The notes under the pieces: generated by a model | Seen by the model: the letters and a program-made list of their open reading frames with translations, nothing else | Databases searched by the model: none | Told to the model about the DNA's origin: nothing | Source of the DNA: an uncultured Candidatus Saccharibacteria bacterium | GTDB lineage: Bacteria; Patescibacteriota; Dojkabacteria; J137 | Direction of reading: 5' to 3' | DNA length: 64,000 nt | Assembly (NCBI GenBank): GCA_965230975.1 | Contig: OZ246402.1 | Location: 165,771-229,770 of the forward strand | Made by a program: the position numbers and the translations under genes | Part shown: piece by piece, positions 1 to 64,000 of the stretch | Position numbering within the stretch: the first letter of the stretch is position 1 | How the letters are laid out: each line of letters starts with the position of its first letter

Positions 1-464
1 TTCCCGTTTTCTCTTGGTAAAAATCCTAAAAATATAAAACTATCAGTTGGAAGGCCCGAAATAACTAAGGCTGTATCTACGGCTGTGGCACTAGGAATTA
101 CATCTATCTCTACTTTATTTGCATGCAAATCCCTAATTAGTTTAAACCCTGGGTCTGAGATTGCCGGCATTCCTGCGTCGCTAACTAAAATAATATTTTT
201 ACCCTCTTGAATAAATCTTAAAATTTCAGGTAGGGATCTATCGTGATTTTGATCTCTGTAAGAAAATATTTTTTGCTCGCGATTGAGGTCTAATTGCAAA
301 CTTGTAATTATTGAATCAAACCTCTCTTTTAAAATTGATTTTATTTTAAAAACGTTTCTTGTATCTTCTGCCAATATAATATCTGCCTCAAACAGGGCCT
401 TTAATTGCCTAATAGATATATCTTCAATGTTGCCAAGTGGAAGCCCCACTACTGTTAATTTCAT
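1..464 (-). CDS. rsmI: 16S rRNA (cytidine1402-2'-O)-methyltransferase RsmI, N-terminal part; gene runs off the window start
   Basis: Reverse-strand translation from the ATG at 462-464 gives MKLTVVGLPLGNIEDISIRQLKALFEADIILAEDTRNV...VSDAGMPAISDPGF. This is the tetrapyrrole-methylase-fold RsmI signature. The ORF track missed it because it is open to the window edge. It overlaps the stop of the downstream gene by 4 nt (ATGA). Confidence 0.8.
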   Translation of the reverse strand, partial: MKLTVVGLPLGNIEDISIRQLKALFEADIILAEDTRNVFKIKSILKERFDSIITSLQLDLNREQKIFSYRDQNHDRSLPEILRFIQEGKNIILVSDAGMPAISDPGFKLIRDLHANKVEIDVIPSATAVDTALVISGLPTDSFIFLGFLPRENG

Positions 465-907
465 AGTGAAAACTCACTTTCTTTTATCTTCATACTATTG
501 TTGAAGTATTTAATATATTTTGGAGTTATTTTATAAAATGCGCTTGTAAAAGCTATTTGTAAAATCTCTTTTGGGTCTAATTTGGTAGTTGGAAATTTGT
601 TTTTGAAAATACGATACGCTTCTTTAATTTCTAGGGGATTACTTACTATCTTGCAAGTTCCTGAAATTTGTACTCCAACCTTTACTGCCTCAGGGTCGCT
701 ATTATGGTCATAAATAGCTACGGAGACATTCGGATTTATATTTATTATTTGCGAATGCTTTGAATCTTTTTTTGAGATAAAGTAAAGATTTAAATTTTCA
801 TCTTCTGCGAAATTTAAAGTAGACACCCAAGGAATGTTGTTTTGAGATACAGATAAAACTAATACATTTTTATTCTTAAAAAAGAAAGAAAGATCTTCTT
901 TGGTCAT
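461..907 (-). CDS. pyridoxamine 5'-phosphate oxidase-like FMN-binding split-barrel family protein (general stress protein 26-like)
   Basis: 148 aa. Size and composition resemble PNPOx/GSP26-like small FMN-binding proteins. Similarity judged by eye only. Confidence 0.45.
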   Translation of the reverse strand: MTKEDLSFFFKNKNVLVLSVSQNNIPWVSTLNFAEDENLNLYFISKKDSKHSQIININPNVSVAIYDHNSDPEAVKVGVQISGTCKIVSNPLEIKEAYRIFKNKFPTTKLDPKEILQIAFTSAFYKITPKYIKYFNNSMKIKESEFSL

Positions 908-920
908 AGATTATTATATA

Positions 921-2153
921 TTACTTTGAAGTAACTTCGCCTACCATCTTTAAATAAGATGGCATAACTCCGTCCCAGGTAAAGTTAACTGATCGTTTTA
1001 AGTTTTCTTCTCTTATTTTTTGTCTTAAATCGTATTTTGTAATTAATTTAAACAAAATATCTTCTAGAGCGTCTACATCTGCAAAGTTATAACTATAGCC
1101 TGTAACTCCCTCTTCTATTATTAAATCAAGGGCATCATTTTGTTTTGTAGATATTACAACATTACCTTTTGCCATAGCCTCTAGCAATACTATTCCAGTT
1201 CCTTCCCATTTGCTAGGTAGCACATTAATTTGAGATTCTTCGTAAAGAATTCTATCTCTTTCTTCGTCAGATGGAGAATATATTAATTCCGCAGTATCAT
1301 GAGCCTCTAGTTTTTCAATTAAGTCTTTAAGCTTTTCTGTGTAATTCCCTGCTCTACCCAAAATTTTAACCTCAAAGTCTGGAGTTATTTGAGGATTTTC
1401 CTCTTTAAACTTTTTATATTTATTACTCTTCTTTAATGAGTCTGCGGCAGAAATTAAATCTTGGGCACCTTTATACCACTCCATTCTTCCAATAAACGTG
1501 ATTACAATCTTGTCTAAAACAGAATGTGGGTAAACTTCTTTTTCAATCATGCTGGAGTCAATTCCATTTGGAACCAAGAAGATTTTGTTCAAATCAAAAT
1601 TGTATTCAAATGTCATCCACTTGGATTGTTCAGATGTTACCTGCACAACACCATCGTATAAGTTGTTTAAGTAAAGTCTTAAAAACAAGGTTCCATATTT
1701 TTTTGCCATTCCTCTGATTCCAGATTTATCATTTAATGCCATGAATGGACCATGAAGTGTAACTATGGATTTTGTTTTTCTAAACCTAAATAATTTTGTG
1801 AATAATAAACACATCTCTCTCCAAAAGAAGCCAATTCCATGAGAATGAATTAAATCAAATTTGTTTGTAAGCAAATATTTTAATAATCCGGGGTAAAAAC
1901 CTGCATATAAGGCATCACTCCATGCATGAATTCTAACAACCTTCATACCATCTACCATCTCTTCTTTGGGAAGCTGTTCGTTTCTGTATTTAACATCTGT
2001 TGTGATAATTGTAACTTCGTGGCCAAGCTTGGCCATTCTGCTTGCAATTGCATAGCAATTGATCTCTGTTCCACCTTTAAAAGGGTAAAAACGAGGAATC
2101 ACATAAGCTATTTTTAGTTTCTTATCTTCTAACATGTAATTGATTATACTCAA
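921..2153 (-). CDS. glycosyltransferase, GT4 family (GT-B fold)
   Basis: N-terminal KIAYVIPRFYPFKGGTEINCYAIASRMAKLGHEVTIITT matches the Glyco_trans_4-like N-terminus. C-terminal EGTGIVLLEAMAKGNVVIST matches the Glycos_transf_1 E-x7-E region. Confidence 0.8.
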   Translation of the reverse strand: MSIINYMLEDKKLKIAYVIPRFYPFKGGTEINCYAIASRMAKLGHEVTIITTDVKYRNEQLPKEEMVDGMKVVRIHAWSDALYAGFYPGLLKYLLTNKFDLIHSHGIGFFWREMCLLFTKLFRFRKTKSIVTLHGPFMALNDKSGIRGMAKKYGTLFLRLYLNNLYDGVVQVTSEQSKWMTFEYNFDLNKIFLVPNGIDSSMIEKEVYPHSVLDKIVITFIGRMEWYKGAQDLISAADSLKKSNKYKKFKEENPQITPDFEVKILGRAGNYTEKLKDLIEKLEAHDTAELIYSPSDEERDRILYEESQINVLPSKWEGTGIVLLEAMAKGNVVISTKQNDALDLIIEEGVTGYSYNFADVDALEDILFKLITKYDLRQKIREENLKRSVNFTWDGVMPSYLKMVGEVTSK

Positions 2154-2177
2154 AAATGAATATAATTGAAAATTTAG

Positions 2178-4766
2178 TTAATTTGCAAAATCAATCTTGT
2201 TTCTAAATTTAATAATCTCTTCAAGTATTGGGAAAAACAAAGAGCTTACAAAAATCGTTGCCAGCAGTTCTAAAGGCAATATTACCATCTTAAAGAAATC
2301 TCCAAATACATAAACAATAACTCCCCATGCTATAAGTGCAAAAATGGCAGATATTAAATTAAATTTATTACTAAAAATTCCGTATGAGAATACAGATTCT
2401 TTAAAGCTTCTTGCTGTAATAACTCTAAACATGTTGTGAAATATGTATGCGGTAAAAGTTGCTGTTTGTGCAAAAACGACCCCGTTTGGTAGTGTTAAAT
2501 AAAAAACAGCAAACAGATAAATGCTTGTAAAAAAACCTTGAATAAATATGCTTCTCCACATCATTTTGTTAATAATACCCTCGCTCTTTTTTCGGGGTTT
2601 TTCACTTAAAATATCCGCCGGTTCCTTTTCAATTGCCATTGACATTGCAGGTGCTGCATCTGTAAGCAGGTTAATTAAAAGTAACCCAATTGGTGTAAGA
2701 GGAACCGGTGTTCCAGTAGCAAAACTTAAAAGAAAAACCCCAACTTGGCAAATGTTTCCGCTTAATAAAAAATGAAGGTATAGTCTTGTTCTATAAATTA
2801 TTACCCTACCAACTTTTACCGCATTCCCTAAAGCGCTGTAATCTCCGGTTACAACTACATCTGCCGCATCTTTAACAATATCCGTGGCGTTAACGACCGC
2901 AATGCCAACGTCTGACTTAGAAATCGCTACGGCGTCGTTAACGCCATCTCCAGCCATAGCAATGCTTTTGTTTCCTTCTTGAAATATATCAATTAGCATG
3001 TTTTTGTGTTGTGGGGTAACTCTTGCAAAAACTGAACAATTTACAATATCTTGCAAATTTAAGTCACCTTTTTTATTTATGTAATTTTCTAACTCTTCTC
3101 CAGTTATAACTCTTTGTGTTGTGTCATTTATAATCCCGGCTTGTTTGGCGATTGTTCTTGCAATTTCTTTATGGTCGCCGGTTATCATAATTGGTCTTAT
3201 TCCCGATCTTATTAGATTTTGAACTGTATCAAATACTTCATCACGAATAGGATCTATTAATGCTATTAATGCAACAAATACCAGTTTGGATTCATCTATG
3301 TCTCTAACTCCAGGTTTGTGATTTTCACTAAATTCTCTTACAGCTAAAGACAACACTCTGTAACCTTGAGATGCTAATTCTTCAAATTGATTTAATATTA
3401 CCCCTTGGTATTGTTGGGTTAAGTTTTTTATTTTGTGATCTATAGGGTCAAGATATTCTGTGCATAAAGGAATCATTAAATCTGGTGCACCTTTTGAGTA
3501 ACCAACAAGTTTAGATCCTTTTTTATTAATTACCATCATTCTTTTTACACTACTAGAAAACCTATGTTCGTGAACTCTATCTCCAATATCGAACTCAAAC
3601 TCTTTTGATTTTAAAAACTTAATTAAAGCATCTTCTGTGGCACCTTTTTGGTTATTACAATAGTTTATAATTTCTAAAACTTTCTGCTCTGTTTTGTTAT
3701 TAGGATTAAAATCGTTTGCTTTAATTTCTTTTCCAAACACCCAGATTTTTGATAGTGTCATTTTGCCCGTAGTGATAGTACCGGTTTTGTCAGTAGCCAA
3801 AACAGATACTGACCCTAGACCTTCTGCTGCTATTAATCTTTTTATTATTACATTCTGTCTAACCATTTCTCTAACTCCAATTGCCAATGTGACAGTCATT
3901 ACAGCACTTAAGCCTTCTGGTACAAATGCGATTGCCAAAGAAAGTGATTGAATCAAAGACTCTGTGATTGTTTGCCCTCTAATTACTCCAAAAACTAAAA
4001 CCAAAAAGCTTACCCCTAGAGTTAAAAACAATATTATTTTGCTCAACTTTTCAAGTTGATGTTGCAAAGGTGTTTGTTTATTTTCAGATTCTGCAAGCTT
4101 TTCTGCAATTCTCCCAAGCTCTGTTCTTTGTGCTGTATTTACTACCACTGCTTTGCCGTTTCCTTCAACAACAAATGTACCGCTAAAAACCATGTTTTTT
4201 TGATCTCCAATAGATAGGTTTTCCTCTTTTAAAACTGCTATATCTTTTGAAACAGAAACGGATTCTCCGGTTAGAATACTTTCATCTGTTTGCAGTTCGT
4301 TTTCTTCTACTACTCTTGCATCTGCCGGGATTTTGTCTCCCTCATGCAAATAGATTAAATCACCTGGAACTATTTGAGATATATCTACAACTATTTTCTT
4401 TCCTTCTCTTATTACGGTAGCTTCCAGCGAGGTTAGTTTTTTTAATTTTTCTAAAGCATTACCGGCTGTGTTTTCTAACACAACACCAATCAAAGACATA
4501 AATAATACTATTGAGATTATTAAAATGGATTCGATTGTTTCTCCGGTTAAGCCTGCAATTATTGCTGTCCCAATAAGTAATAAAACGATTGGATTTTTTA
4601 TTTGGTCTATAAAAAGTTTAAAAATTCCATCTCTCTCTTTAATCTCTATCTTATTTTCTCCATATTCTTTTAATCTTAAGCTAGCTTCTTGATTGGTTAA
4701 TCCATTCTCTAAATCAGTCTTTAAACTTGTAGCGATTTCTTGAGGTGATAGGTTGAATCCGGTCAT
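2178..4766 (-). CDS. cation-transporting P-type ATPase (type IIA Ca2+/Mg2+-like)
   Basis: 862 aa. Phosphorylation motif DKTGTITTG, TGDHKEIA, hinge MAGDGVNDAVA, and multiple transmembrane segments at both ends. Confidence 0.9.
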   Translation of the reverse strand: MTGFNLSPQEIATSLKTDLENGLTNQEASLRLKEYGENKIEIKERDGIFKLFIDQIKNPIVLLLIGTAIIAGLTGETIESILIISIVLFMSLIGVVLENTAGNALEKLKKLTSLEATVIREGKKIVVDISQIVPGDLIYLHEGDKIPADARVVEENELQTDESILTGESVSVSKDIAVLKEENLSIGDQKNMVFSGTFVVEGNGKAVVVNTAQRTELGRIAEKLAESENKQTPLQHQLEKLSKIILFLTLGVSFLVLVFGVIRGQTITESLIQSLSLAIAFVPEGLSAVMTVTLAIGVREMVRQNVIIKRLIAAEGLGSVSVLATDKTGTITTGKMTLSKIWVFGKEIKANDFNPNNKTEQKVLEIINYCNNQKGATEDALIKFLKSKEFEFDIGDRVHEHRFSSSVKRMMVINKKGSKLVGYSKGAPDLMIPLCTEYLDPIDHKIKNLTQQYQGVILNQFEELASQGYRVLSLAVREFSENHKPGVRDIDESKLVFVALIALIDPIRDEVFDTVQNLIRSGIRPIMITGDHKEIARTIAKQAGIINDTTQRVITGEELENYINKKGDLNLQDIVNCSVFARVTPQHKNMLIDIFQEGNKSIAMAGDGVNDAVAISKSDVGIAVVNATDIVKDAADVVVTGDYSALGNAVKVGRVIIYRTRLYLHFLLSGNICQVGVFLLSFATGTPVPLTPIGLLLINLLTDAAPAMSMAIEKEPADILSEKPRKKSEGIINKMMWRSIFIQGFFTSIYLFAVFYLTLPNGVVFAQTATFTAYIFHNMFRVITARSFKESVFSYGIFSNKFNLISAIFALIAWGVIVYVFGDFFKMVILPLELLATIFVSSLFFPILEEIIKFRNKIDFAN

Positions 4767-5605
4767 GTTTGTAAATACTTAATAAAAAAGTTGTAAATGT
4801 CTATAACGTTAGAAGGTTGGTTTTGTAAACCTCTCTTTCCTTCGGGAGATAAAAATGGTGAATCTGTTTCAAAATAGATCCCCTTTTTGTAAAAATCGAT
4901 AGGGCTGTAGTCAAAAGATACTTTGCCTAAAATTTGTTTATAAACTTCTCTTAGTTGGCTTGCATTTTTAAAGGTCACTATACCATTTACCCCCAGGCTC
5001 CAACCCGAATCTAAAATTGCTTTTGCAGTATTATAATCTCCGGTATAAGAATGAAAAATTCCTTTGCAGTTATAGCTTTTTACAATTTCTAAGCACTCTT
5101 TTTCTGCCCACCTAGAGTGAATAGAAAGTGGCATATTATATTCTTGAGCTAGTCCTAGGTGTTTATTAAAAAGTACTCTTTGAAGGTGTTTGCTTCTCTC
5201 TTTTGTTTGGCTATCTAACTCACTTTGTTCAAAGTGATAGTAATCCATTCCGGTTTCCCCAATGCCATAAACCAATTCTTTATTTAAATCGATTAATTCT
5301 TTCAACTTTTGTATTTGATCTTCTACCCACTCCTCTTTATTTTCTAAACCAACAAATAAAGTTGATCCAGGTTCAAAAACTTCGGGGTCAATCCCAACAA
5401 ATGCTTTTAAATAGCTATTTGAGGATTTTGCCTGTTGAATCACTTTGATAGACGAATCTAAATCTATGCCCATGTTTAAAACTTCACTCAAACCAACTTT
5501 TTTAGCGTTTTCGATTGAATTAGTCATGTCACTGTCTGAAAAGTATGCTAAATGGGCATGTGAATCAAAGAGGGTATGTATTTTTAGGGTCTCAAAAAGT
5601 GTCAT
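4763..5605 (-). CDS. TatD-family metal-dependent hydrolase/DNase
   Basis: FDSHAHL (HxH), GIGETGMDYY, LSIHSRWAE, GIFHSYTGD and YFETDSPF match the conserved TatD motif series. 4-nt overlap with the upstream ATPase gene. Confidence 0.75.
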   Translation of the reverse strand: MTLFETLKIHTLFDSHAHLAYFSDSDMTNSIENAKKVGLSEVLNMGIDLDSSIKVIQQAKSSNSYLKAFVGIDPEVFEPGSTLFVGLENKEEWVEDQIQKLKELIDLNKELVYGIGETGMDYYHFEQSELDSQTKERSKHLQRVLFNKHLGLAQEYNMPLSIHSRWAEKECLEIVKSYNCKGIFHSYTGDYNTAKAILDSGWSLGVNGIVTFKNASQLREVYKQILGKVSFDYSPIDFYKKGIYFETDSPFLSPEGKRGLQNQPSNVIDIYNFFIKYLQT

Positions 5606-5652
5606 TTTGAAATTATATCTTAAAAATATATTCTCATGTTTAATTAATGCAC

Positions 5653-5681
5653 TTAACTTGCCCTTTTTATTTTAGTATAAT
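5653..5681 (+). promoter_or_regulatory. putative sigma70-like promoter for rpsT (TTAACT -35, 17-nt spacer, TATAAT -10)
   Basis: TTAACT at 5653-5658 and TATAAT at 5676-5681, about 100 nt upstream of the rpsT start. Sequence-only call. Confidence 0.3.
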
Positions 5682-5782
5682 AAAGTTTGAGTTTAGTAAA
5701 ACCCAAAGTGGTCATTGAATAAAGCGCTTTGCTCTGGTAAAATCAGGGCACTCAGAACAATATTAATTTAGTACAAAAAGAA

Positions 5783-6046
5783 ATGGCAAATACAAGTTCC
5801 GCTAAAAAAGCAATTAGAGTAGCAGCAAGAAAAACTGTAATTAACTTAAGACACAAAAGATCTTATAAAGAAGCAAGAAAAGCAGTCTTAGATGCAGTTG
5901 TAGCTAAAGATAAAAAAGAAGCTACTTCTCTTTTACCAAAAGCATATAAAGAAATAGATAAAGCTGCAAAAACCAAAGTTATTCATAAAAATACAGCTGC
6001 AAGGTATAAATCAGGCCTTACAAAAAGAGTAAATGCATTAGCTTAA
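5783..6046 (+). CDS. rpsT: 30S ribosomal protein bS20
   Basis: MANTSSAKKAIRVAARKTVINLRHKRSYKEARKAV... is a typical bS20 N-terminus. 87 aa. Confidence 0.9.
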   Translation: MANTSSAKKAIRVAARKTVINLRHKRSYKEARKAVLDAVVAKDKKEATSLLPKAYKEIDKAAKTKVIHKNTAARYKSGLTKRVNALA

Positions 6047-6059
6047 TGCATAATTTTTT

Positions 6060-6611
6060 ATGTCAAAATCTTTTATAAAACTTTTAGACAATGCATTGCT
6101 ACCTGCTAGCTTAATGCTTGTATCTAAGTTTGTTGGCATATTCTTTATCATCAGATTTTTCAATTTAGATTGGGTAGTTCAGCAAACTCCTAATAACTTT
6201 TTATCATTTCAAACAGTATTGTCTGCTCAAAATGTAGTTTTAGTTACTTCGTACTCAGATTTAATTATGTTTTGTGCAATTGCCTTGGGTTTTACTATTA
6301 ATTTGTTAAAGGCAATTTTTTTGCATAATTCTCACATTAGTCCTCAAATGCTTAATAGGCTTGCCAATAGAAATCTGCTATCGTTAATTAAAAATTCATA
6401 TGAGATTTACCACTCTGCTTCGGTTTGGTTGTTCTTTTTGTGGGTTGCTGTAGCTATTGTTATTACAAATACTTTAAATAATGCAATTTATAGTTGGGTT
6501 GGTTTGGCTACTTTGCTTGTTAGTATTTTGTTAACGATTGTATTCTTTCAAGATGTTTATAAGGAAATTGAAAACGCAAGACTTCACCCAGGAAAATATT
6601 TAAATCAATGA
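6060..6611 (+). CDS. hypothetical integral membrane protein
   Basis: 183 aa with about 5 hydrophobic helices. No recognisable motif. Confidence 0.4.
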   Translation: MSKSFIKLLDNALLPASLMLVSKFVGIFFIIRFFNLDWVVQQTPNNFLSFQTVLSAQNVVLVTSYSDLIMFCAIALGFTINLLKAIFLHNSHISPQMLNRLANRNLLSLIKNSYEIYHSASVWLFFLWVAVAIVITNTLNNAIYSWVGLATLLVSILLTIVFFQDVYKEIENARLHPGKYLNQ

Positions 6612-6967
6612 GTTCGCAAACTCCCTTATTAGAGACCTCTTCTCATCACGCAAGGTTTGTTATTTCTAATCAAGATAAGTATTTTTTTGCTGCTTATTGG
6701 CATTTAATGGATTTGGTAGAGATAGGTAATATGGATTTAATAACGAATGCATTAAAAGAGATTAATAAATCTATTGAAAGTGTTGGAGTGCTAAGTTTAG
6801 ATTCTTCTTCTATAAAATGGATGGAGTATATTTTAAGTTTTATAGGTGGTTTTGCACAGGATTTAAATTCCAGATATTTTTTGTCTCAAAAAGCAGATTT
6901 GATGGCGCAATTAGAGATGTTAGAATTGCTATATAAGCTTGCTAGTAAATCTTTCACAGAAATTTAG
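6608..6967 (+). CDS. hypothetical protein
   Basis: 119-aa ORF, 4-nt overlap with the upstream gene (operon-like). No recognised motif. Confidence 0.35.
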   Translation: MSSQTPLLETSSHHARFVISNQDKYFFAAYWHLMDLVEIGNMDLITNALKEINKSIESVGVLSLDSSSIKWMEYILSFIGGFAQDLNSRYFLSQKADLMAQLEMLELLYKLASKSFTEI

Positions 6968-7003
6968 ATATTTCATTCTAATCTTGTTCTAGTTTGCGAA
7001 ATA

Positions 7004-7480
7004 ATGTATGCTAGAAGCATGATAGCTTTAATACGAGATTTACCGTTACCAGAACTTTTAGGTATTGATGATTTACCTAAAGAAGATTTAGACTCAGTTA
7101 TGGGTGAGTTTGGAGAGATTTTAGTAGAGCTTTTGTTAAATAGGCTTGAAGAAAATCCTTTATGGTCTGATGAGCAAAAGAAAGATGCTAGTGATTTTAT
7201 TAATGCAAATATTGGTAAAGATAATTTTTTTGATTTGTTAAAGCAAAAATACCCAGATTTAGATTCTATGTTTGATAGTGAAACTTACATGTTTAAAAAG
7301 AACGTATTGTTAGAGCAAATAGAACAAGATAAGGATTTTGAGTTTGATAATTTAACAGAAGAAGATAAATCAGATTGGTTAGATATTTTAAATAATTTGA
7401 AAGATGTAATTGAAAAGGATAACGAATACGAATTTGAAGTTTCGTGGATGGAATATTTAGATTTTAAGAGTAATAAGTAA
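7004..7480 (+). CDS. hypothetical acidic protein
   Basis: 158 aa, strongly D/E-rich. No recognised motif. Confidence 0.4.
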   Translation: MYARSMIALIRDLPLPELLGIDDLPKEDLDSVMGEFGEILVELLLNRLEENPLWSDEQKKDASDFINANIGKDNFFDLLKQKYPDLDSMFDSETYMFKKNVLLEQIEQDKDFEFDNLTEEDKSDWLDILNNLKDVIEKDNEYEFEVSWMEYLDFKSNK

Positions 7481-7481
7481 G

Positions 7482-8666
7482 ATGGATAATGGAGCTTTAG
7501 ATACAACTAATCCTAGTGAAAATACAAGGCCAACTCGGCCATTAGTTGAAACACTTGCAGAAGCTACTATTCCTAATGATGAGTTTCCATTCCCTTTCGA
7601 CGAGGAAAATATTCCAGCACAGCCCATATCTAGTCAGGTTGAGGAAGCTCCCAATAATGTAAAGACGAAGGTAAGGCGGTTAGATTCATTTATGCTGAGA
7701 GTAGATAAAATGGCTAATAAAGTAAACAGAAGAATAGATCAGGTACAAAAAGCAAGATATGAGCGTATGCTACGAAATGCAAGGAATAGACTTAGCGATG
7801 ATAGGGCTGGACAAGAAAGACGCATGGAGTCAAGATTTATAGGTAGATTTACATCTGCAAATCGGAAAATGGATGCGGACTTAAAGTTGGCAAATAAAGA
7901 AATGAGGAAAGTGGAAAAATCCGCAATTAGAACTGGTGATGCTTTAAACCGAAAGGTTGGGGAATACAATAGTAGAATGCCACAAAATCTTCAGCCTTTA
8001 ACAATTATTGAGCCTGGCGAACCAGAAGCTATTAGGAACTCAAAGTTACAAAATATATTGAATACGGCTGAACAATTACACGGGTTTGATGATATTACAG
8101 CAACAGAATTGACTAACCTTGTTAATGATTTAAAGGCACAAACTTATGCCTATGGTGTGGCAAGAGATAAACGAGATAGAGCTTATGAACCACATAGATA
8201 CTTGGGAACCAATAACTCAAGAAGACAGCAGGATAGAATAATTGAATCTGATCAAAACATCTCCAGCGCACAGAGAAATCTAGACTTTTATGATAGAAAA
8301 GAGCAAGCACTTGAACAAAGGATGGGAGGATTAAATACTTCCTTGGAGCCTGCGGTTGGTAGAAGGGTTGCAAGTCAGCCGGAATATGTAGGAGAGGCAA
8401 CTGTGACTTCACTTCCAGTGACCCGGGAAGCTGGTAGTGCGAAGCCTGATACTGTACAAGAAATCCCCCCGTCCGATTTATCCCCCCGCTCAATCGAGAT
8501 ATTGGATATCTATTCTAGAGTAGTGCCTTTTTTACAAAAGGGCATACCTCAGGACATAGCCATAGAAATGGCTATAAAAAAAATACCATCTGACCAAGCA
8601 GATCTGATTAAAGCTATCGTAGAGGTGTTAAAAGCAAGTGGTTCCAATATCACAAATGCAAATTAA
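7482..8666 (+). CDS. hypothetical protein with R/K-rich coiled-coil-like central region
   Basis: 394 aa. Starts 2 nt after the previous stop. Local GC is visibly higher than the surroundings. No recognised catalytic motif. Confidence 0.4.
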   Translation: MDNGALDTTNPSENTRPTRPLVETLAEATIPNDEFPFPFDEENIPAQPISSQVEEAPNNVKTKVRRLDSFMLRVDKMANKVNRRIDQVQKARYERMLRNARNRLSDDRAGQERRMESRFIGRFTSANRKMDADLKLANKEMRKVEKSAIRTGDALNRKVGEYNSRMPQNLQPLTIIEPGEPEAIRNSKLQNILNTAEQLHGFDDITATELTNLVNDLKAQTYAYGVARDKRDRAYEPHRYLGTNNSRRQQDRIIESDQNISSAQRNLDFYDRKEQALEQRMGGLNTSLEPAVGRRVASQPEYVGEATVTSLPVTREAGSAKPDTVQEIPPSDLSPRSIEILDIYSRVVPFLQKGIPQDIAIEMAIKKIPSDQADLIKAIVEVLKASGSNITNAN

Positions 8667-8799
8667 TATTATATAATCACTCCAAATGACAAACTTTAAC
8701 ACTACTCTATTCACAACCATCTACTTCTATTGACGCCAGTTATCTGGTCGCGTTTCTCTTTTTGTGCTGATATAATTACATAATTCTTAATACACATTT

Positions 8800-10269
8800 A
8801 TGACTCTTACTAAAGAAAAAGTTTTAGAACTTTTATCAAATATTAAAATTGCTAAAGTAGTTTCGTTTTTTAAAAATGAAAACTCTGACCATCTGTTGGT
8901 GGTTAAAATCCTTACTGAAGAAGGTGAGAAACAGATTGTTACTGGCGCAGACAATTTTAAAGAAGGAGATTTAGTTCCATACCTTGGTGTTGGTTTTGTT
9001 GTTCCAGGTTTTTTATTTAAAGGTGATGAGGTTACTTTAGAAGCTAGAAAACTTAGAGGTTACGATTCTTTTGGTATGATTTTAGCAGAAGATGAAATTG
9101 GTTTAAGTGAAGATCACGAAGGTATTATGGTTGTTCAAGGTTCAGATGAATTGATTGGCAAATCAATAATAGATGTTTTAACTGAAGATCAAATTGCAAA
9201 TGTATTAAAAAATGCTGGAGTTGTAGAACTGACACCAGAGATCAAATCAAAAGTGGATTTAATAACAAGAGAATTACAAGAATTCGTAGGTGTAGAAGAT
9301 ATGCCAGCAATTTTAGCAGAAAGATCTTTAAAGATTTACTGGGGAACTGCACCTACTGGAAAGCCCCACTTAGCATATTTTGTACCAATGATGAAAATAG
9401 CAGACTTATTGCAAGCGGGTTGTGAAGTCACAATTCTTTTTGCAAATATACATGCATTTTTAGATAACATGAAATCAACATGGGAGCTATTAGAATACAG
9501 AACTCAATACTACCAATTAATAATTACAGAGATATTAAAAACAGTTAACGTACCAGTAGATAAACTGAAATTTGTTGTAGGAAGGGATTATCAATTAAAA
9601 GAAGATTACACCTTAGATGTATATAAAGTTGCAGCATTAGCATCTTTAAGGGATGTGCAAAAAGCAGGTGCAGAAGTAGTAAAACAGGTAGAAAGCCCGT
9701 TATTAAGTGGAATGCTTTACCCTATCTTGCAAGCTTTAGATGAAGAATATCTTGAAGCTGATGCTCAGCTTGGAGGTGAAGATCAACGAAAAATATTTAT
9801 GTTTGCAAGAGAATACCTTCCAAAGATAGGTTACAAAAAAAGAATACATTTAATGAACTACTTAATTCCAGGGTTAGGCAAATCAGGCAAAATGTCTTCT
9901 AGTGAGCCTAATTCAAAAATTGATCTAGATGATTCAGATGAGATTATCAAGGATAAAATTCAAAAAGCCTACTCTTTAGATAGGCAAGTAGAAGGAAATG
10001 GTTTATTAGCGGTACTAAGATTTATTATCTTTAGGAAGTTAGAGTCACAAGAAAGAAGCTTAAAGATCTCAAGACCTGAAAAATGGGGAGGCGATGTTGA
10101 ATATGCAAATTACAAAGACTTGGAAAATGATTTTGCTGAAGGTAAGTTATCTTCTGTGGATTTGAAACCAATAGTTGCGCAAGAGATAATAAGCTTAATA
10201 AGCGGTATTAGGGAGACAATAAAAAATAATGCTGATTTACTAAACAAGGCTTACCCAAAAAATAATTAA
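8800..10269 (+). CDS. tyrS: tyrosyl-tRNA synthetase, archaeal/eukaryotic type, with an N-terminal EMAP-II/Myf-like tRNA-binding OB domain
   Basis: The core aligns along its length to archaeal TyrRS. PTGKPHLAY is the HIGH-type motif. ANIHAFLDNMKS, DYTLDVYKVAALASLRDVQKAG, YPILQALDEEYLEADAQLGGEDQRKIFMFAREYLPK, KMSSS and RPEKWGGDVEYANYKDLE each match the M. jannaschii TyrRS counterparts. The first ~160 aa (KIAKVVSFFKNENSDHLLVVKI...GDLVPY...RGYDSFGMILAEDEIGL) have the tRNA-binding (Myf/CsaA/EMAP-II) fold signature. Confidence 0.85.
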   Translation: MTLTKEKVLELLSNIKIAKVVSFFKNENSDHLLVVKILTEEGEKQIVTGADNFKEGDLVPYLGVGFVVPGFLFKGDEVTLEARKLRGYDSFGMILAEDEIGLSEDHEGIMVVQGSDELIGKSIIDVLTEDQIANVLKNAGVVELTPEIKSKVDLITRELQEFVGVEDMPAILAERSLKIYWGTAPTGKPHLAYFVPMMKIADLLQAGCEVTILFANIHAFLDNMKSTWELLEYRTQYYQLIITEILKTVNVPVDKLKFVVGRDYQLKEDYTLDVYKVAALASLRDVQKAGAEVVKQVESPLLSGMLYPILQALDEEYLEADAQLGGEDQRKIFMFAREYLPKIGYKKRIHLMNYLIPGLGKSGKMSSSEPNSKIDLDDSDEIIKDKIQKAYSLDRQVEGNGLLAVLRFIIFRKLESQERSLKISRPEKWGGDVEYANYKDLENDFAEGKLSSVDLKPIVAQEIISLISGIRETIKNNADLLNKAYPKNN

Positions 10270-10274
10270 TTATC

Positions 10275-11408
10275 ATGAACAAAACCACTCTTAAGTTCCT
10301 AACATATATTGGCATAGGTGTTATTCTTTTACACTTTGCAATAACCTTTGCCATTAGAGTGAGTCTTATGGCTATGCCAAACGAATGGCTGGCTGCTTTA
10401 TGGCTAAATATATTTGGAATAAATGATTTATACCAAAACATAAAATTTTATGAAATAAACCCCACCCTTGCACCTTTAAATCAATTTTATTACATCGCAT
10501 CTTTCATACTTAGTGGTATAGCAACCCTAATCGTAGGTAGAGGAAGAAATATTATTGAAATATTGGGAATAATGATCTCATTTGCAATTCCACAAAAAAG
10601 AAAATCTTGGGGTAAAATATACAATCTAGAAACCAATGAGCCATTGCCCTTTGCATCTATAAGAATAATTCAAAACGATGAAAACGGACACTTTGTAAAA
10701 GTATTACAAGAAATAGTATCTGATGTAGAAGGAAACTATAGAATTTCTGCATTACAATCAGAAGTAAATGTAGTAGTCCAGGTAAGATTGTCAAGCTTTA
10801 CGACCCTTGAAGTACCAATCACTCAATTAAAAGAAAGAACATCTTCAAATGACATAATAGAAGATATAAACCTAAGTTCAGATACTTCTGCCAAAGGCTC
10901 TTTTATAAACCAAAGACAAAGACTTATTAAAACAATATATAAAATTGTAATTATATTGCTATATATACTCTCCCTTGTAAGCGTAATTACCATCTCTTTT
11001 TATGCACTTAGGTTCGAACTAACTTTAATAGCATTACAATATAATTTAGCAGTATCGATCATTACTTTAATTTGGAATACTAATGTAATATTTAACCTTG
11101 GAAAACCTGAGCTTGGAATGATTTTGGATAAAGAAACTAAGCTACCAATATCTTATTACACAATTAAAGTTTTTAAAGATAACAAGCAGATCTTTTCTAA
11201 AGTTATAGAAAAAAGTGGAAAAATAATACTCCCATTACCAAGTGGCAATTACAAGGCAGATATCTTTAAAGAAGGATATAAAAGTTTAAATGACATAGAC
11301 TTAAAGATTAATAAAAGCGGGTATACAAAAAACAATATTTATTTAGAAAAAGATAGTAAGGTAATTAGTGAAGCAACAAGTGGAAAACTTGCAAACCCTT
11401 TCTCTTAA
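10275..11408 (+). CDS. membrane protein with two carboxypeptidase-regulatory-like (transthyretin/Ig-like) beta-sandwich domains
   Basis: N-terminal TM helices. Segments WGKIYNLETNEPLPFASIRIIQNDENGHF...EGNYRI and LGMILDKETKLPISYYTIKVF...SGNYKADIFKEGYKS resemble CarbopepD_reg-like domains. By-eye call. Confidence 0.4.
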   Translation: MNKTTLKFLTYIGIGVILLHFAITFAIRVSLMAMPNEWLAALWLNIFGINDLYQNIKFYEINPTLAPLNQFYYIASFILSGIATLIVGRGRNIIEILGIMISFAIPQKRKSWGKIYNLETNEPLPFASIRIIQNDENGHFVKVLQEIVSDVEGNYRISALQSEVNVVVQVRLSSFTTLEVPITQLKERTSSNDIIEDINLSSDTSAKGSFINQRQRLIKTIYKIVIILLYILSLVSVITISFYALRFELTLIALQYNLAVSIITLIWNTNVIFNLGKPELGMILDKETKLPISYYTIKVFKDNKQIFSKVIEKSGKIILPLPSGNYKADIFKEGYKSLNDIDLKINKSGYTKNNIYLEKDSKVISEATSGKLANPFS

Positions 11409-11846
11409 TTACTTTCGAGTATTATCAATAATCTTTTGAAGTACTTTAAAGTAAGTCTCAATCTCACTTTCAGAGCACCCATCTAAAATCTTAATAAGCT
11501 TTTTATTAATTTTGGTTCTCATCTTTTTTGCCAACCTTAACCCATCTATAGTTAAACATGCTTCTTTAACACGCTTATCCTCCTCTAATCTTGTAACTTC
11601 TATTAACCTCTTTTCAATAAGTTCGTTTGTTAACTCTGTAATAAAAGGTGCATCTACACCTAAAATCAATGCCATCTCGTTAAAGTTAAAAACCTTTCTA
11701 TCTACAAGTAAATCAAGAAGTGTCCAAGACGAGATTGAAATTTCATATTCTGCAACTAGACTACTTACATAATCTTTTAAAAGCCTATGCGCAATTGTTT
11801 GAATAACTGCGTAGTTTTGCAACTTAAAATCATTTACTATTTGCAT
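11409..11846 (-). CDS. MarR-family winged-helix transcriptional regulator
   Basis: 145 aa. Central wHTH (MALILGVDAPFITELTNELIEKRLIEVTRLEEDKRV) with a MarR-like layout. Directly abuts the convergent upstream gene (stops at 11408 and 11409). Confidence 0.6.
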   Translation of the reverse strand: MQIVNDFKLQNYAVIQTIAHRLLKDYVSSLVAEYEISISSWTLLDLLVDRKVFNFNEMALILGVDAPFITELTNELIEKRLIEVTRLEEDKRVKEACLTIDGLRLAKKMRTKINKKLIKILDGCSESEIETYFKVLQKIIDNTRK

Positions 11847-12048
11847 ATGTTGGTAATAAGATTCAATAATCTTCCCATATAAGCTAATAAATATCCAATT
11901 TGTTATTTAGCTAAAGCTTTTTGGTTGATGCCAATAGGGTTTGCCTGTAAAAGCATTAACGATATTGCTTTAAGACACAATAGTTATAATGCTTAAGTAG
12001 CTAAACTAATTAAAGAATAGTGTAAAATATAATGTTTAAAACAATTAT

Positions 12049-12777
12049 ATGCATATAATATTAGTTTCCTTTTTAGCTGGTATCTTGACAGTATTAACAC
12101 CCTGCTCTTTTACTTTGTTACCTGTAATATTGAGTACAGGCTTAGAAAATACAAAAAGTAAAAAGAGACCGTATTTAATTATTTTATCATTAGCATTATC
12201 TGTAATTTTATTTACATTATTATTAAAAGCCACAACCGCATTAATTGATATTCCTTTACAAACATGGAATATTCTATCGGGCATTTTAATTATTTTTGTT
12301 GCACTCTCTTTTTTATACCCCGATTTGTTTAGTAGAATTTTAAAGAAAAACCCAATAACCTTAAAAAGTGAGTCGGTATTTAAAAATAGTTTTGAATCGC
12401 AAAGCACTATTACATCAATACTTGCAGGAATTTCTTTAGGACCAATTTTTACTGGCTGCAGTCCAACATATTTATTAATAGTTTCTGTATTATTACCCAC
12501 AGATTTTTTTAGTGGATTAATTTACTTGCTTGCATATGTTTTTGGACTATCGACAATTCTTATTCTGGTATTATTTGGAGGAAGATCTATTGTTAATAAA
12601 TTCAAATGGGCAATTAATCCTCAAGGCAAATTTAAAAAGCTGTTGGCAATTGTAATGATTATCTTTGGAATATTAATCATTTCTGGCCTTTACAAGCAAA
12701 TAGAATCTTCTTTGTTAAGTGCCGATTTTTCTAGGAATATTATTAATTTTGAGAGAGGTTTTTTGCAAAACAATTAG
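12049..12777 (+). CDS. CcdA/DsbD-family cytochrome c biogenesis / thiol-disulfide transporter-like membrane protein
   Basis: LAGILTVLTPCSFTLLPVIL matches the DsbD/CcdA TM1 cysteine motif. About 6 TM helices, and a second Cys in GCSPTYLL. Confidence 0.55.
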   Translation: MHIILVSFLAGILTVLTPCSFTLLPVILSTGLENTKSKKRPYLIILSLALSVILFTLLLKATTALIDIPLQTWNILSGILIIFVALSFLYPDLFSRILKKNPITLKSESVFKNSFESQSTITSILAGISLGPIFTGCSPTYLLIVSVLLPTDFFSGLIYLLAYVFGLSTILILVLFGGRSIVNKFKWAINPQGKFKKLLAIVMIIFGILIISGLYKQIESSLLSADFSRNIINFERGFLQNN

Positions 12778-13907
12778 ATTCTTTTTAAAACAACAAATTT
12801 TTCTAAATGATCGGTATTTGGAAAAAAGTCATACTCTTTTTGATGAATAACATCGTAATTGTTTTCTAGAATCTTTATATCTCTTTCTTGTGTTTCTGGG
12901 TTACAAGATAAATAAAACACATATTCTGGTTTCGCACTCAAAATCGCTTCTAAAACTTTTGGCATGCAACCGGCTCTTGGGGGGTCTAGAAATAATATAG
13001 CTTCGGTTGATAATAGTGTTGTTAAATTAGCATCTTCAGATCTAGATTCGTAAAAGTCATAGTTTGTTAGTCCATTTATCTTCGCATTTTTTATTGCATA
13101 TTGCTTAGATCCTGGAAACAACTCTACCCCAACAACTTTATTAAATAAGTCTCCATGGTAAATTCCAATTGTTCCAACCCCGGCATATAAATCTAAAAGG
13201 TAACTTCTTTTTGATTCTGGTAATTCAGATACTATTTTGTAAGAATCTTTTAAAAATTCTTGCACAACAGGAATGTTGATTTGAAAAAATCCATCTGCAG
13301 GGAATGAGAATTCTTTTGTACCCAGCTTTTCTATAAGTTCTTTGGTCCCAACCTCAGACATAAGTTGAGTTTGAACAAACGCGGGAGATTTTTTTGTGGA
13401 ATGATAAATATATACGCCTTTCATTAGTTTTGGGTCAAAAAAATCTCCCGCATCTAATTTTAGTTCTTCATCTTTTATATAAATAAATACAACAGATTTA
13501 TCTTCAAAAGTAGAATACCTAAGCATTATTCCTTTTATTTGAAACTTTTTAACACCTTTTTGGTTTATCAATTTGATTACATGTTTTGCTGCTTGGTTTA
13601 AATTTGGAAGAGCTAAATCAGAACCTTCATCTGTAATTATTAAACCTCTTTTAGACCCTTGAACGTGCTGAGCCAAATGTAACACCTCTTGGTCATCTAC
13701 ATAAATCGAATACTCCATTTTTGTTCTATATGCGTTTGTCATATGCGAATTATACTCTATGTTTAAAAATATTATTGCATTTGAATTTAAGATTTTATAA
13801 AAATTTTGCATCTTCTGACCTCGATTTAAAAAACTCATGGGTTTAACATTTTTATTTTTTAATAGCATAATCAACCCAGTAATGAGTTTATGCCATACAA
13901 ATTTCAA
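12774..13907 (-). CDS. class I SAM-dependent RNA (uracil-5)-methyltransferase, RlmD/TrmA family
   Basis: LDLYAGVGTIGIY (motif I), FLDPPRAG (motif IV) and LSCNPET (catalytic Cys motif) are diagnostic for the m5U RNA methyltransferase family. Confidence 0.75.
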   Translation of the reverse strand: MKFVWHKLITGLIMLLKNKNVKPMSFLNRGQKMQNFYKILNSNAIIFLNIEYNSHMTNAYRTKMEYSIYVDDQEVLHLAQHVQGSKRGLIITDEGSDLALPNLNQAAKHVIKLINQKGVKKFQIKGIMLRYSTFEDKSVVFIYIKDEELKLDAGDFFDPKLMKGVYIYHSTKKSPAFVQTQLMSEVGTKELIEKLGTKEFSFPADGFFQINIPVVQEFLKDSYKIVSELPESKRSYLLDLYAGVGTIGIYHGDLFNKVVGVELFPGSKQYAIKNAKINGLTNYDFYESRSEDANLTTLLSTEAILFLDPPRAGCMPKVLEAILSAKPEYVFYLSCNPETQERDIKILENNYDVIHQKEYDFFPNTDHLEKFVVLKRI

Positions 13908-13980
13908 AGATAGAAAAGTACTTTTTGTAAAAGTAATTAGATTAATGAGATACTGTATTTATTAATCTTAAAAAATTCAT

Positions 13981-14286
13981 ATGAGCGTAAATCCTACAAG
14001 TTCAAAAACAAAACTAATTGCTGCAATTCTAGTTGGTGTGGTGCTGATTTTAGGTATAGTTATTGGTGCGTTAGTTTATTCTAATACTCCAAAAGACATG
14101 TCTTTTAACAGCGATATTTGCTGGAATACTGTGCTAGATGGAGAATACTGGGCAAATGGTTGTAAAGGCTCTAAAAACAAAGACTTAATGTGTACGGAGG
14201 CATTGGTTAAATTAACACCAGAAGAAAAAGTCGAATATCAAAAGTGGGTTAATGCAGGAAAACCTTTAATTGAAGGTTGCGATTAA
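13981..14286 (+). CDS. small membrane-anchored/secreted Cys-containing hypothetical protein
   Basis: 101 aa. N-terminal TM/signal (LIAAILVGVVLILGIVIGALVY) and 5 Cys in the exported part. Confidence 0.4.
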   Translation: MSVNPTSSKTKLIAAILVGVVLILGIVIGALVYSNTPKDMSFNSDICWNTVLDGEYWANGCKGSKNKDLMCTEALVKLTPEEKVEYQKWVNAGKPLIEGCD

Positions 14287-14340
14287 CAAATCTTAAGTTT
14301 CACTTTGTTTAAAGAAAAGAAAAATTTGATATACCAAAAC

Positions 14341-14370
14341 AAAGGCCCCGACAAGGTCGGGGCCTTTTAA
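14341..14370. terminator. bidirectional rho-independent terminator
   Basis: GGCCCCGAC-AAG-GTCGGGGCC (9-bp GC-rich stem, 14344-14364) flanked by AAA and TTTTAAA. Sits between convergent genes ending at 14286 (+) and 14387 (-). Confidence 0.8.
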
Positions 14371-14386
14371 ATCTCAAATTAATTAA

Positions 14387-16405
14387 TTAAGGGCATGCAT
14401 CAAATTCACAGTTTAACTTTGGGTTTCTACCAACATAACTTCCATCTGGGCAAACTTTTGCATCCATAGTACAAGCAATATCTGTAGATCCTGACCCTGT
14501 GGAACCATCTCCAATTCCAGGGTCTACAGGGATTGGTCTATTTGCAACTTCTAATAAAGCGGTTTTAATAAAATTATAATCGCTTGTATTATTTGGGTTG
14601 TAGGCTTTCAAATTTAAATCAGAAGCTGCAACTTTCGTACCTGTATAAACATCTTTAGATGCACTATAGACATGTCCATTATATTCAAAAATAATGTAAG
14701 CATAGTCATAAGTTGATTCTTCAGCTGAATCTGGGGCCATTATTCTTGAATCGCTAGATACACCTGAGTTAGATGATGTAGCAACTCCCTCTCTTAAATA
14801 GTACCAGTTTTGAGTTGCTGTAAATGTTAAAAGTGTAGCGTTAACATTTACACCATTTATTTTTATTACAATATTTTCTGCGGATTTATTTTGAACCTCA
14901 GAAAAAGTATTGCTTTTAGAATCAGAAACCTGAGCAATTGTTGTACCTTTTTCAAAACTTTCAATGTACATTGTTGTATTACCATCATCTTTAACAAAGT
15001 TGAAATTACTTTCTGCCGTTAAGTATGTTGAAACATCAGTTGGATTGTATAGTTTGAATAAATCATCTCCAAGTGAGCCACTTGGATAAAACGCTCTATC
15101 TGCTCTGTAATTTGAATTAGTAGGCTCTGTAGTTGTATTTACATAGGAGTACCCATAACTTATAGTATAAGTTTCCGGAATTAATACATAGGTTTGAGTT
15201 GATTTCAAAGCATCTATAGTTCTCGTTGCCTCTTTTTCTGCAGAATACTCTTCTGCAGGTATGTATGGATAAATAACATCTTTAACCGGTACATTTACTC
15301 CTAAGGTGAAGATACTATTAGCTTCTGCTTCCGTTATTGTTTTTGTCTCTACTGTAACTATTGTACTGCTCATTAAGTTTGCTGCATCTGCACTACCTAA
15401 ATATGTTTTGGTATCTAAAATAGAATATGTTTCTGAATTTATTTTGTTTTCATAAACAACTGTTGACTCTACGTTGTTACATAAAAGTGAATAAGAGTAT
15501 CTTAAAACGTAATAAGTTTTTCCATTTTCAGATACGGTACCAACAATTTTTGCATCTGGCCCAAAGTATTGTGTTACTAATGTCTCATAATCTGGTTCTG
15601 TGGCTTGAGATTCTTCTGGTGTTGTGGGCCCAGACACAGCTTCGTCTAATACAGCAGTGCCAGCTAACGGCGAAATACTAACGTTTGTTGGGCCTTGGTC
15701 ATAAACATTTCTAACTGCATAGCTTCCACCTGCATAGTCAAAGTAAATGGAGTTATTACCCTCGTATTTGGACACACTTAAATTTGTAATTTGGTTATTG
15801 GCACTGTAAGTAACATATTTATACATGTAAGATCTGTAATCTGATCCTCCGTTGGGTCTGAATTCGTATGTATCTGAAATCGAAGTTACTTTATCAAAGT
15901 TAAATGCATTTTCACACTTACTAGCTGCAGGGCCTGCAGTTATTGAAGTTCTGGTGTATCTGTAATTTGCTCCATTAAAGTCATCTATTATTGGGGCTAT
16001 GGTTAGGGAACTAGCCATGTCGCTTGCTCCTGCATTTCTTGCAGGGCTTAATGCTGCCCCTTCTTGTATTGTAGATACAGAGTTATTTGCTAAAACTTTA
16101 GAAAGTATCGCTAAGGTATCTTCTTTTGAATAACCAGAGCCTTTTTTTAATTGTGCTAAATAGTAAACAGAAAAAGCAGATACCGCAACAACAAAAATAG
16201 CTACTGTTATGACCGATGCAATCAATACTTTGTTTTTCATAATCTTGTAAATAAATAAGTTATTATTTGTGTACTCTTTTTGATCAGAAAGAGTAAACTC
16301 TTTAAGCGAATTTTCAGCTATGCTACTCCATTCTATATCAATTTTAGATTTAGAAGTAAGTAATATCTCTTTTAATTTTGTATCATTTAATTTTTCCATT
16401 TGCAA
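14387..16405 (-). CDS. anti-sigma-factor-like single-pass membrane protein with a large extracytoplasmic S/T/N-rich domain and a C-terminal Cys-rich module
   Basis: 672 aa. Short cytoplasmic N-terminus, one TM (VLIASVITVAIFVVAVSAFSVYY), then ~580 aa extracellular. Ends with CTMDAKVCPDGSYVGRNPKLNCEFDACP. Start overlaps the upstream ECF sigma gene by 23 nt. Confidence 0.55.
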   Translation of the reverse strand: MQMEKLNDTKLKEILLTSKSKIDIEWSSIAENSLKEFTLSDQKEYTNNNLFIYKIMKNKVLIASVITVAIFVVAVSAFSVYYLAQLKKGSGYSKEDTLAILSKVLANNSVSTIQEGAALSPARNAGASDMASSLTIAPIIDDFNGANYRYTRTSITAGPAASKCENAFNFDKVTSISDTYEFRPNGGSDYRSYMYKYVTYSANNQITNLSVSKYEGNNSIYFDYAGGSYAVRNVYDQGPTNVSISPLAGTAVLDEAVSGPTTPEESQATEPDYETLVTQYFGPDAKIVGTVSENGKTYYVLRYSYSLLCNNVESTVVYENKINSETYSILDTKTYLGSADAANLMSSTIVTVETKTITEAEANSIFTLGVNVPVKDVIYPYIPAEEYSAEKEATRTIDALKSTQTYVLIPETYTISYGYSYVNTTTEPTNSNYRADRAFYPSGSLGDDLFKLYNPTDVSTYLTAESNFNFVKDDGNTTMYIESFEKGTTIAQVSDSKSNTFSEVQNKSAENIVIKINGVNVNATLLTFTATQNWYYLREGVATSSNSGVSSDSRIMAPDSAEESTYDYAYIIFEYNGHVYSASKDVYTGTKVAASDLNLKAYNPNNTSDYNFIKTALLEVANRPIPVDPGIGDGSTGSGSTDIACTMDAKVCPDGSYVGRNPKLNCEFDACP

Positions 16406-16868
16406 TATTTTTTAATTTATCAAAAGCTCTAAAAACTGAAACCCTAATAGTGTTTTCATTTTCACTATAAATTTCTGAAATTTCTTTGTATGTGTACCCC
16501 AATACATAATGTAATATTACTAACTCCTGCTCTCTTGGCTTCATTTGTTGCAAAGACTTTGCAACATAGAATTTATAAAGTTCATTTTCGCTTTCTTCTA
16601 TTTCAAAATCTTTATCTAAACCTATTTCTTTGTTATTTTTCTTTAAGCTATCTTTAGTGCTATTACTTGCGATTTGAAATAACCAATTTCTTAAATTTCC
16701 ACCTTTAAACAAATCTCTTTTAACCCAGGCTTTTTCAAATGTCTCTTGAGTTATGTCTTCTGCTAAATCTTTAACTCTATTACATCTGAAAAACACAAAT
16801 GTAAAAATATCTTCACGATAAAGGCGAAAGGCTTCTATTAGGTTTTCCCAAGTTTTAAGTTCATTCAT
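16383..16868 (-). CDS. ECF-type sigma-70 family RNA polymerase sigma factor
   Basis: Region 2 (DITQETFEKAWVKRDLF...NWLFQIASNSTKD) and region 4 HTH (EQELVILHYVLGYTYKEISEIYSENENTIRVSVFRAFDKLK). Confidence 0.8.
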   Translation of the reverse strand: MNELKTWENLIEAFRLYREDIFTFVFFRCNRVKDLAEDITQETFEKAWVKRDLFKGGNLRNWLFQIASNSTKDSLKKNNKEIGLDKDFEIEESENELYKFYVAKSLQQMKPREQELVILHYVLGYTYKEISEIYSENENTIRVSVFRAFDKLKNIANGKIK

Positions 16869-16933
16869 TAAATATTTTGCGTACTCTATATAAACGAGTA
16901 AAAATAGATTTTGTTACAGATTTTTTTTGGGAA

Positions 16934-17272
16934 TTAGCAAGGTTTAAACTCGCATTTGTTGTTTGGGTCTCTTATTACGAAACTACTATCTTCGCATTGT
17001 TTTACATCTTGTGGGCAGTAAATTACACCATTTGTTGGAGCAATTGCTTTACTACAGTTAAACTGACAACTGTTTAAAGGGTCTCTGCTAGCATAACCCC
17101 CGTTTTCACATATTTGAACATCTTCTTGGCATTTTATGTTTGTTACTATATCTCCAGAAATAAGGGTTAAGTCTTTAGATGTAGCTAATGGAAGGTTGAT
17201 TACAAAGATTGCAACTGCAACAGCACCAAATACTATAAATACAAATGTAAATATTATTAAGAATTTCTTCAT
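16934..17272 (-). CDS. small secreted protein made of two Cys-rich modules
   Basis: 112 aa. Signal/TM (FLIIFTFVFIVFGAVAVAIFVI), then CQEDVQICENGGYASRDPLNSCQFNCS and CPQDVKQCEDSSFVIRDPNNKCEFKPC. Same C-x5-C-x-DG/S-S-[YF]-x-x-R-[DN]-P-x3-C-[EQ]-F-x2-C spacing as the C-terminus of the 672-aa protein. Confidence 0.5.
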   Translation of the reverse strand: MKKFLIIFTFVFIVFGAVAVAIFVINLPLATSKDLTLISGDIVTNIKCQEDVQICENGGYASRDPLNSCQFNCSKAIAPTNGVIYCPQDVKQCEDSSFVIRDPNNKCEFKPC

Positions 17273-17400
17273 ATACTTTAATATATTAGGTGGAAATTCA
17301 ATTTATTGCAATATCTTGGTTAAATTGCTTTTTGAAAGCAAGCTTAATTTACCTTGCACCAAGTTAACGTAATAGTCGTTAAAAAAAATAATCAATTCAA

Positions 17401-17435
17401 AAACAAAAAAAGGGCCTTTCGAAGAAAGGCCCTTG
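17401..17435 (-). terminator. rho-independent terminator for the 520-aa gene (minus strand)
   Basis: GGGCCTTT-cgaag-AAAGGCCC (17411-17431). Read on the minus strand it is followed by a T7 run (complement of 17404-17410). Confidence 0.7.
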
Positions 17436-17456
17436 GAATTAATGTGTTTAATAGGA

Positions 17457-19019
17457 TTAGGATTCGTTTCCCCAAAGTAGTTTTTCAAATTCTATTGGGT
17501 ATAGTTCTCTAAACACTCTTTTGAAATTTCCTTGTCTTAAATTCACCCGTTCAGGCAGATTTTCAGGGTTCTTGCTTAATTGTTCTTGATAATCTTCCTC
17601 ATCAAGCTCTAGTGAAAGGGAATAAACTTGAATTAAATTATAGAATACAGGGTGCATAATATATTCATTAGCTAGCTGATCAAAATCTACATCTGTATTA
17701 AAAATTAGCTTACTTAAAAATTCTAAGATAATTGCATCTGCTTCGTTTTGATCTATTCTGTAACCATTTTCAAATTTTTCATTTACTTCATCTGTTAAGA
17801 TTACTTTATCTGAAACTTGCGTTTTTATATGGGTAAGTGCGTTTAAGAATTCAATAGCAGGCTGAGAAACAGGATCACTGTTAGTTGAATCCATATTCAT
17901 TAACACCATATCTTTTTGTAGAGTTCGGGCTAGTCTTATATTGGCTTTTTCTAATGAGATGTGTCTTTGAGCTGGATTTACCTCTTTTGGAAAAAGAGGT
18001 GTTACGTCAACTAATTTATACTCAACAGAACCGTTCATCCAGTTAATTATGTTCAAAGCACCTTCGATAGTAAAGAATAAAACCTCCCTTTGATCAGATC
18101 CATCTACTGCAACATCTGATCTGTATAATTTTTGCCACATTGCATAGTCTAACTTAAACTTTCTTTTGAAAGCTAAGTTGCTACTTGTAGCCCTAACTAA
18201 ATTTAGTTTTTTAAGAACTTCAAAAATGTCGTCTAAAGTAATGTAATAGTCAGTGAAGTTGCTTATTTCTGCTCTGCTTACAATGTCCTTATCTGCTCTT
18301 ATTTGGCGTATCTTTCTATAAATTACAGAATTTTTACTTATAAAATCCTTTCTTTCGCTATCGGAGAATTTATTAAGTTCTCTTAGGTATCTAATAAAGT
18401 TAAAAATTCTACTATCCCACTTCAAATCATCAATCTCACTGTCTTCTGTAATTAATCCATAATGATATAAGTGTTCTGAAATACTAGTTCTGCTATAACC
18501 TGTCATTTCTTGCAACATTGAAAGTCTAACAGAACCATTTAAGCCTCTCTCTTCTAATATTTTATTTAAAAAGTTTTGTACTGATTTACCCAGGGCTATT
18601 AATATTTTGTTTTCTATATAAGCACCCTTCTCTATCTCCTGAAGGTTTCGGATAAGTTCATCAATATTATCTCTTCTATCCTTCCACACTAATAAGTGAT
18701 GTTGGGCAATAAGTTTGGTTTGTGTTACTTCTGCGAATGATGCTGAGGTTCTCGACATAGTCAATTCAGCATTGAAATACTGTTCTATATAGAAATTTAC
18801 ATACTCTTGAAATTTTTGGGAAACATAATCAAGAAATCCTTTAATTAATGCTGTGTATGATTTTGCAGACAGCAATTCAATTAATTCTTCATTTGTTGGA
18901 TTAGAAGCAATGCCAAGTGATCCGACATATCTAAACGTATCTTCCATTTCTTCCACAGCATTTCTTAGAGCTGTATTGTTTGTTAGATTGTTTATGCTAC
19001 TAAGAAGGTTAATATCCAT
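17457..19019 (-). CDS. hypothetical protein
   Basis: 520-aa ORF between the two ECF operons. No recognised motif. Confidence 0.4.
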   Translation of the reverse strand: MDINLLSSINNLTNNTALRNAVEEMEDTFRYVGSLGIASNPTNEELIELLSAKSYTALIKGFLDYVSQKFQEYVNFYIEQYFNAELTMSRTSASFAEVTQTKLIAQHHLLVWKDRRDNIDELIRNLQEIEKGAYIENKILIALGKSVQNFLNKILEERGLNGSVRLSMLQEMTGYSRTSISEHLYHYGLITEDSEIDDLKWDSRIFNFIRYLRELNKFSDSERKDFISKNSVIYRKIRQIRADKDIVSRAEISNFTDYYITLDDIFEVLKKLNLVRATSSNLAFKRKFKLDYAMWQKLYRSDVAVDGSDQREVLFFTIEGALNIINWMNGSVEYKLVDVTPLFPKEVNPAQRHISLEKANIRLARTLQKDMVLMNMDSTNSDPVSQPAIEFLNALTHIKTQVSDKVILTDEVNEKFENGYRIDQNEADAIILEFLSKLIFNTDVDFDQLANEYIMHPVFYNLIQVYSLSLELDEEDYQEQLSKNPENLPERVNLRQGNFKRVFRELYPIEFEKLLWGNES

Positions 19020-19135
19020 AATAGTTGATAATTAATATATCCTAATTATATCACCGAATACAGGAGTTTGTCACCAGCCGATGATGACAGGTCTTTGAGG
19101 GGGGTGCAAAGAATGCCCTTTGGATAATGTGTTTT

Positions 19136-20224
19136 TTAAAGCGTATAGCTTACCGGCAAGGAGATTTGCTCTTCAAGGGTTAAGTTTAAATCATACTCAA
19201 ATTCGCGTTCTACTTTTGAAACATCAATTTGCTTCTCTCTTTTATAAAAAGTTTGAGTATATAAAAGATTAAAACTGTTAATATTGTTCAAATAAGTTTC
19301 ACTAAACTCTAGTTCGAAACTTACAGTATTAAAATAGCTTAAAGTAATAAGTTTTGATTTAGAATTCGCACTATAAGAAGTCGGAAAAGACGCAGGATTT
19401 ATACAATCAAAAATGCTTTGAGTTTTTAAAACATAAAACTCTTTGCCGTTCTTTTTAATTTGCATATCTAAAATAGTATCTTCAAAAAATATATCTTCTG
19501 AAGAAGCTCGAACTGAGTATGAAACTGGATAAGAGTTAACCTCTTGAGTATTCTTAGGTAAATTTAATGTTGAAAAATTTCTAACCACTGTACCCTCTTC
19601 ACTTAACAGGTATTCTTCCAAACTTTGACCCTTTAATTTAGATAAATTATATCTAGTCACATTATTATTTAAATCCCTAGATATAATTTTAGAGAAATAC
19701 TTTGTTTTATCTCTGTACTCACTAAAGAAAGTAGTGCCACTTTTAACATTAAGCGCGGAACACTCATTTGAATATGTTTGGGTAAAAGTTGAAAACTCTG
19801 CTAAAAAATAGTCTTGAGTAAAGTTTTGTTGAATGGACGTAATATCCATTTGTGGATCAATATTTGTGCTTGTTGGATTGGACTTAACGCTTGCTTCGAT
19901 TACCTTAATAGGGTTGTTTTTAATAATGTTTTGGTAAACATTAGCTTTTTCTTCTACGCTAAAGTTAGTATTAACTGTTTGTACAGATGGGGCAATACCA
20001 CCGCTAAAACTATTAACTAAAAAAATTAATGCCAAAGATAAAATTGCCAAAGATCCAAAATAAAAGGATAGTTTAGGCAAAATACTAGGTTTTTTGTAAT
20101 ATTCTTTAATAACCTCTACTTTCAAGGAGTGTTTAAAATTGGGATCAGCAACAATATCTTTCTTTGCAAAAGCTTTTAAAAAAACCTTTTCTTCTTTTGT
20201 AAAATCGCTCATTAATGTATTCAT
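19136..20224 (-). CDS. anti-sigma-factor-like single-pass membrane protein
   Basis: 362 aa. About 50-aa cytoplasmic N-terminus, TM (LSFYFGSLAILSLALIFLV), extracytoplasmic remainder. Lies 27 nt downstream of an ECF sigma gene. Confidence 0.45.
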   Translation of the reverse strand: MNTLMSDFTKEEKVFLKAFAKKDIVADPNFKHSLKVEVIKEYYKKPSILPKLSFYFGSLAILSLALIFLVNSFSGGIAPSVQTVNTNFSVEEKANVYQNIIKNNPIKVIEASVKSNPTSTNIDPQMDITSIQQNFTQDYFLAEFSTFTQTYSNECSALNVKSGTTFFSEYRDKTKYFSKIISRDLNNNVTRYNLSKLKGQSLEEYLLSEEGTVVRNFSTLNLPKNTQEVNSYPVSYSVRASSEDIFFEDTILDMQIKKNGKEFYVLKTQSIFDCINPASFPTSYSANSKSKLITLSYFNTVSFELEFSETYLNNINSFNLLYTQTFYKREKQIDVSKVEREFEYDLNLTLEEQISLPVSYTL

Positions 20225-20250
20225 TTAAATATAAAGTCTTGCCTGGAGTA

Positions 20251-20778
20251 CTAACTTGTAGTTTCTATGGCTTCTTTAAGAGAATGTAATCCTCTTTTTT
20301 GCATTGTTTTTACATAATTCATATTTTTATCTAATTTTACGCAAATCTCTTTAAGACTAAGTTTTTCTATAAACCTTAGTCTCATTACAACTCTTTGCTT
20401 TTCTGGTATAAATTGCATATATCTTAAAAGTTTTTCTTCTACAGTCTCACTTTCTTGCTCTGTTTCTTTAACAAACTGTGCACAATATTCTTCAAAATCA
20501 TCGTCTAAATCTGAAAATGGAATGCCTTGCCTATACTTGTCTTTTAAATATCTCATAAAAATATTTTTGGCAATACCGTACAAAAAGTGTGAAGGTTTTT
20601 CAATTTCGTTTTCGTTAGCATTTTTTGCAATATTTGCAAACGCAAGGAATGTTTCTTGGGTTAAATCTTCTGCGATGTCTTTAGATAGTACTTTGTAGTA
20701 GAAAAATTTATATAATTTATTAAAATGTTGGTCGTAAAGTTCTGCTATGTTCAAAGTTTGAGTATTCGATATTTGCAT
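20251..20778 (-). CDS. ECF-type sigma-70 family sigma factor
   Basis: Region 2 DLTQETFLAFAN and region 4 QRVVMRLRFIEKLSLKEICVKLDKNMNYVKTMQKRGLHSLKE. Confidence 0.8.
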   Translation of the reverse strand: MQISNTQTLNIAELYDQHFNKLYKFFYYKVLSKDIAEDLTQETFLAFANIAKNANENEIEKPSHFLYGIAKNIFMRYLKDKYRQGIPFSDLDDDFEEYCAQFVKETEQESETVEEKLLRYMQFIPEKQRVVMRLRFIEKLSLKEICVKLDKNMNYVKTMQKRGLHSLKEAIETTS

Positions 20779-20867
20779 TAATAAAATGATGTATTAAACA
20801 AGTACTTCTTAGTGTACACTAAGGTAAATCAATTTTAAAACGAGTACATAAATTTTAATATAACAAT

Positions 20868-21479
20868 ATGGCTAAAATTGCTCACATATTCAAATTAAAT
20901 AAAGTTATTTGGCTATTAACTTTCTCAGATATTTTTTCCTGGGGTTTGTTTTTGAGTATAACTTCTTTAGTTGGCATTTATTTATCTAACAAGCTTGGTT
21001 ACGACGCTCTAGAAGTTGTGGGTATTGGCGTTGGTTTAAGTTATTTAATTAGAGGTGTTAGTCAAATTCCAATTGGCTTGGTAACAGATAATATTAAAAA
21101 AGATAGAGATGATTTATTAATTTTAATTACAGGATCTATTTTAATGGGTTTGCCATTTTTATTTTACCCGGTAATACAAAGTGCTTTAGCTTTTTACTTT
21201 CTGCATGGGATCTTTGGTTTTGGTGCAGCAATGAACTTGGTTACATGGAGAAAGCTTTTTGCAAAAAATTTAGATAAGGGTAAAGAGGGTTTTACTTATG
21301 CGGTGTACGATACAATTATGAGTGCGGCTATAGCTTTATTTAGCTTTGTAGGGGGCATTTTAGCAAGCAATAGTCCGGCGATTTTTGACTTAGTTTTAAT
21401 GGGTATTGGAGTTGCTATTATGGCAAGTAGCACTTTGCCAGCATTAATTTTTGATGTAAGTGATAGAAAAAGCGTTTAG
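20868..21479 (+). CDS. 6-TM membrane protein, MFS half-transporter-like
   Basis: 203 aa, 6 predicted helices, G-rich loop spacing resembling an MFS C-domain. Weak call. Confidence 0.35.
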   Translation: MAKIAHIFKLNKVIWLLTFSDIFSWGLFLSITSLVGIYLSNKLGYDALEVVGIGVGLSYLIRGVSQIPIGLVTDNIKKDRDDLLILITGSILMGLPFLFYPVIQSALAFYFLHGIFGFGAAMNLVTWRKLFAKNLDKGKEGFTYAVYDTIMSAAIALFSFVGGILASNSPAIFDLVLMGIGVAIMASSTLPALIFDVSDRKSV

Positions 21480-21496
21480 TTTAGCTAAACTAATTT

Positions 21497-22930
21497 ATGA
21501 CTTTAGATTCAAGAATAAAAAAACTAAATACCTCTAAAGATAAATCCCAAAGCAATGTAACCGTTTACGTTATGTCTCGCGATCAAAGAGTTTTAGATAA
21601 CCATGCTCTGCTTTATGCTAAAAGTTTAGGTAATGTTGTTGTTTTGTTTAATTTGTATTCAAACGTTCCAAACAGAATTTACCAACAGTATGAATTTATG
21701 ATTGAAGGACTTAAAGTGGTTCAAGAAGATCTATCAAAGTTAAATATTCCCTTTGTCTTAGCTACTGGAAATGCTTTAGAAAATTTAAAGGCAATAGAGA
21801 AAAATTTAAATCCCAAGGCTTTTGTTTTTGACTTTTCTCCGTTAAAAGGACCTCAAAACTTAAGAAAGTCCTTTACGAATGACTCAAATACTCCAATATT
21901 TGAAGTAGATACTCATAATATTGTTCCGGTTTGGATATCATCAGACAAAGAAGAATATGGAGCATATACTTTGAGACCAAAGATATATAAACAATTGAAT
22001 ACATGGTTACAAGAACCTGAGAAAGTTAAATATCAAGTAGGTAAATTAAAATTAAATCTTTCAAATAGTTTTGTAATAAATCCAACTAATAACGAGTGGG
22101 AAAAGATAAAATCTTCAATCAAAGCAGAAAAAGTTGAAGGCTACTCTCCTGAATTTACTTCAGGTTCAAAATACGCTTTTCAAACTTTAGAAGATTTCTT
22201 GGTAAATAAGATTCAGGACTATTCGGAAAAGAGAAATGACCCATCTTTAGATTTTCAATCTAATTTGAGCCCGTATTTACATTTTGGGCATATATCAAGT
22301 TTAAGAGTTGTTTTGGAAGTTCAAAAGTTGATGAGAGATAAACTAGGCAAGGATTTAAATCCAGATTTGTTTAAAAATCAGGCTGGACAAGCGCACAAGG
22401 CAACTTTAGAAGATTCTATTTATGCATTTATAGAAGAGGTAGTTGTAAGAAAAGAATTGTCAGATAACTTTTGTTATTACAATAAGAACTACGATAATTT
22501 AAAGGGTGCAAAAGATTGGGCAATAAAATCTTTAAAAAAGCATGAATCTGATATTAGGGAATCTATATACTCCTTTGAAGAACTTGAAGGCGCTCAAACC
22601 AAAGATGTAGCTTGGAATAGTGCACAAATGCAACTTATTACAAAAGGTAAAATCCATGGGTACATGCGAATGTACTGGGCCAAAAAACTTTTGGAGTGGA
22701 CTAAATCACCAGATCAGGCACTTGGGTTTGCTATTAAGCTTAACGATAAATATAGTTTAGATGGTTACGACCCAAATGGTTATACCGGAATTATGTGGAG
22801 CATTTGTGGAATTCACGACCGACCATGGTTTGAGCGCCACGTATTTGGTCAAATTAGGTACATGAGTTTCGATGGATTAAAAAAGAAGTTTGATTTGGAA
22901 CGCTATAAGAATAAATATACAAAATTCTAA
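21497..22930 (+). CDS. phr: class II CPD deoxyribodipyrimidine photolyase
   Basis: Aligns along its length with archaeal/eukaryotic class II photolyases. Matching segments: VYVMSRDQRVLDNHALLYA, YEFMIEGLKVVQEDLSKLNIPF, IFEVDTHNIVPVW, EYGAYTLRPKIY, RNDPSLDFQSNLSPYLHFGHISSLRVVLEV, WNSAQMQLITKGKIHGYMRMYWAKKLLEW...LNDKYSLDGYDPNGYTGIMWSICGIHDRPW...IRYMSFDGLKKKFD. Confidence 0.9.
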   Translation: MTLDSRIKKLNTSKDKSQSNVTVYVMSRDQRVLDNHALLYAKSLGNVVVLFNLYSNVPNRIYQQYEFMIEGLKVVQEDLSKLNIPFVLATGNALENLKAIEKNLNPKAFVFDFSPLKGPQNLRKSFTNDSNTPIFEVDTHNIVPVWISSDKEEYGAYTLRPKIYKQLNTWLQEPEKVKYQVGKLKLNLSNSFVINPTNNEWEKIKSSIKAEKVEGYSPEFTSGSKYAFQTLEDFLVNKIQDYSEKRNDPSLDFQSNLSPYLHFGHISSLRVVLEVQKLMRDKLGKDLNPDLFKNQAGQAHKATLEDSIYAFIEEVVVRKELSDNFCYYNKNYDNLKGAKDWAIKSLKKHESDIRESIYSFEELEGAQTKDVAWNSAQMQLITKGKIHGYMRMYWAKKLLEWTKSPDQALGFAIKLNDKYSLDGYDPNGYTGIMWSICGIHDRPWFERHVFGQIRYMSFDGLKKKFDLERYKNKYTKF

Positions 22931-22934
22931 AATC

Positions 22935-22970
22935 AAAAAGAAGACCCCCGATTTCTCGGGGGTTAGAAAG
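22935..22970. terminator. rho-independent terminator between convergent phr and the glsB-like gene
   Basis: ACCCCCGA-tttc-TCGGGGGT (22944-22963). On the minus strand it is followed by CTTCTTTTTGATTTT. Confidence 0.7.
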
Positions 22971-22986
22971 TGGTAAATTGAAGATA

Positions 22987-23253
22987 TTATCTCCGAAGAA
23001 GCTTAACTATCCAAATGAACACTGCTGCTCCTAGGATAGATACCAAGAGGCTTGCTAAGTTGAAGTTATTAAAAGCGGTGCTAAATTCTAGTCGTCCACT
23101 ATTTAAAAATACAATAATAGCTCCTCCAACAATTGAACCAACCATACCGATGATTACATTGGTTAAACAACCCATTTGAGCATCCGTTTTCATTATCAAA
23201 CTTGCAACCCAACCTGCAATCCCTCCCACGATAATCCAAGCTATTAACTCCAT
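22987..23253 (-). CDS. GlsB/YeaQ/YmgE-family small stress-response membrane protein
   Basis: MELIAWIIVGGIAGWVASLIMKTDAQMGCLTNVIIGMVGSIVGGAII is the family signature. Confidence 0.75.
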   Translation of the reverse strand: MELIAWIIVGGIAGWVASLIMKTDAQMGCLTNVIIGMVGSIVGGAIIVFLNSGRLEFSTAFNNFNLASLLVSILGAAVFIWIVKLLRR

Positions 23254-23431
23254 AATTAAAATATAATAAGTAATTATTTATATAATAGTTTGGATATTTA
23301 ATTTGCTATTAAAGAAATTGTAAAAAATTTCTAATTTTGAGTAAGTGGTGTGTACAAAAAGTGCTTATAACTAAGCTAAGTGTTCGTTTTAAGCATTGTT
23401 AAGCTTTCGAATTTATCTGTTTAACTTGTTT

Positions 23432-23689
23432 TTAGCCTTCGTGGTTTTGGTACAGCGCTATTATTTCACCAATTGATTTGCATGGAGTCAGGTCTTCATA
23501 GCTATCTGGTTGTACTAAAGCTTGGGGGCCACCTTCATCTTCAAAAGATGAAGCTTCTGCATATTTTCTTATAACTGCCATAACCCATTCACGTTGATTA
23601 GGAGAAAGTTTAGATAAATCTAAGCTTTCAACAATTTTAGACAAAGGTAATCCTTCACCTATTGGTGAGTTTTCATCGATTAAGCCCAT
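23432..23689 (-). CDS. hypothetical small protein
   Basis: 85-aa ORF 20 nt downstream of valS, same strand. Confidence 0.35.
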   Translation of the reverse strand: MGLIDENSPIGEGLPLSKIVESLDLSKLSPNQREWVMAVIRKYAEASSFEDEGGPQALVQPDSYEDLTPCKSIGEIIALYQNHEG

Positions 23690-23709
23690 GGGGTGAAATT
23701 AATAAGTAA

Positions 23710-26700
23710 TCACCACCTACTATACATCAAAACTTTATGATCTTCAGCTGTTTTTGGTACCTCGTTCCAAATATATTGTGTAATAAATGGAATGAACGGG
23801 TGCAACATTTTCAAGTACTCTTTCAAAACATAAACCATTGTTAAAACTACCTCTTGTCGTATTTTTGCATCTGGTTCCGAAATTATTGCACCACTTTCTC
23901 TATCTTTAACTGTGTTTATAAATGGTTTTGATTCTTCTATTAGTACATCACAAAATGTTTTCCAAAATTCTTCGTACAATGTTTCTGTTGCGTAACCAAA
24001 TTCATAAGCGTCAACGTTTTTTGTAACTTTTGATTTCACCTGCTTAATGTGCTCAACTAATTTGATCGAAAATTCGTTTGATACTTTTTCTGCATCAAAG
24101 TTTGCTGGCTCTACTCCTTCTGCATTTGTAAGTACAAATCTGCTAGCATTCCAAATCTTATTCATGAATTGCTTAAAGTTTTTTAGCTTGTCGTATGTGA
24201 TTGCATAATTTCCGCCTGCTTTGTTTTGGTAAAAGTAAACCATTCTTACTGCGTCAGTTCCATATTCACTAACGATTTTGTCCATATCAATCATGTTGCC
24301 TTTAGATTTACTCATCTTTTGTCCATCTGTTCCTAAAACTAACCCTGTTAAGAATAAGTTTTCAAATGGAATTTGCTTGTCATGAAAGTAGGTAAACATC
24401 ATCATTCTTGAATCCCAGTTTTCTAAAATATCATGTGCGGATACTAAAACTTTTGTAGGGAAGAATGTGTCTTTTAAGTTGTGAGCTTGTAAAGTTGCAT
24501 AAACCCATTGTCCACTGCTAAACCAAGTGTCTAAAACGTTTTCGTCTTGATGCCATTCGGAAGTATTAAGTTCTAAGTTATAAGTTGTGAGATCTTTTTG
24601 TGGCTCAAATACAAAAGTAATCTTTTCTAGGTTATCGTGAGGTTTATTAACAATATCTTTGTAATCTCTATCTTTTAGTTTGTTTTCAAGTGTTCTTAAT
24701 ACTCCACCATGAGTCACGATTAATACCTTATTACCTTGATATTTTGTTTTAATCTCTTCGAATGCTCTTAAGATTCTCGATTCAAAGTTAGGGATTGTTT
24801 CAATATTGGCTTTTTCGGGGTGGTTATCAACCAAGTCGTAAATATCATTTGCAAATTCCGGGAATTTTTTAATGGCCTCTGCTCTAGTTAATCCTTCAAA
24901 GTCCCCAAAGTTCTTTTCTCTTAAGTTGGAATCTTTAATTATCTTGCTTTTATCAAAACCTATTTTGTCTGCAATTATCTCTGCAGTTTGAATCGCTCTA
25001 TTTAAATCTGAGCAAATAATGTAGTCATAGCATTCTGTGGATTCAAAATTTCTTGCTTGCTCTTTTCCTTTTTCTGTCAAATCAGTATTTGTATGACCAC
25101 CGAATCTCTTTTCAACATTAGCAATTGTCTCACCATGTCTAATAACATCAATAATTGTTGAATCAGGATTATGTAGCTGTACTCTTAAATGATTAGGGTT
25201 GTCGTATTCAAGTGGAATCCAATCTTGATTTTGCCTTTTTTCTCTTTTCATTTGAATCATATACAATTCTCCAGGTCCTTCTTTTCGACCTTCAACTGGG
25301 TATTCTTCAAATCCAAATTTTAAATAGAACTCTTTTAAATTAGCTTTTTCAGGGGTTGCAATGTGTATCTCTAGTTTATCACCAAAATCATCTAAAACTT
25401 TATACATTAATAGTTTACCCACTCCCTGTTTTTGATACTGCTTGCTTACATAAATATTTAGCCAATGTATTCTATCTGTATCCCTGATATTTTCTAAATC
25501 AATCCAACCAATAACTTCCCCATCTTTTTCTGCAATAAATACGATATTGTTTTCATCAATAATCATATCTTGATACTCTTTTATCTTTTCAAGATCATCC
25601 GATTTTCTACCATATTTATTAGCAATAACTTCTGCAGTGACACCTCTCTCTTCGTCAATAAAACTTTGCATCCAACCTTGAACATCAATCTCGTGCATGA
25701 TTGATGCATCTTTGAGTTCAGCTTTACGAATAGTGATGTCGCTGTGTGTATAAAAAGGCTTTGTTAGCCTAATCAGTTCTCTAACCTGTCCATTTTCATC
25801 AATTTCTTCTTTAATTTCTCCGTGGTACCAAACTGGTAATCTGTAACCCCACCAAAGGCTTCTTGAAATTGCCCAATCTCTTAGGTTTTCCATCCAGTGG
25901 TTAAATTTATCTACCATGTTTTCTGGGTGAATAGTAACTTGGCCATTTTTTACCATTTCTATTGCAGCCTGCTTTATGTTGTTTTCTGGAGTGTCGTATT
26001 TTAAATACCATTGAGAAGATAGAATTGGTTCAATTAAAGCTCCTGTTCTTTCAGATTTATTAATACTTTGTTTAATAGATTCCTCTTTAATTAAGTATCC
26101 TTCATTTTTCAAATCTTCGATTATTAAATCTTTAACCTTAGTGTATTTTTGATTCCTATACTTTTCAGGTACATAATCACTTACAAGCATTAGATTGCCA
26201 TCGATAATATTTCTGGCTGTAATTGATTTGTTAGGATTCTCTTTGTTCCATTCAAGCATTGTTTGATAGTCATCTTGAGAGTGTGCAGGAGTAATTTTTA
26301 GTGCTCCAGTTCCAAAGTCTGTTAAAACTTTATAGTTAGTAATAATTGGGATTTTAATATTAGTTAAAGGAATAATAACCTCTTTACCAACAATATCTTT
26401 GTATCTAGGGTCAGATGGATTAACCGCTACTGCTGTATCTCCAAACATCGTTTCCGGTCTTGTTGTTGCAACAGTTACAGATTTAGAACTGTCATCTGCA
26501 AACTTATATTGAAGATAGTAAAGTTTCCCGTCTCTCTCCTCTCTTACCATTTGATTATCTGCAACTGCTGTTCGTGCTTTTGGGTCCCAGTTAACAATTC
26601 TTACACCCTTATAAATCATACCTGCTTTATACATTTCTACAAATGTATTTAAAACAGTATCTACAACTCTTGGGTCTAATGTAAAAATATTTCTGTCATA

Positions 26701-27162
26701 ATCTGCCGAAAGACCAATATGCTTTTCATCATTCATTGCAATCTCCATATTCTTTTTAAAGAACTCCATCATCTCGGCATAAAAATCCTCTCTAGTCATA
26801 TCAAACTTGTTTCTACCCTGCTTTTCTAAAACATCTCTAATAAAAACGCCTTCACCTTCAAGCCCAGCATGATCTTTACCCGGCAAAACTAAAACTTTCT
26901 TACCCTGCATTCTGGCATATCTAGCCATTGCATCTTGATAAGCGTAACCGGAAATGTTTCCAATGTGAGGCCTTGCATAAGCGTTTGGCGGCGGACAAAT
27001 TAATGCCCATGGTTCTCTTGGATCTGCCTTCATCTCTTCAACTGACATTAATTTGTCCGTTGTAGGATTGTATTCAGGCTTGTGATAGCCGTTATTAAGC
27101 CATAAATCTAAAATTATCTTTTCGTATTCTGTTGGGTTGTATGGACCTTGTGGTAGTGACAT
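23710..27162 (-). CDS. valS: valyl-tRNA synthetase carrying an internal GNAT + histidine-phosphatase insertion
   Basis: CPPPNAYARPHIGN (HIGH), the CP1 editing domain TTRPETMFGDTAVAVNPSDPRY, NHWMENLRDWAISRSLWWGYRLPVWY, DENVLDTWFSS and GQKMSKSKGN identify ValRS. Between PVWY (aa ~446) and DVLDTWFSS (aa ~877) there are ~425 aa, where E. coli ValRS has ~35. There is no C-terminal coiled-coil. Confidence 0.9.
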   Translation of the reverse strand: MSLPQGPYNPTEYEKIILDLWLNNGYHKPEYNPTTDKLMSVEEMKADPREPWALICPPPNAYARPHIGNISGYAYQDAMARYARMQGKKVLVLPGKDHAGLEGEGVFIRDVLEKQGRNKFDMTREDFYAEMMEFFKKNMEIAMNDEKHIGLSADYDRNIFTLDPRVVDTVLNTFVEMYKAGMIYKGVRIVNWDPKARTAVADNQMVREERDGKLYYLQYKFADDSSKSVTVATTRPETMFGDTAVAVNPSDPRYKDIVGKEVIIPLTNIKIPIITNYKVLTDFGTGALKITPAHSQDDYQTMLEWNKENPNKSITARNIIDGNLMLVSDYVPEKYRNQKYTKVKDLIIEDLKNEGYLIKEESIKQSINKSERTGALIEPILSSQWYLKYDTPENNIKQAAIEMVKNGQVTIHPENMVDKFNHWMENLRDWAISRSLWWGYRLPVWYHGEIKEEIDENGQVRELIRLTKPFYTHSDITIRKAELKDASIMHEIDVQGWMQSFIDEERGVTAEVIANKYGRKSDDLEKIKEYQDMIIDENNIVFIAEKDGEVIGWIDLENIRDTDRIHWLNIYVSKQYQKQGVGKLLMYKVLDDFGDKLEIHIATPEKANLKEFYLKFGFEEYPVEGRKEGPGELYMIQMKREKRQNQDWIPLEYDNPNHLRVQLHNPDSTIIDVIRHGETIANVEKRFGGHTNTDLTEKGKEQARNFESTECYDYIICSDLNRAIQTAEIIADKIGFDKSKIIKDSNLREKNFGDFEGLTRAEAIKKFPEFANDIYDLVDNHPEKANIETIPNFESRILRAFEEIKTKYQGNKVLIVTHGGVLRTLENKLKDRDYKDIVNKPHDNLEKITFVFEPQKDLTTYNLELNTSEWHQDENVLDTWFSSGQWVYATLQAHNLKDTFFPTKVLVSAHDILENWDSRMMMFTYFHDKQIPFENLFLTGLVLGTDGQKMSKSKGNMIDMDKIVSEYGTDAVRMVYFYQNKAGGNYAITYDKLKNFKQFMNKIWNASRFVLTNAEGVEPANFDAEKVSNEFSIKLVEHIKQVKSKVTKNVDAYEFGYATETLYEEFWKTFCDVLIEESKPFINTVKDRESGAIISEPDAKIRQEVVLTMVYVLKEYLKMLHPFIPFITQYIWNEVPKTAEDHKVLMYSRW
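24583..25161 (-). other. histidine-phosphatase (phosphoglycerate-mutase-like, branch 1) domain embedded in valS, about aa 668-860
   Basis: IIDVIRHGETIANVEKRFGGHTNTDLTEKGKEQAR carries the RHGE catalytic His motif. ICSDLNRAIQTAEII and LIVTHGGVLRTL supply the second catalytic His motif. Confidence 0.7.
25243..25725 (-). other. GNAT (N-acetyltransferase) domain embedded in valS, about aa 480-640
   Basis: IVFIAEKDGEVIGWIDLE...HWLNIYVSKQYQKQGVGKLLMYKVLD...ANLKEFYLKFGFEE is the GNAT beta4-alphaC acetyl-CoA-binding Q/RxxGxG/A motif plus a C-terminal YxxxGF. Confidence 0.7.
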
Positions 27163-27360
27163 GGTACGTTCAATAACAATTATTTATTACTGAGGACGGG
27201 TATTCCGTGGTACCACCTCTATTCTCTTGATTGAAGATCAAGACTTATTTCTTAAGCTGTAACGGGCTTGTCCCGAAAGATTCTACTTTTGGTTACTCAA
27301 TTTCTTTCTTTCACTTTCCAAGTGACGTTTCTTGGATATTGCGTGTTAGTTGAATTATAC
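27163..27360 (-). promoter_or_regulatory. valS 5' leader with a T-box-like antiterminator element; candidate -10 TATAAT at 27354-27359 on the minus strand
   Basis: Minus-strand RNA reads ...GAAUAGAGGUGGUACCACGGAAUACCCGUCCUCAGUAAUAAAUAAUUGUUAUUGAACGUACC-AUG. GAGGUGGUACCACGG matches the T-box consensus AGGGUGGNACCGCGG in 12 of 15 positions. It folds as helix A1 GAGG/CCUC, a 7-nt bulge UGGUACC (N = U, complementary to discriminator A73 of tRNA-Val), and helix A2 ACGG-AAUAC-CCGU. Upstream hairpins include UCUUGAU-cuuca-AUCAAGA, CGGG-acaag-CCCG and CCAAG-n8-CUUGG. Confidence 0.5.
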
Positions 27361-27474
27361 AATAAGAAGATAATTAGTGCTATGGGGTTATTGCTTAAGA
27401 TTACGGTTCTCTAAAATAGACAATGGCAAATATTTTATAGTAAACTTTGTAAGTTAGTTTTTAAAGTAAGCAAT

Positions 27475-27990
27475 ATGAATGACATGCCAACCTCCTCTCG
27501 TAAAAATTTTGATGAAGATACTATCAGAAACTTTTTTAGAGTAGAAGGTAATCAAATTGATAATGTAAAAGTAAATATTTTTCTTAGAATGGTTATTGAA
27601 CAAGTTATTCAACAATTAAAAGGCTTTGAGCAAATAGGAGTCGCAAGGAAACAATTTGATATAAGTAGTCTCAGAGCTTTGATAAGAAATACTTTGAGGT
27701 CAGCTATTCAGACATTAACTCAGAATATATACATGGTTGAGAGGGGCGTGCCAGTCAAGCAGGGTGCCTTAGTAGGGTTTTCTCAGGAAGAGTTGCAAAT
27801 TCTGTTAGCTGCTATATCCAATAGAATACCGAGAGAAAATGTTAGTGGTAAGTTCGATTATGTTGCAAAGTCGGAACTGGAGGATCTACTAAATAATGCG
27901 TTTACAGATATAGACTTTGAGAATGCTGAAGATAGAGAACTATTGATGAATGAACTTAAATCAGTATCCGGTAGATTATTGGGGAATTAA
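27475..27990 (+). CDS. hypothetical protein
   Basis: 171-aa ORF divergent from valS. No recognised motif. Confidence 0.4.
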   Translation: MNDMPTSSRKNFDEDTIRNFFRVEGNQIDNVKVNIFLRMVIEQVIQQLKGFEQIGVARKQFDISSLRALIRNTLRSAIQTLTQNIYMVERGVPVKQGALVGFSQEELQILLAAISNRIPRENVSGKFDYVAKSELEDLLNNAFTDIDFENAEDRELLMNELKSVSGRLLGN

Positions 27991-28013
27991 ATCCCCAATT
28001 CAGCATTTTTTTA

Positions 28014-28364
28014 TTAGGTAAGCCTCTTCTTCAACTCCTCGTTCTCTTTAATTAGGGCTTCTATTGCTTTATAGGTAAGTTCGTTAAACTTTTGTTGTTT
28101 CATGCTCTGTTTTTCAATAACGTTAACAACCGTATTAATTATTAATCCTTGAACTTTTGTTTTTACCTTGCCAATAAAACCACCTCTCTCTCTAGATTTG
28201 AATGAATATAGCGAACCCAAAACATCTTTAGAACTTTTTAAACCCGGAAGTAAATATTCTTTAAGCAATGTAGAGTTATCAATATCATTTACAGAATTAT
28301 CAATACCCTCTTCTTTTAAAAGTGAATTAACTTTATCTAACAACTCTTTACTCTTTTCTTCCAT
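28014..28364 (-). CDS. hypothetical coiled-coil protein
   Basis: 116-aa K/E-rich ORF, 17 nt downstream of the 367-aa gene on the same strand. Confidence 0.35.
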   Translation of the reverse strand: MEEKSKELLDKVNSLLKEEGIDNSVNDIDNSTLLKEYLLPGLKSSKDVLGSLYSFKSRERGGFIGKVKTKVQGLIINTVVNVIEKQSMKQQKFNELTYKAIEALIKENEELKKRLT

Positions 28365-28381
28365 AATAAAAATTTAAACTA

Positions 28382-29485
28382 TTATTTTGTTATTTTAACA
28401 TCTGCATCTAAATCTCCATCCAAGGTAACAATTTCTGCAAATTCAGAATTATTAAACCATTTACTGCCGTTATTCACAGCATTAATTAAGTAAAACTTTG
28501 AGTTACACCTTTTTAAATGTAAATCTTGTTGATCTGTTGTAAATCTCTTAGCTACAAATGTTTGGGTATAATCTAATGTGCTTAAAGTCTCAATGCTAAT
28601 ATCATTATTGTCTCGGGTAAAGAACTTAAAGTTTTCATCTTGAGCGCACATTAAAGTTGGGGATTCTAAAGTTTCAAACACATTCAAAATCTTTTCTTTA
28701 ACTAAATCGTACAAATGCAAATTATTGTTTTCATCTAAAAGTATTAGTTGAGAAATATCTGTCATAACAATTACGTCTTTAACTTCAAAATCAATCTTGG
28801 CCTCACTAATTGGCATAATTAAAGCACCCTTTGCATCTCTTAAAATAAAATCATTACCCTCTTTAAATACAAGAATCTTTTTATCTTCGTTGGTTCTAAC
28901 CAAAGTGCCTCTAATCAAATTCAATTTTAAAATTTGGTTTTCTGTTGAATATTTGTAACTGTGTAGCCATTTTTGATCTGTATCCCCCTGAATAAAGTTA
29001 ACCTGATCATTGTTATACCAAAAGAAATCCTCTACTCCAAAGTCTGAATAATTTGTAACCTGGCTCCATCTTTCAGTTGCAAGGTTGTAAATATAAATAT
29101 TGTATTTGCCTTGTTCACTTAAACCTAAAACTCCAATTAACGTATAATCCGGACTCCATTTAATATCTTTCCATTTTCTATGCTCCAAATTAATGCCTCT
29201 TTTTTCATTAGAGATATCTTTTAAAACAATTGTATCTTCACTTGAAATTGTTGCATAAACATACTTTTCAAGACTTTTTGGAATAATCCGGATTGTGTTA
29301 ACTGTAGCGTCTGGGTAAGAGATTGGGATTGGCTGATTTGTACCGGTTAAATTAACCAAAGTAACTGCCAGCAAAGCTAATGTCGCACAAATTATTAATA
29401 AAACGAAACTTAAAACTACTAAACCTTTATTTTTTTGTTGCATACTACATATTAGATTAAGTTGGACTCTTTTCCAATTGGTCAA
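28382..29485 (-). CDS. membrane-anchored protein with a PD40/TolB-like beta-propeller-like exported domain
   Basis: N-terminal TM (LVVLSFVLLIICATLALLAV). Repeats such as DIKWSPDYTLIGVLG...YNIYIYNL resemble PD40 blades. By-eye call. Confidence 0.35.
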   Translation of the reverse strand: MTNWKRVQLNLICSMQQKNKGLVVLSFVLLIICATLALLAVTLVNLTGTNQPIPISYPDATVNTIRIIPKSLEKYVYATISSEDTIVLKDISNEKRGINLEHRKWKDIKWSPDYTLIGVLGLSEQGKYNIYIYNLATERWSQVTNYSDFGVEDFFWYNNDQVNFIQGDTDQKWLHSYKYSTENQILKLNLIRGTLVRTNEDKKILVFKEGNDFILRDAKGALIMPISEAKIDFEVKDVIVMTDISQLILLDENNNLHLYDLVKEKILNVFETLESPTLMCAQDENFKFFTRDNNDISIETLSTLDYTQTFVAKRFTTDQQDLHLKRCNSKFYLINAVNNGSKWFNNSEFAEIVTLDGDLDADVKITK

Positions 29486-30092
29486 ACAAGATTTTTAATA
29501 ATTCTGAAAATCTAACCTGAAAAGAAGATGTAAACACTAGATAATCTGTGTCTTCTATGGTGGCCGGTATTGCAAGTACACCAAGGCTATTACAAATTAC
29601 AGATGATCTTACCGCTATATCGGGGTTAGCAATAATAATTGTTTTTTGATCTGTATTATTATTTATTATATCTTTGCAAATATCTAAAATACTTGTATTG
29701 TCTAATTTAAACTCAACACGATTTATTGGGAACTTTTTAATAATGCTTTTTAAAGTTTCTGGTTGCCTTTCGCTTAAAGAATATATTTTTGCATTTGTAA
29801 ACTTTCTATTCTCATAACCTTTATCTAAAAAAGCTAAAAGCAAATTATCGTTTTCATTATAAACGTCTAAAATTACAGTGGCTTGCTTGTATTCAGAAGG
29901 TACCTTTGAAATATCATTAATTAACTTACTTTCATAACCACCAAAAACTGCTAAATAAATAATTGCAATAAGAGATATAGAAATTATTGTTATTATAAAA
30001 ATACCCTTGAATAAAAAAAGCAGACTAAGTCTTTTTTTAGTGCCAACCTCTGCTCTGCTTTTTAATCTTCTTAAGTAAAATTTCTTTCTCAT
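29457..30092 (-). CDS. hypothetical single-pass membrane protein
   Basis: 211 aa. Basic N-terminus then TM (IFIITIISISLIAIIYLAVF). Overlaps both neighbouring genes (29 nt and 4 nt), which suggests an operon. Confidence 0.4.
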   Translation of the reverse strand: MRKKFYLRRLKSRAEVGTKKRLSLLFLFKGIFIITIISISLIAIIYLAVFGGYESKLINDISKVPSEYKQATVILDVYNENDNLLLAFLDKGYENRKFTNAKIYSLSERQPETLKSIIKKFPINRVEFKLDNTSILDICKDIINNNTDQKTIIIANPDIAVRSSVICNSLGVLAIPATIEDTDYLVFTSSFQVRFSELLKILFDQLEKSPT

Positions 30093-30778
30093 CTTTTTTT
30101 ATAAACTCTGTAAATATTTTCAGTGTTGTCTCTGCCATCTGCATTAAAAGAATCAATTAAGGTTAAATTGGATTCTGACTCAAGCTTTTCTATCTCTTGT
30201 AAATTTGTAAAATGACAAAATCGAGCATTTTCTGTAGAGCCAAAACTCATTAAGAAGTCGTTTTCCTGTTCAAGTTTTTTAATCTTTTTTTGATATCTAT
30301 CATAGTTTAAAAACTGCCAGTAAGTTACTACTGCAACGCCACTATGCGAAAGGCTTTCACTTATTTGGTTCAAAAAATATAATCGATTTTGATAGTTAGA
30401 AAGGTGGTGTTGAATTCCAAATGCTACAACTAGATCAAAATCTTTCTGGAGTAAAACCCAGTTTTGATTGTCTAAGTCTACTTTTAAAACTTTTGCGCCA
30501 AGATTTTTTGCTTGTGATAAAAGCAGGTTAGAATAATCTAAGCCTAAATATTCAAAGGATTTAGTATTTTCTTGAGCGAATTTAAAAAACCTCCCGTTGC
30601 CACAACCTAAATCCAAAACTTTGTAAGAATCACTTTTGTTAACAAAACCTCTGTTTACCAATTCAATCCAGCCAGTCCACGGAGCTGTTCGGGTTTTAGA
30701 AAACTCCTCTGCCTGAGTTGTGTAAAGTGATCCAACTTTGGCTTGGAGTTGATTTGTATTTTGATCTGGTTCTTGCAT
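30089..30778 (-). CDS. class I SAM-dependent methyltransferase
   Basis: KVLDLGCGNGRFFKFA is the glycine-rich motif I. An acidic motif follows about 20 aa later (LGLDYS). Methyltransf_11/25-like. Confidence 0.7.
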   Translation of the reverse strand: MQEPDQNTNQLQAKVGSLYTTQAEEFSKTRTAPWTGWIELVNRGFVNKSDSYKVLDLGCGNGRFFKFAQENTKSFEYLGLDYSNLLLSQAKNLGAKVLKVDLDNQNWVLLQKDFDLVVAFGIQHHLSNYQNRLYFLNQISESLSHSGVAVVTYWQFLNYDRYQKKIKKLEQENDFLMSFGSTENARFCHFTNLQEIEKLESESNLTLIDSFNADGRDNTENIYRVYKKR

Positions 30779-30868
30779 CCATTCATTTTATCAGTTTGAA
30801 AGTAAAAGTTACATGGATATGTTTATGTAAAGATATCTTTTGACAATATATATGAATGTTGATAATAT

Positions 30869-31117
30869 ATGTTTATGAAAGTATCCAAGCTTCCACCAAT
30901 AGAGGTAGACATTAAAGAGTTAGAAAAATTTAAAATTCTTACAAAGCAAGAAGGTGAAAGTATGTCAAAAGTTATTCGCAAAATGATTTCTGATTACAAT
31001 AAGTCTAAATTGGGAAGAGCTACTAAAAAAGGACTTTGGGAGGAATATCAAATTAAAATTAAGTCTACGGGTGTAACAAGCACTAATTATAAAGATTTTT
31101 TATATGGTAGTGCTTGA
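30869..31117 (+). CDS. putative antitoxin (VapB-like) of a type II TA pair
   Basis: 82-aa ORF overlapping the downstream PIN-domain gene by 14 nt, which is the typical TA arrangement. Confidence 0.45.
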   Translation: MFMKVSKLPPIEVDIKELEKFKILTKQEGESMSKVIRKMISDYNKSKLGRATKKGLWEEYQIKIKSTGVTSTNYKDFLYGSA

Positions 31118-31589
31118 TACTTCTTTTGTTATTGCTGCTCTCTCGGTAGAAGATCCATTTCATTTAGAATCTGTTGAAACCTTGGTACGTTTAGAATCAC
31201 AAGGTGAAATATTTGTAATTAATAATTTTGTTGTTGCAGAACTACTTACCTTGGCAAATTTAAGATTTAAATCTTATAAAGCTTCGATTGTAAAATATAC
31301 TACTGACTTATTTGAAAATAACTTACACAATTCAATTTATAAATTTATTGATGAAGGCTTATTTACAAAATCTTTTGTTTTATCAAAAGAATCAAAGATA
31401 TCTTTTACAGACTGTACAGTTATTTTAACTGCACTGCAATATAAGTCTGCAACACTTTTAAGTCATGATGTGCAATTAACTAAAATGTACTCAAATCTAA
31501 CCTTGGGTAAGGCTAAGTTATCGGGATATTTGTTAAACGATAAATCAACTAAACAATACTCTGCTAATAAAAGAAAAAAGTTTTCATAA
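31104..31589 (+). CDS. vapC: PIN-domain ribonuclease toxin (VapC-like)
   Basis: MVVLDTSFVIAAL is the hallmark PIN N-terminal strand with the first catalytic Asp. Conserved E (VVAELLTL) and D (SFTDCTVI) are downstream. 161 aa. Confidence 0.6.
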   Translation: MVVLDTSFVIAALSVEDPFHLESVETLVRLESQGEIFVINNFVVAELLTLANLRFKSYKASIVKYTTDLFENNLHNSIYKFIDEGLFTKSFVLSKESKISFTDCTVILTALQYKSATLLSHDVQLTKMYSNLTLGKAKLSGYLLNDKSTKQYSANKRKKFS

Positions 31590-31698
31590 AACGTTACTTT
31601 TTGTTACAACTGAATACATTCGATACTTCATTTTACATCGAGAAGTCCCAATAACAGCAGTTCGTAGTTGGGATATCTAATATGTTAAAATTACCATC

Positions 31699-33492
31699 GT
31701 GAAAAGATATTCGTTTTTACCACAAAACTATAAGATAGAGCTTAAAAGCATTTATTCAGAGCTATTAAAAGTAGATCCATACTCTGACAAAGAGTTAGAT
31801 AAGATTTTAAAAAAACACCCAAAAGATAAAAGCGATATTTTTAGCAGAGATAACTTAATTAAAGGAATTGAATACTTTATAGAAAATTCTTTTGATTTTG
31901 AAGAAGAGGAGCTTTTGGCTTTAATTCCAAAAATTAAAATGAAGCCAACAAGAACAATTTCCGGAGTCACTACAGTAACTGTTTTAACAAAACCATTTGC
32001 GTGCCCTGGGCAGTGTGTATTTTGCCCAAATGATGTTCGAATGCCTAAAAGCTATATTGCAACAGAACCAGGTGCACAAAGAGCTTTAATGAATCGATTT
32101 AGTCCATATTTCCAGGTTAGCAATAGACTTAAAGCTTTAAAAAATATTGGCCATCCTACAGATAAAATTGAACTTTTAATTTTAGGGGGGACTTGGTCAT
32201 ATTATCCAAAAAAATATCAAATTTGGTTTATTAAAGAATGTTTTAGGGCAATGAATGAATTTGGTGTAAAAGAGGTGAATTCTGCAAATTCAATGATCGA
32301 TATTTCTGAATACTTAAAAGTTGATTATAACCAAGAATTAAGAAAAGAAACTGGCGATAAGCCTTACAATCAATTAATTCAAACACCAAAATTTAAAGCT
32401 GATTTTGATAAATATATAGAAAAAGAAGACTACGAAGGTAAGGGCTTAAAAGAGTTATGGGAAGATTTGGTAAAAGAGCAAGATATTAATAGTAGTTGTA
32501 AAACAAGGTGTGTTGGGTTGGTTTTAGAAACAAGACCGGATTCTATTACTGCCCAAGAGGTTTTTGATTTAAGAAGACTTGGAGCCACAAAAATACAACT
32601 TGGAATTCAAACTTTAGACGATAAAATAAGTGACTTAAACAAACGTGGAGAACACAGAGAAGAGACATCTTTAGCCTTCAATTTATTAAGAAAAGGTGGT
32701 TTTAAAATTCATGCGCATATAATGCCAAACTTGTACGGAGCAACTCCAGAAATTGATTTAAGGGTGTACAAAGAGCTTTTTGATGACCCAAATTACAAGC
32801 CAGATGAATTAAAAATTTATCCAACCTCAATTATTAAAAATACAGAACTTTACACTTTGTGGCAAGAAGGCAAATATACACCCTACACTACTCAAGAATT
32901 AGTAGATTTATTAGCAGATTGCATAGAATACACTCCTGAATACTGTAGACTTACAAGAATCATTAGAGATATTCCATCTACAGAAATAGAAGATGGTAAC
33001 AAAACTACAAATTTAAGAGAGGTTGCAGAATTTAAGCTTAAAAAAGAAGGTCGAAAGAATAGTAATATTAGAGCCAGAGAAATTCGAGATAAAAAAGTTA
33101 CTATGAAAGATTTAACACTCGACATTATAGAATACTCTACTGCGATTTCCACGGAGTATTTTTTACAATACATAACAACCTCTCGGGAAATCGCAGGGTT
33201 TTTACGGCTTTCAATTCCAAAATCTAACAAAAACGATATTACTGCAGAATTAGACAACTCTGCAATTATTAGAGAAGTTCATGTTTACGGCCCAAGTTTA
33301 GAATTAGACAAAGACTCAATTGGCGAAGCTCAGCACTTGGGCCTTGGTACAAAATTAATAGAAAAAGCAAAATTAATAACTAAAGATCATGGCTTTAGAA
33401 ATTTAGCAGTAATCTCTAGCATAGGAACAAGAGAATATTATCAAAAAAGAGGATTTGAATTAAAGGAATATTATCAAGTTGCAAAGTTATAG
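31699..33492 (+). CDS. Elp3-like radical SAM / GNAT fusion protein (tRNA wobble-uridine modification-type)
   Basis: TVLTKPFACPGQCVFCPN carries the radical-SAM CxxxCxxC cluster motif in the Elp3-typical context. SYIATEPGAQRA follows. C-terminal HLGLGTKLIEKAKLITKDHGFRNLAVISSIGTREYYQKRGFELKEYY is the Elp3 GNAT domain. Confidence 0.75.
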   Translation: MKRYSFLPQNYKIELKSIYSELLKVDPYSDKELDKILKKHPKDKSDIFSRDNLIKGIEYFIENSFDFEEEELLALIPKIKMKPTRTISGVTTVTVLTKPFACPGQCVFCPNDVRMPKSYIATEPGAQRALMNRFSPYFQVSNRLKALKNIGHPTDKIELLILGGTWSYYPKKYQIWFIKECFRAMNEFGVKEVNSANSMIDISEYLKVDYNQELRKETGDKPYNQLIQTPKFKADFDKYIEKEDYEGKGLKELWEDLVKEQDINSSCKTRCVGLVLETRPDSITAQEVFDLRRLGATKIQLGIQTLDDKISDLNKRGEHREETSLAFNLLRKGGFKIHAHIMPNLYGATPEIDLRVYKELFDDPNYKPDELKIYPTSIIKNTELYTLWQEGKYTPYTTQELVDLLADCIEYTPEYCRLTRIIRDIPSTEIEDGNKTTNLREVAEFKLKKEGRKNSNIRAREIRDKKVTMKDLTLDIIEYSTAISTEYFLQYITTSREIAGFLRLSIPKSNKNDITAELDNSAIIREVHVYGPSLELDKDSIGEAQHLGLGTKLIEKAKLITKDHGFRNLAVISSIGTREYYQKRGFELKEYYQVAKL

Positions 33493-34194
33493 GTTCCACA
33501 TATGGTTAAACCTAGTTTTGGCTAAGTCTACTAGGTGCTTATCAAAAATTTCTAATATTGAAGGCGAGTTATTAATGCACATTATTAATACAGAAGTATC
33601 GTTAATATTAGCCATTAAATTTACATTAAAGTTTTTGATTTGTTTGACCTCTCTTAGATTATCTCCAGGATTTTCTGCATGAATTGTATGGTCTGTAGCA
33701 CATGCAATTATTTTGGCGGGTAAGTGATTTTTTATTCTAGGCTTAATATAAAGTTCTTTATCGATTTTTTCAGGATAATATTTTCTAAATAAGTCATGAC
33801 TCCCTATAAACTTAACTTCTTTTGAAGATTTATATAATGTTTGGGTGCATTTTTCAATGAAGTTGTTTTCTCCTTCTGAGTAACTAAATTCTGTAATTGG
33901 GCTAACTGTATTTCCAAAAATTGCAGACAGTGATTCTAGATAGGGTTCAAGGCTTTTTTTGAAAATTGATGAGTTAAGATTTGTCTCTATTCCTAAAAGC
34001 TTAGAAGTCTCAAAAAAGTCCAGCTCCAAAAATTCTGCAATTTTAAAAAGTGTTTCCTTTGTGGGGTTTATTCTACCGTTCTCAATTCTAGATATTGTTC
34101 CTGTTGAGGCGTTTATTGCTAACTCAAGATCTAGTTGAGATACTCCCTTATTTAGTCTGTATTTTTTTAAAGCTAGTGCGGTATTCATATTCAA
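33487..34194 (-). CDS. XRE-family HTH transcriptional regulator with a C-terminal domain of unknown function
   Basis: N-terminal LKKYRLNKGVSQLDLELAINASTGTISRIENGRINPTKETLFKIAEFL is an HTH_3/XRE motif. 235 aa. Overlaps the Elp3 3' end convergently by 6 nt. Confidence 0.7.
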   Translation of the reverse strand: MNMNTALALKKYRLNKGVSQLDLELAINASTGTISRIENGRINPTKETLFKIAEFLELDFFETSKLLGIETNLNSSIFKKSLEPYLESLSAIFGNTVSPITEFSYSEGENNFIEKCTQTLYKSSKEVKFIGSHDLFRKYYPEKIDKELYIKPRIKNHLPAKIIACATDHTIHAENPGDNLREVKQIKNFNVNLMANINDTSVLIMCINNSPSILEIFDKHLVDLAKTRFNHMWNL

Positions 34195-34238
34195 TATCGT
34201 TTTGGGTATTATAAATCCGCCTGATGGTTTATTACAAG

Positions 34239-34532
34239 TTAGTGTGCACTAACTTTGATTAAAGATTTAACTATTGAGGCATTTCTAATAAGATAATTTA
34301 TCTCATCTTCTGAAATCGAAATGCCTAATAACTCTGCTTTCTCTAAAAAGTTTAAATTAAGCACCTCGGCAATTTTAAGAAGAGTTTCTTTAGAAGGGTT
34401 AACAAACCCATTCTCTATTCTGCTTATAGAGCCGGTAGAAGCGCCAATGCTTAGTTCGAGTTGAAGTTGGCTTACATTAGCTCTTATTCTATATTTCCTT
34501 AACTTGTTCCCAATTTTTATAAAATGCTCCAT
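34239..34532 (-). CDS. XRE-family HTH regulator, short paralog of the adjacent gene
   Basis: LRKYRIRANVSQLQLELSIGASTGSISRIENGFVNPSKETLLKIAEVL is a near-duplicate of the HTH of the 235-aa neighbour. 97 aa, lacking the C-terminal domain. Confidence 0.7.
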   Translation of the reverse strand: MEHFIKIGNKLRKYRIRANVSQLQLELSIGASTGSISRIENGFVNPSKETLLKIAEVLNLNFLEKAELLGISISEDEINYLIRNASIVKSLIKVSAH

Positions 34533-34697
34533 GGCTACTGATTTAATAGCTGTATTATATATTGTATTCAGATTTATGTTTGTGTTATAGATTTTGTAAC
34601 AGATATATTAAGCCAGATGTGGTTGTGCTGATTAGCCTTGTGAGTGCTTGCTTTTAAGGGTATAATCCTTTGTGAATTTAGTTATGTTTATTTTGAC

Positions 34698-35462
34698 ATG
34701 ACATCAAAAAAGTTATTGTCGCTTTTAAATGATTACGGACTTTCAAATAATGAATCCAAAGTTTATATTGGATTGCTTAAGTACGGCCACTCTACCGTAA
34801 TGGAGTTAAGTAATAGAATTAGAATGAATCGGTCTACAACTCATTTGGCTGTAAATGAATTGATATCTAAGGGACTTGTTTCTCAGACCAAATATGGTGA
34901 GAGAAGAATCTTGATACCTGAATCACCTGAAAAAATACAGCTGTTAGTAGAAAGTGAAAAGCTAAATATTAAGAGGAAAGAAGAGGGATTGTCTGTTCTA
35001 ATAGATAGTATTTATGAACAAATTCACTCTGCAAAAACCAGCACAGAATTTGTTGTTAAATATATTGAAGGTCGAGAATCAGTTTCGGTTCTGTATGACT
35101 CTATTTTAGAGTCTAAAGAAATTAGAGCCTATTATAACTTCAAAGCTTTGACTACAATGTTTCCTGAAAATGGAGAAAAATTCTTGCAAGCAGGATTAAA
35201 AGGCGTAAAAGTTTGGGATATTATTGCAGATGGAGACTCCGGTTCGCTAATGTGGAACCATAAAATGTATTCTCAAACAGAAAATGTAAAATTTAAACTT
35301 CTTCCAGAAAGGATAGATATGGGTTTTATGGATTATCTGATATATGAGAATAGAATTGCAATGGTCTACTTTGAAGATGTGCCTAAGGCTATTCTAATTT
35401 CCAATCCGTTGCTTTCTGCCAATGCAAAAGCTTTGTTTGATTTGATGTGGGGGTTTCTCTAG
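34698..35462 (+). CDS. TrmB-family (archaeal-type) HTH transcriptional regulator
   Basis: The ORF track begins at 34644, but a -10-like TATAAT at 34661-34666 lies inside that extension. The paralog alignment supports the start at MTSKKLL (34698). SNNESKVYIGLLKYGHSTVMELSNRIRMNRSTTHLAVNELISKGLVSQTKYGERR is a TrmB wHTH. Confidence 0.65.
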   Translation: MTSKKLLSLLNDYGLSNNESKVYIGLLKYGHSTVMELSNRIRMNRSTTHLAVNELISKGLVSQTKYGERRILIPESPEKIQLLVESEKLNIKRKEEGLSVLIDSIYEQIHSAKTSTEFVVKYIEGRESVSVLYDSILESKEIRAYYNFKALTTMFPENGEKFLQAGLKGVKVWDIIADGDSGSLMWNHKMYSQTENVKFKLLPERIDMGFMDYLIYENRIAMVYFEDVPKAILISNPLLSANAKALFDLMWGFL

Positions 35463-35651
35463 ATTAGTAGCCAATAGACCGTCCCTATAGTGCGTGTAGA
35501 TCGTTAATTTGCTATAATTACAACAGGCTTTGATATCCCATTATGGTATATTGTTAGGGTTAGATGAAGGTAGCTTATTGTGAATTTGTAATCAAATATT
35601 ATTTAAAATAAAGAAATTTCGCTTGATCAAAATTTAGGGGCTTCTGGTTAT

Positions 35652-37007
35652 ATGTATTATCAAAAAATTTTATTACATTCTAGGGACAAAGTTAAGTTAG
35701 ATAAAATTCGGGAAAGACTTCGTTCATCTGGGGGTGGTATTTATAAAGGAATTATTCCTAGCAAGGAATGGTTTTCTACAAATATAGGTGAAGGCTATGA
35801 AAGAGTTATACTTGCTTCAGACGGTATTGAGAGTTTGAGTTTTAGGGATTTCACGGTGTTAGGTGGTTGGTGTGCTATTCGTACTAACGATATGTTAAAT
35901 ATAAACGAAGGTAAGCTTAGTAATCTAGAGAGGAACACAACATATAATTACTCTTCTCCATCTGAGGTGTCAGAGTGGGTCTTAAATGCAGTTTCTATTG
36001 ATCAAATTGTTGAGGCTGTTGGTACCTACAAGGGTTGTAAATATACTGTGATCTCTGAACAGCGTCTTTGGGGAGATCGCCTTCAGCAGTCTGTTGAGGC
36101 TCACTTGGGTCGAAGTCTCACAAATGTTGAATCTGAACAGCTTAAATCAGCTGTAGTTAATTCGGAGTTAAAAAGGAAGATTATTACTCAGAAATATCTT
36201 GATAAGGTGACTGGACAAAAGAATTCTTTGAAAGTTGTTATTGATACTGACATATTCGAGGATCTTGTTAGAGAAAGGAATATCTTGTTAGAAAAAGTTT
36301 CGGTTACCATGAAAGACTTAGCTATGCCTATATACTTAAATCGAGTAAAGTCTGGTGCTGATCACCATGATGTGGAGAATATATTAGAGCAGAATATAAT
36401 GAAGGACTTGGTGTCATACATTGATAGTTATAGTTTGGTTTGGTTTATGTATACAGGTCCTTACCTTGAACTTTTAAAATCAAAAGGGTATGTTGATACT
36501 GAAAAGGCAGTGATAATTGAACCTTGGTCGCATGCCTCTAGCAATGAATCAGAGAGTCTTTTTAATCAAAGAGTTTTTGAGCAATTTGGCATTAATAATT
36601 ACTTAGATCCAAATGGATTTAACCGTAATTTAGGATTTATCGCTATGGATGAAGTCGCTTCTTTCTCTTGGAAAAAAATTCGATCAAGCGAGCCTATTTC
36701 TAAGGTTCCGAATTTGAAAAACTATAAAAACTACACTGCTACTTTGTCTCGATCTGCTACTAGGGGTGAGTTAGATTTGTCAAAAAATCAAATATTTCTC
36801 GACGCAGTTAACTACTATCCGTTTAATGAAAACCTGCAATTGATAAAAAAGATGATTGAGGTTAGGGAAGACTGGTTGAATCTTAAGTCTACTTTGTTTG
36901 ACAAGGATATTTCAAATAGAAAACAAGACTTTAGAGTCAAAATGAAATCCCTGGAAGATCTTGTAATTGATCAACTCAGGGATTTTTTTGATTGTATCTT
37001 TGATTAA
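35652..37007 (+). CDS. hypothetical protein (451 aa) flanked by paralogous TrmB-like regulators
   Basis: Long ORF with no recognised motif. Local GC is slightly higher than the surroundings. Confidence 0.45.
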   Translation: MYYQKILLHSRDKVKLDKIRERLRSSGGGIYKGIIPSKEWFSTNIGEGYERVILASDGIESLSFRDFTVLGGWCAIRTNDMLNINEGKLSNLERNTTYNYSSPSEVSEWVLNAVSIDQIVEAVGTYKGCKYTVISEQRLWGDRLQQSVEAHLGRSLTNVESEQLKSAVVNSELKRKIITQKYLDKVTGQKNSLKVVIDTDIFEDLVRERNILLEKVSVTMKDLAMPIYLNRVKSGADHHDVENILEQNIMKDLVSYIDSYSLVWFMYTGPYLELLKSKGYVDTEKAVIIEPWSHASSNESESLFNQRVFEQFGINNYLDPNGFNRNLGFIAMDEVASFSWKKIRSSEPISKVPNLKNYKNYTATLSRSATRGELDLSKNQIFLDAVNYYPFNENLQLIKKMIEVREDWLNLKSTLFDKDISNRKQDFRVKMKSLEDLVIDQLRDFFDCIFD

Positions 37008-37009
37008 GT

Positions 37010-37780
37010 TTACGCTAGTAATTCCCACATGGATTGGTGAAGTGCTTTCAAACTCTCTGCGATAAGCTTGCTAGTTATTAATGTAGCACTAATGCTATCC
37101 TTTTCTAGTTGAATTAAAGCGGCGTGCTCCTCAAATACCAGGATATCTACTCCTGCAAAAAACTTTGAAGCAGGAAGAAATCGTTTGTGATATCTTTTTT
37201 GGCTATTAGTTACCTCTCTAGCTAGTGGTGAATCTAGGGCTATATCCCAAACGTTTCTTGCAGGATTCATATCAAATGCTTTGGTAAAAAGATTTTCTGA
37301 GCCTGGGAAGATCTCGTAGTATTTATCTAGGTTTACAAAAGAGTAAACTTCTGTAGACTTAAGACTAAGTTCATATACATACTTAACTTCTTTTTCCCCT
37401 TGGTAATATTTCACTTCGACTGAGGTGTTCTCTTTCGCTGTAGGTACTGTATCATAAATTGCTTTTACAATATCTGGCATGTTGTCTTCTAGTTTTTTCA
37501 TATCCCATCTCTTTTGTTCCATTAAGAACTCAAGTTTTTTAGGATCCTCTGCAACTACCATTCTTCTTTCTCCGTAGTTTGTTTGGCTTACTAAACCTTT
37601 CTTAATTAATTCTTCGACAGTGTTATGTGTCGTTGACCTTTTAATGCCAGTTTCTCTGGCCAAATTCATAATTGTATTGGGACCAGTTTTTAGTAACGTT
37701 AAATAAACAGTAATCTCCTTATCTGTTAAGCCAAAGTCAATTAAGAAGTTCTTTACTGGCTTGTCGATTTTAGTAGCCAT
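37010..37780 (-). CDS. TrmB-family HTH transcriptional regulator, paralog of 34698-35462
   Basis: TDKEITVYLTLLKTGPNTIMNLARETGIKRSTTHNTVEELIKKGLVSQTNYGERR. Shares the HTH and C-terminal blocks (VKYIEG/VKYYQG, LDKYYEIFPG vs FKALTTMFPE) with the upstream TrmB-like gene. Confidence 0.65.
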   Translation of the reverse strand: MATKIDKPVKNFLIDFGLTDKEITVYLTLLKTGPNTIMNLARETGIKRSTTHNTVEELIKKGLVSQTNYGERRMVVAEDPKKLEFLMEQKRWDMKKLEDNMPDIVKAIYDTVPTAKENTSVEVKYYQGEKEVKYVYELSLKSTEVYSFVNLDKYYEIFPGSENLFTKAFDMNPARNVWDIALDSPLAREVTNSQKRYHKRFLPASKFFAGVDILVFEEHAALIQLEKDSISATLITSKLIAESLKALHQSMWELLA

Positions 37781-37856
37781 TTTAAAATAATAATAAGTAA
37801 TTTGTCAGATTTTTTTAGAAATCGCTAAATTATAACATTTTTTAAAGCGCGAAATC

Positions 37857-37886
37857 AAATACCCACAAAATAATTCGCGGGTATTT
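37857..37886 (-). terminator. possible hairpin terminator downstream of rpsG
   Basis: AAATACCC-n14-GGGTATTT 8-bp inverted repeat. No clean U-tract on the minus strand, so weak. Confidence 0.25.
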
Positions 37887-37914
37887 GAAATCGACAGCTT
37901 TGGGATTCTTGTTA

Positions 37915-38382
37915 TTATGCAAATTGAGCAAAAGCTTTGTTTGCCTCTGCCATTCTTTGAACCTCGTCTTTTTTCTTAATTGCAGTACCTTCTTTGTTAT
38001 AAGCATTCATAAGTTCATGGGATAATACAACCCAAAACTCTGTATTTTTTCTAGCATTTCTTGCAGCATCAATAATCCATCTACTTGCAAGAGCCAACTG
38101 TCTGTTAGCGCTTACTTGTACTGGAACTTGAAAGTTAGAACCACCTACTCTTCTAGATCTAACCTCTACCTTTGGTTTAACATTTTCTATTGCTTTTTCA
38201 AAAGCTTCTATTCCTGTGGTTTTTGTCTTTTTTTGTAAATCTTCTATTGCATTGTAAACAATAGTTTGAGCAATGCTCTTTTTACCATCTATCATTAAAT
38301 AATTTGTGAATTTAGAAACTAATTCACTATTGTAAATACCATCTGGTTGTATCTCTCTCTTTGGTGACTGTTTACCTCTCAT
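37915..38382 (-). CDS. rpsG: 30S ribosomal protein uS7
   Basis: MRGKQSPKREIQPDGIYNSELVSKFTNYLMIDGKKSIAQTIVYNAIE... matches uS7 throughout. 155 aa. Confidence 0.9.
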   Translation of the reverse strand: MRGKQSPKREIQPDGIYNSELVSKFTNYLMIDGKKSIAQTIVYNAIEDLQKKTKTTGIEAFEKAIENVKPKVEVRSRRVGGSNFQVPVQVSANRQLALASRWIIDAARNARKNTEFWVVLSHELMNAYNKEGTAIKKKDEVQRMAEANKAFAQFA

Positions 38383-38544
38383 TTGTGTATTTTAATAAAT
38401 AATTAAGAATTAAAAAATCTAAGTTTTAAATTCACTTTGGTAGCCCAAAATTACTATTCTTAACCTCGAATTTTTGACTTTGACTATATAGCCAAATTAT
38501 AAACATACCGTTTTTAAACGGCATGTCTATTATTTGATTACAGT

Positions 38545-39006
38545 TTATTTAGACTTTTCTCCTGCCTTTGGCTTCTTTCTACCGTATCTACTTCTTGCTT
38601 GTCTTCTAGATTCTACTGGAGCAGAATCGTAAACACCTCTTACAATTTGGTATTTTACACCTGGCAAGTCTGGTCTTCTTCTTGCTTTTACTAAAACAAC
38701 TGAGTGTTCTTGCAAGTTGTGACCTTCACCAGGAATGTATGCTGTTACAATTTGCTTGTTAGATAATCTTACTCTGGCAATTTTTCTTAAAGCAGAGTTA
38801 GGTTTTCTAGGAGTCATTGTTTTTACAGCAACACAAACGCCTCTTTTAAAAGGATTTTCCTTTTTGTAGTAGGTATTTTTAACTGCGTTGTAATTGAATT
38901 GCAATGCTTTGTATTTGATAGTTTCAGAAAAAAGCAAACCCTTGAATCTAGTTTGTCCTTTCTTTGGTTTTCTACCAGTTTTTACTAATTGTGATACTCT
39001 TGACAT
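38545..39006 (-). CDS. rpsL: 30S ribosomal protein uS12 with an N-terminal-region insertion
   Basis: [55 protein letters not shown]...[15 protein letters not shown] is canonical uS12. It carries about 22 extra residues between the KKGQ and PFKRGV blocks relative to E. coli S12, and a longer basic C-tail. Confidence 0.9.
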
Positions 39007-39138
39007 ATCTTATTAAGTTTTAAGTTGAAAGTTTTAAGCTTTAAGTTTAAATAACTTTAACTTAATTCTTTACTCTAAATAAATTAATTAATATTTAGTA
39101 GGCTTACTTGGTATTACCCTTTCAGCCTACGCAAATTC

Positions 39139-42100
39139 TTATGAAATAGCTGCAGGTTCTTCTATTTTTGCGTTTTCATCAAAATCAATTAATGTTTCGC
39201 CATAGTGAGACCTTACATTCCCGCTAATTTTTTCTTGTAAAACTTCTCCAACTGGAATTGGACGTCCGATTATAACATTTTCTTTCAATCCTCTCAAATG
39301 ATCTACTTTACCAATAAGGGCTGCGTCGGTTAGAACCCTAACTTGTTGCTCAAATGATGCTGCAGATAAGAAGCTTTCTGTTCTTAAAGCTGCGTTTGTA
39401 ACACCCATAATAACTCTTTCGAATTTAGCAATCCTCTTTCCTTCTGACCCTAATTTTTGATTTTCTACCATTACGTCTAGAATATCAACATAGTCTCCTG
39501 GTAAGAATAATTCGCTATCTCCGCTATCTTGAATTAAGGCGTATCTACTCATTTGTCTTGCAACAATTTCCAAGTGCCTGTCATCTGCTTCTAAACCTTG
39601 AATACCGTAAACATCTTGAACTTCTTTAATAACATACTTTTGTGCATCGGTTACAGATCTTAGTTTTGCCATTTCTTTAGGATCAATAGATCCAATTGTC
39701 AATTGAGTACCCTTTTCTACATGTTGTCCATCTTGTACTAGTAAGCTAATCATTGAATCTGCTTCTTTTTCTACTTCCATATCTTTTTCGGTTACTAGAT
39801 CTATACTGTTTTTGCTAACAGATGCTACTCCAGTGAAATCTGCCTTTATATCTTTACCACTCTTCTTGCCTAATAAGTCGCCAGCCTTTACCTTTGCACC
39901 ATCTTTTATAGCAATATCTTCTGCAGAATCAAATTCATATTTTTTATGAACTTTCTTTTTATCTGCAATTCTTATTGTTACTTTCTTCTTATCTTCTACA
40001 ATTGTTACAGTACCAGAAATATCGGCTAATAATGCTAATGCCTTTGGAGTTCTAGCCTCAAGTAATTCCTCTACTCTTGGTAAACCTTGAGTAATGTCGG
40101 ATTTTGCAGCTCTAGCGTCAGATTTACTTTTTAGTGTTAACTGAGTTGTTGGTTCTCCAAGGGCTTGAGATGCAATTGTACCAACTGCTTCTCCAATATT
40201 GATAATTTCTCCGGTACCGTTATCTACACCGTAACACTTAATACACATTCCATGGGCTTTTTCACAAGTTAATGGACTTCTAACTTTCACTTTTGTAATA
40301 TTCTCGTTTTCTGCAATTTCTTTTGCTATTTTTGGTGTAATGTATTCATTTCTTTTAATCACAATCTCTCCAGTTTTACTATCTGCCAAGTCTTCTGCAA
40401 CAAATCTACCTTTAATTCGGTTTGCATAAGCTTGAAGTCTAGCTTCTGATTTATCTATAAATATTCCGTTTTCTGTACCACAATCTTCTACATTTACTAC
40501 AACATCTTGAGCTACGTCATGCAATCTTCTAGTTAAGTAACCAGAGTCTGCTGTTCTTAGCGCAACATCTGCGAATGATTTTCTTGCTCCTCTTGCAGAT
40601 ACAAAGTATTCAAAGCTTGATAAACCTGATTTAAAGTTACTCTTAATAGGTAAATCTACGATATTACCTGTTGGGTCAATAACGTATCCACCTACTCCAG
40701 AGATCTTTTTAACCCAAGCACTTACTGGAGTTGCTCCAGACTGGTCAAGGTCAACCAAGTTCTTTGAGTTTTGTTTTGCAATGCTCCAAACTTCGCTTTG
40801 TAGCTTGTCTGCTGCATCTGCCCATTGCTCTCTTTTTAACCACTTTAATTCGTTTAATGTGATTAAACCTTCGTTGTATTGCTCAATAAGTTTGTTTTCT
40901 ACATCTGCAAAGTTTTCTAATCTAGTCTTTAGTTCATCATTTGCACCAAATTCAAATTCTTCCATAGAGATTGACAATCCGTGTTTAGCAGCATATTGGA
41001 AACCTAAAGTTTTAATTTCGTCTAATACTCTAATCGCCTCATCTCTACCATATCTATCAAAGATATTTGCAGATATTTTAGAAATATCACTTTGGTTTAA
41101 TGATTTGTTTACAAATTCATAGTCGCTAGGTAGTGCTTTGTTGAAAATTGCTCTACCAGCTGTTGTTACAATAACCTCACCATTTAAAAGTAATTTAATT
41201 GGATCGCTAAAGCTAATTTTTCCGGTATAGTAGTCTGCAATTGCTGATTCATCTGATGAATAGAATCCAACTGGGTTAGCTTCGTTTCCTTCTAGTTTTG
41301 TTAAGAAGTAAATACCCATGGCCATGTCAAACTTTGTGTGAATCAAAGGTGACCCGTCTCTTAAAGATAAAATATTATCTTTAGCAAACATTCTCTTTTT
41401 AACTTCTTCAATAGAAGCTTCTGAAAGTGGCAAATGAACTGCCATTTGGTCTCCGTCAAAGTCAGCGTTAAAACCTTTACATGTAATTGGGTGCAATCTA
41501 ATAGCGCTACCTTCTATTAATACTGGGTAGAAAGCCAAAATAGATTGTCTGTGTAAGGTTGGAGCTCTGTTTAGTAAAACAGGGTGGTCTTTACTTACAT
41601 CTTCTAAAATATCCCAAACGTCATCTGACTTGCTTTCAAATACAAGCTTTGCCCTTGCAGGGTTTGCTGCATATCCTCTAGCAATTAATTCTCTGATAAT
41701 GAATGGTTTAAATAGTTCTAATGCAATTGTTTTTGGTAAACCACACTGGTCAAATCTTAATTCTGGACCAGCAACAATTACTGCGTTTCCAGAGTAGTCT
41801 ACTCTTTTACCCAATAAGTTTTGTCTAAATCTACCTTGCTTACCTCTTAACATGTCAGATAATGATTTAAATGGCATGCCTCTTGAGTTTAATGAAGGTG
41901 ATCCTGGTTTGTGATTATTATCTAATAAAGAGTCAACAGCTTCTTGAAGCATTCTTTTTTCATTTCTTAAAATGATTTCAGGTGCTCCTAATGCGATTAA
42001 TCTTCTTAATCTATTGTTTCTGTTAATTACTCTTCTATATAGGTCGTTTAAGTCGTAAGTAGCAAATCTACCTCCTGGTAATTGAACAATTGGTCTTAAA

Positions 42101-43086
42101 TCTGGAGGAATTACAGGTAGTATATCCATTATTATTGCAGATGGATTTACGCCGGATTTTCTAAGTCCTTTAAGAATTCGAACTCTTTGTACTAATCTGC
42201 TTCTTTTCATTGCAGATTTGCTTACAGCAAGCTCTGCTTCAATTGTTTCAATTTCTGCATTTATATCTAGCTTTAATAAAAGCTCTTTAATTGCTTCTGC
42301 ACCCATTCCTGCCTCATAAAAGTAGAATGCATATCCGTCTAATAATTGAAACTCCTCTTCTGAAAGAGTTGTTCCAAGTCTCATGTCTTCAATTAAATTC
42401 TTGATATCTGTGAACTTTTTATCAATATTTTCTTCTCTTTGTTTGTATGCAGATTTTATTTTTGCAGCTTCTACTTTTTCTGAATTTCTTAATCTCTCTA
42501 ATTGCATTTCTGCTTTTGATTTATCTTTGTTAGCTTTTCTTACATCTTCTGATTCTTCTTCAAACCTTGCTTTATTTTCGTTAATTTTTGATTCTAATTC
42601 TGTTGCAAGCTCTTCAACTTCTGTTTTTTTGTACTCTTCTAGGTTTTCTAAAGCTTTTTTTCTATCTTCTTCGTTGATTGTGGTTACAACATATCTTGCG
42701 TAATAAATTACGGTTTCAATTTTCTTTTGAGGGATATCTAAGATCAAAGAAAGTCTATTAGGTACACCATTAGAGAACCAAACATGTGCGATTGGAGCGG
42801 CTAGTTTAATGTGACCCATTCTCTCTCTTCTTACTCTTTTGTGCGTTACTTCTACTCCACATCTATCGCAAACGATACCTTTGTATCTAATCTTTTTGTA
42901 TTTTCCGCAATAACATTCAAAATCTCTAGTTGGACCAAAGATCTCTTCTGCCATCAATCCTCCTGGTTCTGGCTTGAATGTTCTATAGTTGATTGTTTCC
43001 GCCTTTGTTACCTCTCCATGAGACATATTTAGTATGTCTTGGGCAGAAGCGATTGTTATCTTGACTGCTGTAAAATCTTTTAACAT
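39139..43086 (-). CDS. rpoC: DNA-directed RNA polymerase subunit beta'
   Basis: 1315 aa. NADFDGDQMAVH catalytic motif and conserved beta' blocks throughout. Confidence 0.95.
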   Translation of the reverse strand: MLKDFTAVKITIASAQDILNMSHGEVTKAETINYRTFKPEPGGLMAEEIFGPTRDFECYCGKYKKIRYKGIVCDRCGVEVTHKRVRRERMGHIKLAAPIAHVWFSNGVPNRLSLILDIPQKKIETVIYYARYVVTTINEEDRKKALENLEEYKKTEVEELATELESKINENKARFEEESEDVRKANKDKSKAEMQLERLRNSEKVEAAKIKSAYKQREENIDKKFTDIKNLIEDMRLGTTLSEEEFQLLDGYAFYFYEAGMGAEAIKELLLKLDINAEIETIEAELAVSKSAMKRSRLVQRVRILKGLRKSGVNPSAIIMDILPVIPPDLRPIVQLPGGRFATYDLNDLYRRVINRNNRLRRLIALGAPEIILRNEKRMLQEAVDSLLDNNHKPGSPSLNSRGMPFKSLSDMLRGKQGRFRQNLLGKRVDYSGNAVIVAGPELRFDQCGLPKTIALELFKPFIIRELIARGYAANPARAKLVFESKSDDVWDILEDVSKDHPVLLNRAPTLHRQSILAFYPVLIEGSAIRLHPITCKGFNADFDGDQMAVHLPLSEASIEEVKKRMFAKDNILSLRDGSPLIHTKFDMAMGIYFLTKLEGNEANPVGFYSSDESAIADYYTGKISFSDPIKLLLNGEVIVTTAGRAIFNKALPSDYEFVNKSLNQSDISKISANIFDRYGRDEAIRVLDEIKTLGFQYAAKHGLSISMEEFEFGANDELKTRLENFADVENKLIEQYNEGLITLNELKWLKREQWADAADKLQSEVWSIAKQNSKNLVDLDQSGATPVSAWVKKISGVGGYVIDPTGNIVDLPIKSNFKSGLSSFEYFVSARGARKSFADVALRTADSGYLTRRLHDVAQDVVVNVEDCGTENGIFIDKSEARLQAYANRIKGRFVAEDLADSKTGEIVIKRNEYITPKIAKEIAENENITKVKVRSPLTCEKAHGMCIKCYGVDNGTGEIINIGEAVGTIASQALGEPTTQLTLKSKSDARAAKSDITQGLPRVEELLEARTPKALALLADISGTVTIVEDKKKVTIRIADKKKVHKKYEFDSAEDIAIKDGAKVKAGDLLGKKSGKDIKADFTGVASVSKNSIDLVTEKDMEVEKEADSMISLLVQDGQHVEKGTQLTIGSIDPKEMAKLRSVTDAQKYVIKEVQDVYGIQGLEADDRHLEIVARQMSRYALIQDSGDSELFLPGDYVDILDVMVENQKLGSEGKRIAKFERVIMGVTNAALRTESFLSAASFEQQVRVLTDAALIGKVDHLRGLKENVIIGRPIPVGEVLQEKISGNVRSHYGETLIDFDENAKIEEPAAIS

Positions 43087-43112
43087 ATTTAATTAATAAA
43101 AGTTATTAGTAT

Positions 43113-43134
43113 GGATTGCGGTTTCCCGCAATCC
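43113..43134 (-). promoter_or_regulatory. strong GC-rich hairpin in the rpoB-rpoC intergenic spacer
   Basis: GGATTGCGG-tttc-CCGCAATCC, a perfect 9-bp stem, in an otherwise AT-rich 62-nt spacer. No adjacent U-tract. Confidence 0.4.
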
Positions 43135-43148
43135 AATAAATTCAAAAT

Positions 43149-46100
43149 TTAAAAACTAGAATCAGACTCCATTAAAGCGGAAACTGTCTCATCATTTCCT
43201 ATAGAATCAACAATTTCTTCAAGCGCCATATCGCTTCTTTCTTCGTCATATTCTGGATTAATTTTATCCATCTTTATTCCTAAACCTGCTAACTCTTTGT
43301 CCAATACATTAAATGATTCTGGAACTGTTGGAGCTGTAATTCTTTGACCTGAAATTATAGCTTTGTAAGCTGCCGCTCTACCAACTACGTCATCTGACTT
43401 AATTGTAAGCATTTCGTGCAATACATGTGGTACTGCGTGAGCCTCAAGTGCCCAAACTTCCATTTCTCCAAATCTTCGTCCTCCTCTTTGAGCTTTACCT
43501 CTAAGTGGCTGTTGGGTTACTAATGTGTATGGGCCAGTTGATCTTGCATGTACTTTGTGATCTGCCAAGTGGTCTAGTTTGAATGTGTATTTCATTCCAA
43601 CTGTTACTTTGTGGTTGAACTTTTCTCCTGTTCTACCATCAAATAGATCAACTTTTTCTACATAATCTAATCCTTGGTCTTTAGCCATTTGGATTAACTT
43701 ATCTAGGTCGTATTCAGCAAAAGGTTGTACTTCTACTTTTACGCCTAATTTATGTGCCAATTCCCCAACATGTGTTTCTAATAACTGACCAAGGTTCATT
43801 CTTCTGATCATTGAGATCGGGTTAAGAATGATGTCTACTGGTCTTCCATCTTCTGTGTAAGGCATGTCTGCTTCTGGAACGATCTTTGTAACTACTCCCT
43901 TGTCTCCGTGGAAACCTGTTAATTTGTCTCCAACTGATATTTTATGAGTTTTAGCTACCCATACTTTAACTTGTTTAATTACACCAGCGTTTAATTTTGC
44001 ACCGCTTGATCTATCTAATACTTGAATTCCAACTACAACTCCATGTTCTCCATGGGGAACTCTTAGCGAGTTGTCTCTAACATCTCTTGCATATTCTCCA
44101 AAGATTGCTCTTAATAATTTTTCTTCTGCTGTTAATTCTGTTTCTCCTTTTGGGGCAATGATTCCAACTAATATATCGTTAGATTGAACATTTGCACCGA
44201 TTCTAACTACACCTTCTTCGTCTAAGTTTCTTAAAGCCCATTCTCCTACACCCGGAATATCTCTTGTTACTTGTTCGTTTCCAAGTTTTGTTTCTCTAAT
44301 TTCTTGTACATATTCTTGAATATGCACAGATGTTAAAACGTCATCTTTAACTAATCTTTCAGAAATTACCATTCCGTCTTCAAAGTTATAACCATCGTAT
44401 ACAACGTAAGCTACTCTTAAGTTAGCACCTAATGCTAGCTCTCCGTTTTGACTACAAGGAGCATCTACTAAGACCTCTCCTTTATCAAACTTGTATCCAG
44501 GTAATACATTTACGCTTTGTGAGAAAGATGAGTTTTGATTTGTTCTTACAAATTTCTCTACTGGGTAAGTTACTTTGTTTTTTTGACCTTTGTATTGAAC
44601 AACAACTTTTTGAGCGTCCGCTTCTATAACTTCACCAGCTTCTTCTGCATAAATTGCTCTACCGGTTGCTTTAACTGCATCTTTTTCAAATCCAGTTCCA
44701 ACAATAGGAGAATCTGCTTTTACTAGTGGAATTGCTTGAGTTTGTGTCTTTGCTCCAATTAATGTTCTGTTAGGGTCATCGTTTCCTGCAAAAGGAATTA
44801 ATGAAAGTCCCATTGCTCCGATTTGTGCTGGACTAACGTCTACTAAGTCTACCTCGCTTGTAGGCACCTTAGCGTAGTTTGCACCATCTCTAACGTAAGT
44901 TGCTTTTTCTAAAATGTTTCCGTTTTCATCTGTATGAATACTTGAGCTTCCGATTTTGTGAGAAGCTTCTTCATCTGCATCTAGGTAAACAATCTCTTTT
45001 AACACAAATGGCATAACTTTAAATTCTTTAATACCCTCTTTTTCAATTTCAGCTAATGCTTTGTCTGTAATTACATCTCCAGCTTTAGCAATTGTTTTTT
45101 TACCACCAACAACATCTGTTCCAAATCTTCTGCCATTTAAGATATCTTTTTTGTCTTTCTCAAAGTTGAACTTGTTAACAACCTGATAGTAAGGTGCTTC
45201 TAAAAATCCAAATTCGTTAATGCTTGTATAGATTGCCATTTGGTTTACCATACCAACAGATGGACCCTCTGGAGTTGTTACAGGACATAATCTTGAGTAA
45301 TGAGAGTTGTGAACATCTCTAACAGAGAATGTTGCTCTCTCTTTTGTAAGTCCTCTTGGACCACCAGCGGAGATTTTTCTTTTTACTTCAAGTTCTGAGA
45401 ATACATTTTCTTGGTCCATGAATCTCATTAATGCAGAGCTACCAAAGAATTGATTAACTGCAGATATGATTGGTCTTGTATTAACAACCATTGCTGGTGT
45501 TACTTTTTCATCTGTAGAGTAAGTACTCATTTTGTCTCGGATGTTCTTTTCCATAATTAGAACACCGATTCTTAACTTTTCTGCTACCAATTCATCTACA
45601 CCTCTGATTCTTCTGTTACTTAAACTATCAATGTCGTCTGATTGTCTTACGCCATGATTTAATTCAAGTAAACATTTCATTACTTCTACAATGTCTCTCT
45701 TTTTTAATGTGTAGTCTGCAACTGTAAAGTCTTCTGTAATGCCAAGTTTTTTGTTTAGTTTATATCTACCAATTTTACCTAGGTAGAATCTTCTTTTGTT
45801 AAAGAAGATGTTATCTATTAATGCTTTTGCATTTTCAATTGTTACTGTATCTTCTGGTCTTAATTTTCTGTATATATCTATTAAAGCTTCTTCTGTATTT
45901 TTTGTTGGGTCTTTTCTTAGTGTTGCATCAATAAAGCTAGCTTCTCCCTTGTCAGAGTCTCCTAATGCTTTTTTGATTTCTGAATCTGAACTGTAACCTA
46001 ATGCTCTTAATAATGTAGTTAATAGGATTCTAGGTCTTTTTTGAAGCAGTTTAATGCTCATTACTCCGTATTTGTTTACTTCAAATTCGTACCAGTTACC

Positions 46101-46580
46101 TCTGTGAGGCATTAGTTTTACAGAATAAAGTCTCTTTTTTGGTGTTGATGCCTTGCTTTCACTAAATAAGACTCCTTCTGATCTTAAAATTTGGAAAACT
46201 ACTACTCTCTCGTTTCCGTTAACCATGAAAGAACCTCTGTCGCTCATGATAGGCATGTCTGCCAAAAAGATTTTTTGTTTTTTAATTTCTCCAGTTTTTT
46301 TGTTAACTAGTCTTATGTTTGCGTGTACGGGTGCGTCGTATGTTAATCCTAATAATTGAGCATCTCTAAAAGAGATTTTTGGTTCACCCCAATTAAAATC
46401 CTCAAAAGATAATTCCCAAGAATTACCTGTGTAATCTGCAATTGGTGATATTTCATCAAATAATTCGTAGAATCCGTTTTCTACAAATTGTCTAAAAAAC
46501 TTCTTTTGAGCCTCCAATAAGTCCATATCCAGGTGTGGAGTTGGGTTCTTGGTGAGGTTTACTCGGGTGACATTTGGCAT
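43149..46580 (-). CDS. rpoB: DNA-directed RNA polymerase subunit beta
   Basis: 1143 aa. Conserved beta blocks throughout (for example GFHGDKGVV, LGQLLETH, RFGEMEVWALE). Confidence 0.95.
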   Translation of the reverse strand: MPNVTRVNLTKNPTPHLDMDLLEAQKKFFRQFVENGFYELFDEISPIADYTGNSWELSFEDFNWGEPKISFRDAQLLGLTYDAPVHANIRLVNKKTGEIKKQKIFLADMPIMSDRGSFMVNGNERVVVFQILRSEGVLFSESKASTPKKRLYSVKLMPHRGNWYEFEVNKYGVMSIKLLQKRPRILLTTLLRALGYSSDSEIKKALGDSDKGEASFIDATLRKDPTKNTEEALIDIYRKLRPEDTVTIENAKALIDNIFFNKRRFYLGKIGRYKLNKKLGITEDFTVADYTLKKRDIVEVMKCLLELNHGVRQSDDIDSLSNRRIRGVDELVAEKLRIGVLIMEKNIRDKMSTYSTDEKVTPAMVVNTRPIISAVNQFFGSSALMRFMDQENVFSELEVKRKISAGGPRGLTKERATFSVRDVHNSHYSRLCPVTTPEGPSVGMVNQMAIYTSINEFGFLEAPYYQVVNKFNFEKDKKDILNGRRFGTDVVGGKKTIAKAGDVITDKALAEIEKEGIKEFKVMPFVLKEIVYLDADEEASHKIGSSSIHTDENGNILEKATYVRDGANYAKVPTSEVDLVDVSPAQIGAMGLSLIPFAGNDDPNRTLIGAKTQTQAIPLVKADSPIVGTGFEKDAVKATGRAIYAEEAGEVIEADAQKVVVQYKGQKNKVTYPVEKFVRTNQNSSFSQSVNVLPGYKFDKGEVLVDAPCSQNGELALGANLRVAYVVYDGYNFEDGMVISERLVKDDVLTSVHIQEYVQEIRETKLGNEQVTRDIPGVGEWALRNLDEEGVVRIGANVQSNDILVGIIAPKGETELTAEEKLLRAIFGEYARDVRDNSLRVPHGEHGVVVGIQVLDRSSGAKLNAGVIKQVKVWVAKTHKISVGDKLTGFHGDKGVVTKIVPEADMPYTEDGRPVDIILNPISMIRRMNLGQLLETHVGELAHKLGVKVEVQPFAEYDLDKLIQMAKDQGLDYVEKVDLFDGRTGEKFNHKVTVGMKYTFKLDHLADHKVHARSTGPYTLVTQQPLRGKAQRGGRRFGEMEVWALEAHAVPHVLHEMLTIKSDDVVGRAAAYKAIISGQRITAPTVPESFNVLDKELAGLGIKMDKINPEYDEERSDMALEEIVDSIGNDETVSALMESDSSF

Positions 46581-46620
46581 AATATAAACCTTAAATTTAA
46601 ATTATATTAAATATAGATAC

Positions 46621-46648
46621 GAAAAAACGTACCAATAATAAGTACGTT
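46621..46648 (-). terminator. terminator-like hairpin plus U-run in the rpoB 5' leader (possible attenuator, or terminator of the upstream gene)
   Basis: Minus strand reads AACGUAC-uuauuauug-GUACGUU followed by UUUUUUC (stem 46626-46632 / 46642-46648). It lies about 45 nt upstream of the rpoB AUG. Confidence 0.4.
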
Positions 46649-46914
46649 GTTATTGATTAATTAAGTTGTGTTGCGTGTCTGTCTTGTGTTTTGACAATTT
46701 TGGTGATATTTTTTAATCAACTGGACGCCAAAAAAGACGTGGTAGAAGTTTACCAGTTAATGCTGTTTTTGTAAAGGTTTGTAACGTTTTTTATTTCTAA
46801 GATAGCTATTATTTTGAAACTATAACTTCTTAACAAATTTATAGTATCAATAAGTTGTAAAAAAATCAAAGAATTAGGTGTTTAAAAGATTGATCTTGTT
46901 GCTAGTAAGACTGT

Positions 46915-48435
46915 TTACTGTTCGCCTCTAAATTGATCATAGTAGATTCCTCTTAGCCAAAGCTCTTCGGCTGTTATGTATTGTTCTGCAAAAATCCCGT
47001 ATCTATTGACTAAATCCACGAGTTCGGCAGGAATATCGGGTCTTTCTACCATAATTACAGATAATGCTTCGGCAAATATTTCGCTTAATGGGCTAATAGC
47101 AGTTGTGTTTCTGTACAAAATTGCATCATTATAGAAATAAGGCAAGATGATCAATCTATAAATCTCCTCTCTCGTTGGGTTATTTCCTAAGTGAATACCA
47201 TAGACCCTTTTGAATTCATGATAAATACCTTCGTATCCTACTGTTTTCTTTGGGTTAAAGTGCCCAAGCCCGTAACCTACTTCAATCATTGAATTTAAAA
47301 AGGTTGTGTACTGTTGGTCTAAATTCTCTTCATTTTCCAGTAAATATATTATTTCTACTAAAAATGCTTGATTCAAACTTATTGATTGGTTCCAGTAATC
47401 TACGTTGATAAATTGTATGTAAGTTTGAGTTTGAAAAAACCTGTCATGAGCATATTCATGTGCAAGTGCATATGGATTTATTTGAAAGATTTCAAGGCTA
47501 GAATCATTCTCGTCTTTTAAATAGATGGCTCTTAATTCAGTGTTATATAATCCTGCGTAATTTCGATTGTTTGGATCGGGATCTAGAATGCTTGGGAACA
47601 TATTAAGACCTGAATTGAGTGCATTGGTTAGTTGGTCTTGAGATAATCCGTATAATGACCAAAGACATATAATTTGATTTAAAATATCTTGTCTTCTTTG
47701 TCTATAGAATTCAACAAAATTAATGAAATTTTCTAAACTCAAATTATCTGCAGTGGTAATATTCAAAATAGATCTGATATGTCTATTCACAGATTCTATA
47801 TTTGAAAGCAACATTTGGTTTGTTCCGAAAATTACATCATAGTAGTTTACTAAAGATCCATTGGCACTTAACCATAGGTTGTCTAAAATATTCCTAACAC
47901 TATTAGATCCAAAAGGAAAAAGCAGTGTAGATGCTATATACGGTAGTCTTCCAAGATAACTTGGATCTGCACCAATTTGCGCAAGGTTTTGTAACCTAAG
48001 TTCTAAATCAACCACTTCACTACCACCAATTCTTTGATTCATTAAATCAATCAATAGCCTAATATATTCATTCGCAAACATTCTTTCTGACTCTCTGAAA
48101 ACAGACAGTGCTCTTTCGAGTGCGAAATCAAATTCTCTGTTAGTGGATATTCTGGTTATTCCAAATTCATCAGTTGTGTATTCTAAAAACAGAAAAAGGT
48201 AATTTTGATAAGCCTCTAGCTGCTCAAAGGATTGAGACGCAGATATAAATTCTTGCTCGTTAACCTGAATATTTCCACGTTCGCATACTTGAATGCTGTC
48301 GGAGTTATCAGGCTCTATTATTTGTGTTTGTGCCTCGGTTACATTTGTAGTCGAGCCTATAATTGCTCCTGCGACTAAAGGTACCAATATTTTTTTACCC
48401 AAATTCATAACTGTTACTAAAAAGTAGTAACACAT
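46915..48435 (-). CDS. secreted hypothetical protein with an HExxH motif (possible zinc metallopeptidase)
   Basis: Signal-like N-terminus (KKILVPLVAGAIIGSTTNVTEAQ). NPYALAHEYAHDRFF contains HEYAH. No further family assignment possible. Confidence 0.35.
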   Translation of the reverse strand: MCYYFLVTVMNLGKKILVPLVAGAIIGSTTNVTEAQTQIIEPDNSDSIQVCERGNIQVNEQEFISASQSFEQLEAYQNYLFLFLEYTTDEFGITRISTNREFDFALERALSVFRESERMFANEYIRLLIDLMNQRIGGSEVVDLELRLQNLAQIGADPSYLGRLPYIASTLLFPFGSNSVRNILDNLWLSANGSLVNYYDVIFGTNQMLLSNIESVNRHIRSILNITTADNLSLENFINFVEFYRQRRQDILNQIICLWSLYGLSQDQLTNALNSGLNMFPSILDPDPNNRNYAGLYNTELRAIYLKDENDSSLEIFQINPYALAHEYAHDRFFQTQTYIQFINVDYWNQSISLNQAFLVEIIYLLENEENLDQQYTTFLNSMIEVGYGLGHFNPKKTVGYEGIYHEFKRVYGIHLGNNPTREEIYRLIILPYFYNDAILYRNTTAISPLSEIFAEALSVIMVERPDIPAELVDLVNRYGIFAEQYITAEELWLRGIYYDQFRGEQ

Positions 48436-48501
48436 TATACCATGGATATAGATGATCAGTATGGATAAGCTTGTATATAAATTGAAAGCAAAATTTAAGG
48501 G

Positions 48502-48825
48502 TTATTCGCTTTTTGCTTGTTTTGCGGTTTTCTTAACGACTTTTTTCTTTGTTTTAGGCTTAGATACATCAGATTCTGCTCTCTCCTCTTTTTCTTGAGA
48601 TTTTCTTTTTTTATCCCACTTTTCTATCTCTTTATTTACCTCTTTTTCAAATTTCTTTAAGTTTTTATCTAAATCTTTAAATGTTTGTTTAACAACCTTT
48701 TTCCCTTCTGCTCTATCAAGGGCACCTTCCTTTTCTAGATCTGTCATGAATTTTTTGGCAGCTTCTTTGGTTAATTCAAAACTACCAACACCAAAAAGAA
48801 CTAATTTTTTTATTGTTTCGTTCAT
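48502..48825 (-). CDS. small lysine-rich protein (phasin-like N-terminus plus basic tail)
   Basis: 107 aa. N-terminal LVLFGVGSFELTKEAAKKFMTDLEKEG, then a K/E-rich coiled coil and KKKVVKKTAKQAKSE tail. Function unknown. Confidence 0.35.
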   Translation of the reverse strand: MNETIKKLVLFGVGSFELTKEAAKKFMTDLEKEGALDRAEGKKVVKQTFKDLDKNLKKFEKEVNKEIEKWDKKRKSQEKEERAESDVSKPKTKKKVVKKTAKQAKSE

Positions 48826-48891
48826 AAAATAATTATTAAAATTTATAAATATTATTAATCATTATAATTCTTTATATCAATAATTAAATAG

Positions 48892-49569
48892 CTAAAGTTG
48901 TGTAATGCTTGTAAAAAACTTACCTTTGTTTACAACAGAATTATTATTCATATTATAAATCAAAATTATCTGTGAATTTGCAAATACTGCAATTAAGTCG
49001 TTATCCTTAGCATTTTTATAAAATTCTGGATTTTGCATTTTAAGAGGTTCGACATCTTGAATAGTTGTAACTTGAGGCAGTTCAGTAGAATCACTAGAAA
49101 TAAGATTTAAAGTTTTTGCTTGCTCAGTAATCGCGTTTAAAACCTCTTCTTGTACATTAACCAAGGCTTTATTTGGTGTGTCCCCTTTGTAAATAATTCT
49201 CTTTTCATCTTTTCTGTAAATAATTAATTTATCAGAATAACCGATTGCATAATCTCCGTTCTTCGCATTTTTATATACTTCTGCCTGAATAGCATTTTCA
49301 TTTCGCAAAGAATTTGCATCTGAAATCTGAGCAATTAAAGGTTGTTCATTTTGATTTAGTTCTGTAAGGTTTGCAACTTCAGCTAGAATTTGTTGGTTTG
49401 TATATTCTTGGTAAAGTCTTATTGGGTTAAGAATTAACAGTACTAAAGTTATTTGTAGCAAAATAATTATTAATGCTAGTGTTTTTAATCCAATCCGCAT
49501 TCTTATTTTATTAATAATCGATCTAACTTCTTTAACATAAGTTGAAGATTGTTTAATTTGTTTATTCAT
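48892..49569 (-). CDS. hypothetical membrane-anchored protein
   Basis: 225 aa. TM near the N-terminus (LKTLALIIILLQITLVLLILNPI). Confidence 0.4.
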   Translation of the reverse strand: MNKQIKQSSTYVKEVRSIINKIRMRIGLKTLALIIILLQITLVLLILNPIRLYQEYTNQQILAEVANLTELNQNEQPLIAQISDANSLRNENAIQAEVYKNAKNGDYAIGYSDKLIIYRKDEKRIIYKGDTPNKALVNVQEEVLNAITEQAKTLNLISSDSTELPQVTTIQDVEPLKMQNPEFYKNAKDNDLIAVFANSQIILIYNMNNNSVVNKGKFFTSITQL

Positions 49570-49657
49570 ATTTGTTTTCTTTAATAATAATATTGTACCA
49601 CTCTTAATTTATACCTTAGCCAATCAGAATTGTAACTATTTAGGGTATAATTCAAGT

Positions 49658-50848
49658 ATGAAAATTTTAAAAATCGAAGAGATTCAAAACTTTGATGAAA
49701 TTATTAAAACTTTGAAAAATGGAGGTCTTGTAATCTACCCGACCGAAACATCTTACGGTGTTGGTGTAGATGCAACAAATGAAGATGCAGTTTCAAAACT
49801 TTTAAAATATAAACAACGCCCAGAAGGGAAAGCTATTTCTATTGCGGTAAGTAATCAAGACTCGGCAAAAAAGTATGTTAAATTAAACTCGCAGGCAGAA
49901 GGTCTTTACAATACTTTTTTGCCGGGGCCAGTTACAATTATTTCTAAGTCTTTAGAAAAAGTAGATAAACGTTTAGAAAGTGAAAAAGAAACTTTGGGGG
50001 TTAGGATTCCAAATCATAGATTCTTACTAGATTTGCTAAGTGCTTTTGGAAAGCCGATTACGGCAACATCTGCAAATTTAAGTGGTAAAAAGACACCCTA
50101 CTCTGTTTCAGATATTTTAGATAATTTGCCAGAGAAGCAAAAAGATTTAATAGATTTGATTATTGATGGTGGCGAGTTGCCTAAAAACCCACCTTCAACA
50201 GTAATAGATACTACTACTTCAGAACTTACAACTTATAGGCAAGGTAGAATTGATCCAACAAAGGTTGCATCTAGTGACTCTCTTGAGACTAGTTCAGTTG
50301 AAGAAACTATTTTGGCAGGTGAAAAATTCTTTTTTGACCATAAAAAAGCTTTAAAAACAGGTCCATTAGTAATTTTATTAAATGGAGAGCTAGGTGCTGG
50401 CAAGACCCATTTTACAAAAGGAATTGCCAAGGCTTTAGGTATTAAAAATGTTATAAAATCGCCTACATATAACTATGTTAACGAGTATATTTTTACATCT
50501 AAATCTTTGCAAAGCTCTTCTATTGAAGATTTAAATAACGAAGCTGTGAGTATTAACAATTCAAATTACAGAGTTAGAGATAAGGATTTGGATCATTTAA
50601 AAACTACTTATTTTGAAAAACATAAGTTGTACCACTTTGACGCTTGGCGGGTTCAATCTAAAGAGGATTTAAATTTACTAAGGTTTTACGATTGGTTTGA
50701 ATCGGGCAATGTAATTATTATTGAATGGCCAAGTGTAGTAATGAATTTGGACCAGGATTTTTTTGAAAAGATAAACTACTACTATTTAGAGTTTGTTCAG
50801 TTAGATAACGATTCTAGAGAAATTAAAATATTTGAAATTAATAATTAA
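49658..50848 (+). CDS. fusion of L-threonylcarbamoyladenylate synthase (TsaC/YrdC domain) and the t6A P-loop ATPase TsaE (YjeE)
   Basis: N-terminal LKNGGLVIYPTETSYGVGVDATNEDAVSKLLKYKQRPEGKAISIAV is the YrdC/Sua5 signature (about aa 1-197). C-terminal GPLVILLNGELGAGKTHFTKGIAKALGIKNVIKSPTYNYVNEY is a near-consensus match to TsaE (E. coli [37 protein letters not shown]), about aa 215-396. Confidence 0.75.
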   Translation: MKILKIEEIQNFDEIIKTLKNGGLVIYPTETSYGVGVDATNEDAVSKLLKYKQRPEGKAISIAVSNQDSAKKYVKLNSQAEGLYNTFLPGPVTIISKSLEKVDKRLESEKETLGVRIPNHRFLLDLLSAFGKPITATSANLSGKKTPYSVSDILDNLPEKQKDLIDLIIDGGELPKNPPSTVIDTTTSELTTYRQGRIDPTKVASSDSLETSSVEETILAGEKFFFDHKKALKTGPLVILLNGELGAGKTHFTKGIAKALGIKNVIKSPTYNYVNEYIFTSKSLQSSSIEDLNNEAVSINNSNYRVRDKDLDHLKTTYFEKHKLYHFDAWRVQSKEDLNLLRFYDWFESGNVIIIEWPSVVMNLDQDFFEKINYYYLEFVQLDNDSREIKIFEINN

Positions 50849-50856
50849 ACCATCCT

Positions 50857-51552
50857 ATGCCCCTACAATCTTTTGATGACCTGATTCAAGAAGACTATCT
50901 TAACGAAGTACTTGCCCCAGCAGAAGCTTATTCTGTAGAGCACCTTGTGCAAAGTAAAGTGAATGCTCAGATTGAGCAGGGAAAGGTATTGGGGTTTGAT
51001 GAATTTAAATTAAAGTGTGTGGGTTCCGGAGTGTACCCTGAAAACAAGTATTTCTATAAAGATTCAAAAGGTCAAAAGAAATTAAGCCATTTAGGCAAGT
51101 TTTACCAGAATCTTTCAGCTTACACGCAATCTTACACCGAAGATTCATTAAACAAACTTTTATTATCTGCGTCAGATGTTTATGTGGATAGGATTTATGC
51201 TGATAGAGCTTATGCTCAAACTGCATTTTTAGAAGACGAAATTAAAAGGATAGTTAATTTCTTAGCTGGAGCATTAGGACTTGGTGTAAAAGATATTCGA
51301 GATCTACTTTCTGAACTTGGAAGAATTAAACTTAAGTTTGAAAACTACTCCATTGTTCAAAAAAGAGCTGAATATGAAAGATTGGAAAAAATCTTAAGGG
51401 AATCAACTTCACCACAAGAGATCTCTTTGGCAAAAGCAGATATAGTAACTTTAAAAGGTCTTAGCCTACAAAAAGATAATAACGAGCTACTATTAATGCT
51501 AGTAGGTATTTGCTTGCCAGCGCTATTTGAAGGATTTACGGATGATTTGTAA
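50857..51552 (+). CDS. hypothetical protein
   Basis: 231-aa ORF 9 nt after the TsaC-TsaE gene. No recognised motif. Confidence 0.4.
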   Translation: MPLQSFDDLIQEDYLNEVLAPAEAYSVEHLVQSKVNAQIEQGKVLGFDEFKLKCVGSGVYPENKYFYKDSKGQKKLSHLGKFYQNLSAYTQSYTEDSLNKLLLSASDVYVDRIYADRAYAQTAFLEDEIKRIVNFLAGALGLGVKDIRDLLSELGRIKLKFENYSIVQKRAEYERLEKILRESTSPQEISLAKADIVTLKGLSLQKDNNELLLMLVGICLPALFEGFTDDL

Positions 51553-51732
51553 AGTAGCATTTTATTCATGCTTTGAATTTAGTGAAACTTCTGACCTAAG
51601 ACCAAAATCTTTCATGATATAATTCCACGTAACTTTTTTAATTCAAACCAATGACACTAATTTAAGAAAAATAATTCGAAAACCTCCAAAATCTGGTTGG
51701 TAATTCAGTTTTTTATATCTTAAATTTATTTT

Positions 51733-53205
51733 GTGTCAAAACTCCAACTTGTAACAAACAACTTAGCCTACTCTTTTGACGATAGGGTCTTATTTGAAAA
51801 CTTATCTTTATCTGTATCTACAGAAGATAGAATTGCATTAATTGGCCAAAACGGAAGTGGAAAGTCAACTTTACTAAAGATTTTAGCGGGCGAAATAGCC
51901 CCGAGCGCGGGGTTAGTAATCCAAGATTGTCACATTGGCTATTTCGCCCAAAGCTACCCATCAATTAGAAACCTGGAAATTACAATCGCAGAATATTTAA
52001 TGCAACAAGATATTCCGCTTGAACAAATTTATACATCTTATATGCGAATTTGGCTTAAGCCAATTGATTTATCTAAAAAAATTATTGATTTAAGCGGTGG
52101 TGAGTTTACTAAATTTATGTTTGCAATAATTGATCAAACAAAACCAGAAGTGTTAATTTTAGATGAACCAACTAATAATATAGATGCCTACTCTATTGAA
52201 AGATTAAAAGAGTATATTAAATATTTTCAAGGTGGAGTTGTATTTGTATCCCACAATCTTGAATTTATATCTTCTGTTCCAAATCAAATATGGGAACTTG
52301 AAAACCTGGCAGTGAATAAAACGATATCTACCTATCTTGAATTTCAAGAGATTAAAAAATTGGAAGAGAATGCTAGACTTGGAAAACTTTCATCTACAAA
52401 TAAAGAACTAAAAAAACTAAAAAGTGCATACCAATTTGAAAAACTTAGAATTAATAAAGATCAGAAAAAAAAGGCAAAACTGCAAAAGAAAGGTACTTCC
52501 GGAGTTCCTAAAATAATGGCGGGAATAAAAAAGAATGAAGCTCAAATTTCATCTGGGAAAAAGCTAAACAACCTGTCTGTTCAAATATCCAATCTGCAAA
52601 AAGAAAAATCGTCTTTGCAAAAAAGTGTTCTCAAGAAAGCTTATTTAGAATTTGAAACTGAAAATAAAAAGCCGGGTTTAATTTTAAATCTTCAGCAAAC
52701 AATTCTTTCTAACAATTTAGACTTTTCAATTTATTTCGGAGATAGGATTTCTATAAATGGTCAAAATAGCTCAGGCAAAACCACACTGTGTAAATATATT
52801 TTTAATCAAACTAAAGATAAATTTAAAGTCGCATATTTAGATCAAAAATACGAGATAGTGGATTTAAATAAAAGTGTTTTAGAGAATATGAACACTTTTA
52901 ATAAAACATTGGGGCAAGAAACGAATAGAAGGTTTTTAGGTAACTTCTTATTTAGTACAAAAGGTCAGGTAAATCAAAAGGCCTCTACGCTTTCTGGGGG
53001 TGAACTTGCAAGATTAGCATTTGCCATGGTTACAGCAGGTGAAGTAGATTTATTAATTTTAGATGAGCCGGTTAACAACATTGACATTCAAACTCAAGAA
53101 GTTATAATCCACGGAATAAATAGGTTTAATGGTGCACTTGTTGTAGTGGCGCACGACAATCTATTTAAGGATAAGTTAAAACTCAAAAAATTTATATCAC
53201 TTTAG
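51733..53205 (+). CDS. ABC-F-type ATPase with two tandem nucleotide-binding domains and no transmembrane domain
   Basis: NBD1: GQNGSGKSTLLKILAG (Walker A), LSGGEFTKFM (signature), LILDEPTNNID (Walker B). NBD2: GQNSSGKTTLCKYI, LSGGELARLAFAM, LILDEPVNNID. K-rich linker between them. Confidence 0.8.
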   Translation: MSKLQLVTNNLAYSFDDRVLFENLSLSVSTEDRIALIGQNGSGKSTLLKILAGEIAPSAGLVIQDCHIGYFAQSYPSIRNLEITIAEYLMQQDIPLEQIYTSYMRIWLKPIDLSKKIIDLSGGEFTKFMFAIIDQTKPEVLILDEPTNNIDAYSIERLKEYIKYFQGGVVFVSHNLEFISSVPNQIWELENLAVNKTISTYLEFQEIKKLEENARLGKLSSTNKELKKLKSAYQFEKLRINKDQKKKAKLQKKGTSGVPKIMAGIKKNEAQISSGKKLNNLSVQISNLQKEKSSLQKSVLKKAYLEFETENKKPGLILNLQQTILSNNLDFSIYFGDRISINGQNSSGKTTLCKYIFNQTKDKFKVAYLDQKYEIVDLNKSVLENMNTFNKTLGQETNRRFLGNFLFSTKGQVNQKASTLSGGELARLAFAMVTAGEVDLLILDEPVNNIDIQTQEVIIHGINRFNGALVVVAHDNLFKDKLKLKKFISL

Positions 53206-53237
53206 CTATTCATGTATTTAGAAGAATCTGACATAAG

Positions 53238-53705
53238 CTAAAGAGTATCTGGGGGCCAACCAGCAGTGCAAGGATCTGTACTAGTTCCCATTTGTCTGCT
53301 CCATCCACTTATTTCCATATTTATTGAAAGTTCATACCGCCCACCCGATCCTCTTACATAACAATATATTGTTCCGCTGGCATCTGAAAATTGACTTTCA
53401 ATATGCCCAACTTTAGATTGCAGAGTACCTGTTAATTGAAAAACGTTTTGAAAAGTCCTTCCGGTTCTTCTTAATGTAAGTGTGGTACCGTTATTTTCAA
53501 TAAATAGATCCGGAAGCGTTTTTTGGCTATAGTAAAAGTCTAAAACAGCAGTATTTAATTGGCTTAAAAAGGCAAGTCTTTCAGTGTCTCTTGCTGTTTT
53601 TTGAGCAGTAGATATTCCAAATATAGCTAATGCAGCAATTATCCCAATAATTGCCATTGCTACAACAAGTTCAATTAAGGTAAATGCTTTAATCCTTTTA
53701 TGCAT
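53238..53705 (-). CDS. type IV pilin / pseudopilin-like protein (prepilin N-terminal methylation domain)
   Basis: MHKRIKAFTLIELVVAMAIIGIIAALAIFG. Short basic leader, then the FTLIEL class III signal and a hydrophobic helix. Confidence 0.7.
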   Translation of the reverse strand: MHKRIKAFTLIELVVAMAIIGIIAALAIFGISTAQKTARDTERLAFLSQLNTAVLDFYYSQKTLPDLFIENNGTTLTLRRTGRTFQNVFQLTGTLQSKVGHIESQFSDASGTIYCYVRGSGGRYELSINMEISGWSRQMGTSTDPCTAGWPPDTL

Positions 53706-53864
53706 ATTAATAATTTATTTAAATTTATACTACTAGTTTATAAAAGGTAAAATTTAAATAAATTGTAAAACTTATGTAAATAGTACTAGTACTTTCTACC
53801 TTATCATGTTGGATAAAACATTAATACAAGTTATAATCCCAAACTTGACTATTACCTTTAAAAA

Positions 53865-54560
53865 ATGCATTCAGTTAAATTTGTTAAAAATAATATGCAA
53901 AAATGGTTGGCTCACCCAGGGGCTCAATTGGTCGATTTAATAATAAATAGGCCAGATTTTCAAACAATTTCTTCAAATCCAGAATCGAATGGGCATTATA
54001 GGAATAAAATTGTAGGGGAATTTTATGGAGATTTAAATAACTTTACCAGATATTATATTGACCCGTTAACTGGTGAGAATAAACAAACTGTTATTAGCAA
54101 ATTAACTGATAGGTGGGAGTCTTTTAAGAAAAGAAATTACTTACCATTTAATGAACTTGCAGAATTTGTACTTAACTTAGCTGATATTTATTATGCAATT
54201 AGATTTGATAAGCTTGCATATAAGTGGGAAGATTCCCACCCCACTATGCAAATTTACAACGAAATTTACAATTATTTCTCTAATGAACTATGTGATTTTT
54301 TATTTGGTTCTGATAATGGTGTGTTAAATGAGAATGCAATTGCAGCAGTAGAACTTTTAATGAGAAATATTACAGCAAATAAATACTATGTTAGAAGTTG
54401 TTTAATAGAATCGAATGAAACAGAGATTAAAAGAGAAACCAGAGGAAATTTAGAGCGCTTAATTACGGCATTGTATTTACAAAGACAGCTGGATATATAC
54501 GGTATAAGTCGAGTGGAAGACGAAGAGTATATTCAAAATTTACGTTGCATGGAAAGTTAG
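53865..54560 (+). CDS. hypothetical protein
   Basis: 231-aa ORF. No recognised motif. Confidence 0.4.
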   Translation: MHSVKFVKNNMQKWLAHPGAQLVDLIINRPDFQTISSNPESNGHYRNKIVGEFYGDLNNFTRYYIDPLTGENKQTVISKLTDRWESFKKRNYLPFNELAEFVLNLADIYYAIRFDKLAYKWEDSHPTMQIYNEIYNYFSNELCDFLFGSDNGVLNENAIAAVELLMRNITANKYYVRSCLIESNETEIKRETRGNLERLITALYLQRQLDIYGISRVEDEEYIQNLRCMES

Positions 54561-54728
54561 TGTTATAATATCCGCATGAATTCAAAATTCACTTGCACAA
54601 ACTATTTCTTCTACTGGCTTTAAGCCAGACATAAATCACACCCACAAATCGCTAGTTTTAATTTATTTTAGGTTTTATGATATTTATTTCTTTTAACACA
54701 ATGTATTGGTATAGCCTACTCCATTTAA

Positions 54729-54790
54729 CTTGGCGGAGGTAACATACCTGTATTTTTCTAATAAACCGCCAAGAAGGCGGTTTTTTTTAT
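54729..54790 (+). promoter_or_regulatory. putative cis-regulatory leader (riboswitch/attenuator-like) with mutually exclusive antiterminator and terminator helices
   Basis: Terminator AAACCGCC-aagaa-GGCGGTTT followed by T8 (54763-54788), ending 5 nt before the downstream ATG. The 3' half of its left arm, CCGCCAAG (54766-54773), is perfectly complementary to CTTGGCGG at 54729-54736, giving an alternative 8-bp pairing. A further hairpin CTGGCT-tta-AGCCAG lies at about 54614-54628 in the same 233-nt noncoding region. Confidence 0.45.
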
Positions 54791-54793
54791 TTA

Positions 54794-56167
54794 TTGATAC
54801 TAATTATGAACAATATTTTACAAGAACAAAAAGTACAGATTACAGCAAGGCAGGTTGCTAACAAGTTTTTTGGATCTTTTTACGATGAAAGGCACAATTT
54901 TCGAATTTCAGAGGAAATGGCTCCTCTTTCTTCTGAAAACTTAGTATCTATAGAATTGGTAGCCAGTGTAATACCAGACTTTATAGAAGGCTCTCTTAAG
55001 CTAGAGGCCTTATCTTTGATTGACGATAAATTTAGAAGATCTGATGCAACATTTAGATTAATCAGAAGATTGTTAGGAATAGAAAGCGTATTTCAAGCAA
55101 TGATAGAACTGAATAAAGCAGAAGGATTTAAAAGAGATGCGGAAAGAGATTTTGAACAAGAATTGAGAATAATTTCTCAAACCCAACTAAGCGAAAATCA
55201 TCCGTTTGTAAGGCTGGATTGTATTATAGATTGTGACTCTAAAGCTATAAAAATAGTAGAAATTGAAGAAGCAAAGTTACATGGACTTGGTTACGCTACT
55301 TTGTGCAGAATGCTGTCTGATGTAAAAGTTGGAGAAGGTTTAGTAAACAGATTTGTTGATCTAACTAAAGACAACCCCGGACTTATACTCTTATCAAACA
55401 ATGAAAGATTTTACTTAATGGAGCAACTTTTTTTTGCAAAGCAGGTAAACCAGTCAGGTGGAAATTTAACTATTGCAATGCAAGATAAAATTGATATAAC
55501 TGAAGAAGGAATTGCAGTAAGAGATGAGTTTGGAAGAACAAATAAGATTCTAACGAACATCATAAACCTCCCACAGTTTAGTGGCAATTCAGAACATGCA
55601 GCAAAAGTAGATAAAGCGATTAATTCTCTCTTTTTAAGAGGAGTTATTGATATAAAATCTTTTAGAAGATCATTCTTAGGAGAGAAATCATTACTAGCTT
55701 TAATTTCCAATCCATTCCATGACCCAGAACTAGAAGAATTGCTTGTAGCTTGTTTCAACCCATCTATAATTGAGATTTTAAGGGAAATGATACCTAAAAC
55801 ATTTATGCCCACAAGCAAAAATCAAAAGCAAAATATTATAGAAATGATAAGATCAGGCAAAAAAGTTTTTGTAAAAGTTGTAAACGCATCTGGTGCAAGA
55901 GGGGTTGCCTCTTTTGATGAACCTCTGCGTCAAATTGAACTTATACAACAAGGAAATGTTATTGTACAAGAAGCAATCCAAGCACAACAAGTAGAACTTC
56001 CTTTTTGTGATTTAGCCACTTTAGAAACTGGGGTTGATAATCATACTATTAGATATGGCTCTTTTGTATTTAATGGAAATCTTGAAGAGATAGCGGCTAC
56101 TGCTTCGCCTTCAAAAATTGCGCATGGAGGGGTAACATCTATACAGACAGGAATAAAAATTATTTAA
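54794..56167 (+). CDS. hypothetical protein (457 aa), possibly ligase/ATP-grasp-like (very uncertain)
   Basis: Long ORF immediately after the structured leader. The true start may be the internal Met at 54806. No confidently recognised motif. Confidence 0.4.
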   Translation: MILIMNNILQEQKVQITARQVANKFFGSFYDERHNFRISEEMAPLSSENLVSIELVASVIPDFIEGSLKLEALSLIDDKFRRSDATFRLIRRLLGIESVFQAMIELNKAEGFKRDAERDFEQELRIISQTQLSENHPFVRLDCIIDCDSKAIKIVEIEEAKLHGLGYATLCRMLSDVKVGEGLVNRFVDLTKDNPGLILLSNNERFYLMEQLFFAKQVNQSGGNLTIAMQDKIDITEEGIAVRDEFGRTNKILTNIINLPQFSGNSEHAAKVDKAINSLFLRGVIDIKSFRRSFLGEKSLLALISNPFHDPELEELLVACFNPSIIEILREMIPKTFMPTSKNQKQNIIEMIRSGKKVFVKVVNASGARGVASFDEPLRQIELIQQGNVIVQEAIQAQQVELPFCDLATLETGVDNHTIRYGSFVFNGNLEEIAATASPSKIAHGGVTSIQTGIKII

Positions 56168-56172
56168 ACAAT

Positions 56173-56718
56173 ATGGAAAATTTAATATTAATTAGGCACG
56201 GAGAAACAGGTGATAATAAATCAGATCCTAAAAGAGCTTTAACTAAAGAGGGTCAACGAAAAGTTGGGGAAGTAGCTTTATTGTTATCTAGAAATTTTAA
56301 AGATAAAGAATTTTTAATTTTAACCACAGATACTTATAGAGCTGTTCAAACGTCCAATATTCTTGCAAAAGAATTGACTGTTAATAAAATAGTAAAATCA
56401 AAACTTAGAATTTTGAACTTAGATAATTTGAGATCTATAATTCAATCAAATGAAAAAAAAAGAATCAGACCTGCTAAAACCTATTTGAGTATGCCAGACA
56501 ATCAACTGAAAGAATTAGAAGTAGAAACCTCTGATCAAGTTTTTAACAGATGGACAAAATTAATTAAGGATTTTAAAGCTAAAAACGTTATAATTGTTAG
56601 TCATGAATGTTCTCTAGAAGCTTTTTTATCAAAACAAAAGGGCTATACCGTGATTCGTAAATCCTTTAAAAAGTACTTTAATTATGGTGATTTCGCAATA
56701 TTAACAAAAAAAATATGA
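56173..56718 (+). CDS. histidine-phosphatase superfamily protein (SixA/phosphoglycerate-mutase-like)
   Basis: [31 protein letters not shown] carries RHGE. The second catalytic His is in [13 protein letters not shown]. Overlaps the trpS start by 4 nt. Confidence 0.7.
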
Positions 56719-57734
56719 ATAATATAAATAATAAAAAACCAAGAATACTAACTGGTGATAGACCAACAGGCAAACTACACCTTGGTCATTACGTTGGCTC
56801 TTTAGCAAATAGAGTTAAACTTCAAGATGAATACGATGAATTTATAATGATTGCAGATGTACAAGCTTTAACCGACAATTATGACAATCCTCAAAAAGTT
56901 AGAGATAACCTACTAGAAGTAGCAATGGATTACTTAGCTGTAGGTATTGATCCAACAAAAACAACAATTTTTGTACAATCACAAATTCCAGAAATTGCAG
57001 AACTAACAGTCTTTTTTATGAACTTAGTAACACATGCTCAAGTTTTAAGAAACCCAACTGTAAAAACTGAAATAATAGAAAAAGGATTTGGAGACACTAC
57101 TCCATTTGGATTTGTAGCCTACCCAGTAAGTCAGGCTGCAGACATCCTATTTTTAAAAGCAAGCTTAGTACCGGTTGGAGCCGATCAAGCACCAATGTTA
57201 GAACTTGCAGATGAGATAGGTCAAAGATTTAACCGAACATACAACACAAACATCTTCCCACGGGTAAAAGGATTGTTTGGAGAAATCCCAAGATTAATTG
57301 GTACAGATGGTCAAGCAAAAATGAGCAAATCTATTGGAAACACAATTTATTTGTCAGATTCTACAGAGATAGTAAAAGAAAAGGTAATGAAAATGTACAC
57401 AGACCCAAACAGAAAGAAATCAACAGACCCTGGAACCGTAGAAGGCAACCCCGTATTTATTTATCATGATGCCTTTAACCCAGATAAGGCAGAAGTTGAG
57501 AATTTGAAAGCAAGATACAAGGCAGGGACAGTTGGAGATGTAGAGGTTAAACAAAAACTAGCAGTTGCAATTAACAACTTTTTAGACCCAATAAGAGAAA
57601 GAAGGTCTAAATACGAACAAAACCCGGAACTTGTTAAAGAGATTTTAGAAAAAGGCATAGAAAAAGCTAGTATAATTGCAAAAGAAACTATGCAAGAGGT
57701 AAAGTCTGCAATGAAAATAGACTATTTTAAATAA
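56715..57734 (+). CDS. trpS: tryptophanyl-tRNA synthetase (bacterial type)
   Basis: [16 protein letters not shown] (HIGH-type), [17 protein letters not shown] (compare E. coli GIDPEKSTIFVQSHVPE), [10 protein letters not shown]...VPVGADQ, KMSKS. Confidence 0.9.
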
Positions 57735-57802
57735 TCTATTAAAACCTTTGTTTGAGGTTATTTAAGTAATGTATTAAACTTAAAATAGAGTAATAATAAA
57801 TT

Positions 57803-58438
57803 ATGAAAGTTGTAAGAGCTTTACCTAAAATTATAATTGTAGTAGTTGTTTCTTTTGTTCTTGTTTATTTTTTAAATAAGGGTGCATTAGATAAATCAAG
57901 CAGACCTATTAAAGAGATAACGGCTGAAAATTACACTGAGGTTATAAAAAACCAAGTTGAAATAGACGATACTGTAAGTATTAAGGGCACACCCAATCTT
58001 TTGGCTCAAGTTTCTCAAGAGTCTTTGGTTACGGGATCAACCTCTGAAAGAAAAATTGACTACTACTATGTTGGCTTAAAAGAGTATGGGTTTGATTTTG
58101 TTGTTAGAATTATCCCAGGTAAATTAAAAGCAGAAGAGCAAACATTTGTAGGTAGGGTTACCGGATTAGCCTCTACAGAATTTGGCACAAGAATTAAAAA
58201 CAGCTTAAACAAGCCAATAAACTTTGATGAGAGCGTTAACGAGCAAGCATCTAATGAATTAGATAAAGAATCTAAAGACTTATTGGCTCAAAAATCTGAA
58301 GCAAATTTTACTAACTCTACACTACTTGTTTTAGATGAAGAGGTTGTGTCTTACTCTACTGCATTTGGTACAGTAGTGTTTTGGAGCGCAATACTTAGTG
58401 TGTTCATGATTACGTTATTTAGAAAAAAGGTGTTTTAA
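57803..58438 (+). CDS. hypothetical protein with N- and C-terminal transmembrane helices
   Basis: 211 aa. TM at aa ~8-25 and at the extreme C-terminus (VVFWSAILSVFMITLF). Confidence 0.4.
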   Translation: MKVVRALPKIIIVVVVSFVLVYFLNKGALDKSSRPIKEITAENYTEVIKNQVEIDDTVSIKGTPNLLAQVSQESLVTGSTSERKIDYYYVGLKEYGFDFVVRIIPGKLKAEEQTFVGRVTGLASTEFGTRIKNSLNKPINFDESVNEQASNELDKESKDLLAQKSEANFTNSTLLVLDEEVVSYSTAFGTVVFWSAILSVFMITLFRKKVF

Positions 58439-58460
58439 TATTTTTTAAGTTTAAGAAATA

Positions 58461-58490
58461 AAAAAAGGAGGCTTTTAAGCCTCCTTTTAA
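58461..58490. terminator. bidirectional rho-independent terminator
   Basis: AAAGGAGGCTT-tt-AAGCCTCCTTT flanked by an A-run upstream and a T-run downstream. Sits between convergent genes ending at 58438 (+) and 58503 (-). Confidence 0.75.
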
Positions 58491-58502
58491 TATCTCGTTT
58501 GT

Positions 58503-59585
58503 TTATTTGGATTTCTCGTTAAGTTCTACCAATCTTTTTAAACCATTATTTCTGGTTAAGGCTGTTTTTAAATACTCTCTATTACTTTCAACGGAGTAAT
58601 ACTTTTTAGAAGCATCATCGAGCTTTGAAATTTCTTGTTCAACTTCTTCATCTGTAGGAATTCGTTTTTCTTTTACAGCTAGATTTATTAACAAAAGGTC
58701 TGTTGCCAAATCCAATTCAGATTGTTTGTGCCACTCTTCTCTTAACTCTTCAATTGTTTTACCTTGGGTTTTTAAATAAACTTCTGCGTCAAGTTTAAGA
58801 TCTTTTAACCTTTTTTTAAATTGCTCTTCTCTCTCTTCCATTTCTTTATGTACGTATTCATGTGGGACTTCAAAATCTGCAGCATTTACTGCTGCCATTA
58901 CTAAACTATTTGTGTATTCCCCTTGTGATTGCTCTTCTTTTAAACTGATTAGTGTTTCCTTAACTTTTGCCTTAGCTCCTGCAAGGTCTTTTTCATCTTC
59001 ATAACCAAGTTCTTTAATAAGATCATCTGTTAGTTCAATATCTTCCTGTTCAGATTCTTCTTTGTTTGAATCTTTAGATGCTTTTTTTTCTGTCTTTACT
59101 ATATTCTTTTCCCATTTTTCTCTTGGTAAAGAAGATTTTACAAGATTTTTAATAACCTCAATAACTTCTTCATCTGTTACCTTCTCCTCTTTCTTTTCAA
59201 CTTTTAGTTTAGTAAGTTTCGAAACATCAATGTCAGGTTGCCTTAAGAATTCAAAAGTAAATTTGATACCTTTTTCATTTTTATCTACTTCTGGAATGTC
59301 ATAATTAAGTGTAGATATTGGGTTTAATTTTTCAAGCTTTAAAACCTCTATTGCAACTTCTGGCAAAACCTTGTTAATGGTTTCTATATATACATTGTAT
59401 GCAATCTGCTTTTCAATTTCTGCTTTTGGTGCCATTCCCGGTCTAAAGCCTGGGATTTTTACACTCTTAGACATTTGTTTAAATAGTTCTGATCTTCTCT
59501 TTTCAAACAGGTCCTCGGGCACTACAGCTTCAAATTTCACCTTGTTTTTCTTCTCTTCAAGTTTTTTATAGTTGATTTTTTCCAT
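58503..59585 (-). CDS. tig: trigger factor, short form apparently lacking the FKBP/PPIase domain
   Basis: N-terminal ribosome-binding domain with IPGFRPGMAPKAEIEKQ (compare GFRxGxxP). The C-domain starts at LTDDLIKELGYEDEKDL around aa 185. Only about 75 aa separate the two, too few for a PPIase domain. 360 aa in total. Confidence 0.7.
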   Translation of the reverse strand: MEKINYKKLEEKKNKVKFEAVVPEDLFEKRRSELFKQMSKSVKIPGFRPGMAPKAEIEKQIAYNVYIETINKVLPEVAIEVLKLEKLNPISTLNYDIPEVDKNEKGIKFTFEFLRQPDIDVSKLTKLKVEKKEEKVTDEEVIEVIKNLVKSSLPREKWEKNIVKTEKKASKDSNKEESEQEDIELTDDLIKELGYEDEKDLAGAKAKVKETLISLKEEQSQGEYTNSLVMAAVNAADFEVPHEYVHKEMEEREEQFKKRLKDLKLDAEVYLKTQGKTIEELREEWHKQSELDLATDLLLINLAVKEKRIPTDEEVEQEISKLDDASKKYYSVESNREYLKTALTRNNGLKRLVELNEKSK

Positions 59586-59655
59586 TTGTAATTCTTAATT
59601 ATTAAGCGACGCGATTATACATTATCTGACAATATTTTTCGAGCTCAACACTTGA

Positions 59656-60027
59656 TTAAAAGTCTTTGTCATCCTCGTAACCATAGTTATCGGAGTCAAA
59701 GTCCTCTTGGTCCAAGAACACATCCTCGTCACTTAAATTTACATCTTCGTCTGCCCACTCAACCATATCGTCTTCTGATTCTTCTTCGTTTGCAGGTTTT
59801 TTCAACTTTTTTGCAGCTTCTTCAAACTCTTCGTCAGCTTTGTCCTTATCTTCATCTGTTTTTATTTCACCCATGTTGAAATAACTTACCTCATTAGAGA
59901 GTGGTGCCTCAGAAGCTAAGTCTTCATCGCTTGAAAAGTTAACCTCCTCTACTACAAAATCATCTGTTACAGGTAGTACTACATCTTGAGATAAATCGTC
60001 GTCAGTTGGCTTTTTATTTTTAGCCAT
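59656..60027 (-). CDS. hypothetical highly acidic protein
   Basis: 123 aa, about 40 percent D/E. No motif. Confidence 0.4.
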   Translation of the reverse strand: MAKNKKPTDDDLSQDVVLPVTDDFVVEEVNFSSDEDLASEAPLSNEVSYFNMGEIKTDEDKDKADEEFEEAAKKLKKPANEEESEDDMVEWADEDVNLSDEDVFLDQEDFDSDNYGYEDDKDF

Positions 60028-60103
60028 AAGTTCAATCTAAAAATTATCTCAGTAAAATACGCTATAAGTGTAAATTTGTCAATTAATTTTAGATTGTTTG
60101 TCA

Positions 60104-61189
60104 CTATAGATTTTGAATTATACTTAGTAGCTTCTCTGCAAAGCTTTCCCAGGAGTATTTTTTTATGACAGATTGATCTGTCACTTGGATATTGTTCATT
60201 AGATTAACCATACCCATTTTTATATCTTCCGGTTTACTTGGGTTAACAAAAATGACACTATTAATATCGGTAGCTACTTCTTTAAAGACTGCTATATTTG
60301 AAGCTAAGACAGGTTTCCCCCTAGCTGTAAATTCAATAATTGGTAACCCAAAACCTTCGTAAATGCTAAGTTGAATCCCTCCTATGCTTAAATCTATTAA
60401 GCTGGCTAAATCTGCTTCTGGTACATATCCCGTGAATAGTACTGAGTTCTCAAGCTTTAAGTCTGATACAGTTTTAAATATTTCATTGTAAAACCAACCT
60501 TTCTTACCTACTATTACAAGTTTGTATTGAGGATACTCTTTTATGAAAAAAGAAAAAGCCTTAATTGCAGTCACATGATTTTTTCGCGGTTCAAGTGTTC
60601 CAACCATTATTAAATAATTTGGTGGCAAATTATATTTTGTGAAAACTTCTTTGTTTTTAGCTTCGTTTTTTGTACTTAAAGCCCAATCGTGAAGACCCAA
60701 TAGGATAAAATCTTTGTTTGGCTTGCTATCCATTTGTAACAACTCACCTAAAACTGTTTTACTGATTGTTACCACAAACCGTGCTTTTTTTAGGGCTAGT
60801 CTAAGTTGAATGTTATAAAACAGACTACCCTTCTTTGAAAAAAATTGGGGGTAACGTATTGGAGCAATATCATGAACCATTTGTATTGTGTTTGGGTAAA
60901 TAATGCTCCACAAAAAATTCGAGGTAGAAATAAATGCGTCGAACTTGTTCTCTTTTAAATATTTAGAACCTTTTAACATCCAAAATGTATCTGCTTTAGT
61001 TGAATCTATTACGGTTATTTTAAAATTACTTGCTAAGTTTAGATTTAGATCAGATGGATAGATATTAGTAAGAAGTTCGTATTGGTTATTTGTATCTATT
61101 TTAGATAAAGCTTCGATCATACTAAATGCAACATAGCCTATTCCTGCTTTATCTTTAAGTGCGGGTGTTAAATCTATTCCAATTTTCAT
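60104..61189 (-). CDS. glycosyltransferase, GT4 family
   Basis: C-terminal YLIMVGTLEPRKNHVTAIKAF...LVIVGKKGW...VLFTGYVPEADLASLIDLSIGGIQLSIYEGFGLPIIEFTARGKPVLASN is a typical Glycos_transf_1 domain. Confidence 0.8.
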   Translation of the reverse strand: MKIGIDLTPALKDKAGIGYVAFSMIEALSKIDTNNQYELLTNIYPSDLNLNLASNFKITVIDSTKADTFWMLKGSKYLKENKFDAFISTSNFLWSIIYPNTIQMVHDIAPIRYPQFFSKKGSLFYNIQLRLALKKARFVVTISKTVLGELLQMDSKPNKDFILLGLHDWALSTKNEAKNKEVFTKYNLPPNYLIMVGTLEPRKNHVTAIKAFSFFIKEYPQYKLVIVGKKGWFYNEIFKTVSDLKLENSVLFTGYVPEADLASLIDLSIGGIQLSIYEGFGLPIIEFTARGKPVLASNIAVFKEVATDINSVIFVNPSKPEDIKMGMVNLMNNIQVTDQSVIKKYSWESFAEKLLSIIQNL

Positions 61190-61251
61190 AATTCTATTTT
61201 ATCAGATTTGTTACACTAAGTATCATAATCAATTGATCAGTATGGTAAATA

Positions 61252-62370
61252 TTGGATTGTTCATATAAAATTATTGCTATGCTTTGCAAAGTAAAATTAA
61301 AAAACTATAGAAATTTAGAAGACTTAGATATAAGTGTAAATCCTAAATCCACAATAATTATAGCTCCAAACTCAACCGGCAAGACTAACTTTTTAGAATC
61401 TATATACTTAAATATTTACGGTTCTCCATTTAAAAGTATAGAAAATATTAAAGAAGTTATTGGTGCCCAAACTAATTTTTGCAAGGCGACTTTAGAGTGG
61501 CAAGACTCAACAACCGAGGTTGTAGTGTCATTAATAGATAATGTTGTAAAAAAAACATATTTTTTTAATTCAAAACCTACTACTCTATCAAAACTATCTA
61601 TATCTCACTCTGCCGTTATTTTTGCACCAGATTCAGTAGATATAATTTCAGGTGATCCCTCTTTAAGAAGGCAGGATTTAGATAATTACTTATCCTCAAT
61701 TTTTAAAGAATACAATCAGGCAATTTTAAACTACAATAAAATTTTAAAAAATCGAAATGCTTTACTTAAAATAATTAGAGATAATAAGGCTTCAAAAAAG
61801 GAGTTGCTATTTTGGACAGATAAATTAATAGAAAATGCTGCAATAATTTACGCTCATAGAGTTAAATTTTTTGAAACAATAGAGCCGTATGTAGTACAGG
61901 TAGTTCAAGAAATGAGTATATTTTTAAAAGAAGATGATTACAAATTTCTTAAACTAACATATATTCCTAATGTGAAAGCAATTAACCAAGATTATTCCGC
62001 ATCTTTAAAAAGTAAGTATGAAGAAAATTTTGATAAAGAGGTTATTGTAGGTAAAACTCTTTATGGAGTACATAAAGATGATTTTAGCTTGTTTATAAAA
62101 GATAAAAATATTAGGTTTTATGGTTCAAGAGGTCAACAACGCTTGGCTACTTTATTAATAAAACTTGCACAAATAAAGTACTTTAAAGAATTAAAAACTT
62201 ATGAGCCACTTTTCTTAATAGATGACTTAATGTCAGAACTTGACTCTGGTAATCGAGATAAGGTTTCGGAGTATTTATTGCACTCGGGTATTCAATTTGT
62301 ATTAACAACTGCAGAAGAACTAGAAATCCCAAAAACTTTAATGGGCAACTCTACTTTAGTTACTCTCTGA
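61252..62370 (+). CDS. recF: DNA replication and repair protein RecF
   Basis: KLKNYRNLEDLDISVNPKSTIIIAPNSTGKTNFLESIY (Walker A) and GSRGQQRLATLLIKLAQ...LFLIDDLMSELD (signature / Walker B). The true start is possibly the Met at 61279 (MLCKVKL). Confidence 0.8.
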   Translation: MDCSYKIIAMLCKVKLKNYRNLEDLDISVNPKSTIIIAPNSTGKTNFLESIYLNIYGSPFKSIENIKEVIGAQTNFCKATLEWQDSTTEVVVSLIDNVVKKTYFFNSKPTTLSKLSISHSAVIFAPDSVDIISGDPSLRRQDLDNYLSSIFKEYNQAILNYNKILKNRNALLKIIRDNKASKKELLFWTDKLIENAAIIYAHRVKFFETIEPYVVQVVQEMSIFLKEDDYKFLKLTYIPNVKAINQDYSASLKSKYEENFDKEVIVGKTLYGVHKDDFSLFIKDKNIRFYGSRGQQRLATLLIKLAQIKYFKELKTYEPLFLIDDLMSELDSGNRDKVSEYLLHSGIQFVLTTAEELEIPKTLMGNSTLVTL

Positions 62371-62727
62371 AAAAAGCACCTCGAAATCTTTTTTTGTAGA
62401 AACCTGCTTTAAAGCTAGAACTACATCTAATATCTCGTCTGAATCAATGTTTTCGGATTCTACGAATTTCTTCATTTCCCCCACAGAAATATCAGTTCTA
62501 GCTACTGTTTTTCTTGCAGCTATAACACCTTCTGATGGGCTTTGAATTTGAATCATATAGGTACTGTTACAGTTGTTGCAAGTTAATCTTAATGATAGTT
62601 TTTCGGTATCTTGACCTAATATTTCTACATCCTCTTTATTGTGTTTGTTTCCACACTTATCACAAAAATTTGGCATGACATTAGGTATTTGTTGTAACAG
62701 TTGGTTTATTGGTAAATTTTTTAACAT
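62356..62727 (-). CDS. hypothetical zinc-ribbon protein
   Basis: 123 aa. CDKCGNKH...CNNCNS forms a CxxC...CxxC pair. The 3' end overlaps recF convergently by 15 nt. Confidence 0.35.
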   Translation of the reverse strand: MLKNLPINQLLQQIPNVMPNFCDKCGNKHNKEDVEILGQDTEKLSLRLTCNNCNSTYMIQIQSPSEGVIAARKTVARTDISVGEMKKFVESENIDSDEILDVVLALKQVSTKKDFEVLFSESN

Positions 62728-62847
62728 ATTTTTCTCCTAGCACAACTATTATATGACTGCTAACTGTATTTTGGCAAGATACTAAAACCTTTATTGATAC
62801 TGCAAAGTCCAGTAGATGGTTCTATTGGCTTGTGAAATTTTTTGTAA

Positions 62848-63441
62848 TTATTGTATTAAATTGGATACGTTACCAATAAGCATGCAGTTATCTTGAATTA
62901 GTAAATCCAAAATAAAAGAGTCTCCCCTTCTTTTTCTGGTTTGAAATTCTGATTCAGACATAACTGTGTAATGAATTTCGCGTTTTCTTTTTTCTTGTGC
63001 TTTCGAAACTAACCTCTCTAAAGTAGGCAAATCCACTTTGCCAATAATTACTAAGTCTATTAAATTTTGCCCAAATGCAAAATCTCTTGTAAAGTAAGGG
63101 GTTAGAAAAGCAAAGGTTACGTTACCAAGTTTTGATTTGTTGTTTATAATTTCTGCACCAAGCCCATAAGACTTGTGAAATAGTGATGTTAGTTCTGGTA
63201 TAAATTGATGATCAAGATTTAAAGTAAAGTACTTTCTATTTCCTTTGTCTTCTACTGTTACTAGTTTCAGCTCTTCTAATCTTGTTAGTTCTCTTCTGAC
63301 AGCATTAATTTCTTCGTTAAATTCTCGTACAGCGCCTCTTAAATGAATGCTCTCTGTTGGGTTAAGCAAAAAATACTCAAGAGTTTTAATCCTAACTTTA
63401 GATATAAATAAATGTTCAAGAGTTTTGATAGAACTACTCAT
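62848..63441 (-). CDS. HTH-domain protein (winged-helix N-terminus, uncharacterised C-terminal domain)
   Basis: 197 aa. The N-terminal ~75 aa (LEYFLLNPTESIHLRGAVREF...LKLVTVEDKGNRKYFTLN) resemble ArsR/wHTH. Confidence 0.4.
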   Translation of the reverse strand: MSSSIKTLEHLFISKVRIKTLEYFLLNPTESIHLRGAVREFNEEINAVRRELTRLEELKLVTVEDKGNRKYFTLNLDHQFIPELTSLFHKSYGLGAEIINNKSKLGNVTFAFLTPYFTRDFAFGQNLIDLVIIGKVDLPTLERLVSKAQEKRKREIHYTVMSESEFQTRKRRGDSFILDLLIQDNCMLIGNVSNLIQ

Positions 63442-63554
63442 TTGAGTAAATTTTTAAAACTAAATAGCTGTTAGTCTAGCTTAAAGTATTTAGAATTTAT
63501 TTTCAAGAAGAAAACGCGATATTACTTACTGGTAGCAATTTATAAAGTTACCAA

Positions 63555-63590
63555 AATGGTGGAGGGTAAAACCCTCCACCATACAAAAAA
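63555..63590 (-). terminator. rho-independent terminator downstream of recA
   Basis: GGTGGAGGG-taaaa-CCCTCCACC (63558-63580), a perfect 9-bp stem. On the minus strand it is followed by AUUUUGG. Confidence 0.6.
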
Positions 63591-63595
63591 TTTTA

Positions 63596-64000
63596 TTATA
63601 AGCCTGCAGCTTTTTTTACATCATTCCAAATTTCTTGTAAAAGTTTTTTATCTTCTTTTAGTAAGTCTTTAACCCCTTCTCTGCCTTGTCCAAGATTTTC
63701 CCCATTTCTTTTAAACCAAGCACCGGATTTTTCTATTACATTGTATTTAACAGCAACGTCAATTAAACTTGAAACTTTGTCTATGCCTTCTCCGTATCTA
63801 ATGTCAAATTCTGCTTCTTTGAAAGGTGGTGCTACCTTGTTTTTGACAACCTTTACACGAACCAGGTTCCCTACTGTCTCATCACCTTTAACGATTTTTT
63901 CTTTAGATCTAATGTCCATTCTTACAGATGAATAAAACTTTAAAGCATTACCACCGGTAGTTGTTTCGGGGTTGCCAAACATAACCCCAATTTTAAGTCT
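63596..64000 (-). CDS. recA: recombinase RecA, C-terminal part; the N-terminus lies beyond the window end
   Basis: [28 protein letters not shown]...[23 protein letters not shown]...[16 protein letters not shown] is canonical RecA. The reading frame stays open to position 64000. Confidence 0.85.

Follow-up and report, generated by a model that had tools for sequence, protein, structure and literature searches.

A three-gene ECF sigma factor unit whose membrane sensor and small upstream protein share a four-cysteine module

Introduction

When a regulatory membrane protein and a small protein encoded close by carry the same extracytoplasmic module, the question arises whether the small protein has a part in the regulation or is simply a neighbour. 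Such a case is presented by a 64,000-nucleotide stretch of DNA (here called the window) from a small-genome, low-GC (32%) bacterium. In the window an ECF sigma factor gene is flanked on one side by a gene for a large single-pass membrane protein and on the other by a gene for a small Cys-rich protein. ECF sigma/anti-sigma pairs are as such already routine. A preliminary description of the locus proposed, in addition, that the module common to the two flanking proteins was a novel sensing part belonging to this system, and that the small protein was a ligand, decoy or co-receptor for its neighbour.

Results

Three genes lie between two terminators

The three genes, for the small protein, the ECF sigma factor and the membrane protein, are co-oriented on the minus strand and are enclosed by two strong intrinsic terminators. 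The first of these (17410..17434, minus strand; an 11-bp stem with 6 GC pairs followed by a T-run) closes an upstream operon containing the sigma-2, 362-aa and 520-aa genes, and forms the 5' boundary of the unit. The second (14341..14367, minus strand; a 12-bp stem with 8 GC pairs) closes the unit itself, and an equivalent terminator is found 3' of the membrane-protein gene at the related locus L092. A terminator scan detected none between the three genes, nor therefore at the junction of the small and sigma genes, and an Rfam search returned no RNA elements in the 64-kb window. A gene for a DsbD_TM/CcdA thiol-redox membrane protein lies two to three genes off, in conserved synteny. The open reading frames of the preliminary description, namely a 112-aa protein, an ECF sigma factor and an overlapping 672-aa single-pass membrane protein, were all recovered.

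The sigma factor and its putative autoregulated promoter

The central gene (16383..16868, minus strand) encodes a 161-aa sigma-70 family sigma factor of the ECF type (group 4), which was recognised by both Pfam (Sigma70_r2, PF04542, 2.8e-9; Sigma70_r4_2, PF08281, 2e-11) and NCBIfam, where it scored 70.8 bits against a cut-off of 42.9 for sigma70-ECF (TIGR02937). It has neither region 1 nor region 3. The best NCBIfam subfamily match is to the SigM family, but the score falls below the cut-off for that subfamily.

Within the 65 nt that separate the small gene from the sigma gene is an ECF-type promoter sequence, TGTAAC-N16-CGTTTA (16891..16918, minus strand), which is the only exact match in the window. 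It combines the AAC -35 and CGT -10 elements of autoregulatory-type promoters, and a candidate cognate regulator gene, that of the membrane protein, follows directly downstream of the sigma gene and overlaps it; the same order is found at L006/L092, L007, L009, L011 and L097. Moreover, L092 and L097 keep the promoter at the same site, as does L095 apart from one mismatch, while its 16-nt spacer has diverged. The ECF promoter pattern by itself shows no enrichment over the window (3 matches where 1.6 are expected), and when mismatches are allowed the 9 matches found do not differ significantly from the 6.9 expected. One single-mismatch copy is intergenic (38515-38542) and lies downstream of two very large ORFs (39139-46580), taken to be RNA polymerase subunit genes; it was treated as a chance occurrence. 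TGTAAC-N16-CGTTTA is probably the autoregulated promoter of the sigma/anti-sigma pair.

The membrane protein has a predicted RseB/MucB-like ectodomain

The membrane-protein gene (14387..16405, minus strand) overlaps the sigma gene by 17-23 nt, its product having 672 residues if translation begins at TTG and 670 residues from the ATG at 16399, two codons in, which is the start chosen by gene callers elsewhere. The protein comprises a cytoplasmic N-terminus of ~57 aa, a transmembrane helix, a large ectodomain, a Gly/Ser linker and a C-terminal Cys module. Residues 60-83 (16157..16228, minus strand) form the sole transmembrane segment, being the only stretch with a 19-residue hydropathy window above 1.6.

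No Pfam or NCBIfam anti-sigma domain matched the N-terminus at E values up to 1, and the first 57 residues contain neither Cys nor His, so that the HxxxCxxC signature of class I anti-sigma factors (ASD / zf-HC2) is absent. However, L010 and L093 lack a sigma gene, and at both loci the membrane protein is also devoid of its first ~45 cytoplasmic residues, a joint loss that links this N-terminus to the sigma factor. The membrane protein is considered a putative anti-sigma factor for the 161-aa sigma factor, which it would sequester.

The ectodomain is rich in Ser, Thr and Asn (11%, 10% and 8%, ~1.5-2x the levels in other window proteins), as had been described. Its beta-rich part (approximately residues 140-620; 14546..15988, minus strand) contains two family-invariant Cys residues, C164 and C309. 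An AF2 model built from eight sequences had a mean pLDDT of 59, with 70-90 in the ectodomain core. When the ectodomain model was compared with the PDB using Foldseek, RseB/MucB structures (6jau, 3m4w and 2p4b) came top with E ~1e-6 and a probability of 1.00, albeit with TM scores of only 0.34-0.37 from this low-pLDDT model, and LprG and other LolA-like proteins ranked after them. At the sequence level the membrane protein had no Pfam match (MucB_RseB, LolA and DUF4367 were sought), and a PDB search with the profile of its family was likewise negative. These model-based comparisons tentatively suggest an RseB/MucB/LolA-like fold. A low-complexity Pro/Gly/Ser linker (…PVDPGIGDGSTGSGSTDIA; 14474..14533, minus strand), of low pLDDT in the model, tethers the terminal module.

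The sensor and the small protein share one module

The C-terminal module of the sensor (CTMDAKVCPDGSYVGRNPKLNCEFDACP; 14390..14473, minus strand) is near the family consensus, and was found by an external profile at 55 bits (E 3.5e-16). The small protein carries two further copies, module 1 spanning C48-C73 (CQEDVQICENGGYASRDPLNSCQFNC; 17054..17131, minus strand) and module 2 spanning C86-C112 (CPQDVKQCEDSSFVIRDPNNKCEFKPC; 16937..17017, minus strand), each located by regular expression, by alignment and by the external HMM. A regular-expression search over all six frames of the window found these three copies and no others, the match in the sensor spanning 14393-14473.

The three copies align without internal gaps and with pairwise identities of 10-13 out of 28 residues, and all have the four Cys, D4, G11, R16 and F24 of the family in register. 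The Cys spacing, Arg and Phe that had been described as conserved are indeed invariant as regards Cys1-3, the Arg and the Phe, but the fourth Cys is displaced by one residue in module 1 (CQFNC as opposed to CEFxxC). In order to judge this similarity an HMM was used that had been built from 105 modules of unrelated organisms and contained no window sequence. The small protein was found with E 5e-24 (two domains) and the large protein with E 2e-16, whereas among the 1,097 reading-frame segments of the window no other did better than E 0.57, which places the similarity far beyond chance. The concern that it would vanish in a proper alignment was not borne out. The sensor's module has four differences from a P0051 module, and likewise from that of P0173.

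The module is a widespread surface-protein building block

The module is a 28-residue unit with four Cys in the arrangement C-x6-C-x13-C-x4-C, and 477 copies give the consensus C[TP]xD[VA]KxCPDGS[FY]VxR[DN]PxNNCEFxPCP. It matches at least 3,893 protein clusters (at 50% identity) from bacteria, DPANN archaea and eukaryotes, protists included, with up to 14 tandem copies in one protein; the commonest architecture is a small free protein of 1-4 modules. In CPR bacteria the module usually stands just past the membrane anchor of assorted surface proteins, and tandem paralogue arrays and mini-proteins consisting of a TM and a single module (P0175 type) also occur. An ECF sigma gene lies near only 2 of the 80 module-bearing loci that were inspected; there the adjacency looks incidental, and Marinicella synteny shows that it is not conserved.

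With this distribution the module is not, as had been proposed, a novel part specific to one sensing system. The opposite concern, that it would prove to be a common known domain unrelated to signalling, was justified as to its breadth and its lack of any tie to signalling, but the domain is not a named one. Indeed, neither Pfam nor NCBIfam held a family for it when the three unit proteins and 10-copy module arrays were searched, a PDB search with a 107-sequence module profile gave 0 matches at E up to 10, and a full-text literature search for CPDGS, PDGSYV and similar module strings found nothing relevant, in agreement with the preliminary description. The module is a common extracytoplasmic surface-protein building block, used as beads or stalks, for which no named family was found. 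Its Cys residues are probably disulfide-bonded; a metal-binding, zinc-ribbon-like role seems unlikely given an extracytoplasmic location and a spacing without CxxC knuckles.

Such a distribution would fit a reading in which the two module-bearing proteins are neighbours only: the module would be a generic stalk or spacer, the sensor's copy a neutral or stabilising cap, and the small protein an ordinary surface protein with no sigma role, sharing a transcript with the sigma operon on account of tight gene packing in a reduced genome. The occurrence of the module in thousands of unrelated proteins, its habit in CPR bacteria of following the anchors of diverse ectodomains, the tandem arrays and mini-proteins, and the rarity of a nearby sigma gene all fit this reading, which we regard as a serious contender even if somewhat improbable.

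The same survey bears on a second explanation. At least 13 of the ~160 top-scoring module proteins, including some from Myxococcales and from marine eukaryotes, are mosaics in which the module is interspersed with serine-protease-inhibitor domains of the Pacifastin and Kunitz types. The sensor's module might accordingly be a disulfide-locked cap, protease-resistant or protease-inhibiting, that shields the sensor's C-terminus against the extracytoplasmic cleavage with which breakdown of an anti-sigma factor begins, with the two-module protein as a decoy for, or inhibitor of, the same protease, and with disulfide loss under reductive stress or titration of the small protein triggering sigma release. 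Regulated proteolysis is a common route to the inactivation of ECF anti-sigma factors. The position of the module at the extreme C-terminus on a flexible linker, its four invariant Cys and almost invariant loop Arg, and the syntenic DsbD_TM/CcdA gene would all suit such a cap. However, a 96%-invariant Arg is better suited to a structural role, since the reactive site that determines the specificity of an inhibitor is expected to vary, and the Cys pattern is unlike that of any known inhibitor family. Moreover, when Kazal, Pacifastin and Kunitz domains were sought, none matched the window proteins or pure module arrays, and in the mosaics such domains lie beside the module without overlapping it, so that the link is one of association within mosaic proteins. 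The unit itself yielded no protease gene. Overall, a protease-directed cap is judged distinctly unlikely.

The small protein is conserved and its gene has a candidate promoter of its own

The small gene (16934..17272, minus strand) encodes 112 residues, comprising a hydrophobic N-terminal helix (residues 2-25), a linker that carries the conserved motif LT(L/Q)ISG and the two Cys modules. The AF2 model has a pLDDT of 81 overall and 84-94 over the modules, and predicts that the module forms a small beta-hairpin; nothing in the PDB matched it below E 1 in Foldseek, and the best PDB sequence match (E 1.1) was spurious. Homologues with 54-85% identity retain every Cys, Arg and Phe of the modules, and the protein appears to be under purifying selection. 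It had been described as secreted. The hydrophobic N-terminal helix stands, but at 22-25 residues it may be an uncleaved membrane anchor, and secretion is therefore not established.

The small gene was also said to lie immediately upstream of the sigma gene. The two are neighbours, but the 65-nt gap between them contains the ECF-type promoter, and the small gene is thus upstream of, and outside, that promoter; a pattern search of the window revealed no ECF-type promoter for the small gene itself. A candidate sigma-70-type promoter, TTGCAA-N17-TAATAT (17283..17311, minus strand), precedes it instead. Both hexamers and the 17-nt spacing recur in L092, L095 and L097 and, in variant form, in L096, although the flanks diverge. 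As this promoter ends only 10 nt before the ATG, it implies a leaderless or nearly leaderless mRNA.

The nearest outside relatives of the small protein are gammaproteobacterial lipoproteins (45-49% identity). An origin of the small gene by recent duplication of the sensor's module was rejected on two grounds: identity between the modules is no more than 36-46%, and the small protein lies closer to lipoproteins of Marinicella. Its greater closeness to free lipoproteins of other phyla than to the sensor's module, like its own housekeeping-type promoter upstream of the ECF-type promoter, is what would be expected if the genes were neighbours only.

A small, Cys-rich protein that is exported or anchored, has a promoter of its own and adjoins an envelope-stress-type regulator could also be a bioactive peptide, bacteriocin-like or a host-directed effector, which the ECF system senses or against which it protects the cell. 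This is highly improbable: arrays of 2-14 modules within large structural proteins from all three domains of life are atypical of a toxin, the unit contains no processing, export or immunity genes, and the long hydrophobic N-terminus resembles an anchor.

The small gene and the sensor's module occur together

Word-index homology searches yielded five relatives of the small protein and eight of the sensor, and a metagenome scan with the sensor family added two further loci, both of lineages already sampled. A sigma gene directly upstream of a membrane-protein homologue is found at four distinct loci (L006/L092, L007, L009 and L011). Presence and absence were compared over six homologous loci, namely the window, L006/L092, L007, L009, L010 and L011. 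Both the C-terminal module of the sensor and the small gene are present in the window's strains and in L006/L092, whose sensor is 45% identical, and both are missing from the more distant L007, L009, L010 and L011, where no module occurs within ±6 kb. The joint gain was possibly one evolutionary event, and it therefore counts as one observation. The small gene adjoins the sigma gene in at least four lineages, L095 and L097 included, despite a change in the gene upstream of it; at L094/L095 that upstream gene is a different one.

These observations argue against the genes being neighbours only. The module and the small gene are co-present or co-absent over all six loci, and the small gene has stayed next to the sigma gene through a change of upstream neighbour. 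Moreover, no terminator separates the small gene from the sigma gene, and in the whole 64 kb just two genes bear a module, with a single gene between them. The ECF/anti-sigma-like unit is real, and its accessory protein is lineage-specific.

Discussion

The best explanation of the locus is a three-gene ECF signalling unit, restricted to a narrow clade of a small-genome, low-GC, probably CPR/Patescibacteria-like bacterium, in which the small protein acts as an accessory partner of the sensor. The CPR affinity of the host is judged by the 1.19-Mb contig, the 32% GC and the kind of relatives found. As a whole this reading is put forward tentatively, at a little short of even confidence. According to it, the membrane protein, encoded by the overlapping gene, would use its short cytoplasmic N-terminus to keep the 161-aa sigma factor inactive, and its extracytoplasmic part is predicted to have an RseB/MucB-type (LolA-like) fold; one protein would thus join the roles that are split between RseA and RseB in E. 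coli. An envelope signal would free the sigma factor, which would then boost its own operon from TGTAAC-N16-CGTTTA. Within the clade, the sensor appears to have gained its C-terminal 28-residue four-Cys module on a flexible Gly/Ser tether, and the two-module small gene, whose product would be membrane-tethered or secreted, to have been gained just upstream. The small gene would be run by the housekeeping-type promoter, with read-through into the sigma gene possible. Its product would most likely meet the sensor's C-terminal module outside the cell, either by module-module contact or with both binding the same surface ligand, comparable to the way CnrX grips the C-terminal end of CnrY. A partner role for the small protein is plausible.

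A bolder version of the accessory-partner reading takes the shared module for an extracellular switch, either self-recognising or sensitive to thiol redox state, such that the two-module protein docks onto, or competes for, the sensor's disulfide-locked module and so gates sigma release. We consider this version unlikely. If true, it would offer a first clue to the function of a very large and unnamed Cys-module family that spans kingdoms and features prominently in CPR/DPANN surface proteins. The operon is one of the few genetically interpretable contexts of the module, in that a sensor and a co-located small protein carry it and gained it together, and a simple binding or reporter experiment could for this reason reveal what the module does. 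The family is large, and no name, structure or literature was found for it; it merits a definition. The unit also offers a putative example, in a reduced-genome bacterium, of an RseA-plus-RseB-like sensor fused into one protein.

Comparison with known systems

The module is short, extracellular and Cys-defined, and is found both as single copies and in long tandem arrays; in this it resembles the Kazal, Pacifastin, Kunitz, EGF-like and LDL-receptor class A domains. It differs from them in having four Cys and not six, and it matches nothing in Pfam, NCBIfam or the PDB by sequence or fold.

The promoter arrangement is that of the Bacillus subtilis sigW-rsiW, sigM-yhdL-yhdK and sigX-rsiX operons, in which an autoregulated AAC-N16/17-CGT promoter is combined with an upstream housekeeping promoter, and in which the anti-sigma gene likewise overlaps or abuts the sigma gene. 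The sigM operon encodes an additional small membrane protein as well. In the present unit, however, the accessory gene lies upstream and not downstream, no class I (zf-HC2) anti-sigma signature is present, and neither the ectodomain nor the Cys module is related to the B. subtilis systems.

A closer parallel for a small partner is CnrYXH of Cupriavidus metallidurans (sigma CnrH, anti-sigma CnrY, anchored sensor CnrX), in which the small membrane-anchored partner binds the extracytoplasmic C-terminus of an anti-sigma factor whose cytoplasmic domain has 45 aa (PMC6851896). Both are three-protein, one-operon units with a single-pass anti-sigma (here putative) and a short cytoplasmic domain. CnrX, however, is a helical metal-binding dimer that has no module in common with CnrY, and CnrY has only a short periplasmic tail as opposed to the ~590-aa ectodomain found here. 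No metal-binding motif was seen in the present unit, whose small protein would interact with the sensor by inference only.

With the E. coli sigmaE-RseA-RseB and P. aeruginosa AlgU-MucA-MucB systems the unit shares the order of an ECF sigma gene followed by a gene for a single-pass membrane anti-sigma(-like) protein, and its sensing ectodomain may have a LolA-like fold of the kind seen in RseB/MucB. Its proteins have no sequence similarity to RseA, RseB, MucA or MucB, and its host, in contrast to E. coli and P. aeruginosa, is probably of the CPR type, lacking an outer membrane. Whereas RseB and MucB are separate periplasmic proteins, the RseB-like part would here be fused to the membrane protein, and to the sigmaE/AlgU plan are added the C-terminal Cys module and the upstream two-module gene.

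An ECF sigma factor gene paired with an overlapping sensor gene

Three minus-strand genes of the same orientation are bounded by two strong intrinsic terminators, at 17434-17410 on the 5' side and 14367-14341 on the 3' side (both minus strand). They encode a 112-aa small protein (16934-17272), a 161-aa sigma factor (16383-16868) and a 672-aa sensor (14387-16405; 670 aa from an ATG two codons in, the start chosen by gene callers elsewhere). The sigma factor matches Pfam Sigma70_r2 and r4_2 and scores above the cut-off for NCBIfam sigma70-ECF, its best NCBIfam subfamily being SigM-like with a score below cut-off; on these sequence matches it is of plain ECF type. The sensor and sigma genes overlap by 17-23 nt. 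The pair noted in the preliminary description, an ECF sigma gene with an overlapping gene for a single-pass membrane protein, is real.

The cytoplasmic N-terminus of the sensor (∼57 residues) is followed by a single hydrophobic segment (residues 60-83), an ectodomain of ∼590 residues that is rich in Ser, Thr, Asn and Tyr, a Pro/Gly/Ser linker and the C-terminal end CTMDAKVCPDGSYVGRNPKLNCEFDACP. The homologues of the sensor share 26-46% identity with it, range from 613 to 684 aa and are without exception single-pass; at four distinct loci an ECF sigma gene lies directly 5' of the homologue. In the lineage represented by loci L010 and L093 the sigma gene is absent and the homologue also lacks the first ∼45 cytoplasmic residues, which ties the sensor N-terminus to the sigma factor. 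The homologue there (L010 3555-5501; L093 3872-5818) starts 11 nt past a tRNA-synthetase gene and appears to be an orphan, sigma-less and still intact RseB-like membrane protein. Neither an anti-sigma domain family (Pfam, NCBIfam) nor a zinc motif was detected in the sensor, so that its anti-sigma assignment rests on context and topology; CnrY provides a precedent for a 45-residue cytoplasmic anti-sigma domain (PMC6851896).

An AF2 model of the sensor, built from eight sequences, was mediocre overall (pLDDT 59) with β-rich cores at 70-90. Foldseek ranked RseB and MucB first (E ∼1e-6, probability 1.00, TM 0.34-0.37). LprG and further LolA-like proteins came next, and no sequence-level PDB match was found for the sensor. 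The model suggests, with moderate confidence, an RseB/LolA-like ectodomain. Two ectodomain Cys residues are invariant across the sensor family.

Directly upstream lies a second ECF unit of three genes (17457-20778, minus strand). Their products are a 175-aa sigma factor (20251-20778; 27% identity with the first), a single-pass protein of 362 aa (19136-20224) and a protein of 520 aa without a family match (17457-19019). The 362-aa protein resembles the N-terminal half of the 672-aa protein's ectodomain (BLASTP E 3e-4 over ∼300 aa), as a distant paralogue would, and the two sigma/sensor pairs have the look of an ancient tandem duplication.

Two predicted promoters

The element TTGCAA-N17-TAATAT ends 10 nt 5' of the small-gene ATG, and its hexamers and spacing are preserved in four other lineages where the surrounding sequence has diverged. 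This location and conservation imply a predicted housekeeping-type promoter serving the small gene, with a nearly leaderless mRNA. In L006/L092, a species whose sensor is 45% identical, this promoter is immediately preceded (positions 1-170) by a ∼45-nt repeat (…cagcttatttctaattaatctcgcctttg…tacaata…) in four copies arranged head to tail; the repeat is absent from the window.

A second element, TGTAAC-N16-CGTTTA, lies within the 65-nt gap ahead of the sigma gene and recurs, with a different 16-nt spacer, 5' of the sigma gene in L092 (gap 189 nt) and in the further lineage L097, and with one mismatch in the lineage L095. Its shape is that of a classic ECF promoter, as in Bacillus. The pattern alone shows no enrichment within the window, and the ECF-type promoter is credible because it is conserved. 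A one-mismatch copy, TGTAAT-N16-CGTTTA, is found at 38515-38542 (minus strand) in the intergenic space separating two ∼155-aa genes, downstream of two very large ORFs (39139-46580) taken to encode RNA polymerase subunits; the number of one-mismatch matches does not go beyond chance. Since the ECF-type element sits between the small gene and the sigma gene, the small gene would be upstream of and outside the predicted autoregulated promoter. No terminator was seen between these two genes, and read-through from the small gene into the sigma gene is therefore likely. An Rfam search of window positions 1-64000 gave no family at gathering score, and no tRNA, rRNA or riboswitch.

The shared Cys module and its family

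In the small protein, an N-terminal hydrophobic helix of 22-25 residues leads through a linker to two related Cys modules; in the first module the spacing before the last Cys is shorter by one residue. Across the 64-kb window, translated in six frames, a loose regular expression found three copies only, two in the small protein and one in the sensor. These align with the orthologue copies without internal gaps, Cys1-3, Arg and Phe being invariant. An HMM trained on 105 modules from unrelated organisms, window sequences being left out, recovered the small protein (E 5e-24, two domains) and the sensor (E 2e-16) among 1,097 window reading-frame segments, the next best scoring E 0.57. By all three approaches, the module proposed to be common to both proteins is indeed shared. 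A 101-aa protein encoded nearby (13981-14286, plus strand) carries a hydrophobic segment at its N-terminus, and its four Cys follow a pattern unlike that of the module (CWNT…GCKG…MCTE…EGC); it has no family match, is kept in close strains and is missing at the equivalent L092 position.

A profile of 11 module copies, searched against 1.84 billion representative proteins, matched 3,893 at E ≤0.001, 658 at ≤1e-10 and 92 at ≤1e-30, with up to 14 separate stretches in single proteins. The consensus of 477 canonical copies is C-[TP]-x-D-[VA]-K-x-C-P-D-G-S-[FY]-V-x-R-[DN]-P-x-N-N-C-E-F-x-P-C-P, with Arg at 96%, Gly at 94% and Asp4 at 84%; the invariance of Cys (100%) and Phe is by construction, the extraction pattern having fixed the four Cys and the Phe. 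The sensor module is near this consensus, with four differences from a module of the matched protein P0051 and four from that of P0173, and the small-protein copies diverge more. Carriers include Gammaproteobacteria (Marinicella, Thiofilum, Methylobacter, Lysobacterales MAGs), many CPR/Patescibacteria lineages, Myxococcota, DPANN archaea, a foraminifer, Diplonema and MMETSP transcripts. Wherever a source name was found for the module itself it was 'hypothetical protein', the only other name being owed to a Kunitz domain in the same protein.

No Pfam or NCBIfam model matched the module, including in scanned tandem arrays of up to 10 stretches, and a 107-sequence profile matched no PDB sequence at E ≤10. 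Each module is a small β-hairpin in the AF2 prediction for the small protein (pLDDT 84-94 across modules), a model for which Foldseek returned nothing from the PDB below E 1, and full-text literature searches for the motif gave nothing relevant. The module thus lacks a named domain, as first supposed; it is a very common yet unnamed extracytoplasmic repeat.

Contexts of the module

The commonest form of the module is a small exported protein or lipoprotein with 1-4 copies, those of Marinicella bearing lipoboxes. In CPR genomes the usual form is a protein with an N-terminal membrane anchor, then a single module and then one of various ectodomains; such proteins are often encoded in tandem arrays of paralogues, and mini-proteins of an anchor plus one module also occur. 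At four CPR loci (L087 61-1821, L089 2758-5315, L059 3560-5547, L079 1811-5170) the arrays consist of paralogous surface proteins, each of which has an anchor and one module and carries the conserved motif ILSTFKF at the end of a variable domain.

Pacifastin and Kunitz protease-inhibitor domains are interspersed with the module in at least 13 of ∼160 top matches, and the module is also found together with LNR, ricin-lectin and other domains. The secreted mosaics with these serine-protease inhibitors (P0021, P0023, P0037, P0108, P0111 and others) come in some cases from Myxococcales and marine eukaryotes. This interleaving hints that the module may be part of an extracellular inhibitor or adhesion toolkit. 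A gene for a DsbD_TM/CcdA-type thiol-redox membrane protein (12049-12777, plus strand; L092 4432-5163) adjoins a tRNA U5-methyltransferase-like gene, in conserved synteny just 3' of the sensor gene in both module-bearing species, and a connection with oxidative folding of Cys-rich proteins is possible. The inhibitor company and this conserved neighbour would suit a protease shield or redox cap, a role for the module that we consider improbable.

An ECF-like sigma gene was near the module in 2 of 80 loci from named genomes. Both were Marinicella, where the sigma gene is paired with a Ser/Thr-kinase gene; another Marinicella lacks both genes at this position, and the conserved neighbours of the lipoprotein lie on the side opposite the sigma gene. 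The module is thus without a general link to signalling. Overall, the initial observation is confirmed and its interpretation supported in part: the sigma/sensor pair and the sharing of the module both hold up, and an accessory role for the small protein is plausible. With 3,893 matching proteins, the module is not a system-specific sensing domain.

Small protein and sensor as possible partners

The C-terminal sensor module and the upstream two-module gene are both present in the window species and in L006/L092. Both are missing from the more distant L007, L009, L010 and L011, which have no module within ±6 kb. Small-protein orthologues (54-85% identity) retain every key residue, and in L095 and L097 a sigma gene follows the orthologue where the contig allows; in L094/L095 the gene upstream of the small gene differs. 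Joint presence and absence, conserved key residues and sigma adjacency support a link between small protein and sensor. It is weakened by the joint gain, which may have been one event, by closer relatives of the small protein among Marinicella lipoproteins (45-49% identity, versus 10-13/28 with the sensor module) and by the commonplace nature of free module proteins. That the two are partners falls slightly short of an even chance; the main rival, in which they are mere neighbours and the module a generic stalk, is somewhat less likely. A bacteriocin-like small protein seems very improbable.

In the partner model, the reading favoured overall, the sensor N-terminus would sequester the sigma factor, and the RseB-like ectodomain would read an envelope signal and release it; the freed sigma factor would amplify its own expression from the conserved ECF-type promoter. 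In the window's clade, the flexibly tethered C-terminal module and the tethered two-module protein would add an accessory input, by module-module contact or a common ligand. The ECF/anti-sigma core alone is very probable, and the full picture with accessory input is tentative, at not quite evens. Most of the interest attaches to the module family, which is without any definition, and to the experimental handle that the operon gives. In the Cnr system, membrane-anchored CnrX holds the C-terminus of CnrY outside the cell (PMC6851896), and by analogy this pair may serve as a model for contact between the small protein and the sensor.

Follow-up and report, generated by a model that had tools for sequence, protein, structure and literature searches.

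Organisation of the valS locus

The window, by which is meant the whole 64,000-nucleotide stretch of DNA that was analysed, carries on its reverse strand a valS gene whose product combines a valyl-tRNA synthetase (ValRS) with two nested enzyme domains, a GNAT acetyltransferase and a histidine phosphatase (HP). The features of the locus, with the evidence for each in brackets, are as follows.

27189..27342, reverse strand: probable T-box leader with a strongly shortened Stem I (RF00230 match; homologous T-boxes upstream of valS in four relatives)
27318-27335, reverse strand: T-box specifier hairpin, with GUC (Val) at 27324-27326
23710..27162, reverse strand: valS, ValRS host with two nested enzyme domains (single 1150-aa ORF; syntenic insert-free ortholog P0013/L092)
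25825..27162, reverse strand: ValRS aa 1-446, first half of the Rossmann fold, HIGN at aa 66-69, CP1 editing domain (TTRPET..., GTGALKITPAHS), CP2 and CP2-3 linker RDWAISRSLWWGYRLPVWY (aligns to 1GAX residues 33-418; invariant columns)
25771..25824, reverse strand: native CP3 beta-hairpin, aa 447-464 (HGEIKEEIDENGQVRELI) (in all insert-free relatives; modelled strands 444-454 and 460-466)
25222..25770, reverse strand: insertion at CP3 sub-site A, aa 465-647, complete PaiA-like GNAT with short linkers (Pfam; indel relative to P0010; model)
25159..25221, reverse strand: native CP3 middle element W648-S668 (WIPLEYDNPNHLRVQLHNPDS), between the two insertions (modelled strands 648-650 and 659-661)
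24559..25158, reverse strand: insertion at CP3 sub-site B, aa 669-868, complete branch-1 histidine phosphatase (Pfam; catalytic residues; dN/dS; superposition)
24541..24558, reverse strand: native CP3 last strand, aa 869-874, EWHQDE (W870 and Q872 invariant; modelled strand 870-872)
23710..24540, reverse strand: ValRS aa 875-1150, NVLDTWFSS, second half of the Rossmann fold, KMSKS at aa 949-953 and anticodon-binding helical domain (aligns to 1GAX residues 447-693)

The valS ORF begins with ATG and runs through 1150 aa with no stops and no frameshifts in the ORF scan of the window, as an earlier sequence-only reading had stated, and the same scan found no ORF of at least 60 aa on the opposite strand within the gene. 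Pfam searches of the product returned tRNA-synt_1 (E=8.7e-91, in two stretches, the best covering aa 45-462) and Anticodon_1 (E=1.2e-18). Its identification as a ValRS was upheld by a score of 641.9 bits against the valS equivalog model TIGR00422 (cutoff 612.1), reached despite the 380-aa interruption, and the score against NF004349 was 685.6 bits, slightly under the cutoff of 704. The KMSKS motif is an invariant column among relatives, the CP1 editing motifs TTRPET and GTGALKxTPAH are conserved relative to Thermus thermophilus ValRS (1GAX), and in the alignment the HIGH motif reads HIGN lineage-wide, insert-free members included. Judged by its sequence, the ValRS core retains its catalytic and editing motifs. 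The residue equivalent to D490 of T. thermophilus ValRS is D911 in the alignment to 1GAX.

The leader, previously described as T-box-like, gave a full-length match to RF00230 (46.7 bits, E ~3e-9). The score falls short of the gathering score of 93 owing to a Stem I of 19 nt where the model has 86 positions; the T-box core AGAGGUGGUACCACGG is conserved and the GUC-A specifier hairpin is present. Homologous leaders also precede valS in L004, L007, L092 and L093, and the synteny of valS is shared with the insert-free ortholog in L092 (P0013). Because TIGR00422 is exceeded, the motifs are invariant, synteny is kept and a probable T-box, here with a Val specifier, occurs in this gene and in relatives, the gene is most likely the syntenic, T-box-regulated, single-copy-type housekeeping valS of Candidatus Dojkabacteria (WS6, Patescibacteria/CPR).

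Two separate insertions in the CP3 loop

The loop between the two flanking ValRS motifs measures 428 aa in the window protein, compared with 28 aa in T. thermophilus ValRS (1GAX), 31 aa in the E. coli enzyme and 50 aa in insert-free relatives. Its length had been estimated from the sequence as about 425 aa, against about 35 in E. coli, between PVWY and DVLDTWFSS; PVWY is present, and the downstream motif is NVLDTWFSS. The interval singled out in that estimate (24547-25824) translates to aa 447-872 and contains both inserted domains. The loop was assigned to CP3 from its alignment to 1GAX residues 418-447 together with PMC7191050 and PMC7955072, the second of which defines the CP2-3 linker and shows it lining the tRNA 3'-end/inhibitor pocket in yeast IleRS.

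Native CP3 is a 50-aa mini-sheet of 4-5 strands lying between the CP2-3 linker (...WAISRSLWWGYRLPVWY) and NVLDTWFSS. The GNAT and the HP are two independent nested insertions in different turns of this sheet, split by the native element WIPLEYDNPNHLRVQ: sub-site A is the beta2-beta3 turn and holds the GNAT, and sub-site B is the beta4-beta5 turn and holds the HP. The native middle element occupies loop positions ~30-38 in nearly all 50-aa native loops. At sub-site A the closest relative, P0010 (86% core identity), differs from the window protein by a clean indel of 7 aa versus 183 aa; it carries the HP only, and the syntenic ortholog P0013 is insert-free. The earlier view of GNAT and HP as one module is contradicted by the native element W648-S668 between them and by the HP of P0010, which stands without a GNAT. 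In P0014, both domains lie in sub-site A.

AlphaFold2 modelling of the valS product with 74 homologs gave a mean pLDDT of 91.3 and a pTM of 0.81, with both inserts confidently folded, and in the model the inserts appear as separate globular domains on short flexible linkers. No intein/Hint family or endonuclease domain was matched in the product by Pfam, and the insert junctions (...ELI/RLTKPF..., ...QNQD/WIPLEY, ...PDS/TIIDV... and ...NTS/EWHQDE, with the slash at the junction) show no intein set of Cys/Ser/Thr and His-Asn residues, in agreement with the earlier statement that the domains are not an intein. No direct or inverted repeats were found flanking the inserts, and no transcription signals above chance inside valS. 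A weak terminator-like hairpin lies at 25770-25756, the 5' edge of the GNAT insertion; terminator-like matches occur at chance level.

The embedded acetyltransferase

The GNAT fold spans ~aa 476-640 and is modelled with block-mean pLDDT mostly ~88-97. Its completeness, already proposed, was borne out by a Pfam match to Acetyltransf_1 at aa 524-618 (E=3e-14, 53.7 bits, cutoff 20.7) and by the presence of QKQGVGKL and YLKFGFEE; Acetyltransf_7 and Acetyltransf_10 scored 52.6 and 50.3 bits (cutoffs 27 and 23.6), and the RimL/MccE-type Acetyltransf_3 gave E=0.02-0.07. The acetyl-CoA motif Q-x-x-G-x-G is present as QKQGVG, and conservation of both glycines across the family is at least 90%; the family also has an invariant N-terminal G-W-x-x-x-F motif of its own.

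A profile built from 13 members of the family, searched against all PDB sequences, gave 97 matches. The top solved relatives were PaiA-type polyamine acetyltransferases (1TIQ, 3K9U/3NE7; E=4.7e-9 to 2.7e-7, nearly full length), from which the embedded family differs by G-W-x-x-x-F; other names among the best 60 of the 97 matches were RimI, SpeG, AAC, PAT and similar, and none of these 60 was named TacT, AtaT or ItaT. All matches to NCBIfam GNAT models fell far under their cutoffs. The full-length alignment to NF053587 (PaiA spermidine/spermine N1-acetyltransferase) scored 30.3 bits against a cutoff of 250, and the embedded GNAT is therefore not a member of that family. Free-standing homologs of 169-175 aa exist without an aminoacyl-tRNA synthetase (aaRS) neighbour gene; no conserved small partner gene of antitoxin type was seen beside them, and the window GNAT itself lies inside valS. 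Assignment as a TacT/AtaT/ItaT toxin was rejected, there being no toxin named in the best 60 PDB matches and no toxin-antitoxin operon partner.

These results bear on the model put forward in the sequence-only reading, in which the GNAT N-acetylates or otherwise modifies Val-tRNA-Val on the enzyme, as TacT, AtaT and ItaT do, and the HP acts on a 2'/3'-terminal phosphate or a phospho-intermediate. The GNAT is physically joined to the enzyme that makes Val-tRNA, the site adjoins the tRNA 3'-end pocket and HPs recur in class Ia synthetases. However, the proposed link to tRNA-acetylating toxins gains no support, and acetylation of Val-tRNA is unsupported because the GNAT is PaiA-like rather than TacT/AtaT-like; moreover, N-acetyl-Val-tRNA would presumably be a dead-end, toxic product for the only T-box-regulated valS of the cell, the GNAT is missing in the closest relatives, the HP resembles small-molecule phosphatases and the pairing of a separate, free HP with trpS (see below) is not conserved. 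We regard the model as very improbable.

The embedded histidine phosphatase

His_Phos_1 (PF00300) matched aa 673-855 (E=5.5e-41, 140.8 bits, cutoff 21.7), and the RHGET and THGG motifs on which the earlier call of a complete branch-1 histidine phosphatase was based were both found. The catalytic residues are all present (R675, H676, N683, R-x3-TA, E-K/R and H822), and across 28 ValRS-embedded HPs, whose mean identity is ~40%, conservation at the six catalytic positions is at least 95%. The dN/dS was 0.17 for the HP versus 0.07 for the ValRS core, a ratio that indicates purifying selection on the HP. By their sequences, both inserts retain their cofactor or catalytic residues.

The best superpositions of the predicted HP model were on 6E4B, 4IJ5 and 4PZ9 (TM ~0.75, rmsd ~3 Å), placing the predicted structure in the short, ~200-aa phosphatase subgroup of CobC/PspA/PhoE-like enzymes. 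Fold, size and catalytic residues are shared with CobC (6E4B), the phosphoserine phosphatase PspA (4IJ5), GpgP Rv2419c (4PZ9) and PhoE (1H2E), all of which are free-standing, whereas the window HP is embedded in a synthetase. Equivalog status as CobC or dPGM was rejected, all scores lying below the equivalog cutoffs: 107-109 bits for CobC TIGR03162 (cutoff 162.9) and 61-62 bits, at partial coverage, for dPGM TIGR01258 (pgm_1; cutoff 81.7).

A free histidine phosphatase had been reported to overlap trpS, and a 181-aa HP whose stop overlaps the trpS start was indeed found. It is distant from the embedded HP (26 bits), and no HP lies within 1.5 kb of trpS at any of the 80 closest trpS loci. The trpS pairing thus lends nothing to the earlier argument that the association of phosphatases with synthetases is not accidental; that argument draws its strength instead from the hot-spot loop and the HPs of IleRS described below.

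Recurrent insertion in related synthetases

Inserts were located on profile positions in the 120 closest ValRS clusters, and trees were built by neighbour-joining only. CP3 inserts (profile position 480) were present in 44 of the 120 clusters and inserts at a second site, the start of CP1 (profile position 226), in 66, with ~30 architectures among the 120 protein clusters. By Pfam, the CP3 inserts belong to GNAT, HP, YdeN-type serine hydrolase and HAD-like families, single or combined; GNATs occur in ~13 of the 120, and GNAT and HP do not consistently co-occur. Insert-free and insert-bearing ValRSs interleave as sisters across the core tree. The alignment of related valS products thus shows insertion sites that are reused lineage-wide with varying contents. 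CP3 and the CP1-start site of Dojkabacteria ValRS accordingly appear, from these sequences, as permissive lineage-wide hot-spot loops at which single-domain enzymes (GNAT, one to four HPs, YdeN-type serine hydrolase, HAD and ASCH-like) have evidently been gained, lost and exchanged repeatedly.

The homologous loop of CPR type-2 IleRS, which likewise behaves as a permissive hot spot, holds 1-4 HP domains; one HP-bearing IleRS belongs to Candidatus Peribacteria, and one IleRS, P0168, exceeds the ileS equivalog cutoff. RpoB and RpoC of the same window have no comparable enzyme inserts, so the pattern is more than a general tendency of large essential proteins in this genome.

The two domains differ in how they follow their host. 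HP identity correlates with core identity among the 28 ValRS HP domains (r=0.75), whereas GNAT identity does not among the ValRSs (r=0.09): with P0031 and P0028 the window protein shares 59% identity in the GNAT but 50-53% in the core, while with P0011 and P0015 it shares just 34-37% in the GNAT despite 64-65% in the core. The GNAT cassette thus appears to have been exchanged independently of its host, without co-divergence.

An origin as an artefact or as selfish DNA (a chimeric assembly, a pseudogene in decay, or an intein- or transposon-type insertion removed after translation) would fit the unusual length and composition of the protein and the hairpin at the GNAT edge. It is scarcely credible, however: both the independent Logan assembly SRR12762303, in a contig of 39.5 kb, and an NCBI contig of 1.19 Mb encode an identical 1150-aa product, disposing of the suspected chimera, and the same insertion sites are found in dozens of relatives. 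The low dN/dS, the conserved catalytic residues and the confident AlphaFold2 model likewise oppose it, as do the missing Hint/endonuclease domain and flanking repeats and the chance level of terminator-like matches.

Comparison with known systems

No literature was found on this nested-enzyme ValRS or on the swapping pattern, in keeping with the earlier remark that no aaRS architecture of this kind is known to have been described. The CP1 editing domain and CP2-CP3 of class Ia synthetases (IleRS, ValRS, LeuRS) likewise nest a complete hydrolytic domain in the Rossmann fold; CP1, however, is an ancient, universal and integrated proofreading domain, whereas the window inserts are lineage-restricted, interchangeable, drawn from unrelated families and missing in sisters. 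CP3 topology and zinc content differ between IleRSs (PMC7191050), and aaRSs are among the favoured hosts in domain-insertion surveys (PMC13114784). The NCBI-curated model NF040702 (ileS_w_GNAT) also couples a GNAT to a class Ia synthetase within a single chain, but its host is an IleRS and the window protein scores 136 bits against its cutoff of 1999; the CP3 region of the model (~positions 654-697) is of normal length, so that its GNAT lies N-terminal of position 491 and not in CP3. No paper on NF040702 was found.

Pairs or fusions of an aaRS and a GNAT are known from MshC and MshD (mycothiol synthesis) and from LysX (LysRS-MprF), in which a ligase of class I synthetase type and a GNAT-fold transferase work on an activated amino acid. 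Those are paralogs or terminal fusions with a fixed partner, whereas the window protein has variable cassettes nested in a housekeeping enzyme, and the embedded GNAT showed no homology to MshD (E=0.11). The insertion domains of bacterial RNA polymerase are mostly non-catalytic structural folds. In one account (PMC11515920), the lineage-specific insertions of its beta and beta' subunits (for example BEAN/HABAS) are likewise polyphyletic and lie at recurrent permissive sites of an essential information-processing enzyme. By contrast with these, inserts of the window type are, by sequence, complete enzymes of metabolic type with intact catalytic residues, and closely related proteins differ in which of them they carry.

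Discussion

The reading we hold to be somewhat better than evenly probable is that a working ValRS hosts autonomous accessory enzymes, the GNAT and the HP, in a permissive hot-spot loop. The two would have entered CP3 independently as gene-sized inserts, giving a polypeptide with three enzymes per chain in which ValRS would charge tRNA-Val normally while an acetyl-CoA-dependent acetyltransferase with a small-amine acceptor and a phosphomonoesterase would act autonomously. Their synthesis and dosage would be tied to valS and its T-box, and both would be tethered beside the mouth of the synthetic site. The passengers are regarded as accessory and not required for aminoacylation because sister proteins lack them, and we infer their autonomy solely from this dispensability and from the free-standing homologs. 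Two observations could equally mean functional coupling and count against autonomy: HPs turn up at this loop in both ValRS and IleRS, which are paralogs, and CP3 is attached at either end next to elements of the active site. The lack of enzyme inserts in RpoB and RpoC likewise weighs against the reading. Coupling of the inserts to the active site is thus possible.

A rival explanation is regulation in cis, with the GNAT acetylating ValRS lysines (e.g. in or near KMSKS) or the HP dephosphorylating ValRS, so that charging is tuned to acetyl-CoA or phosphate status. Lysine acetylation is known to regulate bacterial synthetases, and both domains keep their catalytic residues and are joined covalently to ValRS close to its active site. 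However, the GNAT was unrelated to Pat/YfiQ-type protein acetyltransferases in any search, insert-free sisters exist, and families as varied as serine hydrolase, HAD and ASCH do not fit a single regulatory logic, which makes the explanation improbable.

Coupling through acyl-CoA has about the same slight chance. ValRS would make Val~S-CoA at its synthetic site, the tethered GNAT would use this or acetyl-CoA to acylate an amine, and the HP would finish or recycle a phosphorylated acceptor. The outcome would be a non-ribosomal couple for valyl or N-acyl transfer, comparable to MshC, a paralog of CysRS, with MshD, a GNAT. The aminoacylation of CoA-SH by ValRS and IleRS is a documented side activity, and GNATs use acyl-CoA (reviewed in PMC5370406). 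In the window protein the GNAT keeps the CoA pyrophosphate motif Q-x-x-G-x-G on a tether adjoining the active site, and D911 matches T. thermophilus D490, the proposed thiol-subsite base; this residue is conserved in all ValRSs and is therefore not diagnostic. Against such coupling, GNAT-bearing ValRSs are a minority with close sisters that lack the domain, the same GNAT family occurs free-standing away from any aaRS gene, and its co-occurrence with the HP is inconsistent.

A protective role is unlikely but carries more weight. The inserts would be interchangeable guard or immunity domains, placed at the mouth of the synthetic site, that neutralise agents directed against class Ia synthetases. 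They might acetylate or hydrolyse mimics of aminoacyl-adenylates, or undo modifications imposed by toxins, such as HipA/HipT-type phosphorylation of class I synthetases, and their turnover would reflect an arms race. MccE and RimL acetylate aminoacyl-nucleotide antibiotics, and HipA and HipT phosphorylate GltX and TrpS. A guard function would fit the way in which several unrelated families of hydrolases and transferases come and go quickly and patchily at a single site, the exchange of the GNAT independently of its host, the maintained catalytic residues of both domains, the recruitment of HPs to the same loop in IleRS and ValRS, and the position of CP3, which adjoins the CP2-3 linker lining the tRNA 3'-end/inhibitor pocket (PMC7955072) and comes immediately downstream of it in the chain. 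However, the GNAT is of the Acetyltransf_1/7/10 type and not the RimL/MccE-type Acetyltransf_3, its nearest solved relatives being PaiA-like, the HP falls in a small-molecule phosphatase subgroup, PADLOC gave no hits, and no toxin or antibiotic genes were seen in the surrounding gene context.

A broader reading, to which we give a minor but real chance, takes CP3 of CPR class Ia synthetases, together with the CP1 site, as a rapidly exchanging dock whose active enzymes would act at the synthetic-site entrance on synthetase ligands, either as swappable domains for immunity or detoxification against toxins that target synthetases and against aminoacyl-adenylate antibiotics, or with Val~S-CoA as donor for the GNAT in non-ribosomal transfer of valyl or acyl groups.

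The aaRSs are among the most conserved and closely studied enzymes, and the domains that they are known to have gained are either editing domains of ancient origin or, in eukaryotes, appendages at the termini. In the present case a 50-aa subdomain adjoining the active site of a bacterial housekeeping ValRS accommodates two entire foreign enzymes, and across the lineage enzymes of at least five families are exchanged in this loop and its IleRS equivalent. For protein engineering this shows where class Ia synthetases naturally tolerate insertions, and for domain evolution it offers a case study of domain insertion and exchange in very small CPR genomes. Public records label such genes 'HAD-IA family hydrolase', 'hypothetical protein' or 'class I tRNA ligase family protein', with the result that valS may seem to be missing and an embedded phosphatase or acetyltransferase may be taken for a gene of its own. 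If the domains do act on synthetase ligands, they would represent a new way of protecting synthetases or of coupling chemistry to an aaRS; should the dock reading be true, a housekeeping synthetase would also serve as the base on which a hypervariable system for defence or secondary chemistry is mounted.

Reality of the interrupted valS frame

The uninterrupted 1150-aa frame described in the sequence-only reading was recovered as such, and every motif quoted there was found in its product, a valyl-tRNA synthetase (ValRS):

23710..27162, minus strand: valS ORF, 1150 aa, uninterrupted (ORF call)

Pfam matched the class I synthetase core in two stretches (best aa 45-462), the Anticodon_1 domain and a class Ia editing-domain fragment, and both proposed enzyme profiles were recovered, Acetyltransf_1 at aa 524-618 (E=3e-14) for the N-acetyltransferase domain (GNAT) and His_Phos_1 at aa 673-855 (E=5.5e-41) for the branch-1 histidine phosphatase domain (HP). 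The interruption notwithstanding, the protein clears the NCBIfam valS equivalog TIGR00422 with 641.9 bits (cutoff 612.1). When aligned to T. thermophilus ValRS (PDB ID: 1GAX), residues 49-448 correspond to 33-418 and residues 871-1134 to 447-693, so that about 422 window residues stand where Thermus has 28; in E. coli ValRS, 31 residues separate PAWY from DVLDTWFSS. The KMSKS and editing motifs are invariant. D911 is the equivalent of D490 in T. thermophilus numbering; E. coli numbering was ruled out for this position, as residue 490 of E. coli ValRS is Pro. The HIGH signature reads H-I-G-N, with Asn for the second His (aa 66-69, window 26965-26976), and this holds for almost the entire Dojkabacteria ValRS clade, whether or not inserts are present (74 aligned relatives).

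An AlphaFold2 model computed with 74 homologs had a mean pLDDT of 91.3 and a pTM of 0.81, with pLDDT below 50 only in two junction linkers (aa 470-472 and aa 861-866). Two contigs, one of 39.5 kb from an independent Logan assembly (SRR12762303) and one of 1.19 Mb at NCBI, also encode the exact protein, and its insertion sites are common to relatives. Assembly chimerism and pseudogenisation were ruled out by these assemblies, by the matching sites of the relatives, by dN/dS (0.17 for the HP and 0.07 for the core, against the closest relative, P0010) and by the AlphaFold2 model. The protein had been held not to be an intein, in agreement with which no intein, Hint or endonuclease family was matched in it by Pfam; no repeats flank the GNAT insert or the HP insert, and an intein or transposon was ruled out on both counts. 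It is scarcely credible that the inserts are an artefact or a selfish element; the GNAT- and HP-bearing ValRS is a real observation.

Two separate insertions in CP3

Insert-free relatives have, with few exceptions, exactly 50 aa between LPVWY and D/NVLDTWFSS. This stretch, with the consensus GE(V/I)xEEIDxxGxVxxxI....WxPLEYxNPNH(L/M)RVQxExPGEGWxQDE, is the connective polypeptide 3 (CP3) subdomain by the published domain boundaries of isoleucyl-tRNA synthetase (IleRS) (PMC7191050, PMC7955072). CP3 comes after the CP2-3 linker (...RDWxxSRxxxWG), which helps line the tRNA 3'-end pocket (PMC7955072), and joins the second half of the Rossmann fold, with a topology that differs between solved IleRSs (PMC7191050, PMC7955072). 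In the window ValRS this subdomain is divided as follows:

aa 447-464: native CP3 hairpin
aa 465-647: 183-aa insertion with the GNAT
aa 648-668: native CP3 element WIPLEYDNPNHLRVQLHNPDS
aa 669-868: 200-aa insertion with the HP
after the HP insertion: native EWHQDE, the last piece of CP3

In the AlphaFold2 model the native pieces are short strands and the GNAT and HP are separate, confidently predicted globular domains. The GNAT segment can be aligned, end to end, with a whole free-standing 172-aa GNAT, and has in addition linkers of about 8 aa. P0010, with 86% core identity, carries an HP 60% identical to that of the window and only SSGGSEN at the GNAT position, a clean in-frame indel. A different arrangement is found in P0014, in which GNAT and HP both precede the native element. 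The two domains had been read as a single module, a view that did not survive: a pre-formed GNAT-HP module was rejected on the intervening native WIPLEYDNPNHLRVQLHNPDS, on P0010 with its HP only, and on the matches of about 410 aa in two stretches scanned from the exhaustive search (P0131, P0136), which are tandem HP-HP and not GNAT-HP. The window protein is a functional-looking housekeeping ValRS whose CP3 holds two independently inserted, folded and, by their conserved residues, catalytically intact enzymes.

Promoter-like and terminator-like matches inside the inserts were at chance level. The opening codons of the GNAT insertion (RLTKPFY) coincide exactly with a weak terminator-like hairpin and T-run (AGGCTAACAAAGCCT TTTTAT; window 25756-25770, minus strand), which could derive from non-coding sequence that lay upstream of a donor GNAT gene. 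Overall, the region has no more terminator-like matches than expected by chance.

Insertion hot spots across the lineage

Where the source is named, the 120 top-ranking relatives are ValRSs from Candidatus Dojkabacteria (WS6, CPR/Patescibacteria); some TPA records label related MAGs 'Saccharibacteria'. Alignment of 120 ValRSs to a profile made from the 32 shortest among them located two insertion sites, one at profile position 226, at the start of CP1 (66/120), and one at position 480, which is CP3 (44/120). Pfam searches of the extracted CP3 inserts identified four families, GNAT, His_Phos_1, Ser_hydrolase (PF06821, with an HSLG nucleophile motif) and a HAD-like unit, alone or combined as GNAT + Ser_hydrolase, GNAT + HP, GNAT + HAD-like and Ser_hydrolase + HP. 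About 30 architectures were counted (CP1-site labels being approximate), with 38 proteins insert-free, and a GNAT before and an HP after the native middle element occur together only in the window protein. Sister pairs of insert-bearing and insert-free proteins recur on the core tree. The window ValRS is one example of a hot-spot loop in which enzyme cassettes are swapped throughout a CPR lineage.

The CP1-site element, absent from the window protein, is about 114-125 aa long and belongs to no Pfam family (e.g. P0044; among P0023-P0121); in some proteins an ASCH-like domain (P0012, P0075, P0077) or a HAD phosphatase (P0094, P0113) is added to it. A third GNAT site in P0104 was set aside, the domain being below cutoff and its position uncertain. 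Genome-wide nesting of enzymes in large proteins was rejected, as none was found in RpoB or RpoC of the window. In RpoC (window 39139-43086, minus strand) domain 1 covers aa 3-424 for a profile of 312 positions, and domain 5 covers aa 821-1191 for one of 267, spans that suggest lineage-specific insertions of about 100 aa with no Pfam family. Four large ORFs of the 64-kb window (672, 520, 506 and 457 aa) also lack a Pfam family.

Synteny and putative T-box leader of valS

P0013, the closest insert-free protein, lies in a neighbourhood syntenic with the window (radical-SAM, methyltransferase, valS, Transgly_assoc, in this order), and the window gene is therefore an ortholog of ordinary valS, not a paralog. 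Origin of the fusion from an operon was rejected, since no GNAT, HP or hydrolase genes adjoin valS in insert-free relatives.

27189-27342, minus strand: putative T-box leader upstream of valS, full-length Rfam match, sub-threshold

The T-box-like leader noted from the sequence matches the full length of the Rfam model, carries the conserved AGAGGUGGUACCACGG core and presents GUC (Val), then A, in the hairpin CCAAG-AAACGUCA-CUUGG; it scored 46.7 bits (E about 3e-9), below the Rfam gathering score of 93, and its Stem I is very short, with 19 nt in place of 86 model positions. Like leaders with a short Stem I precede valS in four relatives, insert-bearing or insert-free:

L004 1278-1473: putative Val T-box leader
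L007 832-1021: putative Val T-box leader
L092 5380-5563: putative Val T-box leader
L093 5448-5599: putative Val T-box leader

These putative short-Stem-I Val T-boxes score 42-58 bits, far under 93, and CPR T-boxes of this type are therefore missed by standard annotation. No Rfam family reached its gathering score in window 1-64000, and thus no tRNA, rRNA or known riboswitch is present at threshold in the 64 kb. As no obvious intrinsic terminator lies between the T-box core and the valS start codon, control of valS may be translational. Two insert-free relatives have a gene of family PF05635 (23S_rRNA_IVP / Avd-like four-helix-bundle) between the putative leader and valS (L092 5604-6023, overlapping the valS start; L093 5622-5981); no gene of this kind is present in the window.

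The same loop in IleRS

Type-2 IleRSs were also retrieved when the insert served as query in an exhaustive HMMER search. In these, the homologous CP3, delimited exactly by WAISRNRYWGTPLPIW and DVLDCWFES, holds one to four HP domains in tandem; Candidatus Peribacteria is the source of one of them, and P0168 clears the ileS equivalog cutoff. Two to four tandem HPs occupy CP3 in the CPR type-2 IleRSs P0140 (1161 aa), P0168 (1468 aa), P0133 and P0132, and P0162 has an additional HP downstream of KMSKS. P0235 (771 aa) is made up of three HP domains in tandem, and no synthetase portion was detected in it; P0132 (1007 aa) and P0274 (491 aa), which share a contig, may together be a counterpart of the 1484-aa P0275 that has been split or frameshifted. 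Among database entries, NCBIfam NF040702 (ileS_w_GNAT) was the one precedent found for a class Ia synthetase with a GNAT. When P0168 and the window protein were mapped onto this model, its CP3 region proved to be of normal length, so the GNAT of NF040702 is not in CP3, whereas that of the window is.

A link between a free HP and the tryptophanyl-tRNA synthetase gene (trpS) had also been drawn:

56173-56718, plus strand: free HP, 181 aa (RHGETGDN ... SHE), His_Phos_1 E=1.3e-12
56715-57734, plus strand: trpS

The stop/start overlap (ATGA) is real, but this HP is only distantly related to the embedded one and an HP within 1.5 kb of trpS was found in 0/80 closest trpS loci; the pairing therefore looks specific to the window genome and was rejected as a conserved association. 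Genuine evidence that HPs associate with class Ia synthetases is their recurrence in IleRS CP3. Elsewhere, on the contig of the free-standing GNAT P0165 (L008 3794-6772, minus strand), another small hydrolase lies alongside a class I synthetase gene: a metG-like gene (498 aa) is followed 4 nt downstream by a free HAD hydrolase (202 aa) and then by an abutting tatD gene.

Relationships of the embedded enzymes

The embedded GNATs conserve the CoA motif together with a G-W-x-x-x-F motif peculiar to the family, and fall into two subtypes, each with free-standing relatives of 169-175 aa. GNAT identity does not follow core identity (r=0.09): the window GNAT shares 59% identity with GNATs in hosts of 50-53% core identity but only 34-37% with those of the nearest GNAT-bearing hosts (cores 64-65% identical), a mismatch from which it follows that exchange or acquisition of the cassette was independent of the host gene. 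By profile search the best solved relatives are PaiA-type polyamine acetyltransferases (1TIQ, 3K9U) and the uncharacterised 8OSP; no tRNA-acetylating toxin appears by name among the best 60 listed solved-structure matches, which lends no support to the link earlier suggested with such toxins; the associated proposal that the GNAT acetylates Val-tRNA is very improbable. For the window GNAT the Pfam match to Acetyltransf_3 (RimL/MccE type) is marginal and all NCBIfam GNAT matches lie far under their cutoffs. ValRS and IleRS aminoacylate CoA-SH (PMC5370406), which speaks for a reading in which the GNAT uses Val~S-CoA made by ValRS, itself a rather improbable one.

Across 28 copies embedded in ValRS, with about 40% identity among them, conservation of the six canonical HP positions (R, H, N, R, E, H) is 95% or higher, and HP identity follows core identity among embedded copies (r=0.75). 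The HP structure is fitted best by phosphatases of about 200 aa (CobC, PspA, GpgP; TM about 0.75) and less well by 250-aa mutases, and the domain falls under every NCBIfam equivalog cutoff. In bootstrapped NJ trees of the trimmed core, the sister group of the P0009/P0010 HPs consists of free-standing HPs only in 24/60 replicates and takes in ValRS HPs in about 23/60, a split that favours neither a single origin with the other ValRS HPs nor a separate acquisition.

Probable role and significance

On balance, the inserts are probably autonomous accessory enzymes in a permissive loop. GNAT and HP would be co-expressed with valS, tethered beside the ValRS active site and not required for charging, since sister proteins and the syntenic ortholog do without them. 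That the inserts regulate ValRS in cis appears improbable. PADLOC gave no match to anti-phage defence families, and assignment to such a family was rejected; that the inserts serve as guards of the synthetase, or as immunity domains, against toxins directed at it or against adenylate mimics is conceivable and, in our judgement, unlikely.

Domain accretion and insertion in synthetases are of a known kind. Full-text literature searches gave no description of a GNAT, HP or hydrolase inserted into CP3 of ValRS or IleRS, and a 2026 survey of domain insertion brings up synthetases solely for the editing domains that they host (PMC13114784). Insert-bearing proteins are already in public records, but unremarked or misnamed; the NCBI names of the ValRSs P0098, P0067, P0086, P0104 and P0078 are 'HAD-IA family hydrolase', 'hypothetical protein' and 'class I tRNA ligase family protein'. 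Owing to such misnaming, automated metabolic reconstructions could miss valS or miscount free hydrolases. Specialists in synthetases would not expect the nested anatomy and cassette-like turnover, both of which can be tested directly.

Follow-up and report, generated by a model that had tools for sequence, protein, structure and literature searches.

The valS leader in this window (the window being the whole 64-kb stretch of DNA analyzed here) is a genuine, conserved T-box riboswitch that is predicted to sense uncharged tRNA-Val. This leader variant is a hitherto undescribed form of a well-known RNA switch. The best explanation for its function, which we regard as reasonably probable, is that the tRNA-Val T-box gates initiation of valS translation by occluding the start region. 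RpoB places the genome in Candidatus Dojkabacteria / WS6, in agreement with the sequence-only reading, which had taken the host for a CPR-like bacterium. The encoded ValRS carries the Pfam domains tRNA-synt_1 and Anticodon_1 together with an editing-domain match, and is 58-81% identical to the ValRS of Dojkabacteria-like relatives. The features of the leader are collected in Table 1.

Table 1. Features of the valS leader and its gene, in window coordinates
Feature	Position	Strand	Description
valS, regulated gene	23710..27162	-	1150 aa; ATG 27162..27160
Start region (-5..+5)	27158..27167	-	GUACCAUGUC; complementary to T-box 5' strand GA.GUGGUAC (27219..27210)
Hairpin P, candidate sequestrator	27170..27193	-	UCAGUAAUAA-AUAA-UUGUUAUUGA
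Complete T-box leader	27335..27192	-	
Discriminator (antisequestrator) domain	27192..27219	-	A1 / T-box bulge / A2
T-box motif	27219..27205	-	GAGGUGGUACCACGG (= GAGGTGGTACCACGG)
Helix A1	27219..27216 / 27195..27192	-	GAGG / CCUC
T-box bulge	27215..27209	-	UGGUACC, 7 nt
Helix A2	27208..27205 / 27199..27196	-	ACGG / CCGU, loop AAUAC
Stem III	27225..27243	-	UCUUGAU-CUUCA-AUCAAGA; conserved AAG just 5'
AGCUU linker	27254..27258	-	Candidate Stem IIB pseudoknot partner of IIA loop (AAGC)
Stem IIA hairpin and F-box	27260..27275	-	CGGG-ACAAG-CCCG (27275..27263); F-box CCGUUA (27265..27260)
Stem II	27276..27311	-	Base helix AAAGA/UCUUU; conserved AAGAA (5') and AGUAGAA (3') purine-rich S-turn-like strands
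Ultrashort Stem I	27318..27335	-	CCAAG 27335..27331; loop AAACGUCA 27330..27323; CUUGG 27322..27318
Specifier GUC (Val) and conserved purine A	27323..27326	-	GUC 27326..27324, A 27323; 3' end of Stem I loop
Probable -10 box TATAAT	27354..27359	-	18 nt upstream of Stem I

Detection and Architecture of the valS Leader

The close match to the T-box consensus noted in the sequence-only reading was confirmed, with an E-value well beyond chance. The Rfam family RF00230 matches positions 27342..27189 with 46.7 bits, corresponding to E = 2.7e-9 locally and to E = 4.2e-7 when all 64 kb are searched against 4227 families, and this is the sole T-box match in the window. The match is therefore significant by E-value, but its score falls under the gathering threshold of 93 bits, at which Rfam reports no match in the leader; the element is seen in E-value mode only. 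The shortfall is due to the missing distal part of Stem I, for which the model has 86 nt and the valS leader 19 nt. Related leaders score similarly (42-56 bits, L091 excepted), and at about half the gathering threshold such elements are missed by routine annotation. A covariance model built from relatives, R1, finds the valS leader as its unique site in the window (41.5 bits, E = 1.4e-9) and recovers L001, a leader from MAG JBGSZB01 that was outside its seed, at 41.9 bits.

Stem I consists of five base pairs capped by an 8-nt terminal loop, and it lacks the K-turn, the specifier internal loop, and the distal elbow-binding platform of class I T-boxes. The short distance to the probable -10 box leaves no room for a long Stem I. 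All six homologous leaders without a terminator have a perfect TATAAT 18-20 nt before Stem I, and in the window this would place the transcript start near 27347. Each of the five Stem I pairs shows double-sided changes among the relatives (CUAAG/CUUAG, CUUAG/CUAAG, CCUAA/UUAGG, UCCGA/UCGGA). The specifier matches the amino acid of the downstream gene and is followed by a purine, giving GUC-A before valS. GUCA is invariant in the window and in L001, L004, L005/6, L007, L008, L010, L090, L091, L094, and L009, with the specifier unchanged in all nine related leaders whose Stem I region is covered, and valS is the downstream gene in every one of these leaders. GUC is also the rarest valine codon in the window (30 of 919). 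Two other sites had earlier been put forward as specifiers, and both turn out to belong to other elements: CCCGUUAC is the 3' strand of Stem IIA with the F-box, and AAGUCU is the conserved AAG linker with the 5' strand of Stem III.

The remaining elements follow in the usual T-box order, namely Stem II with its S-turn, Stem IIA/B with the F-box, and Stem III, with Stems II, IIA, and III backed by covariation. Double-sided changes occur in five of five pairs of the Stem II base helix, and the AGUA/GAA motif aligns with the Rfam Stem II consensus. Stem IIA and the F-box align to the RF00230 consensus 'CGg..cCGUUA'; this hairpin is almost invariant, with one compensatory change to CAGG/CCUG in L090. 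A Stem IIB pseudoknot is a weakly supported candidate. When two of its possible pairs were tested, one G-C pair was invariant, and the other was A-U in five leaders, U-A in L004, and mismatched in two. In Stem III, four of the five pairs counted show double-sided changes.

The discriminator domain contains a 7-nt UGGNACC bulge between A1 and A2. This assignment, already made in the sequence-only reading, is borne out by sequence and by covariation, which affects three of three pairs counted in A2 and two of four in A1. UGGU is kept in 9 of 11 leaders, the bulge of L090 reading UGGC, and pairing of the variable bulge U with A73 of tRNA-Val is plausible from the sequence. Because scanning of the window and 19 related loci found no tRNA genes, the anticodon GAC and the discriminator base A73 of tRNA-Val are assumed here.

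Conservation among Related Leaders

A search upstream of valS in relatives, the comparison suggested with the sequence-only reading, found ten related leaders with a common architecture, two of them in part only (L001, L004, L005/6, L007, L008, L010, L090, L091, L093, and L094). L091 is matched only by R1, at 39 bits, and is itself part of the R1 seed. Pairing is kept in 98.7% of cells in the core alignment, and double-sided changes occur at 21 of its 28 pairs; the ungapped alignment was hand-trimmed to fit the structure, so that pairing is biased upward. This bias is mitigated by slid controls, which give 32-62% pairing, and by the independent match to L001; none of 500 shuffles reached the observed covariation. 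The hand-trimmed core replaced a MAFFT alignment of the full leaders, in which Stem III and part of Stem II were misaligned. No T-box was found in L003, L085, L086, L087, L088, L089, L092, or L095, and a search with the ValRS insertion (aa 480-870) returned one free-standing phosphatase only and no further leaders.

Within the terminator-less clade, whose ValRS proteins are 62-81% identical, every helix is kept through compensatory changes. GUCA, AGUAGAA, CCGUUA, and GGUGGUA are invariant in these leaders, and the adjacent spacers have diverged beyond alignment. Such maintenance bears on the possibility, raised with the sequence-only reading, that the element is vestigial, in the sense that an ancestral transcriptional T-box lost its terminator, is decaying, and regulates nothing. 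Loss does occur in this group: the terminator is absent here, the whole element is gone from L003, L085, L087, L088, and L092, and in L009 a reduced copy is all that is left, about 145 nt ahead of valS, with the gene itself preceded by a promoter-like site of its own. However, covariation of all helices and invariance of the functional nucleotides in the terminator-less clade make decay very unlikely, as do a promoter at fixed distance and a spacer significantly coupled to A1 (see below).

Comparison with relatives also settles whether the perfect 10-bp palindrome GTGGTACCAC, which lies in a divergent intergenic region, is instead a DNA operator for a dimeric repressor. It has one exact copy in the 64 kb, and the two copies with one mismatch both lie within coding regions. 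The palindrome is broken in L001 (GGUGGUAACGCC), in L001 and L004 (GGUGGUAAC), and in L090 (GGUGGCACC), whereas RNA pairing is preserved in each case, and partial symmetry is inherent in the T-box consensus. Unique in the window and not conserved, the palindrome refutes the operator alternative, to which we assign next to no probability.

Proposed Expression Platform

A terminator search between the T-box element and the AUG was negative, as the sequence-only reading had stated, and no terminator-like site was found from 26900 to 28100. Since the genome uses canonical terminators elsewhere, with strong GC-rich hairpins and U tracts at gene ends, the absence of one from the valS leader is meaningful. 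valS lacks a Shine-Dalgarno (SD) sequence, as do all but 2 of the 46 ORFs in the window. The AUG lies 29 nt past the end of A1, closer than the 38 nt given earlier. The near absence of SD use and the lack of a leader terminator led us to propose gating of translation initiation, and control of valS by the T-box leader is probably translational. The earlier suggestion of translational control thus stands as probable, but its mechanism, SD sequestration as in actinobacterial T-boxes, cannot literally apply to a gene that has no SD.

Hairpin P is the candidate expression platform suggested by folding. The U and C in its first two pairs come from the A1 3' strand, positions -17..-8 lie in its 3' arm, and its predicted stability of -6.2 kcal/mol drops to -1.8 kcal/mol without the two pairs shared with A1. 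The same pattern is seen in L005 and L007 and, less marked, in L010 (-11.1 to -7.6 kcal/mol). The overlap between hairpin P and A1 in the window is 2 nt only. Blocking CCUC costs 4.5 kcal/mol, as compared to 0.6 +/- 0.9 kcal/mol with shuffled spacers, of which about 2 in 300 reach the observed value. The A1 3' strand is significantly coupled to the spacer and start region in four of the seven SD-less leaders (window, 4.5; L007, 6.9; L010, 4.1; L093, 3.5 kcal/mol) and not significantly in the other three, L001, L005, and L008. Summed over the seven, the coupling amounts to 20.4 versus 5.6 +/- 2.2, a value reached by none of 300 shuffles; the positive control, L094, gives 6.3. The partner of the start region varies between leaders, so there is no single conserved sequestrator. 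In the window, forcing the antisequestrator costs 10.6 kcal/mol relative to the free fold.

More distant relatives join the same short-stem T-box to a classic SD sequestrator or to strong terminators. The sequestrator of L094 is of the textbook kind: an AAGGG SD and the AUG are paired with the 3' strands of A2/A1. L090 carries a -31 kcal/mol hairpin followed by U6 and overlapping the A2/A1 3' strands, L091 a 15-bp stem followed by U6, and L009 a -33.7 kcal/mol hairpin followed by U7. Because the nearest short-Stem-I outgroup leaders (L090, L091, and L009) carry terminators, and because most known T-boxes are transcriptional (PMC7583486), we considered whether a functional tRNA-Val T-box might act here on transcription, with hairpin P as a weak, noncanonical terminator or with factor-dependent (e.g., Rho) termination or RNase attack on the unbound leader. 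Hairpin P, however, consists nearly entirely of A-U and G-U pairs, with a single G-C, and is followed by ACGUACC rather than by a U tract, unlike the gene-end terminators of this genome. Together with the lack of a terminator-like site in the region and the closeness of the AUG to A1, which is typical of translational platforms, these properties make a transcriptional output decidedly unlikely.

A second pairing places the T-box 5' strand against the start region. It appears in the minimum free energy structure of 27222..27155 (-22.6 kcal/mol, z = -3.8, reached by 0 of 200 shuffles). In an alternative view, the T-box 5' strand and bulge would be the main determinants of the OFF state, forming an "anti-start" that pairs with an ACCA/CC-rich segment at -5..+20, with hairpin P incidental; the tRNA 3' end and the mRNA would then be rivals for one UGGU. 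The predicted duplex energy in the window is -14.1 kcal/mol, a value that puts it first among 46 start regions and in the top 1.2% of 45-mers. When the last 12 nucleotides of the UTR were shuffled 1000 times, this energy was never reached. In all unconstrained folds of six leaders, GGUGGUA pairs with the start-proximal region, and L008 gives p = 0.004 in a synonymous-codon test. However, conserved Leu-Pro and Gly-Pro-Tyr codons account for most of the complementarity and are present in T-box-less relatives as well (L003, also -14.1 kcal/mol), synonymous randomization shows no enrichment in four of six leaders (p ~0.5), and the partner position varies from -5 to +20. An OFF state of this kind is consequently unlikely in our view. 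On the same grounds, we rejected the idea that the first codons were selected to complement the T-box 5' strand, and the pairing, which is not conserved as such in the relatives, is retained as a secondary, window-specific feature only. Accessibility of -12..+6 with and without the forced antisequestrator changes clearly in the window and in L007 only. When the 5' strand is blocked, no conserved alternative emerges for the 3' strands beyond a weak GUCC::GGAC pairing with Gly-Pro codons.

Our preferred reading remains occlusion of the start region with hairpin P as its core, and it can be described as follows. A decoding module would comprise the ultrashort Stem I with its GUC-A loop, the S-turn Stem II, and Stem IIA with the F-box, and a discriminator module would comprise Stem III together with A1, the UGGUACC bulge, and A2. 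Judging from T-box-tRNA complexes of known structure, the anticodon GAC would pair with GUC, and the free 3' ACCA of uncharged tRNA-Val would pair with UGGU and stack on A1, thereby stabilizing it. The switch would open or close a single-stranded landing region around the AUG. In the OFF state, with uncharged tRNA lacking, the last nucleotides of the A1 3' strand may nucleate hairpin P (27193..27170), which would cover -17..-8, and the released T-box 5' strand may pair with -5..+5; the two pairings together would bury the start site in a three-way junction. In the ON state, with uncharged tRNA-Val bound, A1 would form and hairpin P would lose its single G-C pair as well as its base. The hairpin would then fall to about -2 kcal/mol, leaving the AU-rich start region accessible. 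What the analysis shows directly is the T-box architecture with its conservation and covariation, the Val specifier, the lack of both a terminator and an SD, and the thermodynamic coupling; we infer the exact OFF-state structure, the translational mode, and tRNA binding.

Comparison with Known T-Boxes and Riboswitches

The closest known counterparts are the ultrashort-Stem-I (US, class II) translational ileS T-boxes of Actinobacteria, such as those of Mycobacterium smegmatis and M. tuberculosis (10.1101/2023.02.28.530422, PMC7583486, PMC11297988). According to a 2023 preprint, ileS is the gene regulated by all US T-boxes (10.1101/2023.02.28.530422). The valS leader shares with them a short Stem I that presents the specifier in its terminal loop and has no tRNA-elbow platform, as well as an S-turn Stem II, Stem IIA/B with F-box, Stem III, and the A1/UGGN-bulge/A2 discriminator. 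In both, a terminator is lacking and the AUG lies close behind the discriminator. The differences are equally clear. The leader described here precedes valS and reads GUC for tRNA-Val, whereas the actinobacterial leaders precede ileS and sense tRNA-Ile, and its host belongs to a CPR phylum, the Dojkabacteria, rather than to Actinobacteria. The US-class sequestrator, in which the antisequestrator 3' strand pairs with the SD, is present in L094 but absent from the window, where there is no SD; the competing hairpin overlaps A1 by 2-3 nt only and would cover an SD-less landing region or else the AUG. Furthermore, relatives join the short Stem I to intrinsic terminators: the terminator overlapping the antiterminator 3' half that is known from other T-boxes is missing in the window leader and present in L090, L091, and L009.

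T-boxes are regarded as a system of Firmicutes and Actinobacteria with scattered cases in other phyla, and members of the ultrashort class, as described, control ileS alone and do so by sequestering an SD. Transcriptional T-boxes are said to require a long Stem I. The valS leader and its relatives challenge all three views, through a reduced-genome CPR host, valine specificity, a nearly SD-less genome, and terminator-bearing sister leaders. We tentatively suggest, at somewhat less than even confidence, that a CPR lineage comprising Dojkabacteria and its neighbors has its own valS-dedicated branch of ultrashort-Stem-I T-boxes, in which one sensor serves three platforms: SD sequestration (L094), elbow-less intrinsic termination (L090, L091, and L009), and SD-independent start occlusion (SD-less genomes, including the window). 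If so, this would be the first T-box found to gate SD-independent initiation, and elbow-less T-boxes could act cotranscriptionally, against the current generalization. Our literature search found no reports of a T-box in CPR, Patescibacteria, or Saccharibacteria, and the leader may represent the first riboswitch-type control of an aminoacyl-tRNA synthetase to be documented in CPR. With three alternative outputs on a compact natural sensor (about 145 nt), the family would also lend itself to dissecting the transduction of tRNA sensing.

The proposed mechanism resembles that of translational riboswitches generally, in that competition between a ligand-stabilized helix and a hairpin would decide whether the ribosome landing site is occluded, and the AUG falls within about 30 nt of the sensor. 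It differs in that the predicted ligand is a tRNA and the occluded region contains no SD, so that control would act on SD-independent initiation.

Firmicutes class I valS T-boxes, the type represented in the RF00230 seed, share the regulated gene, the T-box sequence AGGUGGUACCGCG, and the order of Stem II, IIA/B, and III with the leader described here. Their Stem I is long and includes a K-turn, an internal loop for the specifier, and a distal platform, and they have a strong terminator; the valS leaders of this type that we compared (L012-L039) have AGGTGGTACCGCGG...CGTCCTAGAC with terminators. The window leader, in contrast, lacks about 67 nt of Stem I and has no terminator. With R1, the Firmicutes leaders reach no more than 11-23 bits.

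Architecture of the valS leader

The element lies in a 312-nt spacer between two divergent genes, valS and a plus-strand ORF of 171 aa without annotation. Its minus-strand reading is ...AAUAGAGGUGGUACCACGGAAUACCCGUCCUCAGUAAUAAAUAAUUGUUAUUGAACGUACCAUG. The sequence-only reading had assigned A1 as GAGG/CCUC, the bulge as UGGUACC and A2 as ACGG/CCGU, and these helices are as read in the sequence; the valS AUG, which it placed 38 nt downstream, lies 29 nt past the end of A1. A perfect TATAAT stands 18-20 nt 5' of Stem I in 6/6 terminator-less leaders. RNA synthesis should thus begin only some twelve nucleotides 5' of Stem I, too close for a long Stem I to fit.

Coordinates of features in the window and of domains inserted in its ValRS
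Feature	Position	Strand	Detail
valS	23710..27162	minus	1150 aa
-10 box	27359..27354	minus	TATAAT
Stem I	27335..27318	minus	CCAAG-AAACGUCA-CUUGG
GUC-A	27326..27323	minus	
Stem II	27311..27276	minus	AAAGA ... UCUUU, strands AAGAA and AGUAGAA
Stem IIA	27275..27263	minus	CGGG-ACAAG-CCCG
F-box	27265..27260	minus	CCGUUA
Possible IIB partner	27258..27254	minus	AGCUU
Stem III	27243..27225	minus	
T-box motif	27219..27205	minus	GAGGUGGUACCACGG
Discriminator A1 / bulge / A2	27219..27192	minus	
Hairpin P	27193..27170	minus	UCAGUAAUAA-AUAA-UUGUUAUUGA
GNAT acetyltransferase	ValRS aa 524-629	minus	
Histidine-phosphatase/PGM-like domain	ValRS aa 673-855	minus	

At gathering thresholds, Rfam gives zero matches anywhere in the 64-kb window. 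In E-value mode, the T-box family RF00230 aligns end to end with 27342..27189 at 46.7 bits (E = 2.7e-9 locally; E = 4.2e-7 for the whole 64 kb against all 4227 families), the sole T-box match in the window. The proposed RF00230 assignment is upheld by the E-value and not by the gathering threshold of 93 bits. The score is about half of that threshold because 19 nt stand for 86 Stem I model positions; the alignment covers the Stem II AGUA motif, the CGG...CCGUUA Stem IIA/F-box, Stem III and the T-box proper. R1, a covariance model built from a hand-trimmed core alignment of relatives (alignment A2), finds a single site in the window (41.5 bits, E = 1.4e-9) and recovers locus L001, absent from its seed, at 41.9 bits.

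Conservation and covariation

Close relatives were collected by ValRS searches, and the element stands upstream of valS in ten of them. The architecture is complete in L001 (a Dojkabacteria MAG; ValRS identity 69%), L004, L005/L006 (72%), L007 and L008 (both 62%), L010 (81%), L090 (54%) and L091 (56%), and partial in L093 (70%, contig incomplete) and L094 (47%, without Stem IIA/B). RF00230 scores of the relatives are 42-56 bits; L091 is detected by R1 alone, whose seed includes it. The T-box is absent from the valS loci of L003, L085, L086, L087, L088, L089, L092 and L095, and the upstream sequence of L011 spans just 231 nt. The same search also yielded some 30 Firmicutes-like loci, used as a canonical comparison set; their valS T-boxes are of the long class I type and include terminators.

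In a structural table of nine leaders compiled by hand, each helix has compensatory changes, and just 2 of about 230 cells are non-pairs. In alignment A2 (eight leaders), 98.7% of cells are paired, a figure inflated by the hand-fitting of this ungapped core to the structure, and 21/28 pairs have double-sided changes. The covariation score is 0.78 versus 0.27 +/- 0.03 for shuffled alignments (0/500 reach it), and sliding the partners by 1-3 columns lowers pairing to 32-62%. From this computational analysis, we regard it as very nearly certain that the element is a genuine, functional-looking T-box for tRNA-Val. By predicted mechanism and by architecture it is a T-box variant and no new kind, with five features of membership missing: a score at the Rfam threshold, a long Stem I, a terminator, an SD sequestrator and an ileS target. 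The idea that the palindrome is a DNA operator fails.

In L004, an extra ORF (about 120 aa) sits between the T-box (2322-2518; region 2322-3000) and valS, so the T-box there would control that ORF first. Its translation, by eye only, resembles the four-helix-bundle "23S rRNA intervening sequence" proteins. Elsewhere (L085, L087, L088 and L090), gene calls split valS into two or three successive ORFs (426+163+303 aa in L090), possibly the result of frameshifts, misassembly or insertions.

Specifier and ligand

GUC-A closes the terminal loop of Stem I, directly 5' of the stem's 3' strand. GUCA is invariant in all leaders with Stem I sequence, even in L094, a distant relative, and in the reduced copy of L009, and the stem beneath it varies freely. 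GUC is the rarest Val codon in the window genes (30/919), in line with the established bias of specifiers towards NNC (57.6% in TBDB). The specifier candidates of the sequence-only reading have other roles: CCCGUUAC belongs to Stem IIA and the F-box, and AAGUCU combines the AAG linker with Stem III sequence. At the start of the bulge stands UGGU, whose variable U would pair with A73 of tRNA-Val. Two relatives have deviant bulges, ACGGUAC (L091) and UGGC (L090), the latter implying a G73 discriminator or a mismatch. No tRNA genes were found in the window or the related loci scanned.

Expression platform

A terminator search of the valS leader finds none, in agreement with the earlier reading, and this absence is informative since classic GC-rich hairpins with U-tracts stand at gene ends elsewhere (e.g., 22963..22944, the valS operon end; 14367..14341; 17434..17410). 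SD-type motifs (GGAG/GAGG/AGGA/AAGG at -22..-4) are nearly absent from this genome, preceding 2/46 window ORFs of at least 150 aa (G+C of the window 32%; best named relatives of RpoB, 43149..46580, are Candidatus Dojkabacteria/WS6, up to 77% identity). Before valS, such a motif is absent in the window and in all valS relatives except L094.

Directly after A1 lies a candidate sequestrator, hairpin P, whose 3' arm covers -17..-8 relative to the AUG. Its first two pairs, the sole G-C pair among them, draw on the two 3'-terminal nucleotides of the A1 3' strand; ceding these pairs to A1 reduces its stability from -6.2 to -1.8 kcal/mol. Relatives show the same loss (L005, -5.5 to -1.0; L007, -8.8 to -1.7; L010, -11.1 to -7.6), and the L007 hairpin, CUCAUAAAUU/AAUUUAUGAG, includes the AUG. 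Coupling was computed for CCUC joined to the spacer and the first 18 coding nucleotides, as the change in ensemble free energy on blocking CCUC, and set against 300 spacer shuffles. Summed over the seven SD-less leaders, it is 20.4 versus 5.6 +/- 2.2 (0/300 shuffles).

Coupling of CCUC to the spacer and start region in individual leaders
Leader	Coupling (kcal/mol)	Proportion of shuffles with equal or greater coupling
Window	4.5	0.007
L007	6.9	0.007
L010	4.1	0.010
L093	3.5	0.013
L001	0.2	0.347 (not significant)
L005	1.3	0.290 (not significant)
L008	0.0	0.780 (not significant)
L094 (SD positive control)	6.3	0.000

In the window fold, GA.GUGGUAC, the T-box 5' strand once released, also base-pairs with GUACCAU.UC (-5..+5), forming a three-way junction with A2 and hairpin P. 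This junction is the MFE structure of 27222..27155 (-22.6 kcal/mol, z = -3.8, 0/200 shuffles) and beats the antisequestrator-constrained fold by 10.6 kcal/mol. We predict that the T-box probably, if by no means surely, acts on translation initiation; hairpin P with the three-way junction is a more tentative candidate for the OFF state in the window, and one that we hold with some doubt.

Complementarity of the T-box strand to Leu-Pro/Gly-Pro-Tyr codons was rejected as a selected feature, as it arises from the protein sequence. These conserved N-terminal codons of the ValRS clade (CUACCAC, GGUCCAUA; window 27160-27135 and the equivalent sites in relatives) complement GGUGGUA and GUCC. The T-box-less L003 start region scores equal to the window's, so the match may be coincidental, and synonymous-codon randomisation is non-significant in 4/6 leaders.

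Comparison with other T-boxes

The terminator-less, SD-less form is limited to the window's closer clade (ValRS 62-81%); in other relatives the same sensor is joined to different outputs. L094 has a textbook sequestrator, in which AUCGUCCCUUU (A2/A1 3' strands) pairs with the AAGGG SD (-16..-9) and CGAU of the start. In each of L090, L091 and L009, the 5' arm of a strong intrinsic terminator shares sequence with the A2/A1 3' strands. In L090 (573-775) and L091 (599-815), an ultrashort Stem I is joined to a canonical intrinsic terminator, and both T-boxes, which lack a tRNA-elbow platform, appear to be transcriptional. Transcriptional T-boxes generally require a long Stem I, and translational ones expose or hide the SD (2020 review, PMC7583486). 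The L009 element (1218-1347) is minimal, with a Stem I hairpin CUUCAG-ACUCGUCAC-CUGAGG, about 35 nt of A-rich linker in which Stem II, IIA/B and III are all missing, and AAAG-UGGUACC-GUC..GAC-CUUU followed by a -33.7 kcal/mol terminator and U7. It lies about 145 nt 5' of valS, a gene with a separate promoter-like site, and represents either a relic or a T-box in extremely reduced form.

Like the ultrashort translational T-boxes, the valS leader has a short Stem I with the Specifier in its terminal loop, keeps Stem II and IIA/B and lacks the elbow platform. According to a 2023 preprint, however, every ultrashort T-box controls ileS and senses tRNA-Ile (10.1101/2023.02.28.530422), whereas this leader precedes valS and has a GUC specifier. 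TBDB looked for class II T-boxes in Actinobacteria and in truncated class I hits alone (PMC7778990). A full-text search for T-boxes in CPR, Patescibacteria or Saccharibacteria found no publication, although its limited coverage makes this absence no proof.

Additional observations

A second aminoacyl-tRNA synthetase (8800-10269, plus strand) is of the class I Trp/Tyr type with an N-terminal tRNA_bind domain. Neither RF00230 nor R1 finds a T-box before it, making T-box control in the window specific to valS. In several genes (e.g., starts 5605(-), 6060(+) and 49658(+)), a TATAAT-like box precedes the ATG by about 6-8 nt, which suggests leaderless mRNAs.

The window ValRS carries two added enzyme domains inside its catalytic core (aa 524-855; 24598-25593, minus strand), both bordering the conserved NWxPLxYDNPxHLRVQ block. 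L001, L003 and L004 ValRS are without them; L003 and L004 have another insertion, of about 115 aa, at a different place. A search with the insert gave a free-standing phosphatase as its sole match, and other ValRS fragments bear other foreign Pfam domains (ASCH+Ham1, AMP-binding).
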